Origin: a virus
Lineage: Duplodnaviria; Caudoviricetes
Strand: one strand, 5' to 3'
Virus record (IMG/VR): IMGVR_UViG_3300035498_000356
Location: 64,001-128,000 of that record
DNA: 64,000 bases
The notes under the pieces are model-generated. The model did not search any database. It had not been told where the DNA came from and was given only the letters and a program-made list of their open reading frames with translations. This document shows positions 1 through 64,000 of the stretch, one piece after another. Positions within the stretch are counted from its first letter, which is position 1. The number at the start of each line of letters is the position of its first letter. A program made the position numbers and the translations under genes.

Positions 1-1
1 T

Positions 2-118
2 TCACAAATAAAAGCTTTGAATAAGACTATTAAGAATAAAAAGAAAACTATTCTAGGTCTTGAAATCGGAGTTGTTGCTATCTCTGTAGCATTTTTAATT
101 TATGGACTTGTTAAATGA
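2..118 (+). CDS. C-terminal fragment of a membrane-anchored protein (spanin-like), truncated by the window edge
   Basis: Frame 2 reads SQIKALNKTIKNKKKTILGLEIGVVAISVAFLIYGLVK-TGA: coiled-coil-like segment followed by a C-terminal TM helix. Confidence 0.5.
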   Translation, partial: SQIKALNKTIKNKKKTILGLEIGVVAISVAFLIYGLVK

Positions 119-270
119 AAAAACCAAGAGTAAAGAAAGATGAATACGGAGTAAAATATAAATATCCAGATAGAACATGTAAGGAATGTAAAAAATATCC
201 TTGCTTTACAGGTATAACTTTATGTCGATCTGATTTTGCAAAATACGGGTGCGTCTATTACGGTAGTTAA
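115..270 (+). CDS. Small Cys-rich hypothetical protein (51 aa), below the ORF-track cutoff
   Basis: ATG overlaps the upstream TGA (ATGA); MKKPRVKKDEYGVKYKYPDRTCKECKKYPCFTGITLCRSDFAKYGCVYYGS. Confidence 0.65.
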   Translation: MKKPRVKKDEYGVKYKYPDRTCKECKKYPCFTGITLCRSDFAKYGCVYYGS

Positions 271-568
271 ATGTAAATTAGTTGCATCTATGACAGATTT
301 AGCAGATTATGTTACTTATGTATTTGAAATTCTAGATAAAGAGTTTCTTAGATATTCTAAGTATATAATGTGTACTAAATTTCCGAATTGGGAAACAAAG
401 TTGATTGCGATAGGTGATATTGGATATTTACATTTTGAGGAAATTGAAGCAGGTAAAGATAGATGGTGGGATGGAAATAAATTTGTTTCATATCGTTATG
501 ATATGACTCAATTTATAAACTTTGTTCCTGAACCAACACCAGAAGATAATCAACAATATATAATGTAA
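236..568 (+). CDS. Conserved crAss-like hypothetical protein (start uncertain)
   Basis: ORF track; tightly packed in the operon. Confidence 0.7.
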   Translation: MQNTGASITVVKCKLVASMTDLADYVTYVFEILDKEFLRYSKYIMCTKFPNWETKLIAIGDIGYLHFEEIEAGKDRWWDGNKFVSYRYDMTQFINFVPEPTPEDNQQYIM

Positions 569-585
569 TAAATAGAGTATTTTAA

Positions 586-1458
586 ATGTTTAAAGAGAAA
601 CTAACTGAGGCTATCAACGCAAAGAATAATGATGTTAATTCTTACGTATGGAAATTTGCTAGAGATGAAAATGGTAATCAAGATTCAATTCGTTTAGTTG
701 ACGCTACTGAAGAACAGCTTAATCAATTTTATAAGAGAGCTAATGTAATGCTCCATAATACTGATTCTAAAAATCCAGGTAGATATGTAATTAGACAGAT
801 TACACGCGACCAAATGGATAGATGTAATACTGAATTGTTCTTGCGTGAATATCGTAAAGGTGCATTTACTAATGGAGAAGCATGTTCTCAATATATTCTA
901 TGTCGTCAATTGCTTGATAGAATTAATGAGAATAAAGAAGTATTCCCTGATGGTAAACTTTATGAAATTCCTATTACTGAAATCTTTACAAATGTACCTA
1001 CAGAATATAGAAATCTAAGTGTTGGTTTGCTAGTAGATGCATGTATGGATAAGCTTGGTGCTATTAATACTTCACATATTTCTTTTAAGTTTATTGTAAC
1101 TCATCTAGGTGTATTTCTATCTGATGATGATATTAAAGAACTTGTTAGCAATAATGAAAGAGGTAAGTATTTAAGTAATGAATCTTTAGTTAAAGAAGCG
1201 CTTGATATTAAGCCAAATTATCAAGTACGTGTAAGTCCTTCTGGTCTCAGTTATTCAGAATTTAGATCTATGGTTCGGTTGAAGTCTCGTTCAATATATC
1301 AATATTCAAGTCTTACAACTGAACAACTTCTAACATTACGTAATAAAGTATTATTCCGTTTTGAACAAAAAGTCAATCATCAAATTCAACAGTGGGAAGA
1401 TATTATTACACAAATTCGCAAAGTTGCAGAATTTAAAGGATATACTTTGGAAGATTGA
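586..1458 (+). CDS. Conserved crAss-like hypothetical protein
   Basis: 290-aa ORF, ATG start, operon context. Confidence 0.75.
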   Translation: MFKEKLTEAINAKNNDVNSYVWKFARDENGNQDSIRLVDATEEQLNQFYKRANVMLHNTDSKNPGRYVIRQITRDQMDRCNTELFLREYRKGAFTNGEACSQYILCRQLLDRINENKEVFPDGKLYEIPITEIFTNVPTEYRNLSVGLLVDACMDKLGAINTSHISFKFIVTHLGVFLSDDDIKELVSNNERGKYLSNESLVKEALDIKPNYQVRVSPSGLSYSEFRSMVRLKSRSIYQYSSLTTEQLLTLRNKVLFRFEQKVNHQIQQWEDIITQIRKVAEFKGYTLED

Positions 1459-1493
1459 TGTAAATAATCTTTCTGCTCTTATTTATTTAGTAT

Positions 1494-2753
1494 ATGATTT
1501 CACGAGATGATAAACAAAAAGAATGTATTAAGTATTGGCTAAAAAATAAAGCATGTGGAACAATGGTAATGCCAACTGGTTTTGGTAAAACTAGAACTGC
1601 ATTAAAAGCCTTAAAACTTTTTATTGATAAAAGAAAAGATACAACATTTATTGTTGTTGTACCTACTGATAATTTAAAAGTTCAATGGGAGCAACAACTT
1701 GATGAATGGGGTCTATCATTAAATGGTCAGGTTATAATTATTAATACTGCTATCAAAAACAAATATATTACTGATATTTTAGTGATAGACGAATGCCATC
1801 GTTCTAACTCAACATGCTTTAGAGAATTATTTAAAGCTGTACAATATAAATATGTTCTTGGATTAACTGCTACATATGAACGCCTTGATGGATTACAGAG
1901 AGAAGTTATGGATAAATATTGCCCTGTATGTATTACAGTTACTCTTGAAGAAGCATTACTAAATGAATGGTTGTCGCCATATACTGAATATCAAGTTTTA
2001 ATAAGCGTTGATGATATAGATGAATATAAAAAGTATAATAAGGAATTTGTAACGCATTTTGAATTTTTCTCATTTGATTGGAATAAAGTTATGTCTTGCA
2101 TAGGTCCTAAAGGATTTATTGCAAGATCAAAACTTAGAGATGAAATGTGTCCAAATGGAACAGAAGAACAACGTAAACAAATGTTTCAACAGATTACATT
2201 TCATGCTACTGGATTCATGAGAGCCTTAACAAAACGTAAAGCTTTTATAAATAATCATCCTAAGAAATTAGAATTGGCTAGAAAAATAATTAATGCTTTA
2301 CCGAATTCTAAAATTATAACGTTTTCAAATAACATTAAAATGGCAGAGTCAATTGGTATTGGTCCAGTTTATTCTGGTAAGGATAGTAAGAAAAAAGCTA
2401 GAGCAAGTTTGGAAGAGTTTAATAATCAAGAAAAAGGAGTATTGAATTCTATTAAAAAACTTTGCGAAGGTGCTGATCTTAAAGGTCTCGATACTGCTAT
2501 TATGTTAGGAATTGATTCATCGGAAATACGTGCTACTCAATCAAGGGGTAGAGCAATTCGATTCAAACAAGGAAAACATGCTTTAATATTTAATTTAATC
2601 ATTGACGACACAGTAGAAACAACTTGGTTTAAAAATAGTCATAAAAATTCTCAATATGTAACAATAGATGAGAATGGATTGGATGATGTTCTTAATAATA
2701 AAGAACCTCAACCATATAAAAAGACTATTAAACAATTTCAATTTAGATTTTAA
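1494..2753 (+). CDS. Superfamily 2 DExH helicase
   Basis: Walker A MPTGFGKT, DECH, GLTAT, EGADL, QSRGRAIR motifs. Confidence 0.92.
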   Translation: MISRDDKQKECIKYWLKNKACGTMVMPTGFGKTRTALKALKLFIDKRKDTTFIVVVPTDNLKVQWEQQLDEWGLSLNGQVIIINTAIKNKYITDILVIDECHRSNSTCFRELFKAVQYKYVLGLTATYERLDGLQREVMDKYCPVCITVTLEEALLNEWLSPYTEYQVLISVDDIDEYKKYNKEFVTHFEFFSFDWNKVMSCIGPKGFIARSKLRDEMCPNGTEEQRKQMFQQITFHATGFMRALTKRKAFINNHPKKLELARKIINALPNSKIITFSNNIKMAESIGIGPVYSGKDSKKKARASLEEFNNQEKGVLNSIKKLCEGADLKGLDTAIMLGIDSSEIRATQSRGRAIRFKQGKHALIFNLIIDDTVETTWFKNSHKNSQYVTIDENGLDDVLNNKEPQPYKKTIKQFQFRF

Positions 2754-2844
2754 TAATTCTATGTAAAAATTACACCTCGAAAGAGTATTATGCTTTTACA
2801 GTTTAAAGATGCAAGTATTATTTGTATAAACACTTTAAACTGAT

Positions 2845-3459
2845 TTGAACTTAACATTAACACTAGAAGATGAAATTTCAGTTTTAGAAAAATACCGATT
2901 AACTCCTACTGAATTGTTTCTTTTGAGAGTATTACTAATATTCCAGGATGAAAATGATACTAAATTGTTTTCTAATTATATAAAAACACTTAAACAAGCA
3001 GGAGTTAATTTAAGATCTGTATTACAAAATTTACAGAATAAAGGTATTATACTTAAAAGTTATAAGATACCCGAAGAAGGCCAACAATTTGATCCTTTTG
3101 ATATTGAAATTAATAGAAATTTCATTAAGACATTATACAAATGCTCATTTGAATTAGGAAAAGAGTTATTTGAAAACTATCCACAATTCACTACTATAAA
3201 TAATAGTATTGTTTCTTTAAGAGGAGTAAGTAAATTCTTTAATTCTCTAGAAGATGCATATTTTAAATATGGTAGATATATTAAGTGGAATGTTGAAACA
3301 CATAATCATATTATTGAACTTGTTAAATGGGGTAAAGAACATGACGTCATTAAACAATCATTAGGAAGTTTTATAGTTAATAATGCTTGGTTAGACTTAG
3401 AAGCATTGCAAAATGGAGATACAGTTAATTATAACTATGATTCTATTAGAGAACTATGA
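2845..3459 (+). CDS. Putative replication initiation / helicase-loader-like protein
   Basis: TTG-start ORF coupled (ATGA) to the DnaB gene; winged-helix-like N-terminus; function inferred from position. Confidence 0.45.
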   Translation: MNLTLTLEDEISVLEKYRLTPTELFLLRVLLIFQDENDTKLFSNYIKTLKQAGVNLRSVLQNLQNKGIILKSYKIPEEGQQFDPFDIEINRNFIKTLYKCSFELGKELFENYPQFTTINNSIVSLRGVSKFFNSLEDAYFKYGRYIKWNVETHNHIIELVKWGKEHDVIKQSLGSFIVNNAWLDLEALQNGDTVNYNYDSIREL

Positions 3460-5090
3460 TTACTGAAGCTCTTATTGAAGCAATTAAGCGAGGTCGTGAA
3501 GGAAAGTCTCAAGGTTATAGTATTGGACTTCCTAAACTTGAACAAGTCATTGATGGAGTATGTAAGGGAACTTACGTTTTACTCGGAGCAGAATCCGGGG
3601 TAGGTTGCAATTTTTAACACAGCCGTTCCAATTGAGGAATCATTGGAATTATTATTGGGCAATATCGGTGAAAGTCTTAATAAAGATAACACCGAGATAA
3701 ATTCAGAAATTAAAGAATCTGAATCATCGTACAGCATAGATATTGAACCTCTTAATTGAGAATATAATATATCCAAGAGTGTCCAACATCCCAACTGAAA
3801 TAAGTGGATGAAAATATATGCGGGACTTATTAGTGATAATAAGAAACTAGAATAAAAAATCTAGTGATAACATACTCGAAAAGCTCATTTATGCTCTATT
3901 CAATGATTTATAGACCTATTATGGATCATCTAGATGATGGAAAATTCAAAATAAGCCTATTTAGTCTTGAAATGAATGCGGATATGATTTTAGCTAAATT
4001 ATTATCTACATATATTTTTGAGACTTACAATGTTAGATTAAGCATTAAACAACTTTTATCAGTGCAAAGAGGATTTATTTTGAATGATGATTGTTATCAA
4101 ATAGTAGAAAAATGTATTCCATGGATGAGAAAAGTGGAATCTATTATAACTATTTATGATAAGAATGCTTCTGCTAATTCAATTTATTCTCATCTTCTTA
4201 AAGAATTAGAAGCTAGAGGACATTTTGAAGAATCTGATAAAAGAAAAATATATATTCCTGATGATCCAGACATTATACACATCGTAGTGGTCGATCATCT
4301 CGCCAGAATTTATGCGTCTGAGGGAAGAACACTCAAACAAGAGATGGATTTAACCTCTAAATATCTCTATTCATTAAAGAATCGTTGTGGTATATCACCA
4401 ATTGTTATACAACAATTAAATAGAGGTATTCAAGGCATGGATCGACGACGTGAGGGAATGTTAACTCCTACAACAGCAGATTTTAAAGATACCAATTCGT
4501 CAAAATAGGCGAATTTAAAACTCCGTTAAACGGGGAAAATCCTAACTTGGACAATCCCGTGCTAAACCTTCAAGAAATTGAAGAAAATGCCTAACGACTA
4601 GAAGTGAAGCTAAACAGGTAATGCTGTAGCTATAAATTCTTCCACGAAAGCGGGGCACTGTTTCTATTAATAGAAATTAAAGATATAGTCTGAACTATAT
4701 AGAAATATATAGAAGTTATAGATAAAGAGCTATGACGTTAACAAAATTGCAATAGAAGACGCAGAGATAGTTCTAGCTTTATTTAGCCCTAATCGTTTAA
4801 AATTAAATAGTCATAGAGGCTATGATATTAAACAAATGGGCGATAAGTTTAGAAGTGTCATTGTTCTTAAATCAAGGTATGGAGAATCTGATGTTGAGGA
4901 TTTTATTTATTATGATGGAAAATGTAATGTTTGGAAGGAGCTTCCTAGAGCTTCTGAAATAATAGATTATGGTAAATTTGATAATCCACGATGGTGGATA
5001 GATAATGTCAAAGGTATTGAATTTATAGATTCTGAAGTCAAAGATGATCAATCTAAAGATAGTGAAACTAACTTTAAATTCGTTCTATAA
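3456..5090 (+). CDS. dnaB: DnaB-like replicative helicase, join(3456..3605,3879..4500,4750..5090), 370 aa
   Basis: Splicing restores Walker A GAESGVG|KSS and DFKDTNS|SIEDAEIV (aligns with DnaB DLRDSGSIEQDAD); VVVDH Walker B, IQQLNR, KSRYG; spliced length is a multiple of 3. Confidence 0.92.
3606..3878 (+). mobile_element. ORF-less group I intron 1 (273 nt) in the DnaB Walker A motif
   Basis: 5' exon ends in U, intron ends in G; P1 ggt|tg pairs with cagcc giving a U.G pair; P7 gcata/tatgc; removal restores GVGKSS. Confidence 0.88.
4501..4749 (+). mobile_element. ORF-less group I intron 2 (249 nt) in DnaB
   Basis: P1 aattcgt| pairs with gcgaatt (U.G at the splice site); R element aacgactag; S element agatatagtct; P9 ctatata-gaaa-tatatag; terminal G4749. 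Confidence 0.92.
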
Positions 5091-6119
5091 TGGCAGCAGA
5101 AACTATATTAATTTTAGGTGAATCTGGAACTGGTAAAAGTTCATCTTTACGCAATCTTGATCCCACTACAACATTTATTATATCAACTACTTCTAAACCT
5201 CTTCCTTGGAGAGGATGGAAGAAGCATTATAGTAAATGGGACTTAAAAACAAACCCACAAGGCAATTGGTATCAAACATCCAATTCACAAAATATTGGAA
5301 CTATTATGAAATATGTAAGTGCTAAAAGACCAGAAATAAAAACACTTATATTTGAAGATGCTCAGTACTCAATGTCATTTGCTTTCATGGATAGACGTTC
5401 TGAAAAGTCTTATGATAAGTTTAATGATATTGGTGGAGACTTCACTGACCTACTTAGAATATCAGAATCGCTTCGTGATGATCTAAAAGTAGTATTCATC
5501 AGTCATAGTGATAATATTGGTGACAATATGAACCCACACTGGAGTTTAAAAACGATTGGTAAATTTTTTTGCCTGTTAATCCCTAATTCGGTAAGAGTTA
5601 AATATAAAAAATACGCTCTCTAAGAAAGCCTAAGGTCCAAATTTATATGGTTTGGATAGCTGGTAATACCGAGCCAAGCTGGAATTTGTAATTCCTGGCG
5701 TGTGTAACGACTATCTCCGTATCGGGAGAGTAAAATTAATTTGATAAATTAGTTTGAAATGGGATTTATTAACCTGTAGATTTTTATTTTCAAGAATAAA
5801 AAATCAGGTTAATTAAGATATAGTCTAAACTATATAGAAATATATAGAATATAATGGTATTAGATTTTATCACTAATATGTAAACATTATATTATAATTG
5901 AAAATGGTCAACGAAAAGATAACACCAGAAGGTTTGTTCACCTATGTATTTTATGCTATGGTTGTCGATGGTGATAATGATTATGAATATAAATTCTTAA
6001 CCAACACTGATAGAGAACATGTAGCAAAAACACCTATGGGAATGTTTGAAGATAAATTAATTGATAATGATTTAGCAGAGATTATTAAAGTAATTGATGC
6101 TTATAATGAAGGAGAATGA
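5090..6119 (+). CDS. Sak4-like / AAA_24 P-loop ATPase (recombination, single-strand annealing), join(5090..5560,5901..6119), 229 aa
   Basis: GESGTGKS Walker A, IFED Walker B, ISHS; splicing restores KTIG|KMVNEKITPEGLF. Confidence 0.85.
5561..5900 (+). mobile_element. ORF-less group I intron 3 (340 nt) in the Sak4-like ATPase
   Basis: P1 ggt|...gcc with U.G; P taattcggtaa / Q aataccgagc; R gtaacgactat; S aagatatagtct; terminal G5900. Confidence 0.92.
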
Positions 6120-6652
6120 GTAAATTAACATTTCAATTTTCTTTTGACACAGAAACAGGAGAATTTTCTGTAGTCAATACTGATACTGGAGAAGTAAAAA
6201 CAGCTAAAGTATCTAAGAAAGTAGAAGTTTCTGACAATGAAACTCCTACTTTAACTTTGGAAGACACCAAGTGTGTTCTTAATGGTTCTGCAATTCATCT
6301 ATTGAATGTAGAACCTGGTGATAAACTAGATATTAAATATCGTAAAAAAGATTCTATTATTCCTGTAATAGCTACTGATGATACATTTGGAACTCACTCA
6401 GGCAATAAGCTTTGTAAGAATAATAGTTTTGCATATCGTGGAAGTAAGCATGATGAACTTGCTAAGTATGGTACTGTATTTACTCTAGTTAAAGATTCAG
6501 AAGGAGTATTTATTCTGCAAGGAGATAAAACTCCAGAACCTTTAGTTGAAGATACTCCAGTAGAAACGGATAATCTTGATTCTGAATTAGAAAATCTTCT
6601 TAATTCAGATTCGGATGTAACAGAAATTTCAGATTTTCAATTTACTCTTTAA
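6116..6652 (+). CDS. Hypothetical protein with acidic C-terminus (replication module)
   Basis: 178-aa ORF coupled to the ATPase by ATGA. Confidence 0.7.
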   Translation: MSKLTFQFSFDTETGEFSVVNTDTGEVKTAKVSKKVEVSDNETPTLTLEDTKCVLNGSAIHLLNVEPGDKLDIKYRKKDSIIPVIATDDTFGTHSGNKLCKNNSFAYRGSKHDELAKYGTVFTLVKDSEGVFILQGDKTPEPLVEDTPVETDNLDSELENLLNSDSDVTEISDFQFTL

Positions 6653-6667
6653 ATAATTTTATAAATT

Positions 6668-7441
6668 ATGGCTTTTAATTTTGGAAATATTACAAACGCT
6701 ACAGTAACAAATTCAACTTCTTATTTAAAACCTTATCAGATTTATTCTGATGTTGAAATTAAGAAAACAGAAATAGTAGAAGGCGAAAAAGATGGAAGAC
6801 ATTGGAAGCGTCTTGATATTGTTTTTGGCAATAATGAAGGAGAATATACTGAAAGTATGTTCTATTGTGACGAGAATAATCCTCGAGATATTACTCGCCC
6901 TGAATATGACCAACCTAATGGAGGTAAACGTTATGGTGCAGCTCCTATTGAGGAATTGCAAAATGAGATTGCATCCATTGGTTTTGCATTCTTTCCTAAA
7001 CAATTTGAAAAACTTCAAGCAGCAGCAAGCAAGATTGGTACTGTTGAGCAGCTGATGGCTTTGTTTAAGAAATGTATTGACGGTAATATTGGTAAAGTGA
7101 AAACCAATATGAAACTTGTAGGTCGTAAAAGTTCTGATGGACATGTATATGCACGTCTACCTAAATTTACTGGTATGGCCGAAGCTAAGACACAAGAATC
7201 CGCATCTCGTAATGGAGTAGAAGTTGGACAATGGTATTCTTGGAGAGTATCTCCATTTAATGATAATCCCGATCGACTTACATTCAGCAGTTATGAAATG
7301 CAACAAGCTAATTCTCTAGCTTCTGCAAAGCCAACTCAAATGAGTCCATTGGATTCACTTGATTCAGTTGAATCAGTACCTGCTTCAACTGTTAAACCAA
7401 GTGAAGATGAGGATTTGTCGGACCTTTTGGCTGCACTCTAA
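6668..7441 (+). CDS. Putative single-stranded DNA-binding protein
   Basis: Lies between the Sak4-like ATPase and primase; OB-fold-like N-terminus; flexible acidic tail EDEDLSDLLAAL. Confidence 0.6.
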   Translation: MAFNFGNITNATVTNSTSYLKPYQIYSDVEIKKTEIVEGEKDGRHWKRLDIVFGNNEGEYTESMFYCDENNPRDITRPEYDQPNGGKRYGAAPIEELQNEIASIGFAFFPKQFEKLQAAASKIGTVEQLMALFKKCIDGNIGKVKTNMKLVGRKSSDGHVYARLPKFTGMAEAKTQESASRNGVEVGQWYSWRVSPFNDNPDRLTFSSYEMQQANSLASAKPTQMSPLDSLDSVESVPASTVKPSEDEDLSDLLAAL

Positions 7442-7445
7442 TAAA

Positions 7446-7477
7446 TTTGTAAATTCAAACTAAAATTGCTTTATTTG
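7446..7477 (+). promoter_or_regulatory. Possible Bacteroidota sigma-type promoter upstream of primase
   Basis: TTTG at 7446, 20-nt spacer, TTTATTTG (1 mismatch to TAnnTTTG). Confidence 0.4.
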
Positions 7478-7496
7478 CAATAAAAAGATTTATTGC

Positions 7497-8516
7497 ATGA
7501 ATTTTAGTTTATATGATAAACCTAGATTAACTAAGGATTTCATATTATCTAAATTAACCGAAGAGCAAATATTTAGTTATTATATAGGAGGAAATATATT
7601 TAATAAGAAATTATTTAGAAGTCAATTACGAAAAGATAAGAACCCAACATGTTCTTTCTATCGTAATAAATCTAATACTCTTATATATAAAGATTTCGCA
7701 ACCGGACAATCTCTAAACTGCTTTGGGTATGTTTGTGAATTGTTCGGTTGTGATTACTTTAAAGCGTTACAGATAATTGCTAATGACTTTAATTTAGTTA
7801 AGAATGATTCATTAGTTAAAACTAGAGGTAAAATTATTTCAAAAGATTATAAGATAGAAGAAAAGGAATTTTCTAAGATACAGGTTGAAATTCAAGACTT
7901 TACTGATTACGATATAAAATGGTGGGGTAAATATGGAATTACTACAGATATACTTAAAAAATATCATGTGTTTTCTTGTAAACATGTATTTTTAAATGAT
8001 AGATTAGTTTCTGAATATGGACAACATTGTCCTATCTATGGATATTATGGAAATAAATATCAAGGTAAGGAACTATGGAGAATATATTATCCCAAACGTA
8101 AATCGTATCGTTTTTTAACTAATTGGCCCACTAAGAAAATTCAAGGATATGATCAATTACCAAAGAAAGGTAAATTATTGGTAATTACAAAGTCAATGAA
8201 AGATCTAATGGTTTTGAATTCATTAGGTATATCAGCTATTGCTCCAAACTCAGAAACACAAATTCCAGGTGAAGCAATATTAGATGATTTAAAGAAACGA
8301 TTTAAAAATATAGTAGTCCTATTTGATAATGATTTAACTGGAATTAGTTTTATGAATAAATTCAAAAAGCAACACCCAGAATTTATATATACATGGATTC
8401 CTAGAAAACTAAATGCTAAAGATATTAGTGATTACTATAAATGCAACGGTAAAGAAAAAACAATCAATCTAATTAAACAATTTATTTTATGGCTAAAAAA
8501 AGTTAGAAAGACTTAG
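7497..8516 (+). CDS. DNA primase (crAss-type, TOPRIM)
   Basis: LRKDKNPTCSF...KDFATG N-terminal domain; ITKSMKD, PNSE, LFDND, KDISD TOPRIM motifs. Confidence 0.9.
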   Translation: MNFSLYDKPRLTKDFILSKLTEEQIFSYYIGGNIFNKKLFRSQLRKDKNPTCSFYRNKSNTLIYKDFATGQSLNCFGYVCELFGCDYFKALQIIANDFNLVKNDSLVKTRGKIISKDYKIEEKEFSKIQVEIQDFTDYDIKWWGKYGITTDILKKYHVFSCKHVFLNDRLVSEYGQHCPIYGYYGNKYQGKELWRIYYPKRKSYRFLTNWPTKKIQGYDQLPKKGKLLVITKSMKDLMVLNSLGISAIAPNSETQIPGEAILDDLKKRFKNIVVLFDNDLTGISFMNKFKKQHPEFIYTWIPRKLNAKDISDYYKCNGKEKTINLIKQFILWLKKVRKT

Positions 8517-9061
8517 ACACATCAGTAATTATAACGTATAAAGACGGAAGTTTTGAACAATTCAATTCAATAAGTGAAGCATCAGAGAAAACAGGATTAT
8601 CTGAATCTGCTATTAAAATACGTTGTAATAAATGTAGAGAAGGCTCTATGAACAAAAAAGATAAAATTCACTGCAAGTGGATAGATGATACTACTTTTAG
8701 AAGCTATCAAGCTAAGAAAAGTAGGAATAAAGGAAATAAATTTGAATTAGATGTTATTAAAGAATTAACTGAATTAGGATATAAAGGACTTGTGTCATCA
8801 AGATCTCAAAATCGTAATTTAGATAATTCTAAAGTTGATATAGCCGAAACTACAGATAAACTTCCATTTTATATCCAATGCAAGGCAACTTTGAATACTC
8901 CAAATATTGAAACTATTAGTGAAGAATGCCCTTTGAAGGATAAACCACTTGTTATATTTTGGAGAAAACAAAAAGTTAATTCCGAGTCTTCTGATTATGT
9001 GATATTGCCAAAAGAAGTCTTATATAATCTATTAAAAAATGAAAAGACTAACAACTAGTGA
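8489..9061 (+). CDS. Holliday-junction resolvase (PD-(D/E)xK) with an N-terminal HTH; internal TAG at codon 6; ends TAG-TGA
   Basis: MAKKS*KDLDTS...FNSISEASEKTGLSESAIKIRCNK is in frame with ORF 8648; RNKGNKFELDV, KVDI, IQCK resolvase motifs. Confidence 0.8.
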
Positions 9062-10077
9062 ATTTGTAAAATAGTCTCGTGAAACCCATGGTAATAAATA
9101 TGATTATTCTAAAACAGAATACTACACCAAAAGAGATAAGGTATGTATAATCTGTCATAAACTTGATACTGAAGGTAAAGAGCATGGAGAATTTTGGTAG
9201 ACTCCTGATGCTCATACGAGAGGTTAGGGATGTCCAAAATGCAAGTTTTAGAAATTAAGCAAAGATAGAGTTAAAGATATAAATAATTTTATAAAAGATG
9301 CTAATTTAGTTCATAATAATAAATATGATTATAGCAAATTTAGTTATATTAATGCCCGAACTAAAGGTATTATAATTTGTCCAAAACATGGATAGTTTTT
9401 ACAAGATCCAGCTAATCATTTATCTGGAAAAGGATGTTCTGAATGTGGAAAAATAACTATATCAAAGAAACAACTAATGCCACAAGAAGAATTTATTTCT
9501 AGATGTAAAACTTTAAATCCAGATTATAATTATTCTAATACAATATATACTGGAATTGAGAATAAAATTACATATATTTGTCCAATACATGGAGAAATTG
9601 CTTAGAATGCACATGACCATTTGTATAATCATGCTAGATGTCCTAAATGCAATTAGTCTAAAGGTGAATTTTTAGTAGAAAATGTTTTAAATAGCTTAAA
9701 TATTAAATATATTTCATAGTATAAAATTCAAATCCCAAAAAATATTCGTACATCTGGATATTGTTATATAGATTTTTATTTACCAGACTATAATATATTT
9801 ATAGAGTATAATGGGGGTGTAGCATTATATTCCAGTTAAACATTTTGGAGGAAAATTAAAATTAAAGGATTAGCAAATTCGGGATAACTATGTTAGAAAA
9901 TTTTGTAAAAATAATGAAATTAAATTATTAGAAATACCTTATAATATAACTGATTTGAAAGATATTGAATTTTTAATTCAGTAGAGTATAGAAAATGATC
10001 AAAACCACTAGTTAGCTATAATTCCTGTCGATTTATTTTATAAACTTTTAGAAAATTATCATAAGAATCATGACTAA
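9039..10077 (+). CDS. Free-standing homing endonuclease: three Zn-binding repeats plus a Vsr/DUF559-like nuclease; 12 in-frame TAG read as Gln; one extra G at 9813-9817
   Basis: Repeats such as KYDYSK...IIC..HGEFW*TP..H..G*GCPKC; CN*SKGE; DFYLPDYNIFIEYNG(V*)HY...RDNYVRKFC...LLEIPY; absent from the ORF track. Confidence 0.85.
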
Positions 10078-10279
10078 ATTTATATTTGGAGTTCAAGATA
10101 ATAGTATAGATGAGAGAACATTATACTCAATTGAAGCATGTACTATTGAAGAAGCAAGAAATAAATTCTGTAAATTATGTATGCCTATTATTAAAATGAA
10201 GTATGATGATATGCTTGATATGCTAGCAGATATAGATGTTATTATAACCGAATACAATAATAATATTATTGAACTCTAA
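10070..10279 (+). CDS. Hypothetical protein
   Basis: ORF track; coupled operon. Confidence 0.65.
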   Translation: MTKFIFGVQDNSIDERTLYSIEACTIEEARNKFCKLCMPIIKMKYDDMLDMLADIDVIITEYNNNIIEL

Positions 10280-10497
10280 TGAATAAGTATGTAATTCCTA
10301 TTTGTGATACTAAAGACGACCTTATCTACAATCTAGTTATTTCTGCGAATTCAATATCAGATTGCGAAGCAAAGCTCATGGAAAAAATGAGTGAAAGATA
10401 TGATATTGATCCAGAGTTTGACTTTAATGAATTTATTGATGATATGGGCGAATATGATGTTCTTATAGGAGAAATACAAGATATAGAAGAACTATGA
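10279..10497 (+). CDS. Hypothetical acidic protein
   Basis: ORF track; TAATG coupling. Confidence 0.65.
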   Translation: MNKYVIPICDTKDDLIYNLVISANSISDCEAKLMEKMSERYDIDPEFDFNEFIDDMGEYDVLIGEIQDIEEL

Positions 10498-11015
10498 ACT
10501 TAAAGATTTCTTTAGATTTAGATGGAACAATATTTGATTGGGATAATTATTACCAATCAAAATTTGGAATACCTAAATCAGATTTTGAAATAACAAAAAA
10601 TGTAATGGGAATATTAAGAAAGGATAAACAGTATTGGTTAGAACAACCTATTCTTAATATTCCTAACTTTATACCTAATTGTTATTGTACTTCTAGGGTT
10701 ATTCCTAAACGTTGGATTACTGATCAAATTAAAGTTAATGATTTACCTAAAGCTCCAGTGTATCAAGTATTTGGTTTTGGACTTAGTAAATATTCTCAAC
10801 TTAAAAGGTCACAATCTTCCGTTCATGTGGATGATTCTATTTCTGTATTTAAAGATTTAAATTTGAAAGGAATTCCATGTTTATTATTAGATTCTCCTAA
10901 TAATAAAGATTGGGGTCCAATAGGTAGAATTCATTCTTTAAATATAGATGAGATTGAAGAGGTATATGATTTATTTATTAGAACTATGTTTCCTTGTTTT
11001 AAAGAGTTGATATGA
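10494..11015 (+). CDS. HAD-superfamily phosphatase / 5'-nucleotidase-like protein
   Basis: SLDLDGT motif I, CTSR motif II, HVDDS motif IV. Confidence 0.8.
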   Translation: MNLKISLDLDGTIFDWDNYYQSKFGIPKSDFEITKNVMGILRKDKQYWLEQPILNIPNFIPNCYCTSRVIPKRWITDQIKVNDLPKAPVYQVFGFGLSKYSQLKRSQSSVHVDDSISVFKDLNLKGIPCLLLDSPNNKDWGPIGRIHSLNIDEIEEVYDLFIRTMFPCFKELI

Positions 11016-12055
11016 AAATAACACCACTATTAGAAACTCTTAGATTACAGAAAATAGACGATAGTACATATTTCTCTAAGAAGTACAGTAATTATATTAG
11101 TAATTCTAGATTGAGTTTAATCAATCCTAAACAAGATGGAAGTCCTGAAAAATTTTTTGAAGGATTTAAACCATTCTATTCTCCAAGTTTGCAAATTGGT
11201 TCAGCAGTACATGCTATTGTATTGCAACCTGAATCATTTCATATAGCAGATGATTTAGGAAAACCAACTAGCAAAATGGGAATAATGGCTGATGAATTAT
11301 ATTCTGATTATATAAATGGAACTTTAGATAATGAGAAGATAAGAGAAATATCTTTAAAGGTTGATTATTATTCAAATGCTCTATGGGGAGAAGCAAAATT
11401 CAAAAAAGTCATTGATGATTGCACTCCTTATTGGGAGGCTCGAAAGCACTATTCTGAGGCAATTTCAGACAATAGTGTTGAAGAATTATATCTTGATTAT
11501 CGAAGTCGTCAAATTGCTATCAGCTGTATAGAATCACTGCAAAACAGTAATTATATATTAGATAAGATGCATCCAAAAACTGAATTTCCGGATTCAATTA
11601 TATCTGAAAATGAGCAAGCTATTTTGTTAGATATAAAAGTTGAAATGGAAAATTCAGAACCATTTATACTTAAACTTAAAGCTAAACTAGATAATTATGT
11701 TATTGACACATTGAATAATACAATATGTGTTAATGATATAAAGACTTTAGGTAAAACTGTAGATAAGATGAATGAAAATATAGATAGATTCCATTATAAT
11801 AGGGAATTTGCATTCTATTTATATTTATTAAATCTTGTAGCTCATAAGTATTACGGCTTAAAAAATCCAATAGCTAAAGGAAATTATTTAGTAGTATCTA
11901 CTATTCCTGGATATTATACAAAAGTAGTTCCTTTAACTAAAAAGATGCTTCAAGAAGGATTTGATGAACTTAAATATTTAATACATTTAGTTGCAGAGAA
12001 TGTTGCAACTAAATATAAAGACTTTGGTATATGGAATACAGCTATCAGCAATTAG
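11012..12055 (+). CDS. PD-(D/E)xK exonuclease (RecE/DUF3799-like)
   Basis: ISNSRL, GSAVH, LKAKLD, NDIKT, HYNREFAFY motifs. Confidence 0.8.
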   Translation: MKITPLLETLRLQKIDDSTYFSKKYSNYISNSRLSLINPKQDGSPEKFFEGFKPFYSPSLQIGSAVHAIVLQPESFHIADDLGKPTSKMGIMADELYSDYINGTLDNEKIREISLKVDYYSNALWGEAKFKKVIDDCTPYWEARKHYSEAISDNSVEELYLDYRSRQIAISCIESLQNSNYILDKMHPKTEFPDSIISENEQAILLDIKVEMENSEPFILKLKAKLDNYVIDTLNNTICVNDIKTLGKTVDKMNENIDRFHYNREFAFYLYLLNLVAHKYYGLKNPIAKGNYLVVSTIPGYYTKVVPLTKKMLQEGFDELKYLIHLVAENVATKYKDFGIWNTAISN

Positions 12056-12360
12056 AAGATTTGTATTCTAAATATTTTAGCTTTGGTAATTTAGGAATTA
12101 GCTTTGATTCTAAGTTAGCATTACTTTCAATGCTATGCCATCTTACTGAAGAACTAAAAGGAAAGAAACCTGATATTAACCATTATCAAGTTTTAAGAAA
12201 TATTGTAGGAACTAAAATTCCGGATAATGTTGTTAAAGGCATTTCTATAGTAGCTAAAGATATGAGCTATGGATGTCAACAATTTCCAACTTTTGGACTT
12301 ACAAATAAACAAATGATAGATAAAATAAAAGAATTAGCAGATAATTATTTACCATTTTAG
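12031..12360 (+). CDS. Conserved crAss-like hypothetical protein
   Basis: ORF track. Confidence 0.7.
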   Translation: MEYSYQQLEDLYSKYFSFGNLGISFDSKLALLSMLCHLTEELKGKKPDINHYQVLRNIVGTKIPDNVVKGISIVAKDMSYGCQQFPTFGLTNKQMIDKIKELADNYLPF

Positions 12361-12476
12361 ATTTAACACTTTTTAACAGTAAATTATTTTATTATATAAT
12401 ATAAAATGACTAAATTTGCTAGAAAGGTTAGAAACCAAAGATGTTTAAAATTTTTATAGATTTTTTTGGTAAAGCA

Positions 12477-12508
12477 TTTGGATAGTAAAAAATAAAATAC
12501 TATATTTG
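12477..12508 (+). promoter_or_regulatory. Bacteroidota housekeeping-type promoter (-33 TTTG, -7 TATATTTG)
   Basis: Perfect consensus with a 20-nt spacer; a second TAAATTTG lies at 12411. Confidence 0.75.
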
Positions 12509-12559
12509 CTTTATAAATGTAAAATGAATTAATGTTAAATTTTAAATTTTATTTGTCTT

Positions 12560-13213
12560 ATGGAAAATAATTATGTATTCCGTTCAATCGAAGTAGTAGG
12601 CGCAACAAAAGAAGATGCATTTGCAAGTCAGGACACATTCACAGCTCCTGTAGAAAATTGGCGTAACGCAACACAGGCATTCCGTAATTGGAAACAGTCA
12701 CAGACTGAAGCTATTACAGATGCTGCTGTAAAGGAGTTTATGCGTGAATATATTCGTGCTAACAAGATTGCTCCTGGTGCTGCTGCTTATATTGTAAATG
12801 AGCCTGCTGTTAAGGATACTCGTAAGCGTGCTTACACTATTGAGGATGTTAAACGTGAAGGTGGTGCTACTCACTATGGTAAAGTATTTGAACTTTGTGA
12901 GAAGCTTGAAGATGGAACAATTCGTGTACTTGCTTCTACACCTTGCGAAATGGTACCGCAAACTGATGATGAAGGTAATCGTTTGCTTGATGAAGATGGT
13001 AATGTTCGTATGAAGGTTTCTTCTGCAACTAAGGCTGAAGCTAAGAATCTTGCTAAAGCGCTTATTACTGAAAAGGGTTATAAGGGTTCAGGTTTTGCTC
13101 GTCTAGTTCGTAAAGTTGCAACTGGTGATGATGTTGTATTTACATTCTCTTATACGCCTTCCAAGAGTGCACAGAACGGAGTTTATACTGTGTTTGGTTT
13201 GGAAATTTGTTAA
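12560..13213 (+). CDS. Conserved hypothetical protein, probably highly expressed
   Basis: Codon bias (cgt, aag, gct, ggt); flanked by its own promoter and terminator. Confidence 0.8.
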   Translation: MENNYVFRSIEVVGATKEDAFASQDTFTAPVENWRNATQAFRNWKQSQTEAITDAAVKEFMREYIRANKIAPGAAAYIVNEPAVKDTRKRAYTIEDVKREGGATHYGKVFELCEKLEDGTIRVLASTPCEMVPQTDDEGNRLLDEDGNVRMKVSSATKAEAKNLAKALITEKGYKGSGFARLVRKVATGDDVVFTFSYTPSKSAQNGVYTVFGLEIC

Positions 13214-13259
13214 GAATTTATTTTTCGATATTAATGATAAATTAAGTTTGAATGATTTT

Positions 13260-13296
13260 GAAGGAGTTGGTCTGTGAAGATCGACTCCTTTTCTTA
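13260..13296 (+). terminator. Rho-independent terminator
   Basis: gaaggagttggtc-tgtgaa-gatcgactccttt followed by a U-rich tract. Confidence 0.8.
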
Positions 13297-13350
13297 TTTT
13301 ATACCCAGAAATGGTTTTAACAATTGAATAAAACAATTAAAAATATTTGA

Positions 13351-14865
13351 ATGAAGGAAAGTACATTAAAACAATTGCAAGATGATTTGCAATATATTCT
13401 TGATAACAATCTTACAATTTCAGAGTGGCAAGATAAGTTTAATAAAGGTAAACTTAATATCTCATCTAGAATGGTTTCTTATAGATCTGATATTAAGAAT
13501 GTAAATAATTATCCAGAAATATATAACCTCTATATGGCTATTAAAGAAAGAGATAATAAGCCTAAGAATATAGAACAAGATGATACGTCTTGGTCTGTTG
13601 ATAGAGATGAAAATGGAGTTATACAAAAATATCACATTTATTATCCTACAAAAAGTGGGATTCCATTTATTACGGCATTAACTAGACAAGATGCAGAAAC
13701 TCTATTTAGTTTATATACATATTATGGAGGTAATGTAACAGCACGTAATGTTTGTAATGAATTTCCACAATATACTCTTGCTGAGATTAAGATGATATTT
13801 AGATGTTTTAATCTTACTAAAGATTCTATATTTGTAGCTCCTCACTTATTAGAAGAACTAACTCCTGAACAGATTGCTCAATATAGAATGCAAGTTAAAG
13901 AAAGAGCTGCATTTAAATATTGTGATGCTAAACAAGAAAGAGATTTCACTAATCAGATTAAAAAGATGGCTAGTGAAATTAATAAGCTTAAAGACTCTAA
14001 AGATCTTGCTGAATCTCTTATTGGTAAAGTTGAATATGAAAAAGTATCAATAAAGAAAGAAGTTCCAGAAAAAGGAACTACTGGAGTTATATGTCTTTCT
14101 GATTTACATGTAGGAGCATTTAATGTTCCCGAAGGATATATAGATCTACCTGAATATAATGAATCAGAAGTTAATAGAAGACTTGATTATATAATTAATC
14201 AACTTTCCTATAAAGGTTGGGAAAATGTAATTGTATTAAATCTCGGAGATTCTATTGATTCATTTAGAAAAATGACTACGTCAATGTCTCATCAATTGCC
14301 CTGCGTAAAGACAGATAGAGAGATTGCCGAAATGTATCTTTCTGTAATGAAGCGATTCTTTTATCAACTTAAACAAATAGTTCCTAATGTTCAATATAAT
14401 TCAATAGGTTCTGGTAATCATAGTGGTGATACTGGATGGCTATGTGATATGGTATTAGTTAGAGATTTAACTAATGAACTTGGAATAAAATGTTATTTAA
14501 GTAATAAAGAAATAGATGCATTCAATTATAGAGGAACATCTTATATTTATTTACATGGAAAAGCACAAGCAACTAAAGGTCAATATAAAGGATTTCCATT
14601 AAACCTGAATGATAGAACTCAATGTTGGTTTAATGATTTCTTTGCAGATACTGACTTAGAATTATTAGATAAAAAGGTAGTTATTAAAGGTGATTTACAT
14701 CAATTCTCAGTTAATAGTGTATCTTCATTTGACTATATAAATTGCCCTTCCGTTTATGGAAGTAGTACATATATAGTAAGCAATTTTGGATATACTAAAT
14801 GGGGATGTGCTTATCTTGAAATAGATACTCTTGGAAATTATAATATAGGTGTTATTAAAGAATAA
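13351..14865 (+). CDS. Calcineurin-like metallophosphoesterase/nuclease with an N-terminal extension
   Basis: LSDLHVG, LGDSID, GNH, LHG, GDLH motifs. Confidence 0.85.
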   Translation: MKESTLKQLQDDLQYILDNNLTISEWQDKFNKGKLNISSRMVSYRSDIKNVNNYPEIYNLYMAIKERDNKPKNIEQDDTSWSVDRDENGVIQKYHIYYPTKSGIPFITALTRQDAETLFSLYTYYGGNVTARNVCNEFPQYTLAEIKMIFRCFNLTKDSIFVAPHLLEELTPEQIAQYRMQVKERAAFKYCDAKQERDFTNQIKKMASEINKLKDSKDLAESLIGKVEYEKVSIKKEVPEKGTTGVICLSDLHVGAFNVPEGYIDLPEYNESEVNRRLDYIINQLSYKGWENVIVLNLGDSIDSFRKMTTSMSHQLPCVKTDREIAEMYLSVMKRFFYQLKQIVPNVQYNSIGSGNHSGDTGWLCDMVLVRDLTNELGIKCYLSNKEIDAFNYRGTSYIYLHGKAQATKGQYKGFPLNLNDRTQCWFNDFFADTDLELLDKKVVIKGDLHQFSVNSVSSFDYINCPSVYGSSTYIVSNFGYTKWGCAYLEIDTLGNYNIGVIKE

Positions 14866-14872
14866 ATTAAAA

Positions 14873-15046
14873 ATGGAAAAGACCGCTAGAAACAAAAATT
14901 ATTGGTTTGAAAATTACAAACCGAGTAAAACATCAGTTCCTGTAACATATAATGGAATTGAATATCTTTCAAAGAAACAATGTTGTGTATTAGAGCATAT
15001 TAGTATGAATCAACTCAATAAATATCTTGAAAACAATGGAAAATAA
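14873..15046 (+). CDS. Small putative DNA-binding protein
   Basis: ATG at 14873; VTYNGIEYLSKKQCC..EHIS resembles NUMOD/HTH modules. Confidence 0.5.
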   Translation: MEKTARNKNYWFENYKPSKTSVPVTYNGIEYLSKKQCCVLEHISMNQLNKYLENNGK

Positions 15047-15389
15047 ATCTTTAGTTACTGCTAATGATATACTCAATTTAGTTGATACTATAATTTCAAA
15101 TGTAGATAAATATGATATTGGATTTAGTTCTAGTGAGCATGATGATGAACTTAAATTCAATCATCTAAGTATATATATTTCAGATAAAGAATATATTTGT
15201 ATTCAATATGATGGTGAAAAAATTAGATTAAATAATAGAAATATTGATATTTTTATTAGACAATTATCAGAAATAGAAAAATGTACATTATCTTTAAAGT
15301 TTGAAATTCTTAATGATATTCTTAAACAAAGATTATCAGATAGGATTCATGAACTTATTACAATTCCAAATGACGATATAGATGAATAA
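15027..15389 (+). CDS. Hypothetical protein
   Basis: ORF track. Confidence 0.65.
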   Translation: MKTMENKSLVTANDILNLVDTIISNVDKYDIGFSSSEHDDELKFNHLSIYISDKEYICIQYDGEKIRLNNRNIDIFIRQLSEIEKCTLSLKFEILNDILKQRLSDRIHELITIPNDDIDE

Positions 15390-15720
15390 GATATTCGTTC
15401 TTAAAAAAGTTGTATCGTATCCATTAGATGTTGGTGAAATTATTGCTGCATATACATCTATGGAATCTGCAATGCAGGCTAAATCCAAATTAGAAGAATC
15501 ATTTCCAATTATAAACGAAGAAGACTTTGTAAAAATTGATAATGATGTATTTGATTTTTGTCAAGAACAAGATATAGATAGCAATGATAAAGCTAATTGG
15601 ATAGATGTTGCTAAAACTGTATGTGATTTCAGTGAGAATGATTTAATAAAAGCTTATGACTTTTATACTACTACTGAATATGGAACATACGATATAATTG
15701 AAACTGATTTATGGAATTAA
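15382..15720 (+). CDS. Hypothetical protein
   Basis: ORF track. Confidence 0.65.
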   Translation: MNKIFVLKKVVSYPLDVGEIIAAYTSMESAMQAKSKLEESFPIINEEDFVKIDNDVFDFCQEQDIDSNDKANWIDVAKTVCDFSENDLIKAYDFYTTTEYGTYDIIETDLWN

Positions 15721-16511
15721 CTATTGATGAATTGTTAAGAGGTAAAGGAACTCAAATTAAAGGTAAAGAGTATCTTCCTACAGCTGCTTATGTAGAACCT
15801 TTTCTAGAACGTTTGTCACCTTATACAAATGATTTTAGAGTACAGGTTAAATTACCAGATCAAATTACACTTACAGAAAATGGAGGTGTAAATATGGAAG
15901 ATATTACATTTAATAGAGTTTGGGTACAAGCTATTATGCCTGATGAACTCAATTATGAAAATCATAGAGATAGTGTAAGTCTATTATATGCTCTTGATAC
16001 ACGTAAGCCTGTAGTTAAGATATTTAAATCTGGAGTAAATATGGCATGTTTAAATATGTGTATATTTAATCCAAGTTATATTAATCTACAATCGCTTGAA
16101 CCAGAAGCTCCTATTAATTTTAAGTGCGTGAAACCACTTATGGAAGAAGTATCTGATACTGCAATGTGGATGCATAAACTTGAAGAAACAGAAGTTCCAT
16201 ATAATTATGAATTAATTAATGAGAACTTAGGTATGTGGATTCGTAATAGCATTAAGAATACTTATGATTCTGGATACGGTAAAGTAAAATTAGCAACATC
16301 TACACCTATTGATGCTTATAAACTTTTATACGAGAAGAAAGATTCTCCTTATTATGTAGAAGAAGGAGCATCTACTAATATGTTTAATGTTTATAATGCA
16401 TTTACTGAATTAGTAACAAACGATGGTACTAAAGAAGATAAACGTGGTGGAGATTTATGTTGTAAAGCTGAAAAGACTTTGATGATTAAAGATATTCTAC
16501 AATTGGTTTAA
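15711..16511 (+). CDS. DUF932-like phage protein
   Basis: ACLNMC and FNVYNAFTE motifs typical of the DUF932 family. Confidence 0.6.
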   Translation: MELTIDELLRGKGTQIKGKEYLPTAAYVEPFLERLSPYTNDFRVQVKLPDQITLTENGGVNMEDITFNRVWVQAIMPDELNYENHRDSVSLLYALDTRKPVVKIFKSGVNMACLNMCIFNPSYINLQSLEPEAPINFKCVKPLMEEVSDTAMWMHKLEETEVPYNYELINENLGMWIRNSIKNTYDSGYGKVKLATSTPIDAYKLLYEKKDSPYYVEEGASTNMFNVYNAFTELVTNDGTKEDKRGGDLCCKAEKTLMIKDILQLV

Positions 16512-16527
16512 TTAAAATTATAATTTG

Positions 16528-19500
16528 ATGACTGAACAAGAATGGCTAGGCGATAATCAACTCTCATTAGATATTTGGAATAACAAATATAGATATAATA
16601 ATGAATCATTTGAAGATTGGCTAGACAGAGTAAGTGGAGGTGATAAAGAAGTTAAACAGTTAATTATTGATAAGAAGTTCTTATTTGGAGGTCGTACACT
16701 AGCTAATAGAGGTATTGAAGGAGCAGGTAGTTATTCTAATTGTTATTCAATTGGATTTGTTCCTGATTCATTGGAAGGTATAATGGATGTAGCTACTAAA
16801 ATAGCACTTACATTTAAAGCACAAGGAGGTCAAGGACTTTCCTTATCTAAAATACGTCCTAAAGGTTCTCTTATTAGAGGGCAATATGAATCAGATGGAA
16901 TTGTTCCATTTATGCATATTTTTAATACAGTTACTGAAAGTATTTCTCAAGGAGGTTCTAGAAAAGGTGCGTTATTAATGTCTCTTGATGCTACACATCC
17001 AGAAGCTCTTACTTTTATTAAAATTAAAGAAAATCCTAATGAGATTACTAAAGCTAATCTTTCCGTTGAGTGTTCGGATCATTTTATGAATAACATTTAT
17101 AGCAATGAAAAATACGCAGAAGTATTTAATGCTATATGTGAATCCGCTAGAAAAAGTGCAGAGCCAGGAATAATCTTTACAGATAGATTTCGTAATTATA
17201 ATCTTATGGAATTTGTAGATGATTATCAGATAGAGACTTGTAACCCCTGCGGAGAACAGCCGCTGCCTAAAAATGCTGCTTGTAATTTATCTTCTATTAA
17301 TCTTTCTGCATATGTAATTAATCCATATTCTGAAAGAGCATGTTTAAATGAGGATCAATTAGTAAATGATGTTTATACTATCGTAAAAGCTATGGATGAT
17401 GTACTAGAAGAAAATATAGAACGTCATGCTCTTAAAGAGCAACAAGACATGACTAAGAAATATCGTAATCTAGGAATAGGAATTATGGGATTGGCTGACT
17501 GTCTTGTTATGTTAGGAATTAAATATGGATCTAAACAAGCTTGTTATGTAGCATCTGATATAATACAAATTATATTTAGATCTGCTGTATATGCAAGTAG
17601 TGATTTGGCAGAAAAAAGAGGAAATTTTCCTGGGTATTCTGAAAAAATATGGGATTCTGAAATTATACAGCATAGTTTTACTGATGATGAAATCCTTAAA
17701 CTAAAAGAAAAGAATAAATTACGTAATTGTAGTCTTATTTCTATTGCTCCAACTGGGTCAAACTAATAGGCTCAGTATAAATTCCGTTAATTGCTGGAAC
17801 TTCCTTAAATTAGATAAACTACAACATAATCCGAAAGGATAAGTGTGAATGTTTGAAAATTATCTAAATTTTGATTTTTCTAAAAATATATGTATATTTA
17901 CTCATGATTTTTAGATATGAGCCTTAGGCTCAATATAATCGAAGATGGAAAATCAGCAACCATGTATCTAAATATTTTATATATGATATAGGGCTCAACG
18001 ACTAAATTTTGTACACTGTAAGCTGATGACAGTGGAAACACGGAAATTATTTTATATATGAGTAAAGTTAATATTACTAAAGAAGAATTAGAAGATTTGT
18101 ATATCAATTAGGAGTTATCAACTCGTGATATTGCAAAAAAATTAAATGTAGGGCAAACTACTGTAAGAAGATGGTTATCTAAATACGAAATTAAAACAAG
18201 AACGTCTAAAGAATCTAAAAATACATCTGTGTATCAAAAGAAAGTAGAACAACTTGCAGAAAGGTATAGAATTGAATATGTTAAAGACTATACTAAATTT
18301 TGTGAATGTTGTGGAAAAGAATTTCATGTTGATGGTAGACATAAAAACCAAAAGTATTGTTCTCCTGAGTGTGTTAGAAATTCAAAAGTTACCAGAGAAT
18401 CTAAAATATTAGAAACTGGAGAAAGAATTTATAAAAATACTTATACATGTGAATTATGTAATAAAGAATATACCTTTTGGAATCCTCGGTATTATAAAAG
18501 GCGTTTCTGCGATAATTGTTTATCACAACATAAATCAGACATATTTACTAATAAAATTACTACTACTTGCGGCTATTGTGGAAAAGATATAGAAGTAATT
18601 CTTAGTAGATTTTATAGTAATAAATATTGTTATTGTAATGTTAAATGTATGGCTGAACATTATGCTTAGATTTATACTGGTGAAAACTCTCCAACCTGGA
18701 AAGGAGGAGTAAATAAACATTACAAAGGAAATTGGTTACATCAATCAAAACTTTGTAGAGAACGTGATAATAATTGTTGTCAAATTTGCGGAAAAAGTTA
18801 TGAAGAAAATGATAATCATAACATGGATGTTCATCATATTAGAAAATATAGATTATTTGAAAATCCTGATGAAGCAAATAATTTAGATAATTTGATTTCT
18901 TTATGCCACTCTTGCCATAGTTTTATTCATTCTAATAGTAATATAGACAAATTGTATATTAAAGAATAATAAGATATAGTCTGATCTTATAGGAAACTAT
19001 AAGCTGTGGATAATTCCCGTATATGATGTTGCGAATCATATAGAACAAAATGCTATAGGAACCATGTTGAATATATCAACTGGTTGTGAACCTTTCTTTG
19101 CATTAAGCTATATTAGAAAGACCGTTTCTTTGAATAAAGAGGATACTTTTTATACGGTTGATATAAAAGCAGTAGAGGATTATAAAAGAATTACGGGAAA
19201 TGTTAAACTTCCTTCATATTTTGTAACTTCTGAAGAAATTCCGTATGAATCCAGAATTAATATGCAGGCAGCTTTGCAGGAATTTACTGATACAGCTATT
19301 TCAAGTACAGTAAATCTTTCTAGTGATACTACTGTTGATCAAATTAAAGATTTGTATATCAAAGCATGGAAAGCAGGATTAAAAGGGGTTACTATTTATG
19401 TTACAGGTAGTAGGGATCCAATTCTTAGTACAGATTCTAAGAAAGAATCTGAAGAAAAACCTGAAGTAGAAATATCTCAAGAATTTAGTCTTAATACTGA

Positions 19501-20056
19501 TAACGCTAAATCACAGTTAGATAACCCTCATGAACTTGAAAGAGGAGAAATTATCAAAGCTGGTAATGAATGTATTGGTCTTAAGCGGACTTTGATTACT
19601 GGTTGCGGCAGTTTACATTGTACGGCCTACTTTGACCCTTTTAATGGTGAATTACGGGAATGCTACCTTTCTAAAGGTAGTACAGGAGGTTGTAATAACT
19701 TTATGATTTCTCTTTCTCGTATGATTAGTCTTGCTGCCAGAGGTGGAATAAAGGTAGAAGATATTTTAGATCAACTTAAATCTTGTGGTGTTTGTCCATC
19801 ATATGCTGTTCGATCAGCAACCAAACGTGATACTTCTAAAGGTTCATGTTGTCCAGTCGCTGTTGGAGAAGCATTGAAAGAAATGTCAGAAGAAATGAAA
19901 ACATTAGTGAATACTAATCAAACTTCAACAATCGAAATAAAACAAAATGATGATAAATCAGAAGGAGCTGAATGTCCTAATTGTCATGAAATGACTTTAG
20001 TACATGTAGGTGGGTGTACTTCATGCACATCCTGCGGTTTTTCTCATTGTAGCTGA
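16528..20056 (+). CDS. nrdJ: Class II (B12-dependent) ribonucleotide reductase, join(16528..17758,19053..20056), 744 aa, with C-terminal TSCPD-like and Zn-ribbon domains
   Basis: FGGR, SNCY, SQGGSRKGA, TCNPCGEQPL, ACNLSSINL; splicing restores APTGS-IGTML..STGCEP; AISSTVN, KGVTIY; no nrdB nearby. Confidence 0.9.
17870..17900 (+). promoter_or_regulatory. Possible intron-internal promoter for the HNH ORF
   Basis: TTTG, 19-nt spacer, TATATTTA (1 mismatch to TAnnTTTG). Confidence 0.4.
18058..18969 (+). CDS. Intron-encoded HNH homing endonuclease, 303 aa, with two in-frame TAG (18109, 18667)
   Basis: HTH STRDIAKKLNVGQTTVRRWL; CxxC...YCSxxC zinc fingers; NSPTWKGG; CQICG...DVHHI...NLISLCHSCH; single frame from ATG to TAA if TAG is sense. 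Confidence 0.88.
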
Positions 20057-20060
20057 TATT

Positions 20061-20255
20061 ATGATTGTATTTAAAATACTATTACTGTTAATTAGTTTAT
20101 TTAAAATCTTTATTCTATCATCTAGTAAACTAATTGATGAATTATATGAAGTTTTAAAAGAATATCTTTCTTACGAACAACTTTTAGGAATTCAATCATT
20201 AGTAATTATGGATGGTGTAATAGAGTTAATTTGTGTACTATGGATGTTTATATAG
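20061..20255 (+). CDS. Small membrane protein
   Basis: Two hydrophobic segments; ATG at 20061 just after the nrdJ stop. Confidence 0.5.
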   Translation: MIVFKILLLLISLFKIFILSSSKLIDELYEVLKEYLSYEQLLGIQSLVIMDGVIELICVLWMFI

Positions 20256-20509
20256 TATATAATAATGACGACCTAATAAGAAAGTTGGGAGGTGCTTATA
20301 CATTGAAAGTATCTCCCTACTTTCATTTTATTAACGACCTAACAAAGAAAGGCAAGAAAGAAGCTTGGAAACTTAAACAAGAATTTGGAGCTAAGTTAAC
20401 TCCATTTGCAGTTGTCTATGAATCAGAAAAGCCAATTAAAGCCTTTTATTCAGAAACAGGAGAAGATATTATATCATCTCTTATTAAATACTTAAATGAT
20501 GGAAACTAA
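20240..20509 (+). CDS. Thioredoxin-fold-like protein lacking CxxC
   Basis: FGAKLTPFAVVY resembles the thioredoxin cis-Pro strand; adjacent to nrdJ. Confidence 0.45.
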   Translation: MDVYIVYNNDDLIRKLGGAYTLKVSPYFHFINDLTKKGKKEAWKLKQEFGAKLTPFAVVYESEKPIKAFYSETGEDIISSLIKYLNDGN

Positions 20510-20771
20510 CGAATTAGGATATGGATTTACAATTAATGAGACATTAACTAGATGGCTCAGAAAAGGTTTAAATCCACTTCCAGAATCTTATAAAGTTTTG
20601 TCTGTTTGGAAAGATAATATTTATATTGACAATATACTAGTTGATGGCAATAAAGATATAGAAAGTCTCGGTAAAGACGATATTGATGCTACTGCCAGAC
20701 TAGACATTTTTAAATACTTATATTATGCTGAAAATAATAGCAATACTACTTCTGATACAAGCAATACATAA
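20496..20771 (+). CDS. Hypothetical protein
   Basis: ORF track. Confidence 0.6.
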   Translation: MMETNELGYGFTINETLTRWLRKGLNPLPESYKVLSVWKDNIYIDNILVDGNKDIESLGKDDIDATARLDIFKYLYYAENNSNTTSDTSNT

Positions 20772-20961
20772 TCTTATATCAACTATTAAAGGAGTTGATA
20801 TTAACACAATACATCAATACGCAATAAATGAATATCCACAAATTCCAGAAAAAACACTACGAACAATATGTACACTTAGTATATATATTGCAGGAGCACT
20901 ATCCGGAATCGTTAATGGATTATTTATTTATGCGTCATATTATTTATTTTTCTTATGTTAA
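20725..20961 (+). CDS. Small membrane protein
   Basis: Two hydrophobic helices. Confidence 0.55.
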   Translation: MLKIIAILLLIQAIHNLISTIKGVDINTIHQYAINEYPQIPEKTLRTICTLSIYIAGALSGIVNGLFIYASYYLFFLC

Positions 20962-21176
20962 AACGTAGAGGATTATCTGGAATTTATATATTTGATAAAT
21001 TCCCTGGGGAAGAGAGAAGAGAACCAACATGTGTTGAAGATTGTCAAGAAGAGACAAGACATAAATGGTTGGATTCTTTAGAGAGAGAAGCATTGATTAA
21101 TACAATTGATCATCTTTGTGGAACCATTACTGCAATATCTGATAAATTTGGAATTATTTGTGGTAGTGAAGAATAA
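20955..21176 (+). CDS. Hypothetical phage protein
   Basis: ORF track. Confidence 0.65.
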   Translation: MLKRRGLSGIYIFDKFPGEERREPTCVEDCQEETRHKWLDSLEREALINTIDHLCGTITAISDKFGIICGSEE

Positions 21177-21183
21177 TTAAAAT

Positions 21184-21888
21184 ATGAAATATCTAATATT
21201 AGGAGATATTCATGGTCGAATTATTTGGAAAGATATAGTCTCTAAGGAAGATTTTGATAAAGTAATCTTCCTTGGAGACTATGTCTCTACGCATGAAGAC
21301 ATCTCAGCTAAACAGCAAATATCAAATCTTTTAGATATTCTTAAATATAAGTATAACAATCTTGATAAAGTAATACTATTACGAGGTAATCATGATATAC
21401 AACATCTCGGTTACTCATGGGCTGAGTGTTCTGGATATAATTCAGAAATAGGAAACTATATGTCTGAAAGTGTATTTAAAGAACGATTATTAAATCTTAC
21501 TCAATGGTGTTATATTGATGATGATTTGAAAATTATTTTTTCGCATGCTGGAGTATCTCAAGTTTGGTTAGATGATTCTGGAATTGAAGATGCTCATAAT
21601 ATAAATAGTTATGAGCCATCTCAATTATTTGGATTTACTCCTGATAATTATTTCGATAATTGTGGATATTCTAAAACACAACCGCTTACTTGGATTAGAC
21701 CTGAATCATTATGTATGTGTAATGTATTAGGATATACTCAAGTTGTCGGACATACTCCTTGTAAAAAGATAATTGAAGTTAATAAATCTACTAAAGGAAA
21801 TCAATCTATTTGGTTATGTGATACTTTAGGATACGGAGAATATTTAGTAATAGATGATGGAGAATTTAATGTTAAAAAATTTAAATAA
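21184..21888 (+). CDS. Ser/Thr phosphatase-like metallophosphoesterase
   Basis: GDIHG, LGDYV, RGNHD, SHAG, VGHT. Confidence 0.9.
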   Translation: MKYLILGDIHGRIIWKDIVSKEDFDKVIFLGDYVSTHEDISAKQQISNLLDILKYKYNNLDKVILLRGNHDIQHLGYSWAECSGYNSEIGNYMSESVFKERLLNLTQWCYIDDDLKIIFSHAGVSQVWLDDSGIEDAHNINSYEPSQLFGFTPDNYFDNCGYSKTQPLTWIRPESLCMCNVLGYTQVVGHTPCKKIIEVNKSTKGNQSIWLCDTLGYGEYLVIDDGEFNVKKFK

Positions 21889-21890
21889 TT

Positions 21891-22409
21891 ATGGAAATGC
21901 TAAAAGTAAATGTGATTAATAATTCTGAAAACAGCTTGCCTAAATATGAAACAGAAGGAGCAGCTGGACTAGATTTGCGTGCTAGTTTTAAATATGTTAC
22001 TCCTGATAATCCAATCAAATTATATGGAGATGGAGAAGTTTTATTTCCAGGAGATTCACATTCTAAGGCAATGTTAAGACTTGATCCAGGAAGTAGAGCA
22101 ATTATTCCTACTGATATGTCCATTGCAGTTCCTAAAGGATATTTCTGTGCTATTTATCCTAGAAGTGGTTATGCAATTAAGCATGGATTGGGATTAGTTA
22201 ACTCTGTTGGTGTTCTAGATGAGGATTATAGAGGTGTAGTGGGAATTCCAGTTATTAATCACGGTTTTGAACCTATTTGGATTGAAGATGGTGAACGTAT
22301 TGCACAGATGATTATTCAACCTTATGCTAAGATTGAATGGAATGAAGTTAGAAATTTAGATGAAACATCTAGAAATTCAGAAGGATTTGGAACTACTGGC
22401 TTAAAATAA
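21891..22409 (+). CDS. dut: dUTPase (trimeric)
   Basis: AAGLDL, PRSG, GVLDEDYRG, ERIAQ, RNSEGFGTTG. Confidence 0.95.
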   Translation: MEMLKVNVINNSENSLPKYETEGAAGLDLRASFKYVTPDNPIKLYGDGEVLFPGDSHSKAMLRLDPGSRAIIPTDMSIAVPKGYFCAIYPRSGYAIKHGLGLVNSVGVLDEDYRGVVGIPVINHGFEPIWIEDGERIAQMIIQPYAKIEWNEVRNLDETSRNSEGFGTTGLK

Positions 22410-22414
22410 TAACT

Positions 22415-22609
22415 ATGACTAATATTATTGACGAACTTAATTATAAAATCTATCATCATCTAGGTAAGAAATTATCTAAACTTGCATTAGAAGCATTAAA
22501 AGCTTTAAATTCTGTAATGCATTTTAGTGAAAAAGATATGGATGATTTACTTAATATTTACATGTCAGAATCATACGAACAGAATCGAAAGAGATTCTAC
22601 GAATGGTAA
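22415..22609 (+). CDS. Hypothetical protein
   Basis: ORF track. Confidence 0.55.
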   Translation: MTNIIDELNYKIYHHLGKKLSKLALEALKALNSVMHFSEKDMDDLLNIYMSESYEQNRKRFYEW

Positions 22610-22624
22610 TAACTATTTATTAAT

Positions 22625-22987
22625 ATGGGACTTGATATATTTTTTGATAAAAGAAGTAAACTTAATATAGGATATTTTAGGAAGGTTAATTTCTTGGTAT
22701 CATTCTTTGAAAATTTAGGATACAATTTAGATAATTGCGTTCCTATTAAAATTAAAAAAGAAGATATTGTAGAATTAATTAGTTTATGTTCACAAGTATT
22801 GAAGAATCATGATAAAGCAGAAGAATTGCTTCCAACGCATTCTGGATTCTTTTTTGGAAGTACTGAATATGATGATATGTATTTTGAAGATGTGTTTGAA
22901 GTATATAAATATTGTCAATTTGAATTACTTCCAGAATTCGATAAACTTAATAATACAGAATATATAACATTTACAATTGATTTTTAG
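22625..22987 (+). CDS. Conserved phage protein (MGLD...YFRKVN...GFFFGSTEYD type); TAG stop in frame with the next gene
   Basis: Recognisable phage family motifs. Confidence 0.75.
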   Translation: MGLDIFFDKRSKLNIGYFRKVNFLVSFFENLGYNLDNCVPIKIKKEDIVELISLCSQVLKNHDKAEELLPTHSGFFFGSTEYDDMYFEDVFEVYKYCQFELLPEFDKLNNTEYITFTIDF

Positions 22988-22990
22988 AAT

Positions 22991-23374
22991 ATGAAATTAG
23001 AACCACTTTTGCCACTTATTAAAAAGTATCAACGAGCTGCAAAGTCTGACGATTATACCGAAACTGATAGAATTGGAGAAGAATTAGAAGATGCTCTTTG
23101 TGAAGATCATAGAAGATTAAATTGTGAAATTACATTAAAATTCTCTACTGATTTGAGTGAATTAAATAGTCAAGATTGTAATTTTCTATCATATTTAACA
23201 GAGGATGATGTAATTGACCCATTGCAATCAGCGTCAACATATATTAATGAAAATATTGAATATTGTTATAATAATTCATATTTAGATAACAATGGAAGAA
23301 GTATCATTGTAAAAATAACTGATTCAACAGGTAAAGTAATATACCAAAATAAAATGAATGGTGTTAATTGGTAA
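22991..23374 (+). CDS. Hypothetical protein
   Basis: ORF track. Confidence 0.65.
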   Translation: MKLEPLLPLIKKYQRAAKSDDYTETDRIGEELEDALCEDHRRLNCEITLKFSTDLSELNSQDCNFLSYLTEDDVIDPLQSASTYINENIEYCYNNSYLDNNGRSIIVKITDSTGKVIYQNKMNGVNW

Positions 23375-23378
23375 AAAC

Positions 23379-23675
23379 ATGGATAAAGAAAAGTTTATAA
23401 GTTTGCTTAAAGAGCATGATTCTCAAGTAGAAAGAATTGATTTGCTTCAATCTATTGGATTAAATATATATGATTCTCCACTAATTGAATATGGTAATTT
23501 TATGTTTGACGAAGTTATTAAAGCATATTTTACTGAAGAAGGAGATGATTGGATTTCCTGGTTTATATATGAAAAAAATGGGGATCCAGAGATAAAAGCA
23601 TTTGATAATGGAAAAGAAATTCCATTGGAAACATATGATGATCTTTGGGAACTAGTAAAAGAATACATTAAATGA
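23379..23675 (+). CDS. Hypothetical phage protein
   Basis: ORF track 23358..23675; more likely start is MDKEKF. Confidence 0.65.
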   Translation: MDKEKFISLLKEHDSQVERIDLLQSIGLNIYDSPLIEYGNFMFDEVIKAYFTEEGDDWISWFIYEKNGDPEIKAFDNGKEIPLETYDDLWELVKEYIK

Positions 23676-23884
23676 TATTATATGCTGTACAATATAATGG
23701 ACCACTCACGAGTAATGTGTGGTCCATTATTCGTATTTATAAGGATGAGGATAAGGCAATAAGTTATTTAAATAAAGTAAAGAATAACTTTGAAGATAAT
23801 AATTATACAATGCCTAAATTAGAGATAACTAAAATTGATACAGATTCTAACTCGGATTACGTTTATGATTATGAAGAATGCTAA
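23672..23884 (+). CDS. Hypothetical protein
   Basis: ORF track. Confidence 0.6.
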   Translation: MILYAVQYNGPLTSNVWSIIRIYKDEDKAISYLNKVKNNFEDNNYTMPKLEITKIDTDSNSDYVYDYEEC

Positions 23885-23943
23885 AATATGATTATTTTTT
23901 AATATAATAATCTAAATGATATATTTAATTATAATATTAAATT

Positions 23944-24825
23944 ATGAAAATATTTGATAAAAATTCAGGAAACGAAATTAAGCCAAGATTACGTTCAAAA
24001 ATATCTGGAACAAATAGAGTAATTGAATGTACCCTAAAAGGACCCGATATTACTAACGTAATCTTTGGAGCAACTTCTAGAGGTATTATTGATGGAAGAG
24101 AAATTCCTGATGGAATTTCTTTTGATAATTGTGTATTTAATTATGTGGATTTTGAGACAATTTCAGAATGCACTTTCAAGAATTGTCACTTCAATAAGTG
24201 CTTATTTACTTCGATGAGAAATGTTGTATTAGAAAATTGTACTGGATATTTTTCTAAAGTAAAAAATTATTACAGTAACATTGTTCCTATACTATCAGGT
24301 AATTGTTCTTTTATTAATTGTAACGGATTGGAATTTGATGGATATATTGATTTTGATGATACTGTTATTAAGTCAATAAATTGCCCAGATCTAGACATAG
24401 CGTTGACCAGATCTGAACAGAGAAGAAAGGAGTATGAAGAAATAATACGTAAGACTAAAGAACTTCGCAAATCTATAAAGTATGGGTATAAAGTGGTTAC
24501 TGCACCAGTTCTTGTTAAATTATCATTTCCAGAAGAAGCTGAAATTGTAAACCTCGACAAAGATAAGAGTAGAGCTAATATGGCTTTTGTAGAAGCTGTC
24601 TATATTGTTAATGACTTTGGAAGAGAAGGAGTAACTAATAGGAGTTACTTGCCTTCATGTAATTATGAAGTTGGTAAGTTAGTGGTTCCAGATTCATATG
24701 ATCCGAATCCAAATAATTTGTGTGGACATGGAATACATTTCTGTAAAGATATTGAAAGTTTGTCTGAACATTCTTACGTGGATATAGATCAAATTAAAAA
24801 CATTAAAAAGAAATTAAATCTTTAA
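23944..24825 (+). CDS. Pentapeptide-like repeat protein with a DUF5758-like C-terminal domain
   Basis: FDNCVF/FKNCHF/LENCTG repeats; KSRANMA...YEVGKLV.PDSYD...CGHGIHF. Confidence 0.7.
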   Translation: MKIFDKNSGNEIKPRLRSKISGTNRVIECTLKGPDITNVIFGATSRGIIDGREIPDGISFDNCVFNYVDFETISECTFKNCHFNKCLFTSMRNVVLENCTGYFSKVKNYYSNIVPILSGNCSFINCNGLEFDGYIDFDDTVIKSINCPDLDIALTRSEQRRKEYEEIIRKTKELRKSIKYGYKVVTAPVLVKLSFPEEAEIVNLDKDKSRANMAFVEAVYIVNDFGREGVTNRSYLPSCNYEVGKLVVPDSYDPNPNNLCGHGIHFCKDIESLSEHSYVDIDQIKNIKKKLNL

Positions 24826-24850
24826 TATTAACTATAATATATTTTGAATT

Positions 24851-26056
24851 ATGCTTAATAAGTTTTTGTTAAGTAAAAGTTCTAATGGAAAATTTCGATT
24901 TGCCGTAATTGAATGTGATGAAGAATGGTATGATAAAGTACACGGATATGTCATTACTAAAAATTACGGACAAGTTTATGGGAAAACAACAGAAGCACCT
25001 TCTATAATTGTTAGTCAGACTAAACAGAAAAGAACTTGGAAAGAACAATATACTTTGCAATTTAATTCTGAAGTTAAAAAGTTTTTAGATAAAGGATATA
25101 AAGAAATTCCTAAACATCCTAATGAATATACACAAGAAGAATTATCAAATATATTTGGAGAGGTAGTTACTAATACTCAAGGTGTTATTAAGCCAATGTT
25201 AGCTAAACAATATGAGAAAGTTACTAATCCTAAAATATTTGATAATCAATGGATGGCTAGTAGAAAACTTGATGGTGTTAGATGTCTGATGTCATGGAAT
25301 GGATCAAAAATAATGACTAGTAGCAGGGGCGGCGAGCACTACAATTATTCTACTGAACATTTACGCACAAATGATGTATTAATTAAATTCTTTAAGAAGA
25401 ATCCTACTGCTATTTTAGACGGAGAACTATTTAAACGTGGTAAAACACTTCAAGCTATTAGCGGTGCTGCTAGAATGGAAAAAGATGCAGATACAGATTG
25501 GCTTCAATATTGGATATATGATGTATATGTTTCTGATAAACCTGAGCTTATAGCTAAAGAACGAAGTGATTTTCTAATAAGTGAATTTGGTCTTGATATT
25601 CCTCTGTATTATGGTCAAGAAGAATCAGAAGAACCAATATATTTACTAGAACAAACTCCTGTTCAAGGATGGAATAATATAGAAGCACTACATGATTCTT
25701 ATGTAGAAGCTGGATTTGAAGGTGTAGTTATACGAAATCCTAATAGACCTTATAAACCTAATGGCAGAACTAATGATATGATTAAAGTCAAAAAATATAA
25801 ATCTTCTGACTTTAAAGTAATAGGATATGAATTAGGTGTAAGAGGTTCTGAAGATATGTGTTTCATATGTGAATTACAAGATGGAAGAACATTCAAAGCA
25901 ATGCCAGTAGGGGATAGAATTACTAAAGATGAGTATGTAACAAACTTTGAATCTAAATATAATGGCCATTTAGTTGAATGCACATATTTTAATTATTCTG
26001 AGGATGGAATCCCAACTCAGCCTAAAGCCAGGATATTTAGGTTTGATTTAGAGTAA
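24851..26056 (+). CDS. ATP-dependent DNA ligase
   Basis: KPMLA, KLDGVR (adenylation Lys), LDGEL, EGVVIR, KVK motifs. Confidence 0.93.
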   Translation: MLNKFLLSKSSNGKFRFAVIECDEEWYDKVHGYVITKNYGQVYGKTTEAPSIIVSQTKQKRTWKEQYTLQFNSEVKKFLDKGYKEIPKHPNEYTQEELSNIFGEVVTNTQGVIKPMLAKQYEKVTNPKIFDNQWMASRKLDGVRCLMSWNGSKIMTSSRGGEHYNYSTEHLRTNDVLIKFFKKNPTAILDGELFKRGKTLQAISGAARMEKDADTDWLQYWIYDVYVSDKPELIAKERSDFLISEFGLDIPLYYGQEESEEPIYLLEQTPVQGWNNIEALHDSYVEAGFEGVVIRNPNRPYKPNGRTNDMIKVKKYKSSDFKVIGYELGVRGSEDMCFICELQDGRTFKAMPVGDRITKDEYVTNFESKYNGHLVECTYFNYSEDGIPTQPKARIFRFDLE

Positions 26057-26062
26057 AGTAAA

Positions 26063-26317
26063 ATGAGTAAAGTAGAGGAAATAATAGATGATCTTGGACT
26101 ATTTTGTGTAGAAGTAGAAAGGAATGTTCTAGATCGTTGTATACATATTACAGGAGGAAGTAGAAAATTAAAGAATTGTAAGATTGCATTCAGTCAAATA
26201 AATACAATCTTAGATGCTCTTCCGGATTGGGACTTATATTATTTTTATATTGATGAATCAAATCTTTGGAGTGCACAATTAAGACTTGATATTAAATTGT
26301 GTACAACCAATTCATAA
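26063..26317 (+). CDS. Hypothetical protein
   Basis: ORF track. Confidence 0.55.
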   Translation: MSKVEEIIDDLGLFCVEVERNVLDRCIHITGGSRKLKNCKIAFSQINTILDALPDWDLYYFYIDESNLWSAQLRLDIKLCTTNS

Positions 26318-26326
26318 TATTAAATT

Positions 26327-26506
26327 ATGCAATTAAAAATTACAAATCCTATCTCTGACAAATTAAAAATATATTGTGTTGAAAAAGAAGATGGTTTATA
26401 TTTTGATATAAAATATCTTTGTGAACTTAATATATTATCAAATGCATTCAATGTTAGTAATTTTAAAATAGACATGAATGCAGAAACATTAACATTTGAT
26501 ATATGA
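26327..26506 (+). CDS. Hypothetical protein (59 aa), below the ORF-track cutoff
   Basis: ATG..TGA ORF filling the intergenic gap: MQLKITNPISDKLKIYC... Confidence 0.5.
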   Translation: MQLKITNPISDKLKIYCVEKEDGLYFDIKYLCELNILSNAFNVSNFKIDMNAETLTFDI

Positions 26507-26518
26507 ATATTTCTGAAA

Positions 26519-27241
26519 ATGACACTATCTGAATGGATTAAAATTCTAAATGATTTAGAATTTAAAGAAGATACATTTGATTATGTTGGATGTGAATTAA
26601 GTAAAATTACTTTAAAGCATGAGAATGAAACAATAGGTATATTTTGTTGTTATTCTGATGAATATTTAAAATATGTAAATAATCTGCCTAAAGATACAGA
26701 ATTTGTCCCAGATTATAATAAATGTGAGGTAGAAAGTATTCAAATTTTTACTAAAGAATTTGCATATCCTATCATGCATTATGATTCAAATGGCAAATTT
26801 AAAGGCTGTATAGAACTTGGATATAGATATGATAATTTTAATTCACTTACATATGATAATTTCATAAAGGCATTATGGATGTCAAGAAATCCAATTGAAG
26901 CTAAATTAGAAATAGTCGAAGGATTTATTTCTGAAGTAAGATTATTTTTGGATAAACATGGTGATGTTATTAAAAAATTAAATCTTAAAGAAGCTGGTAA
27001 TTCACTACTTAAAGTCGGTGATGCACTTAGACAAACAGAGCCTTATATAGCATATTCATGTAGTGAACATGATTACTTTGGTGTATATTTTGAATATAAT
27101 ATATTTACTGGCAAACTCATTCTTAAACAATGTAAATATAATTCACCATACGATCATGATTATGTAATTAATGCTATAAATGTGAATGATATAACTTCTG
27201 AAGAATTAGAAACAGAAATAAAATTATATATAGCCACATAG
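26519..27241 (+). CDS. Hypothetical protein
   Basis: 240-aa ORF ending TAG-TGA. Confidence 0.7.
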   Translation: MTLSEWIKILNDLEFKEDTFDYVGCELSKITLKHENETIGIFCCYSDEYLKYVNNLPKDTEFVPDYNKCEVESIQIFTKEFAYPIMHYDSNGKFKGCIELGYRYDNFNSLTYDNFIKALWMSRNPIEAKLEIVEGFISEVRLFLDKHGDVIKKLNLKEAGNSLLKVGDALRQTEPYIAYSCSEHDYFGVYFEYNIFTGKLILKQCKYNSPYDHDYVINAINVNDITSEELETEIKLYIAT

Positions 27242-28089
27242 TGAAAAATATAAGTATCATACAAACAATAACTGATAGACAAGATACCTCCTTGAAGATA
27301 TTCTTTAAGGAGATATCTAAAATACCACTTGCTGATATTAATGAAGAAATTAGATTAGCTAAACGTATTAGAAAAGGTGATATACAGGCTGCCAATAGAT
27401 TAGTAGAAGCTAATTTAAGATTTGTAATTACAGTAGCTAAACAATATCAAAATAAGGGAATTCCTCTTGTAGATCTTATTCAAATTGGAGCTATTGGATG
27501 TAGAGAAGCTGCAATGAGATGGGATGGAGAGAAAGGATATAAATTTATTTCATATGCCGTCTGGTGGATTAGGCAAGCTATTGTACATGCAATTTCTTAT
27601 CAATGTAGAACTGTAAGACTTCCAACTAGTCAAATAGTTAGTGGAAATAAAATCAATAAATATATTGAAGATTTTGAAAAAGAGAATCAAAGAGTTCCAT
27701 CGTTAGAAGAAATTAGTGATAATACTAAACTTCCAATTGACAAAATTAATTCTATACTAACTAGTAGAACTGTATCACTTGATTCTCCATTTAAAGATGA
27801 AGATACTAACACTTTGCTTGATATACTTCCAAATGAAAATATTAAAGCTACTGATGAACATATAGAACATTCTGAAACATCAGATGAATTAGAATATGTA
27901 TTATCACAATTATCTAATAGAGAAAGCGATGTTCTTAGAATGTCATTTGGTCTTGGAATGAATCCTATGCAAAATGAGGAAATTGGAAGTAGATTAGGAT
28001 TAGGAGAAGAAAGAGTGCGTCAAGTACAAAAAGAAGCTATAGAAAAAATTCAAGATAAATATAGTGATATTTTAAGAGAATTATTATGA
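27241..28089 (+). CDS. Sigma-70 family factor resembling the Bacteroidota primary sigma (lacks region 1.1)
   Basis: EANLRFVITVAKQYQNKG, DLIQ.G.IG, KFISYAVWWIRQAI, VRLP, region 4 ERVRQVQKEA. Confidence 0.92.
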   Translation: MKNISIIQTITDRQDTSLKIFFKEISKIPLADINEEIRLAKRIRKGDIQAANRLVEANLRFVITVAKQYQNKGIPLVDLIQIGAIGCREAAMRWDGEKGYKFISYAVWWIRQAIVHAISYQCRTVRLPTSQIVSGNKINKYIEDFEKENQRVPSLEEISDNTKLPIDKINSILTSRTVSLDSPFKDEDTNTLLDILPNENIKATDEHIEHSETSDELEYVLSQLSNRESDVLRMSFGLGMNPMQNEEIGSRLGLGEERVRQVQKEAIEKIQDKYSDILRELL

Positions 28090-28562
28090 TTGAAAGGAAA
28101 ATACTTGTATTGCGTGGACTTCCAGCAAGTGGAAAAACTACATACGCAAGAAAATGGATTTCAGAAGATTCTGAACAGCGAATAAGATTTAATCGTGATG
28201 ATATTAGAAATATGCTAGGAGAATATAAAGTTCCTAGTAAAGAAGATTTAATAACATCTATATATTATCATTTTCTAGATGAAGCAATGATTTCTGGATA
28301 TGATATAGTATTAGATAATATGAATCTTAATAAAACATCATTAAGTGAATTAGAAACATTTGTTAAAAATACAAATTATGACTTTGATAGAACTCCAATT
28401 GGAATACATTATACTATAGAATATAAAGATTTCTTTAATGTTCCTATAGAAACATGTATTGAACGAGATAAAGCTCGTGAAAAGCCAATAGGAGAAAATG
28501 TAATAAGAAGTATTTATAATAAATATAAAAATGATATAGCACCATGGAAGTATTTAAATTAA
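28086..28562 (+). CDS. P-loop kinase (AAA_33 / polynucleotide kinase domain)
   Basis: GLPASGKTT, NRDDIR, DNMNL, CIERD..R. Confidence 0.85.
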   Translation: MIERKILVLRGLPASGKTTYARKWISEDSEQRIRFNRDDIRNMLGEYKVPSKEDLITSIYYHFLDEAMISGYDIVLDNMNLNKTSLSELETFVKNTNYDFDRTPIGIHYTIEYKDFFNVPIETCIERDKAREKPIGENVIRSIYNKYKNDIAPWKYLN

Positions 28563-28795
28563 TCCATGATGAAAAAGTAATTGTTTGGAGAAGAAATTAT
28601 GTATCGGTAGAAGCCAATTCTAGAAAAGAAGCTATTCTAAAATTACTTGAATGTCCGAGTAACTATATAGATGATTCTGAATATTTGTTTGAAACTGAAA
28701 CAGATATTCATCATTATGATAACATTGGTCCTAATGTAGAAGTTATGGATAACAATGGTAAAACAATATATTCCGATGATATTGGAAGTATATGA
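28544..28795 (+). CDS. Hypothetical protein
   Basis: ORF track. Confidence 0.6.
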   Translation: MEVFKLIHDEKVIVWRRNYVSVEANSRKEAILKLLECPSNYIDDSEYLFETETDIHHYDNIGPNVEVMDNNGKTIYSDDIGSI

Positions 28796-31700
28796 TCTTG
28801 AATGTCTTAGGAACGTATTCACTTATACTGGATACGTTCCTAAAGAAAATAAATATTATCAATTTGTTATATGTCCTTGGAGAAACGATTTAATAGATTT
28901 ACAAAAACATCTTACTAGAGATAAGCTTGTTCAAGTAGGATATAATAATCTTAGCTATGATTATCCATTAATTCATCACATATTAAATCATTATAATGAG
29001 TATAAATATCAATCTGGATTGGAAATATCACAAGCTATCTATGCTAAATCTCAAGAAATTATTGATCAAGAATTTAGCATAATTTCCGATAAGAATTCAT
29101 ACATTCAACAGATTGATTTATATAGAATTCACCACTACAATAATAAAGCTAGAATAGCTAGTTTAAAGGATATTGAGATAGCAATGAATCTTCCTGATGT
29201 AAGAGAAATGCCTATTCATCATACTACATGGTGTAAAGAAGGAGATGAAAAGGAAATACTATCTTATAATGCTTGGGATGTATATAGCACATATCAATTT
29301 TTATTAGTAACTTTAGGTAAGACTGATTTTCCTAATTATAAAGGTAGAAATAAAATTGAATTGAGACAGAAGTTGCAATCAAAATTTAATATTCCATGTT
29401 TAAATTGGCCTGATGTAAAAATTGGAGAACAATTAATATTAAATTTATATTGTAGAAAAAATAATTGCAATATTCAAGATTTAAAAAGAAAAGGTGGAAC
29501 AAAAAGAGATAAAATTTATTTAAAAGAATGCATTCCTAAATGGGCTAATTTTCAGACTAAAGAATTTAATGAAATAAAAGATAAATTTAGTAATGCTGTC
29601 ATATCTAATATTAAAGGTGCATTTAAAGAAACTATTAATTTTCATGGAATCAATATTGATTATGGAACAGGTGGAGTCCATTCTAGCATCGAACCAGGAA
29701 TATATTCTGCTGATGATGAATGGATAATATTAGATGAGGATGTTGGTTCACTATATCCTAGTATGGCTATTCAATTAGGAATTTATCCAGAACATTTAGG
29801 AAAAGAATTTTTAGATATATATAATAATGATATAGTTTCTGTTAGATTATCAGAAAAAAGAAAACCTAAACAAGATCGCGATTTAGTAATTATGGAGGGA
29901 TATAAACTTGCCGCAAATGGTATTATAAATTTCATATTTAACATATTTTAACTAAATTAATATTAAATACGTCTTTATTTATTTGCATTTACAATTAATT
30001 TTATGTATATTTGCTTTATAACTAAAATATAAAATGATATGATTAAAATTAACTGTAACAAACACGATTTAGAAAATTGTACTGGAGTGTACATATTCAG
30101 AAACACAAAGAATGGTAAATGCTATATTGGAAGTACTGTAATGACATTTAAGAAAAGAATGGATCATCATTTATGGCATTTAAGAGAAAACAAACATAAA
30201 AATTCTCATTTCCAAAATGCATGGAATAAATATGGTGAAGATGTTTTTGAATATGATATTTTAGAGATATGCGATAAATCGGAATGCTTAAATAGAGAAC
30301 AATATTATTTAAATACTATATTATTTGCACAAGATTTTATAAATGGTAAGTCAAATGAATTCATAAAATTAGGATATAATATAAATCCGTTAGCAACTGG
30401 AACTCCTAATTTAAGTAAAGAAACAATTGAAAAAAGAACTAAAACATTTAGTGTATTTATAAAAGAAGCAAGTGCTTATTATAGTAAATTTAAAAATTTT
30501 GAAATTGATTTAGATGATATTCCTGAAAAATATATGGAAATGATTCAGAGTTGGATAAATAATGTTCCTTGGAATAAAGGAAAACATTACGAATCAACTG
30601 ATCATTTAAAAGTTCCAAAAACTATTACAGAAAAAACTATTAAAGCTAGAAAGGAAAATTCTATTAAAGCTAGAAATAAAGGAAAAAGAATTCTTGTATT
30701 TGATATAGATCATAATTATTTAGGCAAATGGAGAAGTCCTGCTGATTTACATGAATGGTCTTTATCAGATAATAATAATTATCCTTTAATTTTATCAGGC
30801 AAAGCTAAGAGTAAAGAATTGTTAGCACAAAATTTAACAAAAGCTTGTAGAACTAAAAAACCATATAAAGGTTTATATTTTGAATATGAAGATGATGCCC
30901 GTCTTAGATGCAAATCTGAGAATGAAGAGGGTAAAATCGAAGAACCCTGGGATGGGGACATCGAGTTAACTTATTCAATTACGCAAGGTGAATAAGTAAT
31001 GTAACGCGTAGCAATTGAATAAATATAATATTGCCAAGAGTATCCTCTAACCTAAATTTTAGGTTAAAAATGTACGCTGAACTTATACAAACAAAGAAGT
31101 ATAAGAATATGAAGATAAAAAACTTCATAGATAACACAATTTGATTTATGGCAAGTCAGGTGAGGAATCATCTATATTGTATGATCCACTATATACTATG
31201 AAAACAACAATTGGTGGACAAATGTTTATTAGTTTATGGACAGAAAAGTTAGTAAAAAGCATTCCTAGAATTAAATTTATACAACAAAACACGGATGGCT
31301 TGAGCTATTTGCTTCCTAGAGAGGATTTTAGCAAAGCAAAGGCAGTAGCAGAGGAGATGACACGTATAACTGGGTTGTATATTGAAGATACAATATATTC
31401 CAAAATGATTATCAGAGATGTCAACTCATATATTGCAGTATATGATGATAGTACACCAGAAAATGAACATCTCAAACTAAAAGGATGTTTTGAAATTGAT
31501 AAAGAATTTCATAAAGATCCTTCAATGAAAATTGTAGCTATTGCACTAAAGGAATATTTTGTAAATGGAATTCCTATTAGAGATACAATTTTAAATCATA
31601 CAAATATATACGATTTCTGTTTAAGGCTAAAAACTAATGCTAAGTCTATTCCAATATATACTTATGTAGATTTAGAAACTAAAGAAATATGTAACAAAAC

Positions 31701-31935
31701 ACTTGATAGAACTACTAGATATTACATATCAAATAAAGGTGGTTCTTTAAGTAAGAAGTTTAAAGAAAACGATAATGTAGTTGGTGTTAATATTGGATAT
31801 TCAGCAACTATATTTAACAAGTATATAGAAAAGGATAATTTTAAAGATTATGACATTAATTATCAATTCTATATAAATGAAGCAATGAAAATTGTAAACA
31901 CTATAGTTAAACCTTTAAGTTTATTTGACTTATGA
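28776..31935 (+). CDS. polB: Family B DNA polymerase, join(28776..29921,31144..31935), 645 aa
   Basis: Exo motifs YDLE, GYNNLSYD, YNAWDV; motif A DVGSLYPS; splicing restores motif B KLAANG|IYGKS; motif C NTDG. Confidence 0.93.
29982..30013 (+). promoter_or_regulatory. Bacteroidota-type promoter inside intron 5, upstream of the GIY-YIG ORF
   Basis: TTTG, 20-nt spacer, TATATTTG (perfect consensus), 25 nt before the ATG. Confidence 0.7.
30039..30995 (+). CDS. Intron-encoded GIY-YIG homing endonuclease
   Basis: GVYIFRNTKNGKCYIGST, REQYY, GYNI; NUMOD-like PWNKGK; C-terminal HTH; no internal TAG. Confidence 0.92.
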   Translation: MIKINCNKHDLENCTGVYIFRNTKNGKCYIGSTVMTFKKRMDHHLWHLRENKHKNSHFQNAWNKYGEDVFEYDILEICDKSECLNREQYYLNTILFAQDFINGKSNEFIKLGYNINPLATGTPNLSKETIEKRTKTFSVFIKEASAYYSKFKNFEIDLDDIPEKYMEMIQSWINNVPWNKGKHYESTDHLKVPKTITEKTIKARKENSIKARNKGKRILVFDIDHNYLGKWRSPADLHEWSLSDNNNYPLILSGKAKSKELLAQNLTKACRTKKPYKGLYFEYEDDARLRCKSENEEGKIEEPWDGDIELTYSITQGE

Positions 31936-32390
31936 GTAGTTATTTAACATTTTATGGTATTCCAAAAGACAAACAAAAGTATGATAAGATGGGAAATGTA
32001 GAAAGTGTAATTGAAATGCCTAAAGTTCCACTTAGCATTTTCTCATTTTCAAGAAGTAGTGATTTGTATCAAGCTTTTTATGAAAATATTCATATTGCTT
32101 ATTTAGGAGACAATGATCCAGAAAAAAGTTATACAGAGTTAACAACAGGTCTTGTTGAAACTGTGATAAGCGGTATTAAAGATGATATTGAAAAGGCATC
32201 TAAGAGACTTAATGAATACGAAAAACATGTATCTGATAATGCTGAGTTAATTGAAGATATAATTTCTATGAAAGAATATATTGATGATTTGAAAGACACT
32301 CTACATAGAACTTATATGATTTATTCTCTAGTAGAAGATACAACTTATTCCTGTTCCGGGTTTGAGAAAATACTTTGTAATATTGATTAA
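31932..32390 (+). CDS. Hypothetical protein
   Basis: ORF track; ATGA coupling to polB. Confidence 0.7.
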   Translation: MSSYLTFYGIPKDKQKYDKMGNVESVIEMPKVPLSIFSFSRSSDLYQAFYENIHIAYLGDNDPEKSYTELTTGLVETVISGIKDDIEKASKRLNEYEKHVSDNAELIEDIISMKEYIDDLKDTLHRTYMIYSLVEDTTYSCSGFEKILCNID

Positions 32391-32393
32391 AAA

Positions 32394-32636
32394 ATGAGCA
32401 AAATTGTAAATATAACAGTCAGTACTTCTTTAAGTACTGACTTTTATTTAGAAGTTCCTGATGATGCTTCAGAAGCTGATATAAAGAAATTAGCTGAAAA
32501 TGAAGTAACTCTACCTCACTTATATCCTGAAGTTGTAGAAGAAGTATTACGTACTAAAATGGGTATAAAAATGGATGGTCTTGATTCTATGTTGAAAGAC
32601 TGGAATGTTGATGAAGTTGAATATATAATTAATTAA
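32394..32636 (+). CDS. Hypothetical protein
   Basis: ORF track. Confidence 0.65.
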   Translation: MSKIVNITVSTSLSTDFYLEVPDDASEADIKKLAENEVTLPHLYPEVVEEVLRTKMGIKMDGLDSMLKDWNVDEVEYIIN

Positions 32637-32639
32637 TAA

Positions 32640-32837
32640 ATGGTTGCAGAACAAGTATATTGTGTTACAGTTAAGAATGGGCAATATAGTGAATTAAATA
32701 TCTACGTAATTGCTAATTCTTACAAAGAAGTTCTTGATTTTATGGAACAAAATCATAAGAATGATGAAATTCTTTGTATAAGAGAGTTTATTAAAGTTCA
32801 AAGAAATAGTTATAAAACAATAACAGTAGAGGTATGA
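32640..32837 (+). CDS. Hypothetical protein
   Basis: ORF track. Confidence 0.6.
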   Translation: MVAEQVYCVTVKNGQYSELNIYVIANSYKEVLDFMEQNHKNDEILCIREFIKVQRNSYKTITVEV

Positions 32838-33775
32838 GACTAGTAAAACCTTCTGTTGAACTTTTACAACAAAGACCTGGAGAGCAAGGAATGTTTGATA
32901 TGATAGAACTTGCTGGTAGAACTTGTTATAAAAGTGAAGATTATATTAAATATGATGAAGAAGGAAATTCTTTAACAAGTAGACAATTCTTTGATAAAGT
33001 AGTTAATAGTTATCATCATAATTCTATTTCAGAACATGGAACTGTATATATTACTGTAGATTCATGCACAGTAAAAATGATGTCCGACCCTAGAAATAAA
33101 AATTCTGAAGGAAAGGATATGTTTAATAATGTATGGAATGAATTATTACAAAGTGAATATGTTCATTATGAAATAGATGATGATATGAACTTTTGTTTTA
33201 CTACTAATTATAGATATTTACTTGAACATGATTTAGCAAAAGAAGTAGAACCATGGATTACAGAACCTTCTGAATTTCATGAGAAAAGATATTCTTTTAG
33301 AATTATATGTGACAGGGCAATAGCTAATGAATTAGTAAGACACAGGAAATTCAGTTTTAGTCAAGAATCTACAAGATATTGTAATTATAGTAAAGACAAA
33401 TTTAATAATGAACTGACTTTTATAATCCCTTATTGGATGAATCTTTACTATGACAATGTTTCTATAAATTCTGTAGGTAACAATGAAGTAATGATAAATG
33501 GAGTTGAACAAAAGCTCTATGATTTTGAAGATACTAGAACATTTGAAAGGCTAATGGAATACTCGGATTGTGAAGATAAATATCTTTTACATATTCATAA
33601 AGGTGAAAAGCCAGAAGATGTAAGAGCCATTCTTCATTTAGGTATAAAAACTGAAATAGTTATGACAGGATTTAAATCTGATTGGGATGAATTCTTTAAA
33701 AAAAGATGCGGCTCTAAAGCTCATCCTGATATGCAAATAATAGCTAACAAAATTAAAGAACTTATTTATGGATGA
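32834..33775 (+). CDS. thyX: FAD-dependent thymidylate synthase
   Basis: AGRTCYKS, HNSISEH, ELVRHRKFSFSQESTRY signature, AHPDM. Confidence 0.95.
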   Translation: MRLVKPSVELLQQRPGEQGMFDMIELAGRTCYKSEDYIKYDEEGNSLTSRQFFDKVVNSYHHNSISEHGTVYITVDSCTVKMMSDPRNKNSEGKDMFNNVWNELLQSEYVHYEIDDDMNFCFTTNYRYLLEHDLAKEVEPWITEPSEFHEKRYSFRIICDRAIANELVRHRKFSFSQESTRYCNYSKDKFNNELTFIIPYWMNLYYDNVSINSVGNNEVMINGVEQKLYDFEDTRTFERLMEYSDCEDKYLLHIHKGEKPEDVRAILHLGIKTEIVMTGFKSDWDEFFKKRCGSKAHPDMQIIANKIKELIYG

Positions 33776-33908
33776 TATAAGAGTATATTGTAAAGAATGT
33801 GGTGAAATAATGGGAGTTGACTACACAAAAGGTAAATTCTATTGTGAGAATTGTGGACACAATGTGACCGAATTAGTTAAAAAGCACTATGGAAAGAAAA
33901 GAAGTTAA
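33768..33908 (+). CDS. Small zinc-ribbon protein (46 aa), below the ORF-track cutoff
   Basis: MDDIRVYCKECGEIMGVDYTKGKFYCENCGHN... Confidence 0.65.
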   Translation: MDDIRVYCKECGEIMGVDYTKGKFYCENCGHNVTELVKKHYGKKRS

Positions 33909-34110
33909 ACAAATATTCGAGGATTTAAAAACATATTGTCCGTATTGTAATTCAGATGATCAAATATGCATAACTGAATGGGCAAATACTGAAGGCTGGG
34001 ATATAACAATTGGAAATAAATCATTTTCACTGCACAGAGACGAATTAACTGCAATTGAAACATTAACAAGAATAATGGATTATCATTATGAATCTATCAA
34101 AGTTTATTAA
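33889..34110 (+). CDS. Hypothetical protein
   Basis: ORF track; EWANTEGWDI motif. Confidence 0.65.
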   Translation: MERKEVKQIFEDLKTYCPYCNSDDQICITEWANTEGWDITIGNKSFSLHRDELTAIETLTRIMDYHYESIKVY

Positions 34111-34612
34111 TTTTCATTTTGAAAATCCATTAAGAACCTGGATGCAGGCTAGAAAATACTTTAAATTACCAAAACTTAGAATAAGGTTCTATAATAATAA
34201 TAAACCTTGGCGAGGTAGTTTACTTAGTATTGAAAGCTATGATGTAGGTTGGAAATCAAAATGGGGTTCCTCTAGATTTGAGGAATCCCCTAATATAAAT
34301 ATATGTCTATTTAATAAATTTAGAATTGAAATTTCATGGCATATGTATTATATAGATGAACTTGGAGATAAAGTAGAATGTGATGATGTATATTGGGAAT
34401 ATTTAATTGATTCTCTTGATTATAATTTTAGAACTCTTTTACATTATTCTGCTTGGCGTACAGATTCTAGACTATATCGTTATGCTTCTGGTAAAAATGA
34501 AGAAGGTAAAACTACTTATTCTCCATATCCATATGTAGTTCCATGTGTAACTATAAGTCTAAATAAAAAAGGATTAAAAAAATTAAAAGAAGAATTAAAT
34601 GAAAGAACTTAA
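34088..34612 (+). CDS. Hypothetical protein
   Basis: ORF track. Confidence 0.65.
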   Translation: MNLSKFINFHFENPLRTWMQARKYFKLPKLRIRFYNNNKPWRGSLLSIESYDVGWKSKWGSSRFEESPNINICLFNKFRIEISWHMYYIDELGDKVECDDVYWEYLIDSLDYNFRTLLHYSAWRTDSRLYRYASGKNEEGKTTYSPYPYVVPCVTISLNKKGLKKLKEELNERT

Positions 34613-35213
34613 TTTCAATACTTCCGAACAGAAAGTATTCTTTTGTTCTGATTTGCATTTCTCTCATAAAAATATAATTAAATTTTGTAAAAGACCTTGG
34701 GAAACTCCAGAAGAAATGAATAAAGCATTAATCGAAAATTGGAATAATACTGTATCTAAAGATGATATAGTATTCTGCCTTGGAGATTTTGCTTATTCTC
34801 ACTGGAAACAAATATTGCAACAATTAAATGGAACTATCTATTTAATATTAGGTAATCATGATATTAGTAGGTATCCTGGAGATAATGTAATGAAATTGTT
34901 TGCAGGAGTATATCATCAATTACGAATAACTGTAAATGGAAGGAAATTATATCTTAATCATTTTCCACTATTATGTTTTGATGGTGTATATAGACCAAAG
35001 CAAGAAATGATATGGCAATTGTTTGGTCATGTACATACACTTAAAGAAGGAAATACTGGAAAAGATTTTGAAAGACTTAATTATTTACTTCCAATGCAAT
35101 ATGATGTCGGAATTGATTTTAATGATTATAAACCTATTTCTTTTGAAGAGGTATCTGAAAAAATCAATTATCAAATTGAAAATAATGTAAATATAACTCA
35201 TTGGATAAAATGA
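34599..35213 (+). CDS. Calcineurin-like phosphoesterase
   Basis: SDLHFSH, LGDF, GNHD, NHFP, FGHVH, DVGID. Confidence 0.9.
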   Translation: MKELNFNTSEQKVFFCSDLHFSHKNIIKFCKRPWETPEEMNKALIENWNNTVSKDDIVFCLGDFAYSHWKQILQQLNGTIYLILGNHDISRYPGDNVMKLFAGVYHQLRITVNGRKLYLNHFPLLCFDGVYRPKQEMIWQLFGHVHTLKEGNTGKDFERLNYLLPMQYDVGIDFNDYKPISFEEVSEKINYQIENNVNITHWIK

Positions 35214-35476
35214 AAGCTTATTTATTTGCAAGCGAAAACAATGATCAATTTGTAAGTTTAACTAAACCTATAAGAGATAAATCTCAAGCATTAGGTTGGA
35301 TTGTTGATAGTGATTGTTTATTTATGATTGGTCCATGCGTTTCTTCTGGAATGTCGCTTAGCTTTGGAATTCTTAGTAAAGAATTACATAAAGAATTTAA
35401 AAAGCTTCCTAAGTTAAAATATTCAGATGATCCAATTGAAATTGAAATAATATCTAAAGTACATTATTATGGCTAA
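35210..35476 (+). CDS. Hypothetical protein
   Basis: ORF track 35201..35476; ATGA coupling suggests a start at 35210. Confidence 0.55.
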   Translation: MKAYLFASENNDQFVSLTKPIRDKSQALGWIVDSDCLFMIGPCVSSGMSLSFGILSKELHKEFKKLPKLKYSDDPIEIEIISKVHYYG

Positions 35477-35756
35477 TATTTGTGATAACGAAATGTATGT
35501 ATATACAGAGAATAAAGAAAATGTAGAACATATTAATGAATTTCTAAAAGAACATTTTAATAGCGAATGCACTAATATAGGAGATAATGAATATGAAGCG
35601 TTCTTTGATTCTAAATGGGATTTCCCTGAAGATTTGATGGATGAAATGGTTAAAGACATTTCCGATAAAGAACATATTTATATTCGTGTTTTATCTGTAG
35701 AATATGGATGCTTATATTGTGCTTTTCACACTTATGAAGGCGATGATTGGGAATGA
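35469..35756 (+). CDS. DUF1281/Api92-like ferredoxin-fold protein
   Basis: MANICDNEM...FDSKWDFP...EYG pattern. Confidence 0.55.
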   Translation: MANICDNEMYVYTENKENVEHINEFLKEHFNSECTNIGDNEYEAFFDSKWDFPEDLMDEMVKDISDKEHIYIRVLSVEYGCLYCAFHTYEGDDWE

Positions 35757-35944
35757 AACTTGAATTTAGTAATAAAGAAAATAAAGAAAGGATTGAGTTT
35801 ATAAACAATCACAAAGAATGTCATAAACTGAATCCTTTCAATATTAAATATATTTGTCAAGAAACTGGAATAGGAACTACAATAACAATTAGATGTACTG
35901 TGTGTCATGAATCTAAGAATATAACAGACTGTGAATCATGGTAA
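35753..35944 (+). CDS. Small Cys/His protein
   Basis: HKEC...TGIGTTITIRCTVC...ITDCESW. Confidence 0.65.
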   Translation: MKLEFSNKENKERIEFINNHKECHKLNPFNIKYICQETGIGTTITIRCTVCHESKNITDCESW

Positions 35945-36432
35945 AAGATTTAGAAAAACGCATAGAACATGCAAAAGAAATTAACAATCAAGTTGAATTA
36001 AAAGCTTTTAAAAATTTAAAAGATATAATTTTAAGCAATAGTAAAGAAGCAACTACAGAAGATGAACAATACGAAATAGCTGTTGATTATGCACGAAAAA
36101 TACAAATTCTTATTTTTCAGTTAAAAGAGGCTCATATAGACAATTGTGTTAAAGAATATACAGATGAATTAAATGTATTGAAAGAGTTCCTCAGAAGGCC
36201 TGTAAATGTTGAATTACTATATGATTCACTTCTTGATTGGTGTATTTCTGAAAAAATTTGTCCTATAAAAGTTGAATATGTTTTAATGCCAAATGGTGGA
36301 AAAACAGGTGTTAATATACACGGGATTCCAGAAAACTATTATTGGAAAGCAATTAAATATTTAAAGACTGAATTTCCTCTAATAGATGATAGATTAATTA
36401 TGGATATTATTAAAGACTGTATAATAAAATGA
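35938..36432 (+). CDS. Hypothetical protein
   Basis: ORF track. Confidence 0.65.
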   Translation: MVKDLEKRIEHAKEINNQVELKAFKNLKDIILSNSKEATTEDEQYEIAVDYARKIQILIFQLKEAHIDNCVKEYTDELNVLKEFLRRPVNVELLYDSLLDWCISEKICPIKVEYVLMPNGGKTGVNIHGIPENYYWKAIKYLKTEFPLIDDRLIMDIIKDCIIK

Positions 36433-36884
36433 ATTATAAATGCACTAGTGATGTTGTAATTAAAGGTTATAGACTTACGGAAGGAGATAAAATTGTAATT
36501 AGTGATGATAGACAATTATATAATGCTACTACTTCTGTAGATCTTAGAAATGTAGATTATTCAGATGTGCTTCCGTATTTAAAAGAAGAAACTGCATATG
36601 TTGCTCCAGAATCTAAGCTTGACACTTTTGAAAAGATTACTAATGAAATGCATGAACTTTATTTAAAAAAGAATCACGATTATGGTAATAGTTTTTCAAA
36701 ATCACTTGATGATTGGGGGTTGCAGGTTTCAGCAATTCGTTTAGAAGATAAAATGAATAGACTCAAATCTTTAATTAAAAATGGTTCATTTAAAGTTAAA
36801 GATGAAACTATACGTGATACTCTAATTGATATGGCTAATTATAGTATAATGACTTTAATGTATTTAGATAATGGCAACATATAA
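36429..36884 (+). CDS. DUF1599 / nucleotide-modification-associated domain 1 protein
   Basis: KKNHDYGNSF, RLEDKMNRL, DTLIDMANYSIM. Confidence 0.8.
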   Translation: MNYKCTSDVVIKGYRLTEGDKIVISDDRQLYNATTSVDLRNVDYSDVLPYLKEETAYVAPESKLDTFEKITNEMHELYLKKNHDYGNSFSKSLDDWGLQVSAIRLEDKMNRLKSLIKNGSFKVKDETIRDTLIDMANYSIMTLMYLDNGNI

Positions 36885-37041
36885 AATGTGTAAAAAATGT
36901 AAGAAAGTTGTTGAAATGAAGATACAGATAACTTCTGAATTTGGATATGATACAACTTATTATACTTGCCCAGAATGTGGAAATATTGAAAAATCTCAAA
37001 TAAATAGAGTTCATTATGGAAATGATGAAATCAAAAAGTAA
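36871..37041 (+). CDS. Small zinc-ribbon protein (56 aa), below the ORF-track cutoff
   Basis: MATYKMCKKCKK...YTCPECGNIEK. Confidence 0.65.
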   Translation: MATYKMCKKCKKVVEMKIQITSEFGYDTTYYTCPECGNIEKSQINRVHYGNDEIKK

Positions 37042-37044
37042 ATA

Positions 37045-37092
37045 AAAATAGGCAATAGCTCAGGATTTTCCTGGGTTATTGCCTATTTTTTT
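37045..37092. terminator. Bidirectional rho-independent terminator between the convergent early and late blocks
   Basis: aaaataggcaatagctcagg-atttt-cctgggttattgcctattttttt; A-tract on the left, T-tract on the right. Confidence 0.9.
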
Positions 37093-37273
37093 AAATTATT
37101 TTATAGAAATCATTTCTATTTAATATATCTAAAGAAGACGCCTAACATCTAAAATCTTTATTTATAAACTAAATATCATTAGTATTATAATCCCATTTAA
37201 AGTATCCCTCGAATTTAGGAAGAGATGCTATATAACCTTCTTTTAATATTGGTTTAATTTCATTATATGTCAT
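37091..37273 (-). CDS. Small conserved protein (60 aa, TAG=Gln)
   Basis: MTYNEIKPILKEGYIASLPKFEGYFKWDYNTNDI*FINKDFRC*ASSLDILNRNDFYKII-TAA. Confidence 0.7.
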
Positions 37274-40200
37274 TATTTGTTTTAGCTTTACTTGTTTGCC
37301 ATTCACCACCTTCAGATCTACTTCTAAACATTTCTGGTTTAATAGTATCAAATATAGGTTTAATCTAACGAGTAGCACCTGATATATTAACTAAGTAATC
37401 TTGAAAATCCTAATCTCCTGTGGCTAATCTACTTAAATTTTTAAGCTAACTTGACATAAATGATAATGCAAAAGGAGTCCAATTTGTAAGAGGACTTCCC
37501 AATGAATCAAATATATTAAAATCTAGGAATGAATTTTGAACAGTCCATACTGCTACATTTGCAGCTGCTAATGCACATCCAGTAGCTAAATCTGTATTTG
37601 ATTTATTCTCTTTAAGTAAATCCTTCATCCATTTTGTCATAGCACCACTTATCAATGTACCACCTACTAACCATAATGCTAAATCATATCCCATTTGTAT
37701 GATATTACTTTTATAACATCTAGCCATATCAGGATCTTCTTGTAATAATTGATTATAATTTCTAATTATATGTCTATCATTACATAATTTACTTAATGTT
37801 ACCATAATACCTTCTTGCCATTGTCCTTTCCATTGAACAACAGGAGCTAATTGCTTTTCCGGAGGAAGCGATTCTTTATCAACTACTTTATCATAGTTAA
37901 TAGTTCCATCTTCATTTAAATCATAATAGTATTCAATAACTTTAGGTTTTCCTGTATTTTCATCAATTACAGGTTTTCCTTCTTCATCTTTAACTATTTC
38001 TGTATAATTTTCCCATGAGCCACGCATACGCACACCGCCTGATTGAAGATACTAATTCTTTTTACCAGACCAATATGTTTTAAATTGCAACCATAAACCA
38101 CCAATCGCAGTAGCCTAAATTAATGATTTATTCTCTTCTGAATAATATCCATAAATATCATCAGCTAATGATTTATATCCTTCTGCTTGTTTTGAAGTAT
38201 ATGCTCTGGGCAATGGAACAGGATTGTCATAATCTTCTACTACAAATTTAGAACCATCTGGATTTGTAACACCTTCAGACATGAACTAATTAGCAACTAC
38301 ATAATACAAACTTTTTTGACGTTGCCATTCTTTATCGTTTTTATATCTTAAACCTTTAGGGTCTTCTGCAAATTTACTAAATCGCTAATCTTTAGTCCAA
38401 TCATATTTTAGTTCACCATCAACTATCGAATGAGCTTCTAAACATCCATCAGCCATCATCTAACACAAAAATATACTTAATCGGTTATAGTAGTCAGGTC
38501 TAGATGCAAATTTAAACATCATATTATTTAAATTGTATAAAGGGCCTTTTTTATTCTTAGCAATAACATCGACATATTTATTTATATCCATATCATTCAA
38601 TGCGTATAATTCATTTAGTTTAGAACATAGTGTTGGCTATCCACTAAAATTAAATAAGTCTGATGCTAATATTGCCCATGCTGCTTTAAAATGATTAAAC
38701 GTAAATGCTTCTCTACCCTCTGGGTTACGCAATGATAAACTAATATCTACCCATAATCCTTGCAATGGCTGATAGAACATTTGCACAGGAGCAAATGCTA
38801 AAGTTATTTTAGAAGCTGCTGATTTAATGGAATTTAGTATTTTAGATACACCTTGTAATTCTGGAGATACAATTGATTCTTTTTTAATTTTAGATCTAAT
38901 GTAATCTTCAAGATAACTTTTATCATTTTCAAATTTCTAACTCACATTAGCACCTTGAATACTTAGATGTGCAGCTGCTGCTTGAATAATTGGAAATATT
39001 TCATTAATGTTTTTAGTTTGAGAATAAGCAAATACATGTTTTAATAATAATGTTTCTGCATTTAATTCAAAATCTTCTGGCTAAACATTATTAAGTAAAG
39101 CATCTCTATTTTCTTCACCAGAATCAAATTCATTAGTCATTTTATAAATAAGATTTCTTGATTCTCTTCTCTTTGCTTTTTCCTCTGCTATTCCAGATTC
39201 ATTAAAAGCTCCTTTTAATTTTTCAAACCAATTTTTAGGATTAAGATTCTATAATTTATCAGCAAACATTCCACTAAGTCCTCTTACAGATACTTCTGAA
39301 TCTAAACTACCTTTAATATATGGGACTCTGTAATATTCAATATCGCCAGATTCTCTCATTGCCTATAAAGATACATCAGGTGTTGTTGGAAATCTATTTT
39401 TATTTATAACAGTAAGTATATGATCTAATAAGGGTCTATAAACCGCTGGAACCTAATCTAGTTTTTTAAATCTCCAGTCTTTTTTACCATTTAAATCATA
39501 TGGTTCAAATAAAGGTTTATATATTTCAGCTTGATTAAATCCTAAATTTTCTTTTAAGTAATTAAATCCTATAGCTTGTTTTAAATCATTAACTAATTTA
39601 TCAAGTTTTACTTTTTCTCTCTAAAGATCATCTCGAACATTTTGATATGCTTCTTTTACTAATGTTGTTATTGAATTAAGAGTATCTGAACTTAAGTTTC
39701 CTGGGTTATCTGTATAGTTACCAGATTGTCCCTCTTTGAATGTTTTAGATATATTAGTAAACCATGAAGTACCATCACTAGTTTGCTATTTAAACTAGAT
39801 TCCTTTTAAATCAGCTAATGTATATTCTGCTAAATTATATAATCTAATTTTTCTAGATTTAAGTTTTTCCAAATCATCGTATGTTTCATTAAGAGAATCA
39901 CCATAATATAGTTTTTCACGCATATCATAGATTAAAGCAGAAACAGCTTTTATTTTACTAGACATATCACCCTATCTAGCACTATCAATCATATCTTTAG
40001 CATTACTCAAATTTTTAACCATAGTAATAAGTTCTATATCTTTCTAATCTTCTTCACTTTCACTTTTGGATCTTTCAATTTGAACTGAATTTTCATGCCA
40101 AATTTCTGCTAAATTCATTGAAAGTAAATCATATTGTGATGCTAATTTATATTTACCAGAATTAAAATTATCAGTTTCAACTGGAACATAATTACATAAT

Positions 40201-42146
40201 GCATTCCAATTCATTAACAGTTGTTCATTGCTTGCTGAAGATGAATCAGCTTCATAAGGATTAATCACCATCATGTTTCCAATTACTGCATCCTAAAATC
40301 CTTCAGAAGCATTTATTGCAAGCATCATTTGCATTAATTCCAAATTACCTTTAGTACCACGTAAAGCTAATCTTTTGAAATGCTATTCAGCTTGTGCATC
40401 AGTTTCAAATGTTCCTAATAACGTATTTCTGCCTTTTAATTTAAGCTCTTCTTGTAAGTGATTAGTAGAAATACATATGAAATCAACTTGTTTAGTATTC
40501 TTATTGTATAGTGTAATTATTTCCATATCTTCAAGCCCAGAATTAGGAAGTACTTCCCATTCATGACTACAATATGGCTTTAACATATTTTGTAAGTAAT
40601 TAGATGCTCCATCAACATTTTGAAATGACTATGGGAATTCTACTTGATTTGTTCCTAATGATATTGCTTTTTCTAATGCACCTTTAGTAGCTTCCATAAC
40701 TCTATGGCGAGTAGGACCTAATTTTCTAAATTCTTCTAAAACTCCATTTATCATTTCTTCTTCAGTATCACTAGTAAGAGTTATTAATTTACCTGTTGAG
40801 GATCTCATAGTAAATTGGAATTTACCATTTTCATTTCTCTTATCAAATACTTTTCTTCTATCAAGATAACGTTTTGTAGATGCTTCATCAGCAGCTCTAT
40901 TTAAAGGAACTTCAGGTGCCCATTTAGATATATGACTAACAACCTCTTCATGAATATTCCCAGTAGTAGGATGAAAATAATATTTAGAAGGCATATAATT
41001 TTCAACTTCTTCTAAAGCTTTTGCAGTAAGTTTGCTTTTACCAATGTCTTTAACACTATCAAATTTTACTCCTTCAAATGTATAATTATCTCCTTCTTTT
41101 TTGAAGTTTTCAATATGAATAGGCAATATGCTCATATTAGAATCTTGAATAGCTACTCCTGCATTTTCAAGCATTTGGCTATAAGTTACCAACTAATAAC
41201 TATATGCTTCCTTTTTAGTTAAATCAAAGTTTTCATACTTTTTAATTGAAGTCTTATAATCTATAATATGATATTTACCATTTTTATCAAGTACTAATAA
41301 GTCTATTTTACCGAACAATGTTTTCTTATTCATATCATCATCGAATGCTTGTCCTTTCATAACAAATTCAGGAAAGAACGCACACTTCTCACCACATTCA
41401 CGAATTATAGCTTGATAAACATCATTAGCTGTCTATATTAGACTTTTTAAATTAGCATCAGGATTTCCACCTATATTTAAATAATCTAATAATTTTGCAT
41501 CTTCAAGTGCCTTTCTAGCAACTTGTTCAAAATCAGTATTTAAACCTTGTAATACATTATTAGAATCAGTAGTAAAGAAAACTTCAAGAACTTTATGGAT
41601 AGCATCACCCATTCTGGCTTGATACTTCCATTTATGTTCCATCTATTTTCTCATTTGTTTTAATTCAGTATCATCGCTTATTTTCTTTACTTTAGTTTTA
41701 TCTCCATCAAAAAATACTTCAATTTCAGTATCATTAAATTCACCATTACGCCAATCTTCATAACGACCTTCAAAGTAGTTATCAGAATCAAAATACGGAT
41801 ATAATAATTTCTATTTATTATCGTATTGATGTTTAGCTCCTAAGAACTTATTAACACCAGTTGCATTTATAAGATCTTCTGCATCTTTAGTTAATTGCTC
41901 ATCACCCTCTTCATCTCGGAATAGATAACGTTTCTTTTTCATTTCAACGTAATCATTCCATAGCTATTTATTTTTTTCTTTTAATTCTTCAATTTTCTGC
42001 ATTTCTTCAAAATGCCTATCCTTTATCTCAGAATCAAATACAATATCACCGTATCTACTAAAATATTTATCTTTACTTAATAAGAAATTATCCAATTCTA
42101 ATTCTGAATTGAACTTGTGATTTTTATAATAATATACACATCCCAT
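37263..42146 (-). CDS. Large virion cargo protein with a PD-(D/E)xK nuclease domain (1627 aa, TAG=Gln)
   Basis: All track fragments share one frame and end at TAG; GDAIHKVLE, FFPEF, GKIDLLV...IIDYKTS, YSY*LVTY motifs. Confidence 0.85.
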
Positions 42147-43213
42147 TACCTACAAATTTCAATTAATTCGTATGACTTCAATAAATCTTGTTTTCTATTA
42201 GCTAACTATCTATGAATAACGGAATCATTTGTATTAAATGTTCCTTTAAAAGTATTTGTAAGACTAGGTGAATTAACTTCCTAAGCAACATCCTAATAAG
42301 TCATATTATATAATCTTCCATCAGAAATAGTATTAACACTATAGTCACCAAATAATAATGTATCAAGAATCCGTTTTACATTATAATTAATTTCATATCT
42401 AGCTTGGTCTCCTAAAGTATCTAATCTAGATGGGATTCCAGCTAATTGTCTTGATAATTCATGAACCATTATTTCTTCAAGTGCATCATTCTAAGTTTTA
42501 TCGGGATGTTGTTCCTAAATTAATTGTTCAATATTAGGAATCTAAGCTGCCTTCTAAAGTAAAGAAGTATATAATTCAGGATTAGAAAATCTAATAGAGC
42601 CGACTAATAAATGAAGCATTTCATGAATTCTAGAACTAGGACTCATATTATCTGTATTTATGTATATAGAACCATCATAAATAAAAGCTTTTACTGTTTT
42701 ATTAGAAGGTAATAATGATTTCCATTTCTCATCATGCTCTAATTCATAACTAGTTACTTCTTTAAAATCATATCCATATAATTCTCTTAATGTATTTAAT
42801 CCATTAATTAAATGTTCACTAGTAATCTCTTCACTAGGTTCATAATACGTTTCTATATTCTTAACTAATGAATCTGGCCTTTTATTTATTTTGAGCATAG
42901 ATCTTTTTCCAAAATCTATAGCTTCTACTTGAACATCAGCATAATGACTATTTAGATTCTAAACAGCTTCTGTTACAGATTTAGTACCTGTAAATTTTAA
43001 TAAATCTTCATTACTAACTCCGCCATGTTTATTTACTTTTAATACATCTTTTAAATATGTAGTAGAATCACTTCCCGGAATTTCGTCTAATCTTGGTAAT
43101 CTATTATGTTTATCCTAAAATACTATACAATGTGTGTCAAGAACTTTATCAGATAAAGTAGAGGACCTTTTTAGGTCCCCGTACTCTACTGAATCTTTAT
43201 TTATACATTTCAT
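42146..43213 (-). CDS. Zincin-like metalloprotease virion protein (355 aa, TAG=Gln)
   Basis: KAFIYDGSIYIN...RIHEMLHLLVG (HExxH) with a downstream EEIMV third-ligand motif. Confidence 0.8.
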
Positions 43214-46200
43214 ATTGGACATGATTTATCATCATTACTTTCAACATCTTCAACTTTTAGCAACTCATAGTTAACTATTTCTTTGCCATCTTCCATTTTA
43301 ATTGCTTTTTTCTCTTCAAGCTCAGTTCTAAGAAATAATCTTTCACTTCCGTCTTCTTTTGTATATGTTATAGTTGTTATCTTATCATTAGACCTTGTTA
43401 CTCTAAAATCAGGAGGAGTTGGCTAATATGCTAACACAGGTTCACTACCTAGAATATCACCAAATACATAATAATCTGGATCAGGAACACGTAATTTTTT
43501 ATATCCGTATACTTGATATTTACGAGATTCAAATTCTTCTCCAATATCAGATTCATCAATGTCTTCCTCTTCTTCTTCAAAGTCTTCAATATCCTCATAA
43601 TCCTCATCCTAATTTCTCCTATTCTGAGCAGCTTCATATGCTTCACTTATCCACATTTCTTTTAATCCAGAATCTGGATTATATTTCCATATATAGGCAG
43701 CATTTGGATTTTTATATGCATTTTTTGCAGCTATGAAATAGTGCATATCAGCATCGTCTGGATCTAATTCTAACAGATTTGCATCCTTATCATATTTACT
43801 AACAATGTTAAAATATTTAGAATACGATCTTGATGAATCTCCTCCATCCTTACTTGCATACTTAAATAGGTTCATAAATGACCTTTGTGAAGGTCTCCAT
43901 TCTTGCGCATATAATGTATATAAGAACATTAAATCTCTGAAGTCGTGTCCTTGATATTTCTCTCCTTCAAAATTATTAAAAGCATTAAGCACCTCATTAA
44001 ATGCTATGTCTGCTTTTGTTCCCTTTTTAGGCATCATATTTATTGAAGGAGTATATACTAATTCTTCGTTTCCAGAAACCGTATTAGTTCTAGCACCAAC
44101 AGAAATTGATCTAAAGAATTTATTTTTAGGATATTTCTTTTGATAATATGGAATAACTTCATGCTCCATCCAATACTTAAATGAAGCTAATTCATCATTA
44201 CTTCCTAAACCTAATGTCTATTCTGTTTTTGAATCCGTGTTTAAATAACCTCCAGAAAATACATCCTTAGTTTTAAAAGTAAATCCAGATTTAGAAATTT
44301 CTTTAAAATATTGTATTATCATTCTAGACTGAACATATCTACTCATTTGTTTGTAGACATCTTCCAGCTTAGCTAGACCGTACTTATTTTTTACACTATC
44401 TCCATATTGATATATAAACCTATATCTTAAACTATTATTTTTAAGATATAAGTGTGAAGAAGTTAATGACTAAACATATTTATTTATATCAGGCATTAAC
44501 ATTATTAAAGCAGGAAGATTGAAATTTACTTTTTCTTGTTCAAATGAATCAATTATTTCCCATTTCTTTTCTTCACTTCCAAATACCAAATCTTCTATTC
44601 TAAACTTTAAGCTCTATTTATCATTTTCACTTAAAATAAGATTGTCTCCGTTGAGTAGTTTGTATCTTAATTTCTTTACATTCATAACACAATTCTCAAC
44701 ATCTTTAATCTTCTTTAAGAATTTTTCAAATGTATTAGGAATTCCTTGATTTAAACTTACTATACTACCAATTTGCTGCATCGCAGATGAACCAATAGAA
44801 AGTATTTCAAGCATTCTAAAGTTATTAGCATTCTCACTATTTTCATTTCCTAAATCCATTCTATGGAGCTAATCGTGATATTGTTTTACAAACTTCCAAG
44901 CTGATTGTAAATCATTATTACGCATATTTCCATCCTCGTTGACAAAGATTTTATTTAAATCCGATGCACTTCTCGAATCGAACCATTGGAATTCCTTACT
45001 TGTTAAATCATTATAGCTTAGACCTTCTAGAGTTTGTTTTAAAGCAATGGCTAAATCAGCATTAGTTACTTTACCAGTAAGAGACTAATTGTTCTTCATG
45101 CTTTCTATTATCATACCTATTCTATTTTTCTCTTTGCCATTATATTTTATCTATTTATCAGGATATTGTCTTCCGTCATTCAATATATAAATAATAGCAG
45201 CCATTGGAGAATAAGCAGAAAAATTAACTCCCTTACCAACTGGAGGAACGAAATTTTTATTTCCTTTATTGTACTTATACATTACGGAAATAGGTCCAAA
45301 TCTGAAATAATCAAATATATTATTTATTGATATATCAGCTCTACCCTAGAAGAAGTCACCTTTCATTGCTTCTTTTAATACTTCTGTAGTTGAAGACATT
45401 AGAAGAGTTGATAGGTCTTTAATCTTCATTCCTATTGTAATACCATATAGATATAAGCCAATAAGATCAATACCAGCATTGATTTTTTCAAGCACCAACT
45501 CTTTAGCATTATCCGCAGACAAACCGAGTAATGCACTTAATTCACCAGCAGCATCATCTAGATTATTTTCGTCACAAGCTTTTTCTAGACGCTTTAATGC
45601 TTTTTCATTAACAATAGTTAAAGGGTTTACAGCTCTAATATTAGCTACTTGCGGTGCAAATGGTCCGCATGCATTAAGTATATCTTCAGGAATTTCAAGC
45701 AATTTCTAAAGTCTTGGATCTTTAGAATTAAGAATAGTATTGTAAAAATGAGTTAATTTAAAGTAAGTTTTAATAGTAGCAGCAGATTTGGCAATACAAT
45801 CTTTACCAGTGTAATTACCAGCAATTATAGAACCAGGATTGAAAGAATTGCCAGTTCCATTAAATAATGCTTTAGCGGCTTTAGGAGATGCATTAGCAAT
45901 AACTTTTACATTATCTGCTACAGTATCTACTGAAGACATTGCTTGTAATAAGTTAGCAGTATCAGTAATTATATTATACATAGCATACTAATTTGAATTA
46001 TTAATAATCCTATGTAATTTAGAATTACTTACATATTTACTCTTTAAATATAGATTATGATCATTAATTATCTTAAAAAACTAATCATAAATCGAATCCA
46101 ACATGCCATTGCTAATTTTTGGATCTTCTTTTAGGTTTAGCTTTTTCTTCAGTAATTTAGCAATTTTTTGTTTTACTTTATCTTTAATCTCATCATTAGG

Positions 46201-49200
46201 CAAATATACACTTTTTTCTTCTAATAATGATTTGATATTAGCTAAAGTTAAATTTGGATTATTACTGAATTTTGGAATCTTTGTAGCATGGTGTTTGAAT
46301 TCTAATCCGCCTTTTTTATTTATTCTAAAGTTTAATAAATCAGAATATTTATCAAAGAAATCAACTACTGGAGTTATTTTACTAGAAAATATTACTTCCT
46401 AAGTTTTAGTAGCTGATGTTCTAGATAATTCTTGATTATTGGGTAATGGTAGAGTTTTAGATATATCTAATCCATTTCTATCATCCAATATAGCATAAGG
46501 AGACCATAGATCTAATTTACCTTGTCTATTAATATCAAATGTAAGCAAAGTAACAGCATCAATATCGAAGTCAGAACCCTGCAAGAATATTTGTAAGTCA
46601 GAAACATAAGCTGTATTTAACTAACCATCAGTAAAGTCAGCAATTTGCATTGCCATGAATGATTGCATATTCTGTGCAGGAATACGAGCAGCTATAATTT
46701 TACCATGTTCGATAAATGAATTATACATTTCCATTCCATCTATAAATAAAGGATTACTTTCAACTTTATTTATAAATTCTTTTTCTTCATCTGTTAATTT
46801 CTCTCCTCTACTTGCTCTTTTCTTAATAGTCTTTAATCTATGTAAATCTACTCTACGTATTGCAGGAATTTTATTATAAGCTTCTATATATTTCTAAACA
46901 GAATCTATTTCAACAGGATCTTCATCGGAATCATAATCTATCTTATTTAGATATTTATCCATCTTCTCTTTCCATTTAGAATTGTCATAAGAATCAAATA
47001 TCTATTCCTAAATTCCTTCCTATGAATTAAGAGTCTATTCTGAAATATTAAAATGAGAGCCACCTAATGAATTTAAATAATAATCCAAGACATCTTGGTC
47101 AATAGACATGTTTCCATCTTCATCAGTCTTTGTGCCTAATACAATTACTTTAACACCTTTATCATTTTGATAAATTCTAGCTCCTGGCTTGATTTCATAA
47201 ACAGGATTATCTTTATCATCAAGATAAAAAATTCTTCCCATTTCATCAATCATCTAATTAACGGAACTTGTTACATCATGTAGACCTGTTTTATTAAAAC
47301 AATTGTCAATTGCAATATAATAATGATTTCCATTATTATTTTTAATTTCAATATTAAATTGACTTGAATCAAGATTTGATCCAAATTTATTAATATTCTA
47401 TTCTACAAAATAAGATTGATTATTTTTAATTTCGCCAAATGTTGCATTGTCTTTTAAATCATAAGTAGACTAAAATACTTTAGGCATTATAATTTCATAA
47501 TCCTAATGTTTTATAGAACTTCTGTCGACAATAACATCATAAGCTTCACCATTTCCATCATTAATTCTTACTTTATACTAAGCTAATCTATTCCTTAGAT
47601 TTTCAAACGCAGATATAATAAGTTCCTTACTGGTTATTTTAGTTGTATCTATAGGCATATCATATAGCAAAGCACAGAATTGGTTAAGTCTCTATTTAGC
47701 TAATTCGAGTTCTCCTTTTTTAAGATACCAATTAATTTCTTCACCTAATTCATCCCAATTCTTTTGAACATCAGATGAAGTTTTTGAAAGATTATATAAA
47801 TCACGTTTCATCTAACGTTGATTTTCTCTATATCTTGCATTTAATTCATTTAGTCTCTATTCTAATTGTGCTACTTCCTATTGTAAAGCAGAAACATTTT
47901 CTCCAGGTTTTAATTTAGTATTATATTTTTGAACTAACTTTTCATTTGTATCTTCTATTTGTCCATTCAATTCCCAGCATGTTTGTACTGAATCTAAATC
48001 CCATAAGCAATACTTATCAGACTAATCTCCATTAGTGCCAATAAATCTTACATTATAAGCACCTAAGTCACGACCATTCATAATATATTCAGTAATCTTT
48101 ACACAATTCCCATCCTTAACTAATTGTCTTAGTTCTTTTAAACTAATTTCGTTATTAGAATCAGTATGATATAATTTTACTGTATAATTATATACTTGCT
48201 ATCCCGGTTGTAACATTCTGTATTCATCAAAAGCTTCAGAATACATTCTTTCATCATATGCAGATCTATTTTGAATCAAATTACCAGATTCACTTATTTC
48301 TGCTGTATCAGATTCAATTCTAGTTTTAGGTCTATTCTTCTTAGTTTTTTCAATAATAGCTAAATAAGTCAATCTCTATTTTAAATCATCACTTCTTTCA
48401 CTATCATTATTTAATTCAGAAATAGCTTCTTCTAAAGAGAATGCTTCCCTATCTTCAAATCCAGTTTTTGCTTTTTGAACTCTATTAGTATCAAATAATT
48501 TATAGTTAGGAACATCATTTATTTGATCAATACTAAATTTATAAGTATCACCATTATAAATAACTATAAATGACTAACCATTAAATGCGGTATCAACATT
48601 TTGATTAACTAATACTCTATATGTATACTCAGGATTTACATCAGCTACAAATCCTGTGCCAGAATCATAAATAGGATACGAATCATAATGGTTTCTTTGT
48701 GTATCAAGTAAATCTCTAAATGGATCTTGATATGCACTTAGTTTTCTATCTCCATAAATTCTAGCTCTTTTATGAGAGGGAGTTAACACAGATAATGTGC
48801 CAGGCATTTTAAGTTTAATACCATTTTTAGTAATGTAATTAGCTAAAGCATTAATAGCTCTATTAAATACACTATTATCACTTAAAGCTAACCCAGAAGC
48901 TTCTAAAAATGCATTTTTATCTTGAGTCCACTTAAATTCCTATAATATATTTTCAGCTATAAATGAACCAAAACTCTAAGTAGATGAATTAGCTAAACCT
49001 TTAATAATTATTTCATTACATATTTGTGTTAACTAATCTTTCTACTTTTGATTTACATTAATATTGGCTGACTCAATTAAATCATTTAATGTAATTTCAG
49101 CAATAGCAGATACACCTTCATACAATGAATCAGCATCTTTAAATGAATAACCCAAAGCCGCACAAGCAGATATTACCTATGTAGGTACACTTACTTCACT

Positions 49201-52200
49201 CATATCAGCTGTATGCTCTTTATCCAACTGAGTACCAGCTTGAATTACTTGAATTTCTTGAGTAAGTAAATCATCCTAATCTTCATATTTATCATTAGGA
49301 TTAAAGTTGGCACCTCCTTGCTTAATTGCACCCTCTGTAACCACATATTGAGTCTATGAATGTTTCATAGGCTGATAAAAATCCCATTGCGTTTTAATTT
49401 CTTCATTAGGAACTTTAGCAATACCTTTTTCATTCATACAATTAACAGTAGTTTCTATAGAAGTTTCAGATAATTCTAATCTTCCAGTTCTACTATTCTA
49501 TGCCATGCTGTATAGTCCACCAAATAATTCCCAAGCTTTTACATTAGAATTTACATCATTATAATCAACATATTGAGCTTCAGCACCATCTACTATATCA
49601 CCTAATTCATCAACTTCGTATTCCTCTCTGGTATAATTATTATCACCTTTATATTCGATATTTTTAATCCAATAATACTTTCTACCTTTTGTGTAATAAA
49701 TACCTCCAGCAGGGAATAATGATTTTGGAGTTCCATCTTCACCTATATTTAAATCACTTTCTAACAAATTCCAATTAATTGCATTTCCAGATTCATCTTT
49801 CCAAATCTTGGAAGACATTTTATAAAAAAGATTTAAATTAAAATCAAGACTCATTCTCATATTTGCATTAGTCAATGCAAATACAGCAGTTTTAATAATA
49901 CCTCCTGTACCTACTTCAGGATTATAGAAATGAACAAAGGTTTTCTTAGTTTCTCCAATTGCTTTACTACCACCTAATGAATTATTTTCAAGACGCATAG
50001 TAAATGGATCTACAATAGTTGCACCATCAAATGGAGTTACTTTTTCATGTTTACTAGTAATAATATCTACATACTTATGTAAATCATCAACTACAGCTAT
50101 ATTATAATTCTCGTTAACTCCATATAATGTATTTAAATCAAATTGTTGCATTTGAGCAGTATAAGATACATTACGTTTACATTGAGCATTATACTATACT
50201 GATTCTTCAACCATTTCCTAAATATAATTAGCTTTATTTCTTAAAGATTCAACCTCTTTAGTCATTGAATATTTAACAGGATGCCCTATTATAGATCCAA
50301 CAGTAGAAAGTACCCATTGTTGGGTAAATAGATATGATAATAAATTTTGTTTTTCTAATATAGGATTTAATTTTATACTTCCAGGATTATCTATTTCAAA
50401 ATTCTGTAGATAATTTCTAATATGTTCCATTCCTTTGAAATCGGATCTAGAACGTATATTCATATATTGTGCAGGTTTTCCATTTGCATCATATATAATT
50501 TTTCCATTATCATCTACTAATGGAATTTTAGCAATAATTAAATCACCATTATCATCAATCCAATCTTTATTGTCTTCTTTAATTTTGTCTACAATTCCTT
50601 TACTATCCTTAGATTTATTTACATCAGAATCTAATGAATTGATATTTATTGTAACTCCTTCTTCTATAAGACCACCTATTAATTCGGCATGTCTCATTCT
50701 AAAGAACTATCCAATAGTAGACCATCTGCCATTACTGTTGCTATTTCTAAAGAATTCAGATATTAAATTATGAACTTGTTTATTACGATCATTTATTCTA
50801 TTTTTTGAAGGATTATATCCAAAACGATATACCTATGCTAATAGAGTATTAGAATTATTTTGAATTTTACCTCCTTTGTATGATACATAAGTCTAATCAA
50901 CTATTTCAACTTTATCGTACGGATGAGCCTGATTATAATATTTTGTTATATCATAAATAAATTGTCTTTCTGTAAATAAAGGAAGGCTTTTATTCTTTTC
51001 ATTTAACGCATTTAACCTGCTAATAAATTCTTTGAATTTAGCAAAATTATTAAAATAATCAAGTGATTTTGCAGACTTAATCTCAGATAATATTTTTTGT
51101 AAAGTATCTTTTTCTTCTTTATTTAGATTGTATCTATCGTACTTTTCATTTACAAAAGTTTCAATAGAGTCATGTAGTTTCTAAAAATCATTTACAATTT
51201 TATATAATACATTAGAATAGAATTTACCTAAATTTTGTTTTATACTATATAAAATTTGATTAGGTTTTGCTGATTTATAACTTATTCTTTCAGTTGTGTA
51301 TTTTCTATTAGGATCTAAATCACCGTATTCATTAAGATTAGTAGGAACAACAAATTGTTCATTTAAATTTATACGTAATTTAGGCACTGTATTTTTATCA
51401 GAGTTTACAGAAGCCAAGAAACAAGCAAGACCTTTAGATGTATATCTATTATCATCTCCAGAATATACAGCTGGGAGATAATCCAAAAGAATATTCATAT
51501 TCATAAATTCAGAAGGATTACATGTTACTGTATCTTTAGTAACTCCTGTTAATTTAGAATATAATTCATTATCAATTGAAACTTCGTACATCAAATTAGG
51601 ATTAGTTACTATATCTAGTTCACTAGCGGCAGCTTCCTATGATTTACACCAGTATTCCATGGTTTCTCCATAAGTACATAACAACTTACTAAATGACTAT
51701 ACACTCTATGCTTTACCTTCACTATTATTAATTTGTGCAGAAACTCCAATACCTAGAGCGCTTAATCTTGATTGAGATAATTCACTTAATATTTCATTAT
51801 CAGATTCAGTTCCTCCATACAAATTTAATTGTTTTTTAGTTAGATTATATTTTACAGCTCTAGTTTGATTTTCATCCCAGCCTAATTTCTTTTGTAATAT
51901 TTCTTTTACTTGATTATCAGAATTAGTTTCTCGTAATTCAACATTAGAAGTATATATTCTATGTAATATTCTACCTATAAATGAATACAACTTAGTTAAC
52001 TAAGTTTCCGCCTCATGTTTCTACATAAAATTATTATAGAATTGAGGTTCATTTTCAAAATCAGTTCCAAGTAATTCAAAAGATAATTGTTTAAGTAAGT
52101 TTTCACAATACTAATATGATTCATCAGATTTAGTTAAAGTATTTACTCTAATAGGTGCTCCATAATTAGCATCTTCTGGTCTTACTTTTTCTGCATATTC

Positions 52201-53961
52201 AACAATTACATTTTCATTCTTTCGATTAATTGTTAATATTACGAATTTAGTATTATTAGAAGAATTTTCTATAGGTATTTCAAATTTTATTTTTTCATCA
52301 TTAGCTCCTTTATACCCAAAATTTTCTTGTAATTTTACTTTAAAATCATGTTCTTCTTTAGGTTGAATTTTTCTAGAGTTCTTTTGATTTATTTCAGATT
52401 TAAAGTTAAGAGTCTATACATACTCAGACATATCAAGCATAGGCCTATTATATATACTTCCATTCTCGTCTTGATATGACTATGTTAATATGTTTTTAAA
52501 TATGGAATTAGTAGTCTAACTTACATGTAAAAATACATTATTTGGATCTTTAAAATTGGTTAGATTATACAAACTTCTAGTATTACGTTTTCCAAATATT
52601 TGATAACAAATAGTTCTTAATGCATCTTTCTATGCTGGGCTTAATTCTTTTATAAGTGTAACATCATCTAATAAACCATATTCATATAATTCCGCAATCA
52701 TTGGCATTATTTCAGAGAAATTGGTTCGCAAACTATTAATAATTTGTGCTAAAGATTTGCCATCACAAAATGATTTAGTAGTTTCACTCATATCAAGTGT
52801 TTTTGTATTATCATATAAGTTAAATACCCTACTACTAAAATCGCTATCTTCACCTCTAACATTTAATTTTAGAAATGAAGTTATAAATGCATAATCATTG
52901 AAGTTTAGATATTTGCCTTCAATAGGATTGCCAGCAGAATCGACTAGTTGTGTAGTGTCAATTAACAACTACACAACCTTATCGGATTCTTTCATTATAT
53001 CAATATTTTTACCATCATCTTTACGCCAAGAACCTATATCATCAGCAGTTTTATTTCTGAATTCATATTTATCAGATCCATCTTTTGTACCAAATCTATT
53101 TATTTTAAGAACATCTCCAAATATATGTTTAATATATGAATCGAAATTAGATAAAGCTACCCATGCATTATATGCTTTTAATTTAGCTTTATCTTTTTCT
53201 TTATTAGAACTTAATAAATTATTTAAGTCTTGAGATGTTAATTTACCATTAAATAGACGATTAACAAAATCTATGAATCTACCACTCCATAAATTTGTTG
53301 CTTTTGTTTCACCTCCAACAACTTTATATAAAGTAGTTTCTAAATCATCATCAAGTTTTTTATTAGTATAGTTATTTATATAATATAAAATATCAGCAAG
53401 TAACTTTTCTTGATAACGTCTAATATTTCTATTTAATGCTGCAACACCATTTACTTGTTCAAAATCAACATCTGTTAATTGTCTATTAAATACACATCCA
53501 TCAAATAAGTGTGTTTTTACATCCAATACAGCTAAATCCTAAATATTAGTAGCAGTTCCATATGCATTATCTAGAAATTTATCAGTAGCATTAGATGGAT
53601 TCTAAGATTCTACAGGAACTTCAACCATAGATATTGGAGCCAATTTCGTATCTTTTATTTCTCCATGTAATACTCCTTCTAAATATGGCAATACATTATC
53701 TGTATTTACTGAATCACTTTCACTCTCCAATTCAGCTACATTTCTAACAGTATTTACCAAATTATCAACAAAAGTTATTACATTTGGATCATCTAAATCC
53801 ATAGAAAACTAATCAGATACTTGCTAAAATACAGTATTAAATAGATCTGACACAGATGTAATATCTACATTCCATTCTTTAGAATCCATATATGCATATA
53901 CCATTTCTTCAGCATATGCTGATGCTTGATTTATTTCAAATTTACATTTAGTTACACTCAT
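43210..53961 (-). CDS. Single-chain virion RNA polymerase (crAss vRNAP, 3583 aa, TAG=Gln)
   Basis: 14 track fragments in one frame; AARIPAQNMQS and catalytic GSDFDID (46558-46572); DGAT, KTAVFAL, GTQLDKEH conserved blocks. Confidence 0.9.
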
Positions 53962-56900
53962 ACCGGAGATATTATTTTAGATATTTTACAAGATCTAGTT
54001 TCTTCTTTAGTTTCACCCATCTGTTTAATTAACTCTTCTATATTTTTTATTTCTGTTATTGCATCTTTATATGTTTCTTTTATAGATTCAGGTAGACTAT
54101 CTAATAATTCTAATCGTGTATCTACTGAATCTTTTTGCAATACCCAAGTATCTATTTTACTATATGTAGATGCTAATCTCATATATCTACCTTTTATATT
54201 ATTTTTTAATTCAGAAATAAATTCATTAGCAAAATATACATCTTCATTAGCCAATACTTTCTTACATCTATTTTTAATCTATTCTTTAGTTACTGCTGAT
54301 TCAACTTCTACAGTTTCTGTAACTGTTTCAGAATACTCAAATCCATTATCCTTAGCAATACAATCATATTCAACAACATTTCCAGAAGTATCTTCAACTC
54401 TCATTATAAATTGTTGATTGTCATTAAATGATGTAATCTCTTCATTTGTTTTAGGATTAATAAATTTAACAGATTTGTTTACAAAGAATTTATCATTAGC
54501 TTTTAATAATGAAATTCCAAACTAATATAATAAATAAGGGGATTCTGTATTCGAGTTTACAGATGAAATACATCTACTAAATGCTTCTGAAAGATTATCT
54601 TCGGTTACTTCAAATGATAATCCAGTTCCATCTAATACACTGTTAATTTGTTCTTGTGTATTATCAATAGCCAACTTAATTGCTTGTTTCTTCTTTTCTT
54701 CTTCAGAAACATTACTACGTGATTCTATATTTAAATAGAAATCTGTTGAAGCATTTACTTTCTCACCATTCTCTCCAGCTATTTTAGCCATCTATTCTAT
54801 AAATGGAAGCTTACCATAGAATGTTATTGTTTCAACCTTACCATGAATTAAGAAATCAACATCTCCATCTTCTGTTCTTAATTTACCATCTTGAACATCT
54901 CTGAAATTAAATAATGAATCAATATTACTATTCTTTCTAGTTCTAGGTGTATAATTAAGCATAAAGAATCTAGCATCATCCCCGTTTTCACGCATTAACT
55001 AAGCACGCTTATTATATTTATCTATTTCTGCTTGAATTTGATCAACTATATTCTAATCTATTTTCTTATCTGGACCTTCTACCAGATTTACAAATAAATT
55101 AGTTAATACATTAGTAAATGGTATATTATCTTGATTATTAAACTTAAATGATGATTCTAATGCCAATTGATAAGCTTTATATTTATCATCATTAGTAATA
55201 TCAGAAACCCAATCATCATATAGCTAATTAAGATTTTTGATTGTTTCTATAACCTTTTTTAATCTGCCACCATTAAATGTAATTTTACTATTTCTTGACT
55301 AGAACTATTGTATCAAATCAACATTTTCTGATTCCAATATCAATCTTACTAATTTATGAATTGTATTGTAATATCCAATTTTATAAGATAATCCAGATGC
55401 ATTACCACTCAATGATGTTTTTAAGTAGTTAACATATTGACTAACTGTAGCTAAAGGATTTATTACATAAATCAATTTAATTGTTTTATTTCCAGAATAT
55501 CCAGACTATTGTTGCTCAATATACTTATCAATTAATTCTGATTCTGAAAGCGAGGATTCCTGACTAACAAGTATAAACGAGTGACCAGGCTATACGATAA
55601 CAGATTTCTCTCCCTTTGAATCTTGAATACGTCCAGTTTCAGAAGGAACATGGAATATTCTAGAATAATTTAATCTAGTATCTTCATTATTTAAATATAA
55701 TTGACTAACAGGTTTCCAATCAATTGGATCCTATGTAGTAATATCATATACCAATTTAGTTTCATCCTATTGGAATTTACCTCTTTTCTAAGAGAATAAT
55801 AATCCTTTACACATCAATTTACTAGGAGTCCACTCATTAACATCTTTATGTTTTGGATTTACCACAAATTTCCCATTTTCATATTTTCTTATTCCGAATC
55901 TAAATAAGAAATAATGAGAATGTCTATATATTTTTAAATAGTTTTTAAAATCATCAGAAACGTCTTTATCATTTAATATTTCTTCAAATACTCCTCCAGG
56001 TTCAGAAATCCACTCAGCATCCGTTCTATCTTTATTTTTCTATGCATGTTTTTGGAATATTTCATATTCTTTAGGGAAATATGGTTTTCCTTCTGAATTT
56101 GTACTTAATATTAATGTAATAGGATTGCTTATTGTAAATAATGGAATTTCTAATACATCACCATATTCTGCCTGTCCTATAATTGCTACTAATTGACTAG
56201 TCGGAACCTAATCAGAACCCTAAACATCTTTATCTACACCATATACTTTTTCATCCATTGACTTATGAAGCTAAGTATTTTCAGTAAAATCATCTTTACC
56301 TTTAGCTTTATTACTTTCACGAGCAGATTTAGTATCAACAGCTTTAAATCCAAAGTCAATGTACATTCCATTAAAACCTAATATTTTAGATAATGTATTT
56401 ATCATTTCGGTTTTATTAGAAGATGTTAATAAAATGTTATGTATAGTTCCTAAAAATCTCAATGCTGATTTAGCATCTCTTTTATCTATAATGTTCTTAA
56501 TAAGTTTAGTAACATTTTTAAATTGTGGATATTTAGAATTTTTAGATAATTCATTTAACAATTTAAATCCATTTACACTATCAATTCTAGAATATGATTT
56601 GCCAGAAGGACTTGTATATGTACCTAACTAATCAAATTCAAATAATCCAGTATCTGGATTTACAACAGCTCCTAATTCAAGGCAATTCATACTATAAAAT
56701 TCAACATTAAAATCCATTGAATCTAATGGATTTTTTCTATTCTTAGATTTTTTGCCTTTTTCGTATTTTTCAGAATCGAGATCTGTATTTATTTCATCAA
56801 CACCCTCTTTATCAACTGGTTGTGCCTTTTCTTCGTATTCAGGTTCTTTCTTTGCTTTTTTCTTTTTCCCTTTTTCTTCTTTTTTAGCTTTTTTATTTTC

Positions 56901-59900
56901 ATCAATAGTAATTGCTAAATCATCAAAGCTTTGAATAAAAATGTCAATACCAAAATTCTTACTGATAAATTTTTTCAATTTAACATCATCGAATACAGGT
57001 TTTCCAACGGTAAATATATACTTTATTTCGTCAATATTCTAAATAGGTTCACCTAAATTTCCAGTAATTATAAATTGATGAGGATTGCTTATATCTGATT
57101 CTTCTTTTAATAAAGAAGCATCTCCACTTAATAATTTAAATAAATCTTCAAGAGTATCAATTCCAATATATGGGTAATTAATTAAATCAGATGGTTTTAC
57201 ATTATGAGCTGAAAGTCTTTTATTAAATTCTTTCCATTGTTTATTTAGAATAGTTTCATCTCCACTTGTTAATGTAAATTTAGCACTATCACCTAAATCT
57301 TCAATAAATTCTTCAGCGTAATTTTTAGGCTCCAACTTTGACAAAGCAGATTCTTTTACATTAACATCAATTCCATGTATACTAATATCATATGAACCAT
57401 CCTCGTAATAATTTGTAATAATATACACATTATTACCTTTATATACTACTCTGTCACCAATCTAAAATTTATCTTTAGGAGGTATTGCTGTTTTTTTAGT
57501 AGAAGTTCCACCTCCGGTAGTACCAGTACCTGATGGTGTGCCACCTCCAGCAGGAGTTCCAGTGCCTGATGGAGTACCCGATGGTGTTCCGCTACCAGTA
57601 GGCGTTCCAGTACCTGTTGGAGTAGTAGATAATGAAATATATTCAATTACATTTCCATCTTTATAAGTATCTTTTAATTCCTAAAGATAGTTTTGAGTAT
57701 ATGATTTTAAATGTTCTTTATATCCTTCTTCTGAATATACTGAACTAATAGGCGTACTGTATATCTGTAAAGGATTAGTATTGCTGTAATATATAATACT
57801 TGCCTGAGATGCTCTAGTTAATCCAGTATATACATATTTATAATTCTATAATCTAGATGTAGGAGATTTAGTAATATCAACAATTGAATATCTGGATTCC
57901 TATCCCTATGCTTGATTTCCATGTCTTATTATAAGATGTTTGCTTATTTCAGCATCTGCTGTCAATGCCTTATATAATGGTGAATTTTCATCATCATAAA
58001 TATATAATATTTTTTCATTTTCATCAGCATTTGTATGAGATGTATCAAGTGTTGTTATTATTTTTTTAATGGACTCAATTGCATCATTAACTTTTGTAGA
58101 TATTAAATCACCATATAATTGATTATTTTTCCAATTATGTTCTATTTGTATCATGTTATTAATTGGCGATTCTTCATCTTTACTTTCTTCTATTTGCAAA
58201 AAAGATTCAAATTTCTACTGGTTTGATGTTTTAACTGTATTACCAGTTCGCATTGTTAAACCTAATTTAGGTGGTCCATAAAATTCCTATGAAGAGACAC
58301 CTAAATTTTGCAGTAGTGTTTTAGATTTATATTTTATTTCAGTAATTCCTTCAACACTTGATTGATGATAATCTCCCGCAACAATTACAGATACACCATA
58401 TTTTCTAGCCCATTTATTAATTAACTATAATTCAAGTGAATTAAATAATGTTATTTCATCAATATATAAAACTTTAGGATTATCAGAAGTTTCTTTAAGT
58501 TCTTTTGTTGATACTACATTTCCATATTTATCAATTGCTGTATCTTCTGATGGTATAATATATGCTTTCTTTTCATCATCAAATTCATATTCAGTATAGT
58601 CTTTAATTATACTATCTAAAAATGTTTTTTTATTTTTAGATGTTACTTTCCCTACACCAAATAATCCATTTCCAGTTGTAGTAGCTTCTTCGTTAGTTTC
58701 TTTAGCTCCATGTACAAACCATTTTTTATTTTCTATATTTGGATTTGATTCTATTAACTTATCCAATATAACAAATACAGCAGATGTTTTGCCACTACCT
58801 GCAATTCCTTCTATTAAAGTGAACATATTATATTTAGGAAGACGCAAAGCATCATATCGTAATTCCTTATCAAGACTACCTCCTAAATCTAAACCAGTAT
58901 TAACTTTATAAATAGCAGCATATTCAGAATCACTCATTTTATCAAGTTTTCCTTTAATAGATTTATATTGTCCATTAAAGTATGATCTGAATAATGGTTC
59001 ATTCATTATTTTTGCATACGTCATTCTTACAGCTTCTAGCTACATAGGAATAGTTCCTAAATCACCAAAATCTAGCTAAGAAACAGCATGATAGAAATCA
59101 GAAGATTTTATAGAGAAACAAGATAATAAATATTGTACAAATTGCTAGTCATTTATAGTTTTAATATTTTCATTAGCAGTTGATAGATTTTTATTATTTG
59201 TTAAATCAAACAAATCCAAAAATTGAGTCATGCTATTTGCATCTAGAAGTTTATCTTTAACCTTCTATCCAAATTCATATAAAGCATCCTCAATTTCAGT
59301 TACTCTTTTGCTAAATTCTTGTGTAGTTAAAGTACGCCCATTTGTATCCTATAATACATGTCTCAATTTAGTTTCTAAATCATTCCAAGCATCTCTATCC
59401 CAATCTTTAAATACATCAGTATCACCTCTTTCTAGAAATTTAGATAATGATTTACATCTAGCCTTCATTAAACCATTTCTAGCATTATTCTATTGTTGTA
59501 ATTTATTACCTCTATTTATATTATAAATATTACGCATATAAATCAATTCAGACTAACGTTTATTTAATTCATGAATTAAATCCTAAGTCATTGAAGATTC
59601 AGTTGTAACTAAATTAAGAGGTTCTCCTAACTTCTTAGACAATTCATTCATAATAACATTAAATCCAAATGGATTTCCTTGAGTAATACTTAAAGTATCA
59701 GTTGTAGCACATTTAAGAACTGCTTTTAACATTTGTATATATCTCAATGCTGAATTTATAGATTCTTCTATATCAGCCATTGATTTTATACCATTAATAT
59801 CTTTAGCAGTTTTTAATTGATCATGTATTTTTTTAATTAATTCGGAATAATTAAGTTCTTCGTTATTTACAGATAATGCAAATTTATTTAATATTCCATC

Positions 59901-62900
59901 TATAAAATTTTCTGGTAAAGCATCTATTTTATTTTTTAATTCATCTAAAGTATTTCCCTATTCTTCAGAATCTACAAATGTCTTTAATCTAATTATTTCT
60001 TCATTTAATTCCTACTTCATTACAGATGAAATATATCCTTTTTCAATAATAGGTTCTAGATATTTTTCTAAATTATCAATAATATGTTCAGCAGTACTAA
60101 TCGTTATACCTATTTTTATATCTTCTATTTCTTCTGAATTAGTAAGTGATTCTTTTACTTTAGCTTCTTCTGTATTGCGTTTTTCTGTTTCTAATTTAAT
60201 TTGGTCATTATAATTATTGCTTATATTTTCAACATATAATTTTAAATCACCATCAGCAACTAGTTTATTCTGATTTTCTTGTTCTAATGATTCTTTTAAT
60301 TTTGCTAATTCATCAGGATCTGTTTCAACTATAATCTTTTCATTAATATCATTTATTGATTTATTGATTTTATCAATAATGTCTTTGTGTTCTGATTCTT
60401 TAGCTTTAATTAAATTATCTCTTTCTTCGTTAAGAGATTTTATTTTTTTATCAATTGGACCTAATACTGTTTCAAATTTATCTTTTTCATATTCTTCCTT
60501 ATTTTTAGTATATGCTTCAATTCGTTTCTAATCACCGTTAACCATTTTAGCATATTGATTTAAAGAAAAAACATAACCATTGTCTTCAATAAATTTATCT
60601 AACTAATCAGGATCCAATCTTCCTAATATATTTAATAATCTATCATTAGGATTAAAAGTCATTCCTTTTACAAACTCTCCTTCATTTTTAGATTCATTTA
60701 AGCTAATATCAAATACTTGCCTAAAAGCATTTTCTGCTTTTCTGTATTCTTCAGAATCATAGTCCAATAAAAGTTCAGGAAGTTTAGGATTAACAACTTT
60801 AATCATCTCCATTAAAAATTCAGCAGACTATTTAATTAAGTCACGCTGTTCTGGACTTTTCTTAAAATCAGTATAATCATTCTATGCTTTAGTTTTTTCG
60901 GTATCAGCAAGTTCATCATATTTCTTACCATACTTCTATTTAACCCAAACAGGGAATGGTACAATTCCAAATTCCTAACTTAAAAATGGAGACATTTCAA
61001 AGAATGCACGAGAAGCAAATTCAAGAGCATGTTTACCTTCAACATAATCTTGAATCTCTTTTAATTGATTATTGTACTATTCAGTAAGACGTTCTACAGC
61101 TTCATTATTTTTTACTTCTTCTTCGCTAGTATGCCTTACTTCTGTATCTTCTGCAACTCCATTTTTATTTTTATCAACTACTTTAGCTTTAGCTTCTTCT
61201 AGCGCTTGTTTAGTATTAACTAAATCAGCAACTTTATTATTATAATCTCCAAGAAAATCTAAAGCGGTTTGTGAATTATATAATGATTGATAACGCCATT
61301 CATCAAGAACTTGTGCATCTAAGAACTGACTATCTGTTAAATTAATCTTACTTTCATTAAGTGTATTCTCAACAAAATCAAGTACTTGATTAATCATCTT
61401 TTTAGCTTGATATTCTTGAGATTCTCTTCCAGTTCCAATTAATTCTAATTGCCCTTCTGAATTTTCAGTTGGAGTAGCTTTTAAATCAGAACTAGCGCCT
61501 AAAGCATATTTATTTAATTCTCTACGAATTCCATCCAATCCTTCATTTCTAGCAGTATAAACAAGATGTTGATATGCCCATTTAAGATCATGATTCTTTG
61601 TATCTTTAAGAATCTAAAATGATGTTCCAGCATGTGTTAAACTACCACCAATAAGACCTCCGAAAAATGACATTCCGTATCTGTCGATAATATCCTATCC
61701 ATCCCAACTACGGTCGCCATTTTCATCCCACTTATAACCAAATGAATTTAAACGTGTATCAGAGCCTTTTAACCATTGTACAGTATTAAATAATCCTTTA
61801 GATACATCAGCTAATACTTCTTCAGAAACCTCTTCTACACCTTCGCCAAGGCCTCCTGCTATTGCTCCCATTACAGCTTGTTTAGAAGCTTTTGAACCAT
61901 TAGCAAAGTATTCACCTTTAAAGAAGTCTCTTGCTTTATTTATTACATTCTATGCCCATTTATGGCGATTAGACTTGTCAGCTGCTAATGCTTCTCCAAC
62001 TTCAGCACCAGCTCTACCTATTTCTTCTTTACCAAGTTTACCTGTTAAATGATCCATAAGTTTGCCGACTGCCATTCTATTTTGAGCACGTTCGTTATGC
62101 AGTTCAGGCAATATCCAACTACCTATTTCTGTATTTAATAACCATGCTTCAGCTGCACCGTATCCTAGTGTAAGTAATGACGCTTCTATATCACTAGCTC
62201 CTGCTTGTTTAGCTTCTCCATAAGTATCAGCAACAGTTATACCTGTCATATATCCTTTACTTAATACTTCACCAATTTTCTAATATCCTTTTACAAATGA
62301 ATTAGTTTTAGCTAAAGCATCAAGTGCTGATATTTGATCAATAGATTCATGTAAATCACTCAACTTTAATAACGTTTCTCCAGTAGCTTGTCCAGATTTT
62401 AATTCGTTTTCTAAAGTGAGATATTTATTTTTATATACTATATCTGATTCCGCTTTAAATTGTGAATTTAATTTGTCAATTGCTTTCTAAGAACCAGCAT
62501 ATTTACCTTTAAATAAATAAGGAATTTTTTCAAATATAAATCTCTATTGTTTTAACTATGACATAGTATCTCCAACAAGATTTATAAAGTTTTCAAGATT
62601 CCATACTGATTTCTATGCTTCTTCAGATACATTACCTTGTAATTCCCATGATGATTTAAATCCTTCTAATTCAGATAAAAGAGAATTGTCAGAACCAGTA
62701 GCCATTTTACCTAGTGTTCCAACTAAACCTGCTAGTTGTGGAACCAAACTTATACCAGTAACAACAGGACCGACATAAGAAATAAACATACTTCCGACTA
62801 ATGCTAAGTTTTTCATGATGGTACCACCTAAACTTTTATTAACATCATCAGAATCTAAAAAATCCAATTTGTTAGCAAAAGTTCCTTCTTTGGTAAGTAC

Positions 62901-63605
62901 ATTCATTTTATTAAGTACTTTTCTTCCATAAGTGTCTCTACCATCAAGCGTTTCATAGTAGTATTGTCCATTTGGACCTACTTTCTATTCACCTTTCATA
63001 TGGTGAGTTTTCTATTTAGTTACAGGATCAATATGGTCTCCTTCTTCATCCCAAGTGGCAAGGACAAGAGACTTATCCCAATAATCAAAGAATCCAGAAT
63101 GAGGATCTTCTCCCCATTGTGCATTCTCAAAATTATCACCTGCTGTTAAAGGATTTAATAATACTTTATTCTATTGTGCAAGTTCATCAATAGACATTGT
63201 TTGTCTACTTTGTTCACCCCATCCAACTAATCCAGTTGACTATTTAGTTGGATTTGGAACAATTATCTAAGTATACATATCTTTAATAGATCCTCTTTGA
63301 CTACTATCAACTGTCATGTTAGTAGCTGCATGCTTAAACAATTTATTTGACTCTTCTTTAGCTTTTCCACTAGCCATTACAGAATAGTTTACCTACGCAA
63401 GCTGGTAGGCTTGATTGAACATTTTGTCATCAAACCTACCATCTTCCTTAGTAAATTGTTTTTGTATATATGGATTGCTTTTATAATAAGAAGCACTTTG
63501 TAAAGAAGTGTTATCAGCACTTAACCCTACAGCCATAAAATCTGATGTAGAAAATCCAGGATTTGCTACAACATTAAGCATCATATCATTTTCTTTATTA
63601 GTCAT
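53958..63605 (-). CDS. Giant virion cargo protein with an SF1 helicase domain (3215 aa, TAG=Gln)
   Basis: Track fragments share one frame; EGIAGSGKT, YIDEI, AGDYHQ, AQG*E, YTGLTRAS helicase motifs; N-terminal Gly/Ala-rich helical region. Confidence 0.85.
57496..57630 (-). repeat. Low-complexity (G/S)TP(S/T)G repeat linker inside the 3215-aa protein
   Basis: Translates to TTPTGTGTPTGSGTPSGTPSGTGTPAGGGTPSGTGTTGGGTST; local GC spike. Confidence 0.8.
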
Positions 63606-64000
63606 ATTGAGAAGGATTATTATATGTTAGTTGTGCTTTTATATCATTATCGTATTGTGATTGTAATCTTTCGTACTAATTCATCTAATCAGTAGTAATT
63701 GTCTATCCTGTTCCTGCTAATGCATTTGCATAATTATTTTGAACTGGAATCCAAATAGTTCCTTTATATACATCATCATATGCTCCAAACCAATCATTTG
63801 GATTAAACCAAGTATAATGGTCAAGATCCAAACCTTTAGCAATAGCTTTAGTTTTTTCTTGACTTTCCCAGTATGATTTGAACTACTTTTCATAAGCATC
63901 AAATTCTTGGTCAGAAACAGATTCAAGTAACGGAGTGCTATCAAATCTTTCAACTCCTAATGCTTTATTACTTGTTCTACCATCTAATACAATGAATTGT
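63598..64000 (-). CDS. C-terminal part of a late structural/cargo protein (TAG=Gln), truncated by the window edge
   Basis: QFIVLDGRTSNKAL...YKGTIWIPVQNNYANALAGTG...NNPSQYD-TAA, overlapping the start of the next gene. Confidence 0.7.

Follow-up and report, generated by a model that had tools for sequence, protein, structure and literature searches.

Why do a few genes in an early block that is otherwise written in the standard code contain in-frame TAG codons, and could these codons hold DNA-cutting enzymes untranslated until the phage changes its code? The question was raised by a first-pass annotation of a stretch of 64,000 nucleotides (the window), which comprises bases 64001-128000 of the 155,354 bp circular genome of a crAss-like gut phage.

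Recoding of the genome and TAG codons in the early block

The genome is recoded block by block to code 15 (TAG = Gln). The late minus-strand genes are open only when TAG is read as Gln, and structural ORFs of 1630, 3583 and 3215 aa contain 28-61 TAG codons as sense (61 in the 3583 aa ORF). TAG accounts for 41% of the Gln codons in 18 late genes against 0% in 70 early ORFs, and CAG for 4% in late genes against 20% in early ones. Homology identifies the amino acid: at positions 54, 189, 227 and 262 of the free-standing homing endonuclease (HEG), the TAG columns match Gln in 31-56 of ∼59 standard-code homologs. The genome carries a suppressor tRNA gene with anticodon CTA, located by ARAGORN at c[34579-34650] (Rfam tRNA score 57 bits) inside a small standard-code minus-strand unit adjoining the early block. 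The tRNA(CUA) may be produced early in infection, in which case any delay dependent upon it would be short.

The + strand block of the window extends from 1 to 36884. In code 11, ∼58 ORFs were counted in it, at least 7 of them ending at TAG, in agreement with the first-pass description of about 60 cleanly reading genes of which several stop at TAG. Genes referred to below as context or as nucleases free of TAG are as follows.

7497..8516, + strand, DNA primase (phrog_12622, E 6e-51), internally TAG-free, standard-code context
11012..12055, + strand, exonuclease VIII-like gene (phrog_412, E 3e-11), TAG-free with a TAG stop
13351..14865, + strand, exonuclease-like gene (phrog_284, E 2e-17), TAG-free
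30039..30995, + strand, GIY-YIG homing endonuclease (PF01541, E 1e-9), between two DNA-polymerase pieces

Within the window three genes require read-through of internal TAG. They are exactly the three that had been named and all are nucleases: a junction nuclease, a free-standing HEG and an HNH HEG in an intron of nrdJ. Other odd ORFs proved to be extensions at gene ends or to lie out of frame, as comparison with orthologs showed for PolB and for genome position 60561. Internal TAG is found, more often than expected by chance, in 3/6 nuclease genes and 0/∼50 other genes (Fisher p = 7e-4, in a post hoc test). Codon counts also bore out the earlier remark that the GIY-YIG gene in PolB and the exonuclease lack TAG, since the GIY-YIG gene and both exonuclease-like genes have none; with TAG in 0/6 Gln codons, the GIY-YIG HEG is an unlocked counter-example.

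The claim that these are the only amber-containing genes of the early block is correct for the window but not for the whole block. A 638-aa HExxH gene with 16 TAG codons lies in the same + strand block, 5.8 kb upstream of the window (genome 56312-58228). This gene, which does not encode a nuclease, is present in the early block of the phage and of a relative with 15-16 TAG codons, so a lock, if there is one, is not restricted to nucleases. Two further ORFs outside the window (genome 36890-37702 and 39882-40709) are candidate TAG-containing genes of the + strand block. The early block of the close relative G001 has three TAG-free HEGs, two HNH and one GIY-like. The proposal that nucleases are what is locked therefore fails in both directions, through the TAG-rich HExxH gene and through the TAG-free HEGs here and in G001. 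When the early loci of relatives were surveyed for TAG-rich genes, HEGs did make up 6/8 of the genuine TAG-rich ORFs.

Co-transcription of the nucleases with the replication genes is suggested by overlapping ORFs and by the sequence upstream of 13260 in the early + strand block, where no terminator-like site was found. One such overlap is that of the primase 3' end, with its TAG stop at 8514-8516, and the start of the junction nuclease.

The junction nuclease and its N-terminal TAG

8489..9061, + strand, Hjc-like PD-(D/E)XK junction nuclease, 190 aa, one TAG at codon 6, ending TAG-TGA
8504..8506, + strand, amber gate, a TAG in the nuclease frame five codons past the ATG, with a homologous TAG in 65/73 distinct orthologs

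The AF2 model of the junction nuclease (pLDDT 85.6) gave archaeal Hjc, 1gef (prob 0.99, E 6e-3), and I-HmuI, 1u3e, as its best Foldseek matches, and profile searches of the PDB matched the Hjc entries 2eo0 and 1hh1 with E values of 5e-3 to 7e-3. The N-terminus resembles the I-HmuI/NUMOD DNA-binding domain, and residues E86, D117, Q130 and K132 are invariant. The matches to an Hjc-like fold are weak but consistent, and the enzyme would presumably cut DNA junctions.

Termination at the gate TAG would yield the peptide MAKKS. The window's protein was compared with 73 distinct metagenomic orthologs sharing 41-60% identity with it, and a single TAG was found at codon 4-9 in the 65 that have the gate; its position is homologous in G0, G1 (54% identical) and G2. 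The spacing of ATG, 2-8 codons and TAG is conserved and the conserved N-terminal domain starts directly after the TAG. No conserved alternative start downstream of the gate was found among the orthologs compared: the next in-frame ATG (M54) is replaced by A in G1 and T in G2, and G1 has no usable ATG. The body of the gene avoids TAG, with interior TAG accounting for 5/279 Gln codons and CAG for an early-type 16.5%. A purine directly follows the gate TAG in 56/57 cases, compared to 62% for late sense TAG codons. The arrangement of an ATG, a TAG within ten codons and a long frame lacking a nearby ATG was encountered 69 times in the junction nuclease and ∼4 times elsewhere in 676 kb of early loci, while in controls using TAA or TGA in place of TAG an ATG nearly always occurred within 5 codons.

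The gate is present across all major clades of the ortholog tree and its absence can be accounted for by 4-5 changes, scored as losses. In G008, a relative that does not read TAG as Gln and has 0 TAG in its portal gene, the junction nuclease is ungated; the portal genes of the gated relatives G009-G011 contain 16-22 TAG codons. The gate is also absent from one TAG-recoded lineage, G006/G007 together with the like-sequenced orthologs L127 and L136, and it must therefore be dispensable.

The single TAG of the junction nuclease looks like a selected one-codon switch. The first-pass annotation had suggested an amber-codon timer for all three nucleases. For the junction nuclease this reading is well supported on comparative grounds, by the conserved N-terminal TAG, the lack of an alternative start, the TAG-poor body and the gateless G008; for the two HEGs it is plausible. 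The avoidance of TAG in the nuclease body is not explained by a simple on/off timer, as a gene translated only late should tolerate interior TAG codons.

The homing endonucleases

9039..9839, + strand, free-standing HEG part A (phrog_559 positions 121-356, E 2e-48), 8 TAG
9811..10077, + strand, free-standing HEG part B, the C-terminal part of the nuclease in the +1 frame (phrog_9084 positions 110-171; phrog_559 positions 356-445)
9813..9817, + strand, G5 run with a one-base insertion (+1 frameshift) splitting the HEG just before the NGxQH motif
8690..10040, + strand, mobile tract common to the relatives G002, G003 and G004, covering the nuclease gene except for its 5' third, and the whole HEG

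The free-standing endonuclease had been described as a gene with 12 TAG codons. The count is correct, with eight in part A (9072, 9198, 9225, 9249, 9393, 9603, 9654 and 9717) and four in part B (9820, 9871, 9982 and 10009), but the gene is not one open frame on account of the extra G in 9813-9817. In part A a Cys/His repeat occurs three times and a Vsr/PD-(D/E)XK-like nuclease begins, and the phrog_559 match of part B is contiguous with that of part A (356 to 356). The ortholog in L017 is intact (341 aa, 11 TAG) and reads AAT GGG ATT TAG CAT in frame. The TAG columns of the HEG coincide with conserved Gln of standard-code homologs, including that of NGxQH, and members of the family have 0 TAG in ∼70 standard-code phage loci and 8-13 in recoded phages. 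Across the mobile tract, nucleotide identity to L017 is 0.78-0.87 compared to 0.35-0.69 in the flanks, and protein identity is 79-82% compared to 30-55% for backbone genes. The closest backbone relative, L007, lacks the HEG at the same site.

16525..17766, + strand, nrdJ (ribonucleotide reductase, RNR) exon 1 (PF02867 positions 170-391, E 4e-72), TAG-free
18058..18969, + strand, 303-aa HNH HEG in the probable group I intron of nrdJ (PF01844, 24.6-28.9 bits, cut-off 21.4)
18906..19003, + strand, putative group I intron 3' core (AAGAUAUAGUC ... P9-like hairpin; Rfam RF00028), sharing sequence with the 3' end of the HNH ORF
19064..20056, + strand, nrdJ exon 2 (PF02867 positions 396-523, plus TSCPD), TAG-free, boundaries approximate

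The intron splits nrdJ into contiguous exons, with the profile stopping at 391 and resuming at 396. The RF00028 match covers the 3' core only and, at 24.9 bits (E 8e-4), is below the gathering score of 50, probably because the ORF sits in a loop. The two TAG codons of the HNH HEG, at 18109 and 18667 (codons 18 and 204), precede the HNH domain (residues 241-291), and the phrog_8446 alignment spans both (residues 8-288, E 6e-28).

Explanations for the TAG codons

We lean towards two separate uses of TAG, a selected one-codon gate on the junction nuclease and HEGs written in the late code. The early + strand genes would be translated with the standard code of the host and TAG would become Gln once the phage tRNA(CUA) is active. 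In the absence of suppression, a ribosome on the junction nuclease would release a peptide of five residues and, with suppression, the full enzyme would be made, thereby coupling the cutting of branched DNA to the code switch. The delay would presumably leave the intermediates of replication and recombination uncut until packaging. The HEGs and the upstream HExxH gene would be late-code genes, translatable only after the switch. Both the timing and the adaptive value of the TAG placement are what we infer from these arrangements.

For the two HEGs an amber lock is plausible, though the same pattern is predicted by relaxed constraint on selfish genes, and the late-code HEGs of recoded phages would fit either equally well. 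The suggestion that relaxed constraint rather than a lock explains the HEGs and the HExxH gene is a serious one that we are nevertheless somewhat inclined to doubt. According to this suggestion, purifying selection keeps early genes free of TAG while genes never needed early escape it and, as the genome is AT-rich, ancestral CAG drifts to TAG or CAA, leaving long-resident HEGs rich in TAG, although they gain nothing from delay, and new arrivals free of it. The mixed counts agree with this (12, 2 and 0 TAG here; 1, 0, 0 and 0 in G001), as does the finding that the HEG family is TAG-rich in recoded phages whether it lies in the late block (L040) or the early block (L038, G0 and G2) and TAG-free in standard-code phages. 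The late-gene shares of CAG and TAG given above fit drift from CAG to TAG, the TAG share of the HEG here, 12/19, exceeds the late average only marginally (p = 0.04) and this copy is already decaying through its frameshift. However, HEG TAG shares of 55-67% exceed the 41% late-gene average consistently in four lineages, and relaxed constraint gives no account of the single conserved N-terminal TAG and TAG-avoiding body of the junction nuclease. Active delay of phage HEGs by other means is known for those of T4 introns and for the seg and mob genes, which also counts against it. With respect to early expression of the HEGs, a selected lock and drift in genes never needed early both fit.

The gate on the junction nuclease might alternatively be a dose limiter or a sensor of the suppressor instead of a clock. 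The yield of a toxic nuclease would then be proportional to the efficiency of suppression and would be kept low or ramped up at the transition. Extra amber codons would cut the yield too far, which would explain why the body avoids interior TAG so strongly in a gene needing suppression anyway, and the purine following the gate TAG suggests selection on suppression context. Nonetheless, late proteins with up to 61 TAG codons require near-complete suppression late in infection, at which stage a single TAG would limit the dose very little, and we consider this reading unlikely. Given the frameshift in the free-standing HEG and the ATG at codon 54, which could here give a 136-aa nuclease-only product in code 11, it could also be argued that the TAG codons are artefacts, with the junction nuclease starting downstream of its TAG and the endonucleases being dead pseudogenes with decay stops. 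This can scarcely be credited. The conserved ATG to TAG spacing, the N-terminal domain directly following the TAG and the unconserved M54 all oppose it, the in-frame stops in the TAG-containing genes are all TAG, never TAA or TGA, and lie on conserved Gln columns, and the PHROG alignments continue across them. Two uses of TAG remain the explanation that we prefer.

Comparison with known systems

T4 endonuclease VII (gene 49) and the T4 intron and free-standing HEGs are controlled by late promoters and by occlusion of ribosome-binding sites in early transcripts. The arrangement here is similar in that branch-cutting and homing nucleases would be co-transcribed with early genes but left untranslated until late, protecting replicating DNA and acting at the packaging stage. 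It would differ in using the genetic code, an amber codon and a phage suppressor tRNA, rather than RNA structure or promoter choice. Co-conversion of flanking genes is a feature of free-standing HEGs of the T4-like kind (seg, mob), and HEG-bearing introns interrupt RNR genes of phages. The free-standing HEG resembles the former in its variable presence among close relatives and in the flanking gene carried in a tract of high identity, and the HNH ORF within the probable group I intron of the RNR gene resembles the latter. Unlike the T4-like HEGs, the free-standing HEG is of the phrog_559/9084 type with Cys/His repeats and a Vsr-like domain, a type that has 11-13 TAG codons read as sense in recoded phages, and the copy here is frameshifted.

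The archaeal Hjc/Hje resolvases (1gef, 1ob8, 2wcw) share a PD-(D/E)XK core that best matches nuclease residues ∼72-141. The resemblance is only slight (E ∼5e-3; TM 0.46 on target), the invariant Q130 takes the place of the usual Glu of the Hjc ExK motif, the N-terminal domain is additional and the junction specificity is putative.

Phage recoding with code 15 (TAG = Gln) has been described (Yutin et al., PMC7886860) and validated by metaproteomics (PMC9523058). Stop-codon recoding has been proposed as a translational timer for late and lysis genes of gut phages (Borges et al., bioRxiv 10.1101/2021.08.26.457843), and the timer idea for an intron endonuclease is already published in the same preprint, for an early gene of the TGA-recoded Agate phages. 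The word 'resolvase' was not found in the recoding literature searched. As in published recoded gut phages, the replication block is in the standard code, the structural and lysis block is recoded and the suppressor tRNA is encoded by the phage; the present phage differs from the timer phages in having TAG as its recoded codon and in being crAss-like (Zeta-type). What sets it apart from published recoding is a core, non-mobile nuclease with a single conserved N-terminal amber and an otherwise standard-coded body, which looks like a one-codon gate and not the biased codon usage of those cases.

Genome organisation and recoding

The record is 155,354 bp long with a GC content of 30%, and its terminal overlap of 127 bp indicates a circular or terminally repeated genome. 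Read in code 11, the window's minus-strand half is broken up; when TAG is read as Gln, its ORFs open to 1630, 358, 3583 and 3215 aa with 9–61 TAGs each. Genome-wide, recoding was found in all structural genes and in one plus-strand lysis block. The plus-strand block from ∼36.3 to 100.9 kb (genome coordinates; coordinates are those of the window unless marked) is TAG-free and encodes replication and nucleotide metabolism, with genes that include an SNF2-like helicase, a DnaB-like helicase with two group I introns, a Sak4-like annealing protein, primase, two exonuclease-like genes, nrdJ, dUTPase, ligase, polynucleotide kinase, DNA polymerase and ThyX. TAG accounts for 41% and CAG for 4% of Gln codons in the late genes (n = 18), the corresponding values for the early ORFs (n = 70) being 0 and 20%, and 15 of these 70 end in TAG.

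A tRNA with anticodon CTA, the suppressor, lies at genome c[34579-34650] inside a small standard-code minus-strand unit, c[34276-35872] (L001:10276-11872), which also carries two small ORFs and the gene of an HTH_36/DnaD_N-like protein and separates the lysis block from the early block. A ribozyme next to the suppressor tRNA was looked for and not found. The introns of the DnaB-like helicase, at 4489-4712 and 5644-5847, contain no ORFs (RF00028, 66 bits and 32 bits, the latter below threshold), and the ortholog in L007, a locus of relative G001, is a single uninterrupted gene of 362 aa. An early-block ORF at 27241-28089 matches phrog_351, ‘RNA polymerase sigma factor’ (E 6e-61), making its product a candidate participant in the switch from early to late. 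Searched at near-identity level, the DNA of the region had no match among GenBank phages. Hits at the protein level did not exceed 54% identity, those of the primase being to crAss-like phages.

TAG-containing genes in the early block

The first-pass annotation had listed three early-block genes with internal TAG, all nucleases, and read them as an amber-codon timer. Checking the ORFs showed its TAG counts within the window to be correct.

8489-9061, plus strand: junction nuclease; TAG at codon 6 (8504-8506), end TAG-TGA
9039-9839 and 9811-10077, plus strand: free-standing homing endonuclease (HEG); 8 + 4 TAGs
18058-18969, plus strand: nrdJ-intron HEG; TAGs at codons 18 and 204

By Pfam and PHROGs, the first is a PD-(D/E)XK nuclease with a NUMOD-like N-terminal domain and the second a homing endonuclease of phrog_559/9084 type. 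The third is an HNH endonuclease (PF01844 over the cut-off) whose HNH domain is downstream of the second TAG. TAG is absent from the GIY-YIG endonuclease between the polymerase pieces and from both exonuclease-like genes. The 12-TAG endonuclease, listed as one gene, does not form a single frame, an extra G in the run 9813-9817 breaking it.

That only nucleases carry internal TAG holds for the window but not for the early block, because the same plus-strand block includes, 5.8 kb before the window (genome 56312-58228; L002:12312-14228), a gene of 638 aa, surrounded by TAG-free early genes, in which sense TAGs number 16 and make up 59% of the Gln codons. Its product has a hydrophobic Ala/Gly-rich N-terminal segment and an HExxH motif, and matched nothing in Pfam or PHROG. 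The counterpart in the early block of G001 (654 aa, 15 TAGs) has only the N-terminal hydrophobic segment and the HExxH motif in common with it. On comparative sequence evidence, the original observation is confirmed in part and its interpretation supported in part.

Apparent internal TAGs in PolB and in genome 60561-61283 were rejected as lying beyond the true start or stop. The ORFs 22625-22987 and 22991-23374 were likewise rejected as one TAG-containing gene; phrog_7971 covers the first part alone, leaving two same-frame genes (120 and 127 aa) with only TAG and one codon between them, from which read-through after the switch would yield a 249-aa fusion. Read-through of TAG stops in the early block would add 0–33 codons in 12 genes and 99–128 codons in three.

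A conserved TAG at the start of the junction nuclease gene

The closest backbone relative, G001, is TAG-recoded, 163 kb long and 73% identical in its primase. The junction nuclease of G001 (L007) is 54% identical to that of the window and has TAG at codon 4, while the ortholog in relative G002 (L017) has TAG at codon 6. These TAGs, here called the gate, align in all three genomes within MAK(KS)-TAG-K-x-L-[DN]-T-S. The sole downstream ATG in this genome, M54, is replaced by Ala or Thr in the two orthologs. Searching metagenome contigs with a profile yielded 80 loci, 41–60% identical to the window's protein and representing 73 distinct DNA sequences. A single TAG was present at codon 4–9 in 65 of the 73, with variable codons ahead of it. 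The Gln codons in the remainder of the gated gene (228 CAA, 46 CAG and 5 TAG in the 73 orthologs) are those of an early-type body.

The base after the gate TAG (8507 in the window; orthologs L118-L197) is A or G in 56 of 57 sequences, despite variation in the amino acid encoded there (K, R, E, V, N, T, D, S); a purine follows 62% of the sense TAGs in the late genes of this phage. The preference may reflect selection on suppression context.

The specificity of the arrangement was examined by scanning 676 kb of these early loci for ATG, at most 10 codons, a stop and a further 100 or more open codons. When the stop was TAG, there were 69 matches in the junction nuclease gene and ∼4 elsewhere. In the TAA and TGA control versions an ATG was almost always found at most 5 codons from the stop, indicating that these are ordinary starts. 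In a maximum-likelihood tree the gate occurs in every major clade and its absence requires 4–5 changes. Code status was read from the portal gene of IMG/VR records carrying like sequences. The portal genes of three gated relatives (G009-G011) contain 16–22 TAGs, that of the gate-less G008 has no TAG (one TGA), and G006 and G007 are without the gate yet TAG-recoded. The gate thus follows recoding but can be lost.

An AlphaFold model of the junction nuclease (pLDDT 85.6) matches archaeal Hjc resolvases, with an N-terminal domain matching I-HmuI, and a profile search of PDB sequences again gave Hjc. Residues E86, D117, Q130 and K132 are invariant. Putative Holliday-junction resolvase is a reasonable name.

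Homing endonucleases

In early loci of relatives, 16 ORFs showed two or more apparent interior TAGs, and half of these ORFs (8/16) were genuine cases; exonuclease VIII-like and radical-SAM-like ORFs were rejected, their TAGs lying in terminal extensions. HEGs make up six of the eight genuine cases, one being GIY-YIG/HNH-like and five belonging to the phrog_559 family and frequently adjoining the junction nuclease gene. Partial HEG-like matches were found in 4 of the 707 TAG-free ORFs of these loci. The early block of G001 has one GIY-YIG HEG with TAG within its domain and three TAG-free HEGs (HNH, 326 aa; HNH, 185 aa, in nrdJ; GIY-like, 251 aa). The relatives' loci and G001 together show that TAG-bearing early-block genes are strongly enriched for HEGs. 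The proposed enrichment for nucleases is therefore strong as regards HEGs, but non-nucleases are found too, and TAG is present in only about half the HEGs.

At its TAG columns, the free-standing HEG aligns with Gln conserved in standard-code homologs, including that of the catalytic NGxQH, which supports TAG = Gln. Its family has no TAG in standard-code phages (∼70 loci) and 8–13 TAGs in recoded phages, whether in a late block (L040) or an early block (L038, this genome and G002). The extra G is directly ahead of the NGxQH motif, and the PHROG profile coordinates are contiguous across the two pieces. A programmed +1 frameshift is unlikely because the relatives' HEGs are in frame, that of G002 (L017) being 341 aa with 11 TAGs; the gene here appears to be either freshly broken or mis-assembled.

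Nucleotide identity between this genome and G002 is 0.78–0.87 over 8690-10040, a tract spanning the 3' two thirds of the junction nuclease gene and the entire HEG, and 0.35–0.69 outside it; backbone proteins are 30–55% identical. G001 has no HEG at this site, and the nuclease tree places this genome's copy apart from that of G001. Together these features are the signature of homing with co-conversion of the adjacent gene. In several relatives, HEGs of the phrog_559 family recur 0–2 kb from the gated gene on either side (L121, L130, L181, L195, L196), suggesting a hot spot for this family at the junction between primase and nuclease.

A probable group I intron interrupts nrdJ: the profile of RNR stops at 391 and restarts at 396, and the intron's 3' core gives a weak match to RF00028. 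A pattern search of viral contigs found no relatives of its HNH endonuclease. In G001 (L107, G001:100001-120000; 9439-13796, minus strand) nrdJ is interrupted twice at positions other than here, with the TAG-free 185-aa HNH gene in one insertion and a 291-aa GIY-YIG gene with one TAG in the other. The distinct sites and enzymes indicate that RNR is a recurrent landing site for different endonucleases in each phage.

Possible origins of the early-block TAG codons

The junction nuclease and HEG are presumably co-transcribed with the replication genes, since the ORFs overlap and no terminator-like site precedes 13260-13291. The hairpin there (14-bp stem, then a T-rich tail), the only convincing intrinsic-terminator-like one on the plus strand of 6500-20500, would close a unit running from primase via the endonuclease to gene 12560-13213. 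Matches to sigma-70-type promoters were fewer than in shuffles and are thus uninformative here.

Drift cannot explain one conserved start-proximal amber in a body that shuns TAG, and the simplest reading is a selected suppressor dependence of the junction nuclease. The placement is sensible because abortive translation at the gate would cost a five-residue peptide and leave no truncated DNA-binding fragment. A plain late-only switch predicts no avoidance of further TAGs, and their avoidance in the gated gene points to synthesis of the enzyme during still partial suppression, or to a dose-setting role of the amber. As CAG is almost gone from the late genes and TAG is common there, the TAG-richness of the HEGs can arise by drift, as in any gene without an early need, and their TAG shares of 55–67% are only a marginal excess over the late 41%. 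For these genes a lock and relaxed constraint predict the identical pattern.

A more speculative and rather doubtful extension of suppressor dependence is that ambers form a graded, code-based safety catch in which onset time depends on how many ambers a gene has and where they lie. One amber directly after the start of a TAG-free body would make nuclease synthesis proportional to suppressor activity, the junction nuclease being a ‘middle’ gene able to sense the change of code at the price of only the five-residue peptide. Many-amber genes, the HEGs and the HExxH protein, would appear only once suppression is near-complete. Hazardous proteins in early operons, DNA-cutting ones included, could then be timed by translation alone and would need no promoters of their own.

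Significance and relation to known systems

Block-wise recoding and the timer hypothesis have already been published, together with the expectation that recoding of an intron endonuclease in an early gene should postpone its production to the late phase (bioRxiv 10.1101/2021.08.26.457843). The recoding papers listed by a literature search contain no mention of a resolvase. The present analysis contributes the census in which HEGs dominate the remaining early-block genes that bear TAG, together with the exceptions to a nuclease-only lock, namely HEGs free of TAG and the HExxH gene, which is no nuclease. It further contributes the frameshift of the free-standing HEG, the HEG-driven transfer of part of the gated gene and the avoidance of interior TAGs in that gene. 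The homing-endonuclease part adds little that is new apart from the dominance of HEGs, and the carriage by one of them of part of the gated nuclease gene from phage to phage.

Stop-codon recoding in gut phages has been proposed to act as a regulator, the evidence until now being bias in codon usage at the level of blocks. One amber, conserved at the start of a core enzyme gene in a standard-code operon, offers the cleanest natural test case, with the clear prediction of no nuclease before the suppressor tRNA acts, and a simple reporter could be made from the first ten codons, compared in the presence and absence of tRNA(CUA). Standard-code gene calling silently drops or truncates such genes in the ‘standard-code’ arm of recoded phages. 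If the gate holds, translation alone is enough for a phage to time a dangerous DNA-cutting enzyme, and synthetic biology would gain a ready-made one-codon switch. The reason for delaying a branch-cutting enzyme would probably resemble that for T4 gene 49, the analogue for such a delay.

Follow-up and report, generated by a model that had tools for sequence, protein, structure and literature searches.

Along the virion cargo proteins of crAss-like phages, cysteine is found near a chain end essentially only if that end faces a neighbouring protein, and we consider it likely, at a probability of about 0.65, that the two facing cysteines form a head-to-tail link, most probably a disulfide, which would re-join a polyprotein split into separate genes. 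The sequence rule, its conservation, the pairing of cysteines across gene junctions and their loss on gene fusion are demonstrated below. No phages are more abundant in the human gut than Crassvirales, whose giant cargo proteins are not visible in the cryo-EM atlas.

A Probable Four-Gene Cargo Block

The window, that is, the whole stretch of 64,000 nucleotides that was analysed, contains a block of four genes, all on the minus strand. Gene A (53958–63605), the first chain member, encodes 3215 residues with TAG read as glutamine and has an SF1-helicase-like core, with weak Pfam matches to AAA_30, Viral_helicase1 and UvrD_C_2 at residues 1593–1938. Gene B (43210–53961) encodes a 3583-residue homologue of two-barrel virion RNA polymerases, in which the catalytic DxDxD motif of this enzyme class is present as GSDFDID (residues 2462–2468); when this is aligned with GSDFDVD of crAss001 gp50 and with 12 relatives, the G, the S and the three D residues are invariant. 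Gene C (42146–43222) encodes a zincin of 358 residues, or of 355 from the second ATG (43211–43213), whose HExxH motif (H200, E201, H204) is invariant in 60 sequences. Gene D (37263–42146, ATG at 42144–42146), the last chain member, encodes 1627 residues with an N-terminal PD-(D/E)XK nuclease (Pfam PDDEXK_1, E = 9e-12). The four reading frames are open only when TAG is read as a residue and are broken under code 11, and the glutamine assignment of the initial annotation is borne out by the homologues, in which Q is the commonest residue at TAG columns and all 24 of the sequences aligned there have Q opposite the TAG at residue 318 of D. A search of the window for tRNAs found none.

On sequence grounds, B is the counterpart of crAss001 gp50 and phi14:2 gp66. 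A and D appear to be the counterparts of crAss001 gp47 and gp49, to which they show weak matches by pairwise BLASTP only (E = 5e-4 and 2e-4, respectively), and with which gene order and the terminal-cysteine pattern agree. Other searches returned little: C had no match in Pfam or PHROG, the PHROGs search of the block was nearly blank, B matched nothing among PDB sequences, megablast with the region hit no phage record, a related-locus search with protein C alone found none, and tblastn in INPHARED yielded two distant records only. The block is probably the form that the cargo block of Crassvirales virions takes in this phage. Its products, the RNA polymerase included, are probably packed in the virion and injected, as suggested by common motifs and a matching gene order alongside weak homology (E = 2e-4 to 8e-3). 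Virion presence has been established by mass spectrometry for the homologues of two phages only, crAss001 (PMC10172136) and phi14:2 (record notes).

Terminal Cysteines in the Window

Translation with TAG as glutamine confirms what had first been noticed in this DNA, namely that all six inward-facing termini of A to D carry a cysteine within 10 residues of the end, and that both outer ends (the A N-terminus, MTNKENDMM, and the D C-terminus) have none. Protein A ends in RSCKISKIISPV, its cysteine (codon 53988–53990, minus strand) being the tenth residue from the end in RSC-KISKIISPV, and B begins MSVTKC (Cys6, codon 53944–53946, minus strand). The C-terminal cysteine of B is the third residue from the end, in DDKSCPI (codon 43219–43221, minus strand), and faces that of C in MSNMKC, or MKC from the second ATG (codon 43205–43207, minus strand). 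At the last junction, C ends IEICR, with cysteine second from the end (codon 42152–42154, minus strand), and D begins MGC (Cys3, codon 42138–42140, minus strand). Cysteine is scarce in these proteins as a whole, with 9 residues in A, 23 in B, 3 in C and 12 in D (0.3–0.8%). Among 172 other reading frames of the same 155-kb genome, cysteine occurs in the first 6 residues in 4% and in the last 10 residues in 16%, and against this background six out of six inward termini have a rough chance of 3e-7. The junctions read ATGA, ATGA (for the MKC start of C) and TAATG, in line with the original description. The terminal cysteine codon of B overlaps, in another frame, the first ATG of C, which is a real but minor caveat.

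Conservation and Pairing across the Order

Far from being unconserved in homologues, the terminal cysteines are kept almost absolutely across the whole phage order. Over a span of about 25–45% identity, the N-terminal cysteine of D is present in 52 of 52 homologues, in two of which it is the sole cysteine of the protein; that of C occurs in 105 of 109 homologues of full length, the remaining four being truncated gene calls; and the C-terminal cysteine of C lies within the last 3 residues in all 109, of which 36 have no cysteine beyond the two terminal ones. In the corresponding alignments, Cys3 of D (A1), Cys6 of B (A2), and C6 and C357 of C (A4) are invariant. The A-to-B junction obeys the rule in 20 relatives, where B starts M-x-K-C and A ends C-P-I-x-I-K-I-K-F, with cysteine mostly at −8 to −10, and the C-terminus of B in relatives reads NPC, NCK or NGC, without ATG overlap.

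The pairing was counted in 80 diverse crAss-like loci with 102 unique gene junctions: cysteine stands on both sides at 70, on neither at 28, upstream only at 1 and downstream only at 3, a both-or-neither co-occurrence with a Fisher p of 1.3e-20. In the phage's own family, 92 unique junctions divide into 79 with both, 12 with neither and 1 mixed. The outer ends of the chain (first protein N-terminus, last protein C-terminus) essentially never carry cysteine, and extra chain members inserted in loci of the L059 type have it at both ends. Cysteine is otherwise depleted, as 165 giant reading frames (402,356 residues) contain 371 cysteines, or 0.092%, against 1.49% in neighbouring reading frames; 184 of the 371 fall within 8 residues of the N-terminus or 15 of the C-terminus, against an expectation of 3, and internal cysteine is absent from 78 of 119 complete giants.

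These data bear on the most prosaic explanation, that the terminal cysteines are due to chance or are a nucleotide-level by-product, arising where stop codons overlap start codons or from translational coupling. The codon overlap between B and C in the window would fit it, as would that between the cysteine codon of C and an in-frame TTG of D, but the upstream cysteine codon overlaps the next ATG at only 1 of 70 junctions, and the gaps between genes range from −13 to +47 nt. Translational coupling is inessential to the rule, since the gp47 gene of crAss001-type phages lies convergently on the opposite strand, and yet the protein has the matching C-terminal cysteine; in crAss001 itself the single cysteine among 2342 residues lies at −3 and is matched by gp50, which starts MSKRC. 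Terminal cysteines have moreover been kept over very deep divergence, in which all others were lost. The rule is not due to chance, and the by-product explanation is already refuted, with practically no probability left to it.

Fusions, Splits and Exceptions

The same block is encoded as one cysteine-free polyprotein of about 5,500 residues in some phages and as two to five genes in others; the existence of fused polyproteins was noted by Drobysheva et al., who regarded them as 'likely cleaved'. Fully fused giants (5,472–5,639 residues) contain zero cysteines. The C–D fusions P0106 and P0195 retain Cys4 and lack both junction cysteines, and their sequence is colinear with the split proteins if the two cysteines are set adjacent; B–D and A–B fusions are likewise without the corresponding terminal cysteines. 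On the RNA polymerase tree, the B–D state changes at least 4 times and the A–B state at least 7 times, and 8 of 8 informative independent contrasts go in the predicted direction, the tree-based sign tests being underpowered singly (4/4, and 4/4 with 2 ties).

There are exceptions. One B–C fusion (P0135) retains a cysteine at the joint, C extends C-terminally past its cysteine in L080, extra genes separate the D-like protein from the chain in L149 and L161, the first protein lacks a terminal cysteine in L170, and gut lineages such as that of p-crAssphage keep several internal cysteines. Two further sets of candidate exceptions were rejected: in loci of the L033, L053 and L079 type, C starts at GTG and so begins (M)ANC or (M)ANNC, and in L002, L026, L033 and L084 the cysteine-less break that interrupts B is an intron and not a protein junction.

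Loss on fusion would also be expected, since termini disappear, if each terminal cysteine acted alone and unpaired, for example as a site of chemical modification or as an anchor to one capsid or portal partner common to all. Several observations make this quite improbable: outer ends essentially never carry cysteine, both-or-neither is near-perfect (70 and 28 junctions against 4, and 79 and 12 against 1 in the own family), inserted members gain cysteine at both ends, and split and fused sequences line up when the two cysteines are placed side by side.

The Proposed Link and Its Chemistry

The proposed mechanism builds on the sequence rule: where the chain splits into genes, one cysteine is kept near the new C-terminus and one near the new N-terminus, and almost every cysteine other than these is purged. 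The two facing thiols would then bond to each other across the junction, most likely as a disulfide, re-joining neighbours head to tail into one ordered virion thread of about 8,800 residues in the present phage. Such a link could serve co-packaging or threading through the tail, and the reducing host cytoplasm would break it, freeing the polymerase, the zincin and the nuclease. In the initial annotation, terminal cysteine pairs had been thought to chain the four proteins, by disulfides or metal sites, for packaging and sequential ejection; its pairing of facing ends is supported by their co-occurrence and by the loss of both cysteines in fusions, while we infer the chemistry of the bond, the virion location in this phage and the part played in packaging, ejection and release.

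A metal ion bridging the facing pair in place of a disulfide would leave the proteins chained head to tail and would fit the same comparative evidence (conservation, pairing, cysteine purge, fusions). The site envisaged is a two-thiolate one such as Cu(I), or Zn or Fe with water or terminal carboxylate or amine ligands. A reducing cytoplasm disfavours disulfides during assembly, and the cysteines have as neighbours the free carboxylate of one chain end and the free amine, or the Met, of the other. We regard such a bridge as unlikely, as each end offers one thiol, with no conserved His, Asp, Glu or second Cys at a fixed offset (His 0.8–1.4%), and the distance from the cysteine to the chain end varies; moreover, disulfides are demonstrably present in crAss001 virions, between subunits of the gp57 dimer, the tail hub and the ring proteins (PMC10172136). 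An intermolecular zinc site of the zinc-hook or zinc-knuckle kind was rejected, because it needs at least 2 ligands per chain and there is a single cysteine per end, with no conserved His or second Cys.

Alternatively, an enzyme might ligate the ends, giving a genuine peptide bond, or they might be processed at cysteine in some other way, with removal of short overhangs. The overhangs are indeed short and variable (0–2 residues after the C-terminal cysteine, M-x(1-3) before the N-terminal one), and a zincin belongs to the block, but it is absent from some junctions, Pfam shows no intein/Hint domain, sortase or ligase signature, and mass spectrometry of crAss001 lists gp47, gp49 and gp50 as separate proteins of predicted sizes (PMC10172136), so that ligation is very improbable. 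A split intein with trans-splicing was rejected, with 0–2 residues after the C-terminal cysteine in 64 of 70 junctions, 2–4 before the N-terminal cysteine and no Pfam intein, and so was a bacterial lipoprotein lipobox, as the cysteine lies at position 2–7 directly after Met without a hydrophobic leader.

A difficulty for the disulfide, which we prefer, is the place and time of its formation, because the hosts are presumably anaerobic Bacteroidota, whose cytoplasm would be reducing. A family search found no thioredoxin in the phage genome; one for an Erv1/ALR-type oxidase gave no match there but was uninformative, as the Erv1 control also had none. With several junctions, another determinant must specify which cysteine pairs with which. 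Complex prediction for a near-cognate natural pair (P0070 with residues 1–450 of P0018) scored 0.13 and was counted neither way.

Significance

A tether of this kind, if true, would explain how split and fused gene architectures can be interchangeable, how stoichiometry and ejection order could be fixed, and why the proteins are otherwise free of cysteine. Extended tentatively, at slightly less than even odds, to all crAss-like phages, the cargo would be one covalently continuous thread of 0.6–1 MDa, either a polyprotein or separate proteins joined in fixed order by single terminal disulfides, and reduction in the host cytoplasm would be the switch that both releases and activates the RNA polymerase, the zincin and the nuclease. 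The rule that cysteine occurs only where a protein meets the next also gives a cheap and concrete prediction for crAss001 and phi14:2, and offers annotators of these recoded genomes a marker by which to recognise members of the chain, genuine start codons and introns.

Comparison with Known Systems

The closest parallels are gp67-gp66-gp65 of Cellulophaga phage phi14:2 (gp66 = PDB 6VR4) and gp47-gp50-gp49 of Bacteroides phage crAss001, giant late proteins with an identical terminal-cysteine pattern. In phi14:2, the only cysteines are C1797, the last residue, of g067, C3 and C2179 of g066, and C3 of g065; the three crAss001 proteins obey the rule despite the gp47 gene being on the other strand; and the p-crAssphage type ends SFSCM at a stop codon, followed by MSC. 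Common to the phi14:2 and crAss001 blocks and to A–D are a middle DxDxD two-barrel RNA polymerase and a zincin domain. The block described here differs in comprising four proteins, one of them the zincin, which is a free-standing link of 358 residues, in the much larger size of A and B, in its recoded TAG, and in the SF1-helicase-like core of A and the PD-(D/E)XK nuclease of D. We found no mention of these cysteines or of a covalent link in the published accounts of these phages that were consulted, and no published description of a terminal-cysteine tether in the literature. The structural disulfides of crAss001 show that such bonds form and persist in the virions of a Bacteroides crassvirus, but they staple ordered, symmetric proteins, whereas the proposed link would join unresolved cargo end to end.

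The N4-like phages (Schitoviridae) also eject a giant virion RNA polymerase (gp50/gp71) with companions (gp51/gp72, gp52/gp73), and the strong cysteine depletion of their ejection proteins has been explained by their transit across the periplasm (PMC11445570). Cysteine is absent from practically the whole length of the N4-type proteins, whereas the crAss-type ones, equally depleted internally, keep one cysteine per junction-facing end. In nicked two-chain toxins, one disulfide spans a chain break, and its reduction after delivery to the cytosol separates the chains. The cargo block may be likened to these in having one cysteine on each side of a break in an otherwise single polypeptide, in the passage of the cargo through a narrow channel and in a plausible release by reduction. 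Unlike in the toxins, the pieces are the products of separate genes and do not arise by proteolytic nicking, the cysteines lie at the extreme termini, and as many as four or five proteins would be strung together.

The Probable Cargo Block and Its Genetic Code

Four neighbouring genes on the minus strand of the window, read with TAG as sense, encode the proteins A (53958–63605; 3215 aa), B (43210–53961; 3583 aa), C (42146–43222; 358 aa) and D (37263–42146; 1627 aa counted from the ATG), all of which are broken into fragments under code 11. The translation of TAG as glutamine assumed in the initial annotation is reasonable, since Q is the commonest homologue residue at TAG columns of the alignments, and it is directly supported by residue 318 of D (41193–41195), where TAG falls on the Gln of the nuclease Q-x-x-x-Y motif, an invariant position (Q in 24/24 homologues). 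No tRNA genes were found in the window by ARAGORN.

Pfam places a PD-(D/E)XK nuclease domain in D (E 9e-12) and gives weak SF1 helicase matches for A, and C, with its invariant HExxH, is a zincin. B carries the two-barrel RNA polymerase (RNAP) motif GSDFDID and is alignable with crAss001 gp50 and phi14:2 gp66, the latter (g066) being the crystallised polymerase (PDB 6VR4). Pairwise BLASTP shows weak similarity of A to gp47 and of D to gp49. From the motif of B and these links, weak for A and D, the A–D block is therefore the probable counterpart of crAss001 gp47-gp50-gp49 and phi14:2 gp67-gp66-gp65, which are virion components by mass spectrometry (crAss001: PMC10172136). The zincin module is mobile: free-standing in the phage of the window, in one relative (L120:1202–13204; see also L189:1076–6964) it appears as an N-terminal fusion on a 4000-aa RNAP protein starting MNCVNKSSKE, and the annotation of the crAssphage ZA record has it fused with the RNAP-associated protein before it. 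The RNAP gene of several relatives is split exactly within its catalytic motif (exon 1 ..LQGSDY, exon 2 DVDAVSL..) by an insert (L084:5104–6276, L002:14223–15284, L026:4586–5764, L033:4586–5765) which encodes a 234-aa LAGLIDADG ORF and weakly matches an Rfam group I intron (26 bits, E 3e-4, under the gathering score).

Terminal Cysteines in the Window and Its Lineage

Cysteines had been reported at both facing ends of every junction, and the TAG-sense translation bears this out: A ends in RSCKISKIISPV, B runs from MSVTKC to DDKSCPI and C from MSNMKC (or MKC, with the second ATG as start) to IEICR, and D starts MGC, while the outer ends (A N-terminus, D C-terminus) have no Cys; the A–B, B–C and C–D junctions are ATGA, ATGA and TAATG, respectively, as described. 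Among other ORFs of the phage's own 155,354-bp genome, a Cys occurs among the first six residues of 4% and among the last ten of 16%, giving a chance of ~3e-7 for six of six facing ends, before allowing for post-hoc selection. Outside the window, in the virion module (G000:C1:149727–150754 of that genome), a 149-aa ORF ending ..KRKPYC overlaps a 192-aa ORF starting MQIKRC, which might form a structural disulfide pair resembling those of the crAss001 tail.

The terminal Cys proved to be conserved among relatives, mostly metagenomic loci in which ORFs and start codons were called by a simple in-house caller. D begins M-x(0-3)-C-x-Y-x-Y-K-G in 52/52 full-length homologues (23–45% identity), and in two of them this is the sole Cys. 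An exhaustive profile-free search yielded 462 relatives of C; Cys lies among the last three residues in 109/109 full-length cluster representatives and among the first eight in 105/109, the other four being truncated gene calls, and in 36/109 the two terminal Cys are the only ones. C-type genes of L033 (8956–9045), L053 (8962–9177) and L079 (5155–5178) have a GTG start directly past the upstream stop ((M)ANCLIK or (M)ANNC), and ATG-only calls remove this conserved motif. The A–B junction of 20 diverse relatives reads ..C-P-I-x-I-K-I-K-F, stop, then M-x-K-C, and additional genes inserted in the chain (L059 type) have Cys at each end. Across 92 unique tight junctions from 80 IMG/VR lineage loci, Cys is on both sides in 79, on neither in 12 (the outer chain end and intron boundaries) and mixed in one. 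A subgroup of D homologues (L033:10001–14845; P0027, P0035, P0038, P0039, P0042, P0043) has an extra conserved Cys 7–9 residues before the C-terminus, ..RPILNCINQSLQED, which hints at a further partner.

An Order-Wide Rule

The same pairing was confirmed across Crassvirales. In 80 very diverse crAss-like loci, gathered with an RNAP motif-region alignment, 102 unique tight boundaries between large same-strand ORFs have Cys on both sides in 70, neither in 28, upstream only in one and downstream only in three (odds ratio 653, Fisher p 1.3e-20). Cys is rare in the giants themselves, at 371 in 402,356 residues (0.092%; 165 unique ORFs of at least 1000 aa) versus 1.49% in neighbouring ORFs; of these Cys, 184 fall within 8 residues of the N-terminus or 15 of the C-terminus, against 3 expected, and 78/119 complete giants have no internal Cys. 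Gut lineages such as p-crAssphage (junction of this type ..SFSCM, then MSC) keep some internal Cys. The usual tally along the chain is 1-2-1 or 1-1; in 64/70 junctions, the upstream Cys occupies −1 to −3 and the downstream Cys one of positions 3–5. Exceptions are L080, L149/L161, L170 and the B–C fusion P0135; in L149 (14355–20578) and L161 (14082–20489), an exception of adjacency, the D-like protein, with the start MSC..YKG, is two genes downstream of the chain, and the proteins between them lack a C-terminal Cys.

Cultured phages follow the pattern. In crAss001, the single Cys among 2,342 residues of gp47 is at −3, gp50 has N-terminal MSKRC and C-terminal ..ICGANTLYEL, and Cys5 is the sole Cys of gp49. 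The phi14:2 pattern is cleaner: C1797, the final residue, is the sole Cys of g067, C3 and C2179 are the only ones of g066, and C3 is that of g065.

Trivial causes can be excluded. Overlap of the Cys codon with the next ATG is seen in only 1/70 upstream Cys codons, junction gaps vary from −13 to +47 nt rather than being fixed, and a nucleotide-level artefact is at odds with crAss001 gp47, the first member, which is encoded convergently on the opposite strand and yet has its terminal Cys.

Loss of Cysteines upon Gene Fusion

Where cargo genes are fused, the Cys of the joint disappear. P0106 and P0195 are C–D fusions, confirmed by contigs with an ordinary B upstream, that retain the N-terminal Cys and lack both joint Cys; with the two Cys placed next to each other, ..L-KEYC plus C-IYKYKGH is colinear with the ..KL-TKAEN-GYILEGH.. 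of these fusions. RNAP–D fusions (C-part of at least 1,900 aa, judged by length alone) never have the C-terminal Cys that split RNAPs have, A–RNAP fusions lack Cys at the start, where split RNAP proteins have M-x-C, and fully fused giants (5,472–5,639 aa) have no Cys anywhere. On the RNAP-core tree, the state changed at least four times at B–D and at least seven times at A–B, and 8/8 informative independent contrasts agree with the prediction, two others being ties.

Possible Linkage and Comparison with Known Systems

Each facing end offers one thiol, and the simplest reading of these sequences is that facing Cys form an intermolecular disulfide; inter-subunit disulfides do occur in crAss001 virions (PMC10172136). 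The main alternative, a metal bridge of two thiolates, would use the same pair, and neither a conserved His nor a second Cys was found near the junction Cys. Intein, lipobox and zinc-knuckle features are likewise absent at the terminal Cys. A disulfide or other Cys–Cys link would re-establish the continuity of a split polyprotein, which may serve co-packaging or tail threading, and would be broken in the cytoplasm. No description of these terminal Cys or of a covalent cargo chain emerged from full-text searches, nor from Bayfield 2023, the DEV paper or the Drobysheva preprint. The ejection proteins of N4-like phages have no Cys, a feature attributed to their passage through the periplasm (PMC11445570), whereas crAss-like cargo proteins retain Cys at their termini, and it is against this background that the retained residues are conspicuous.
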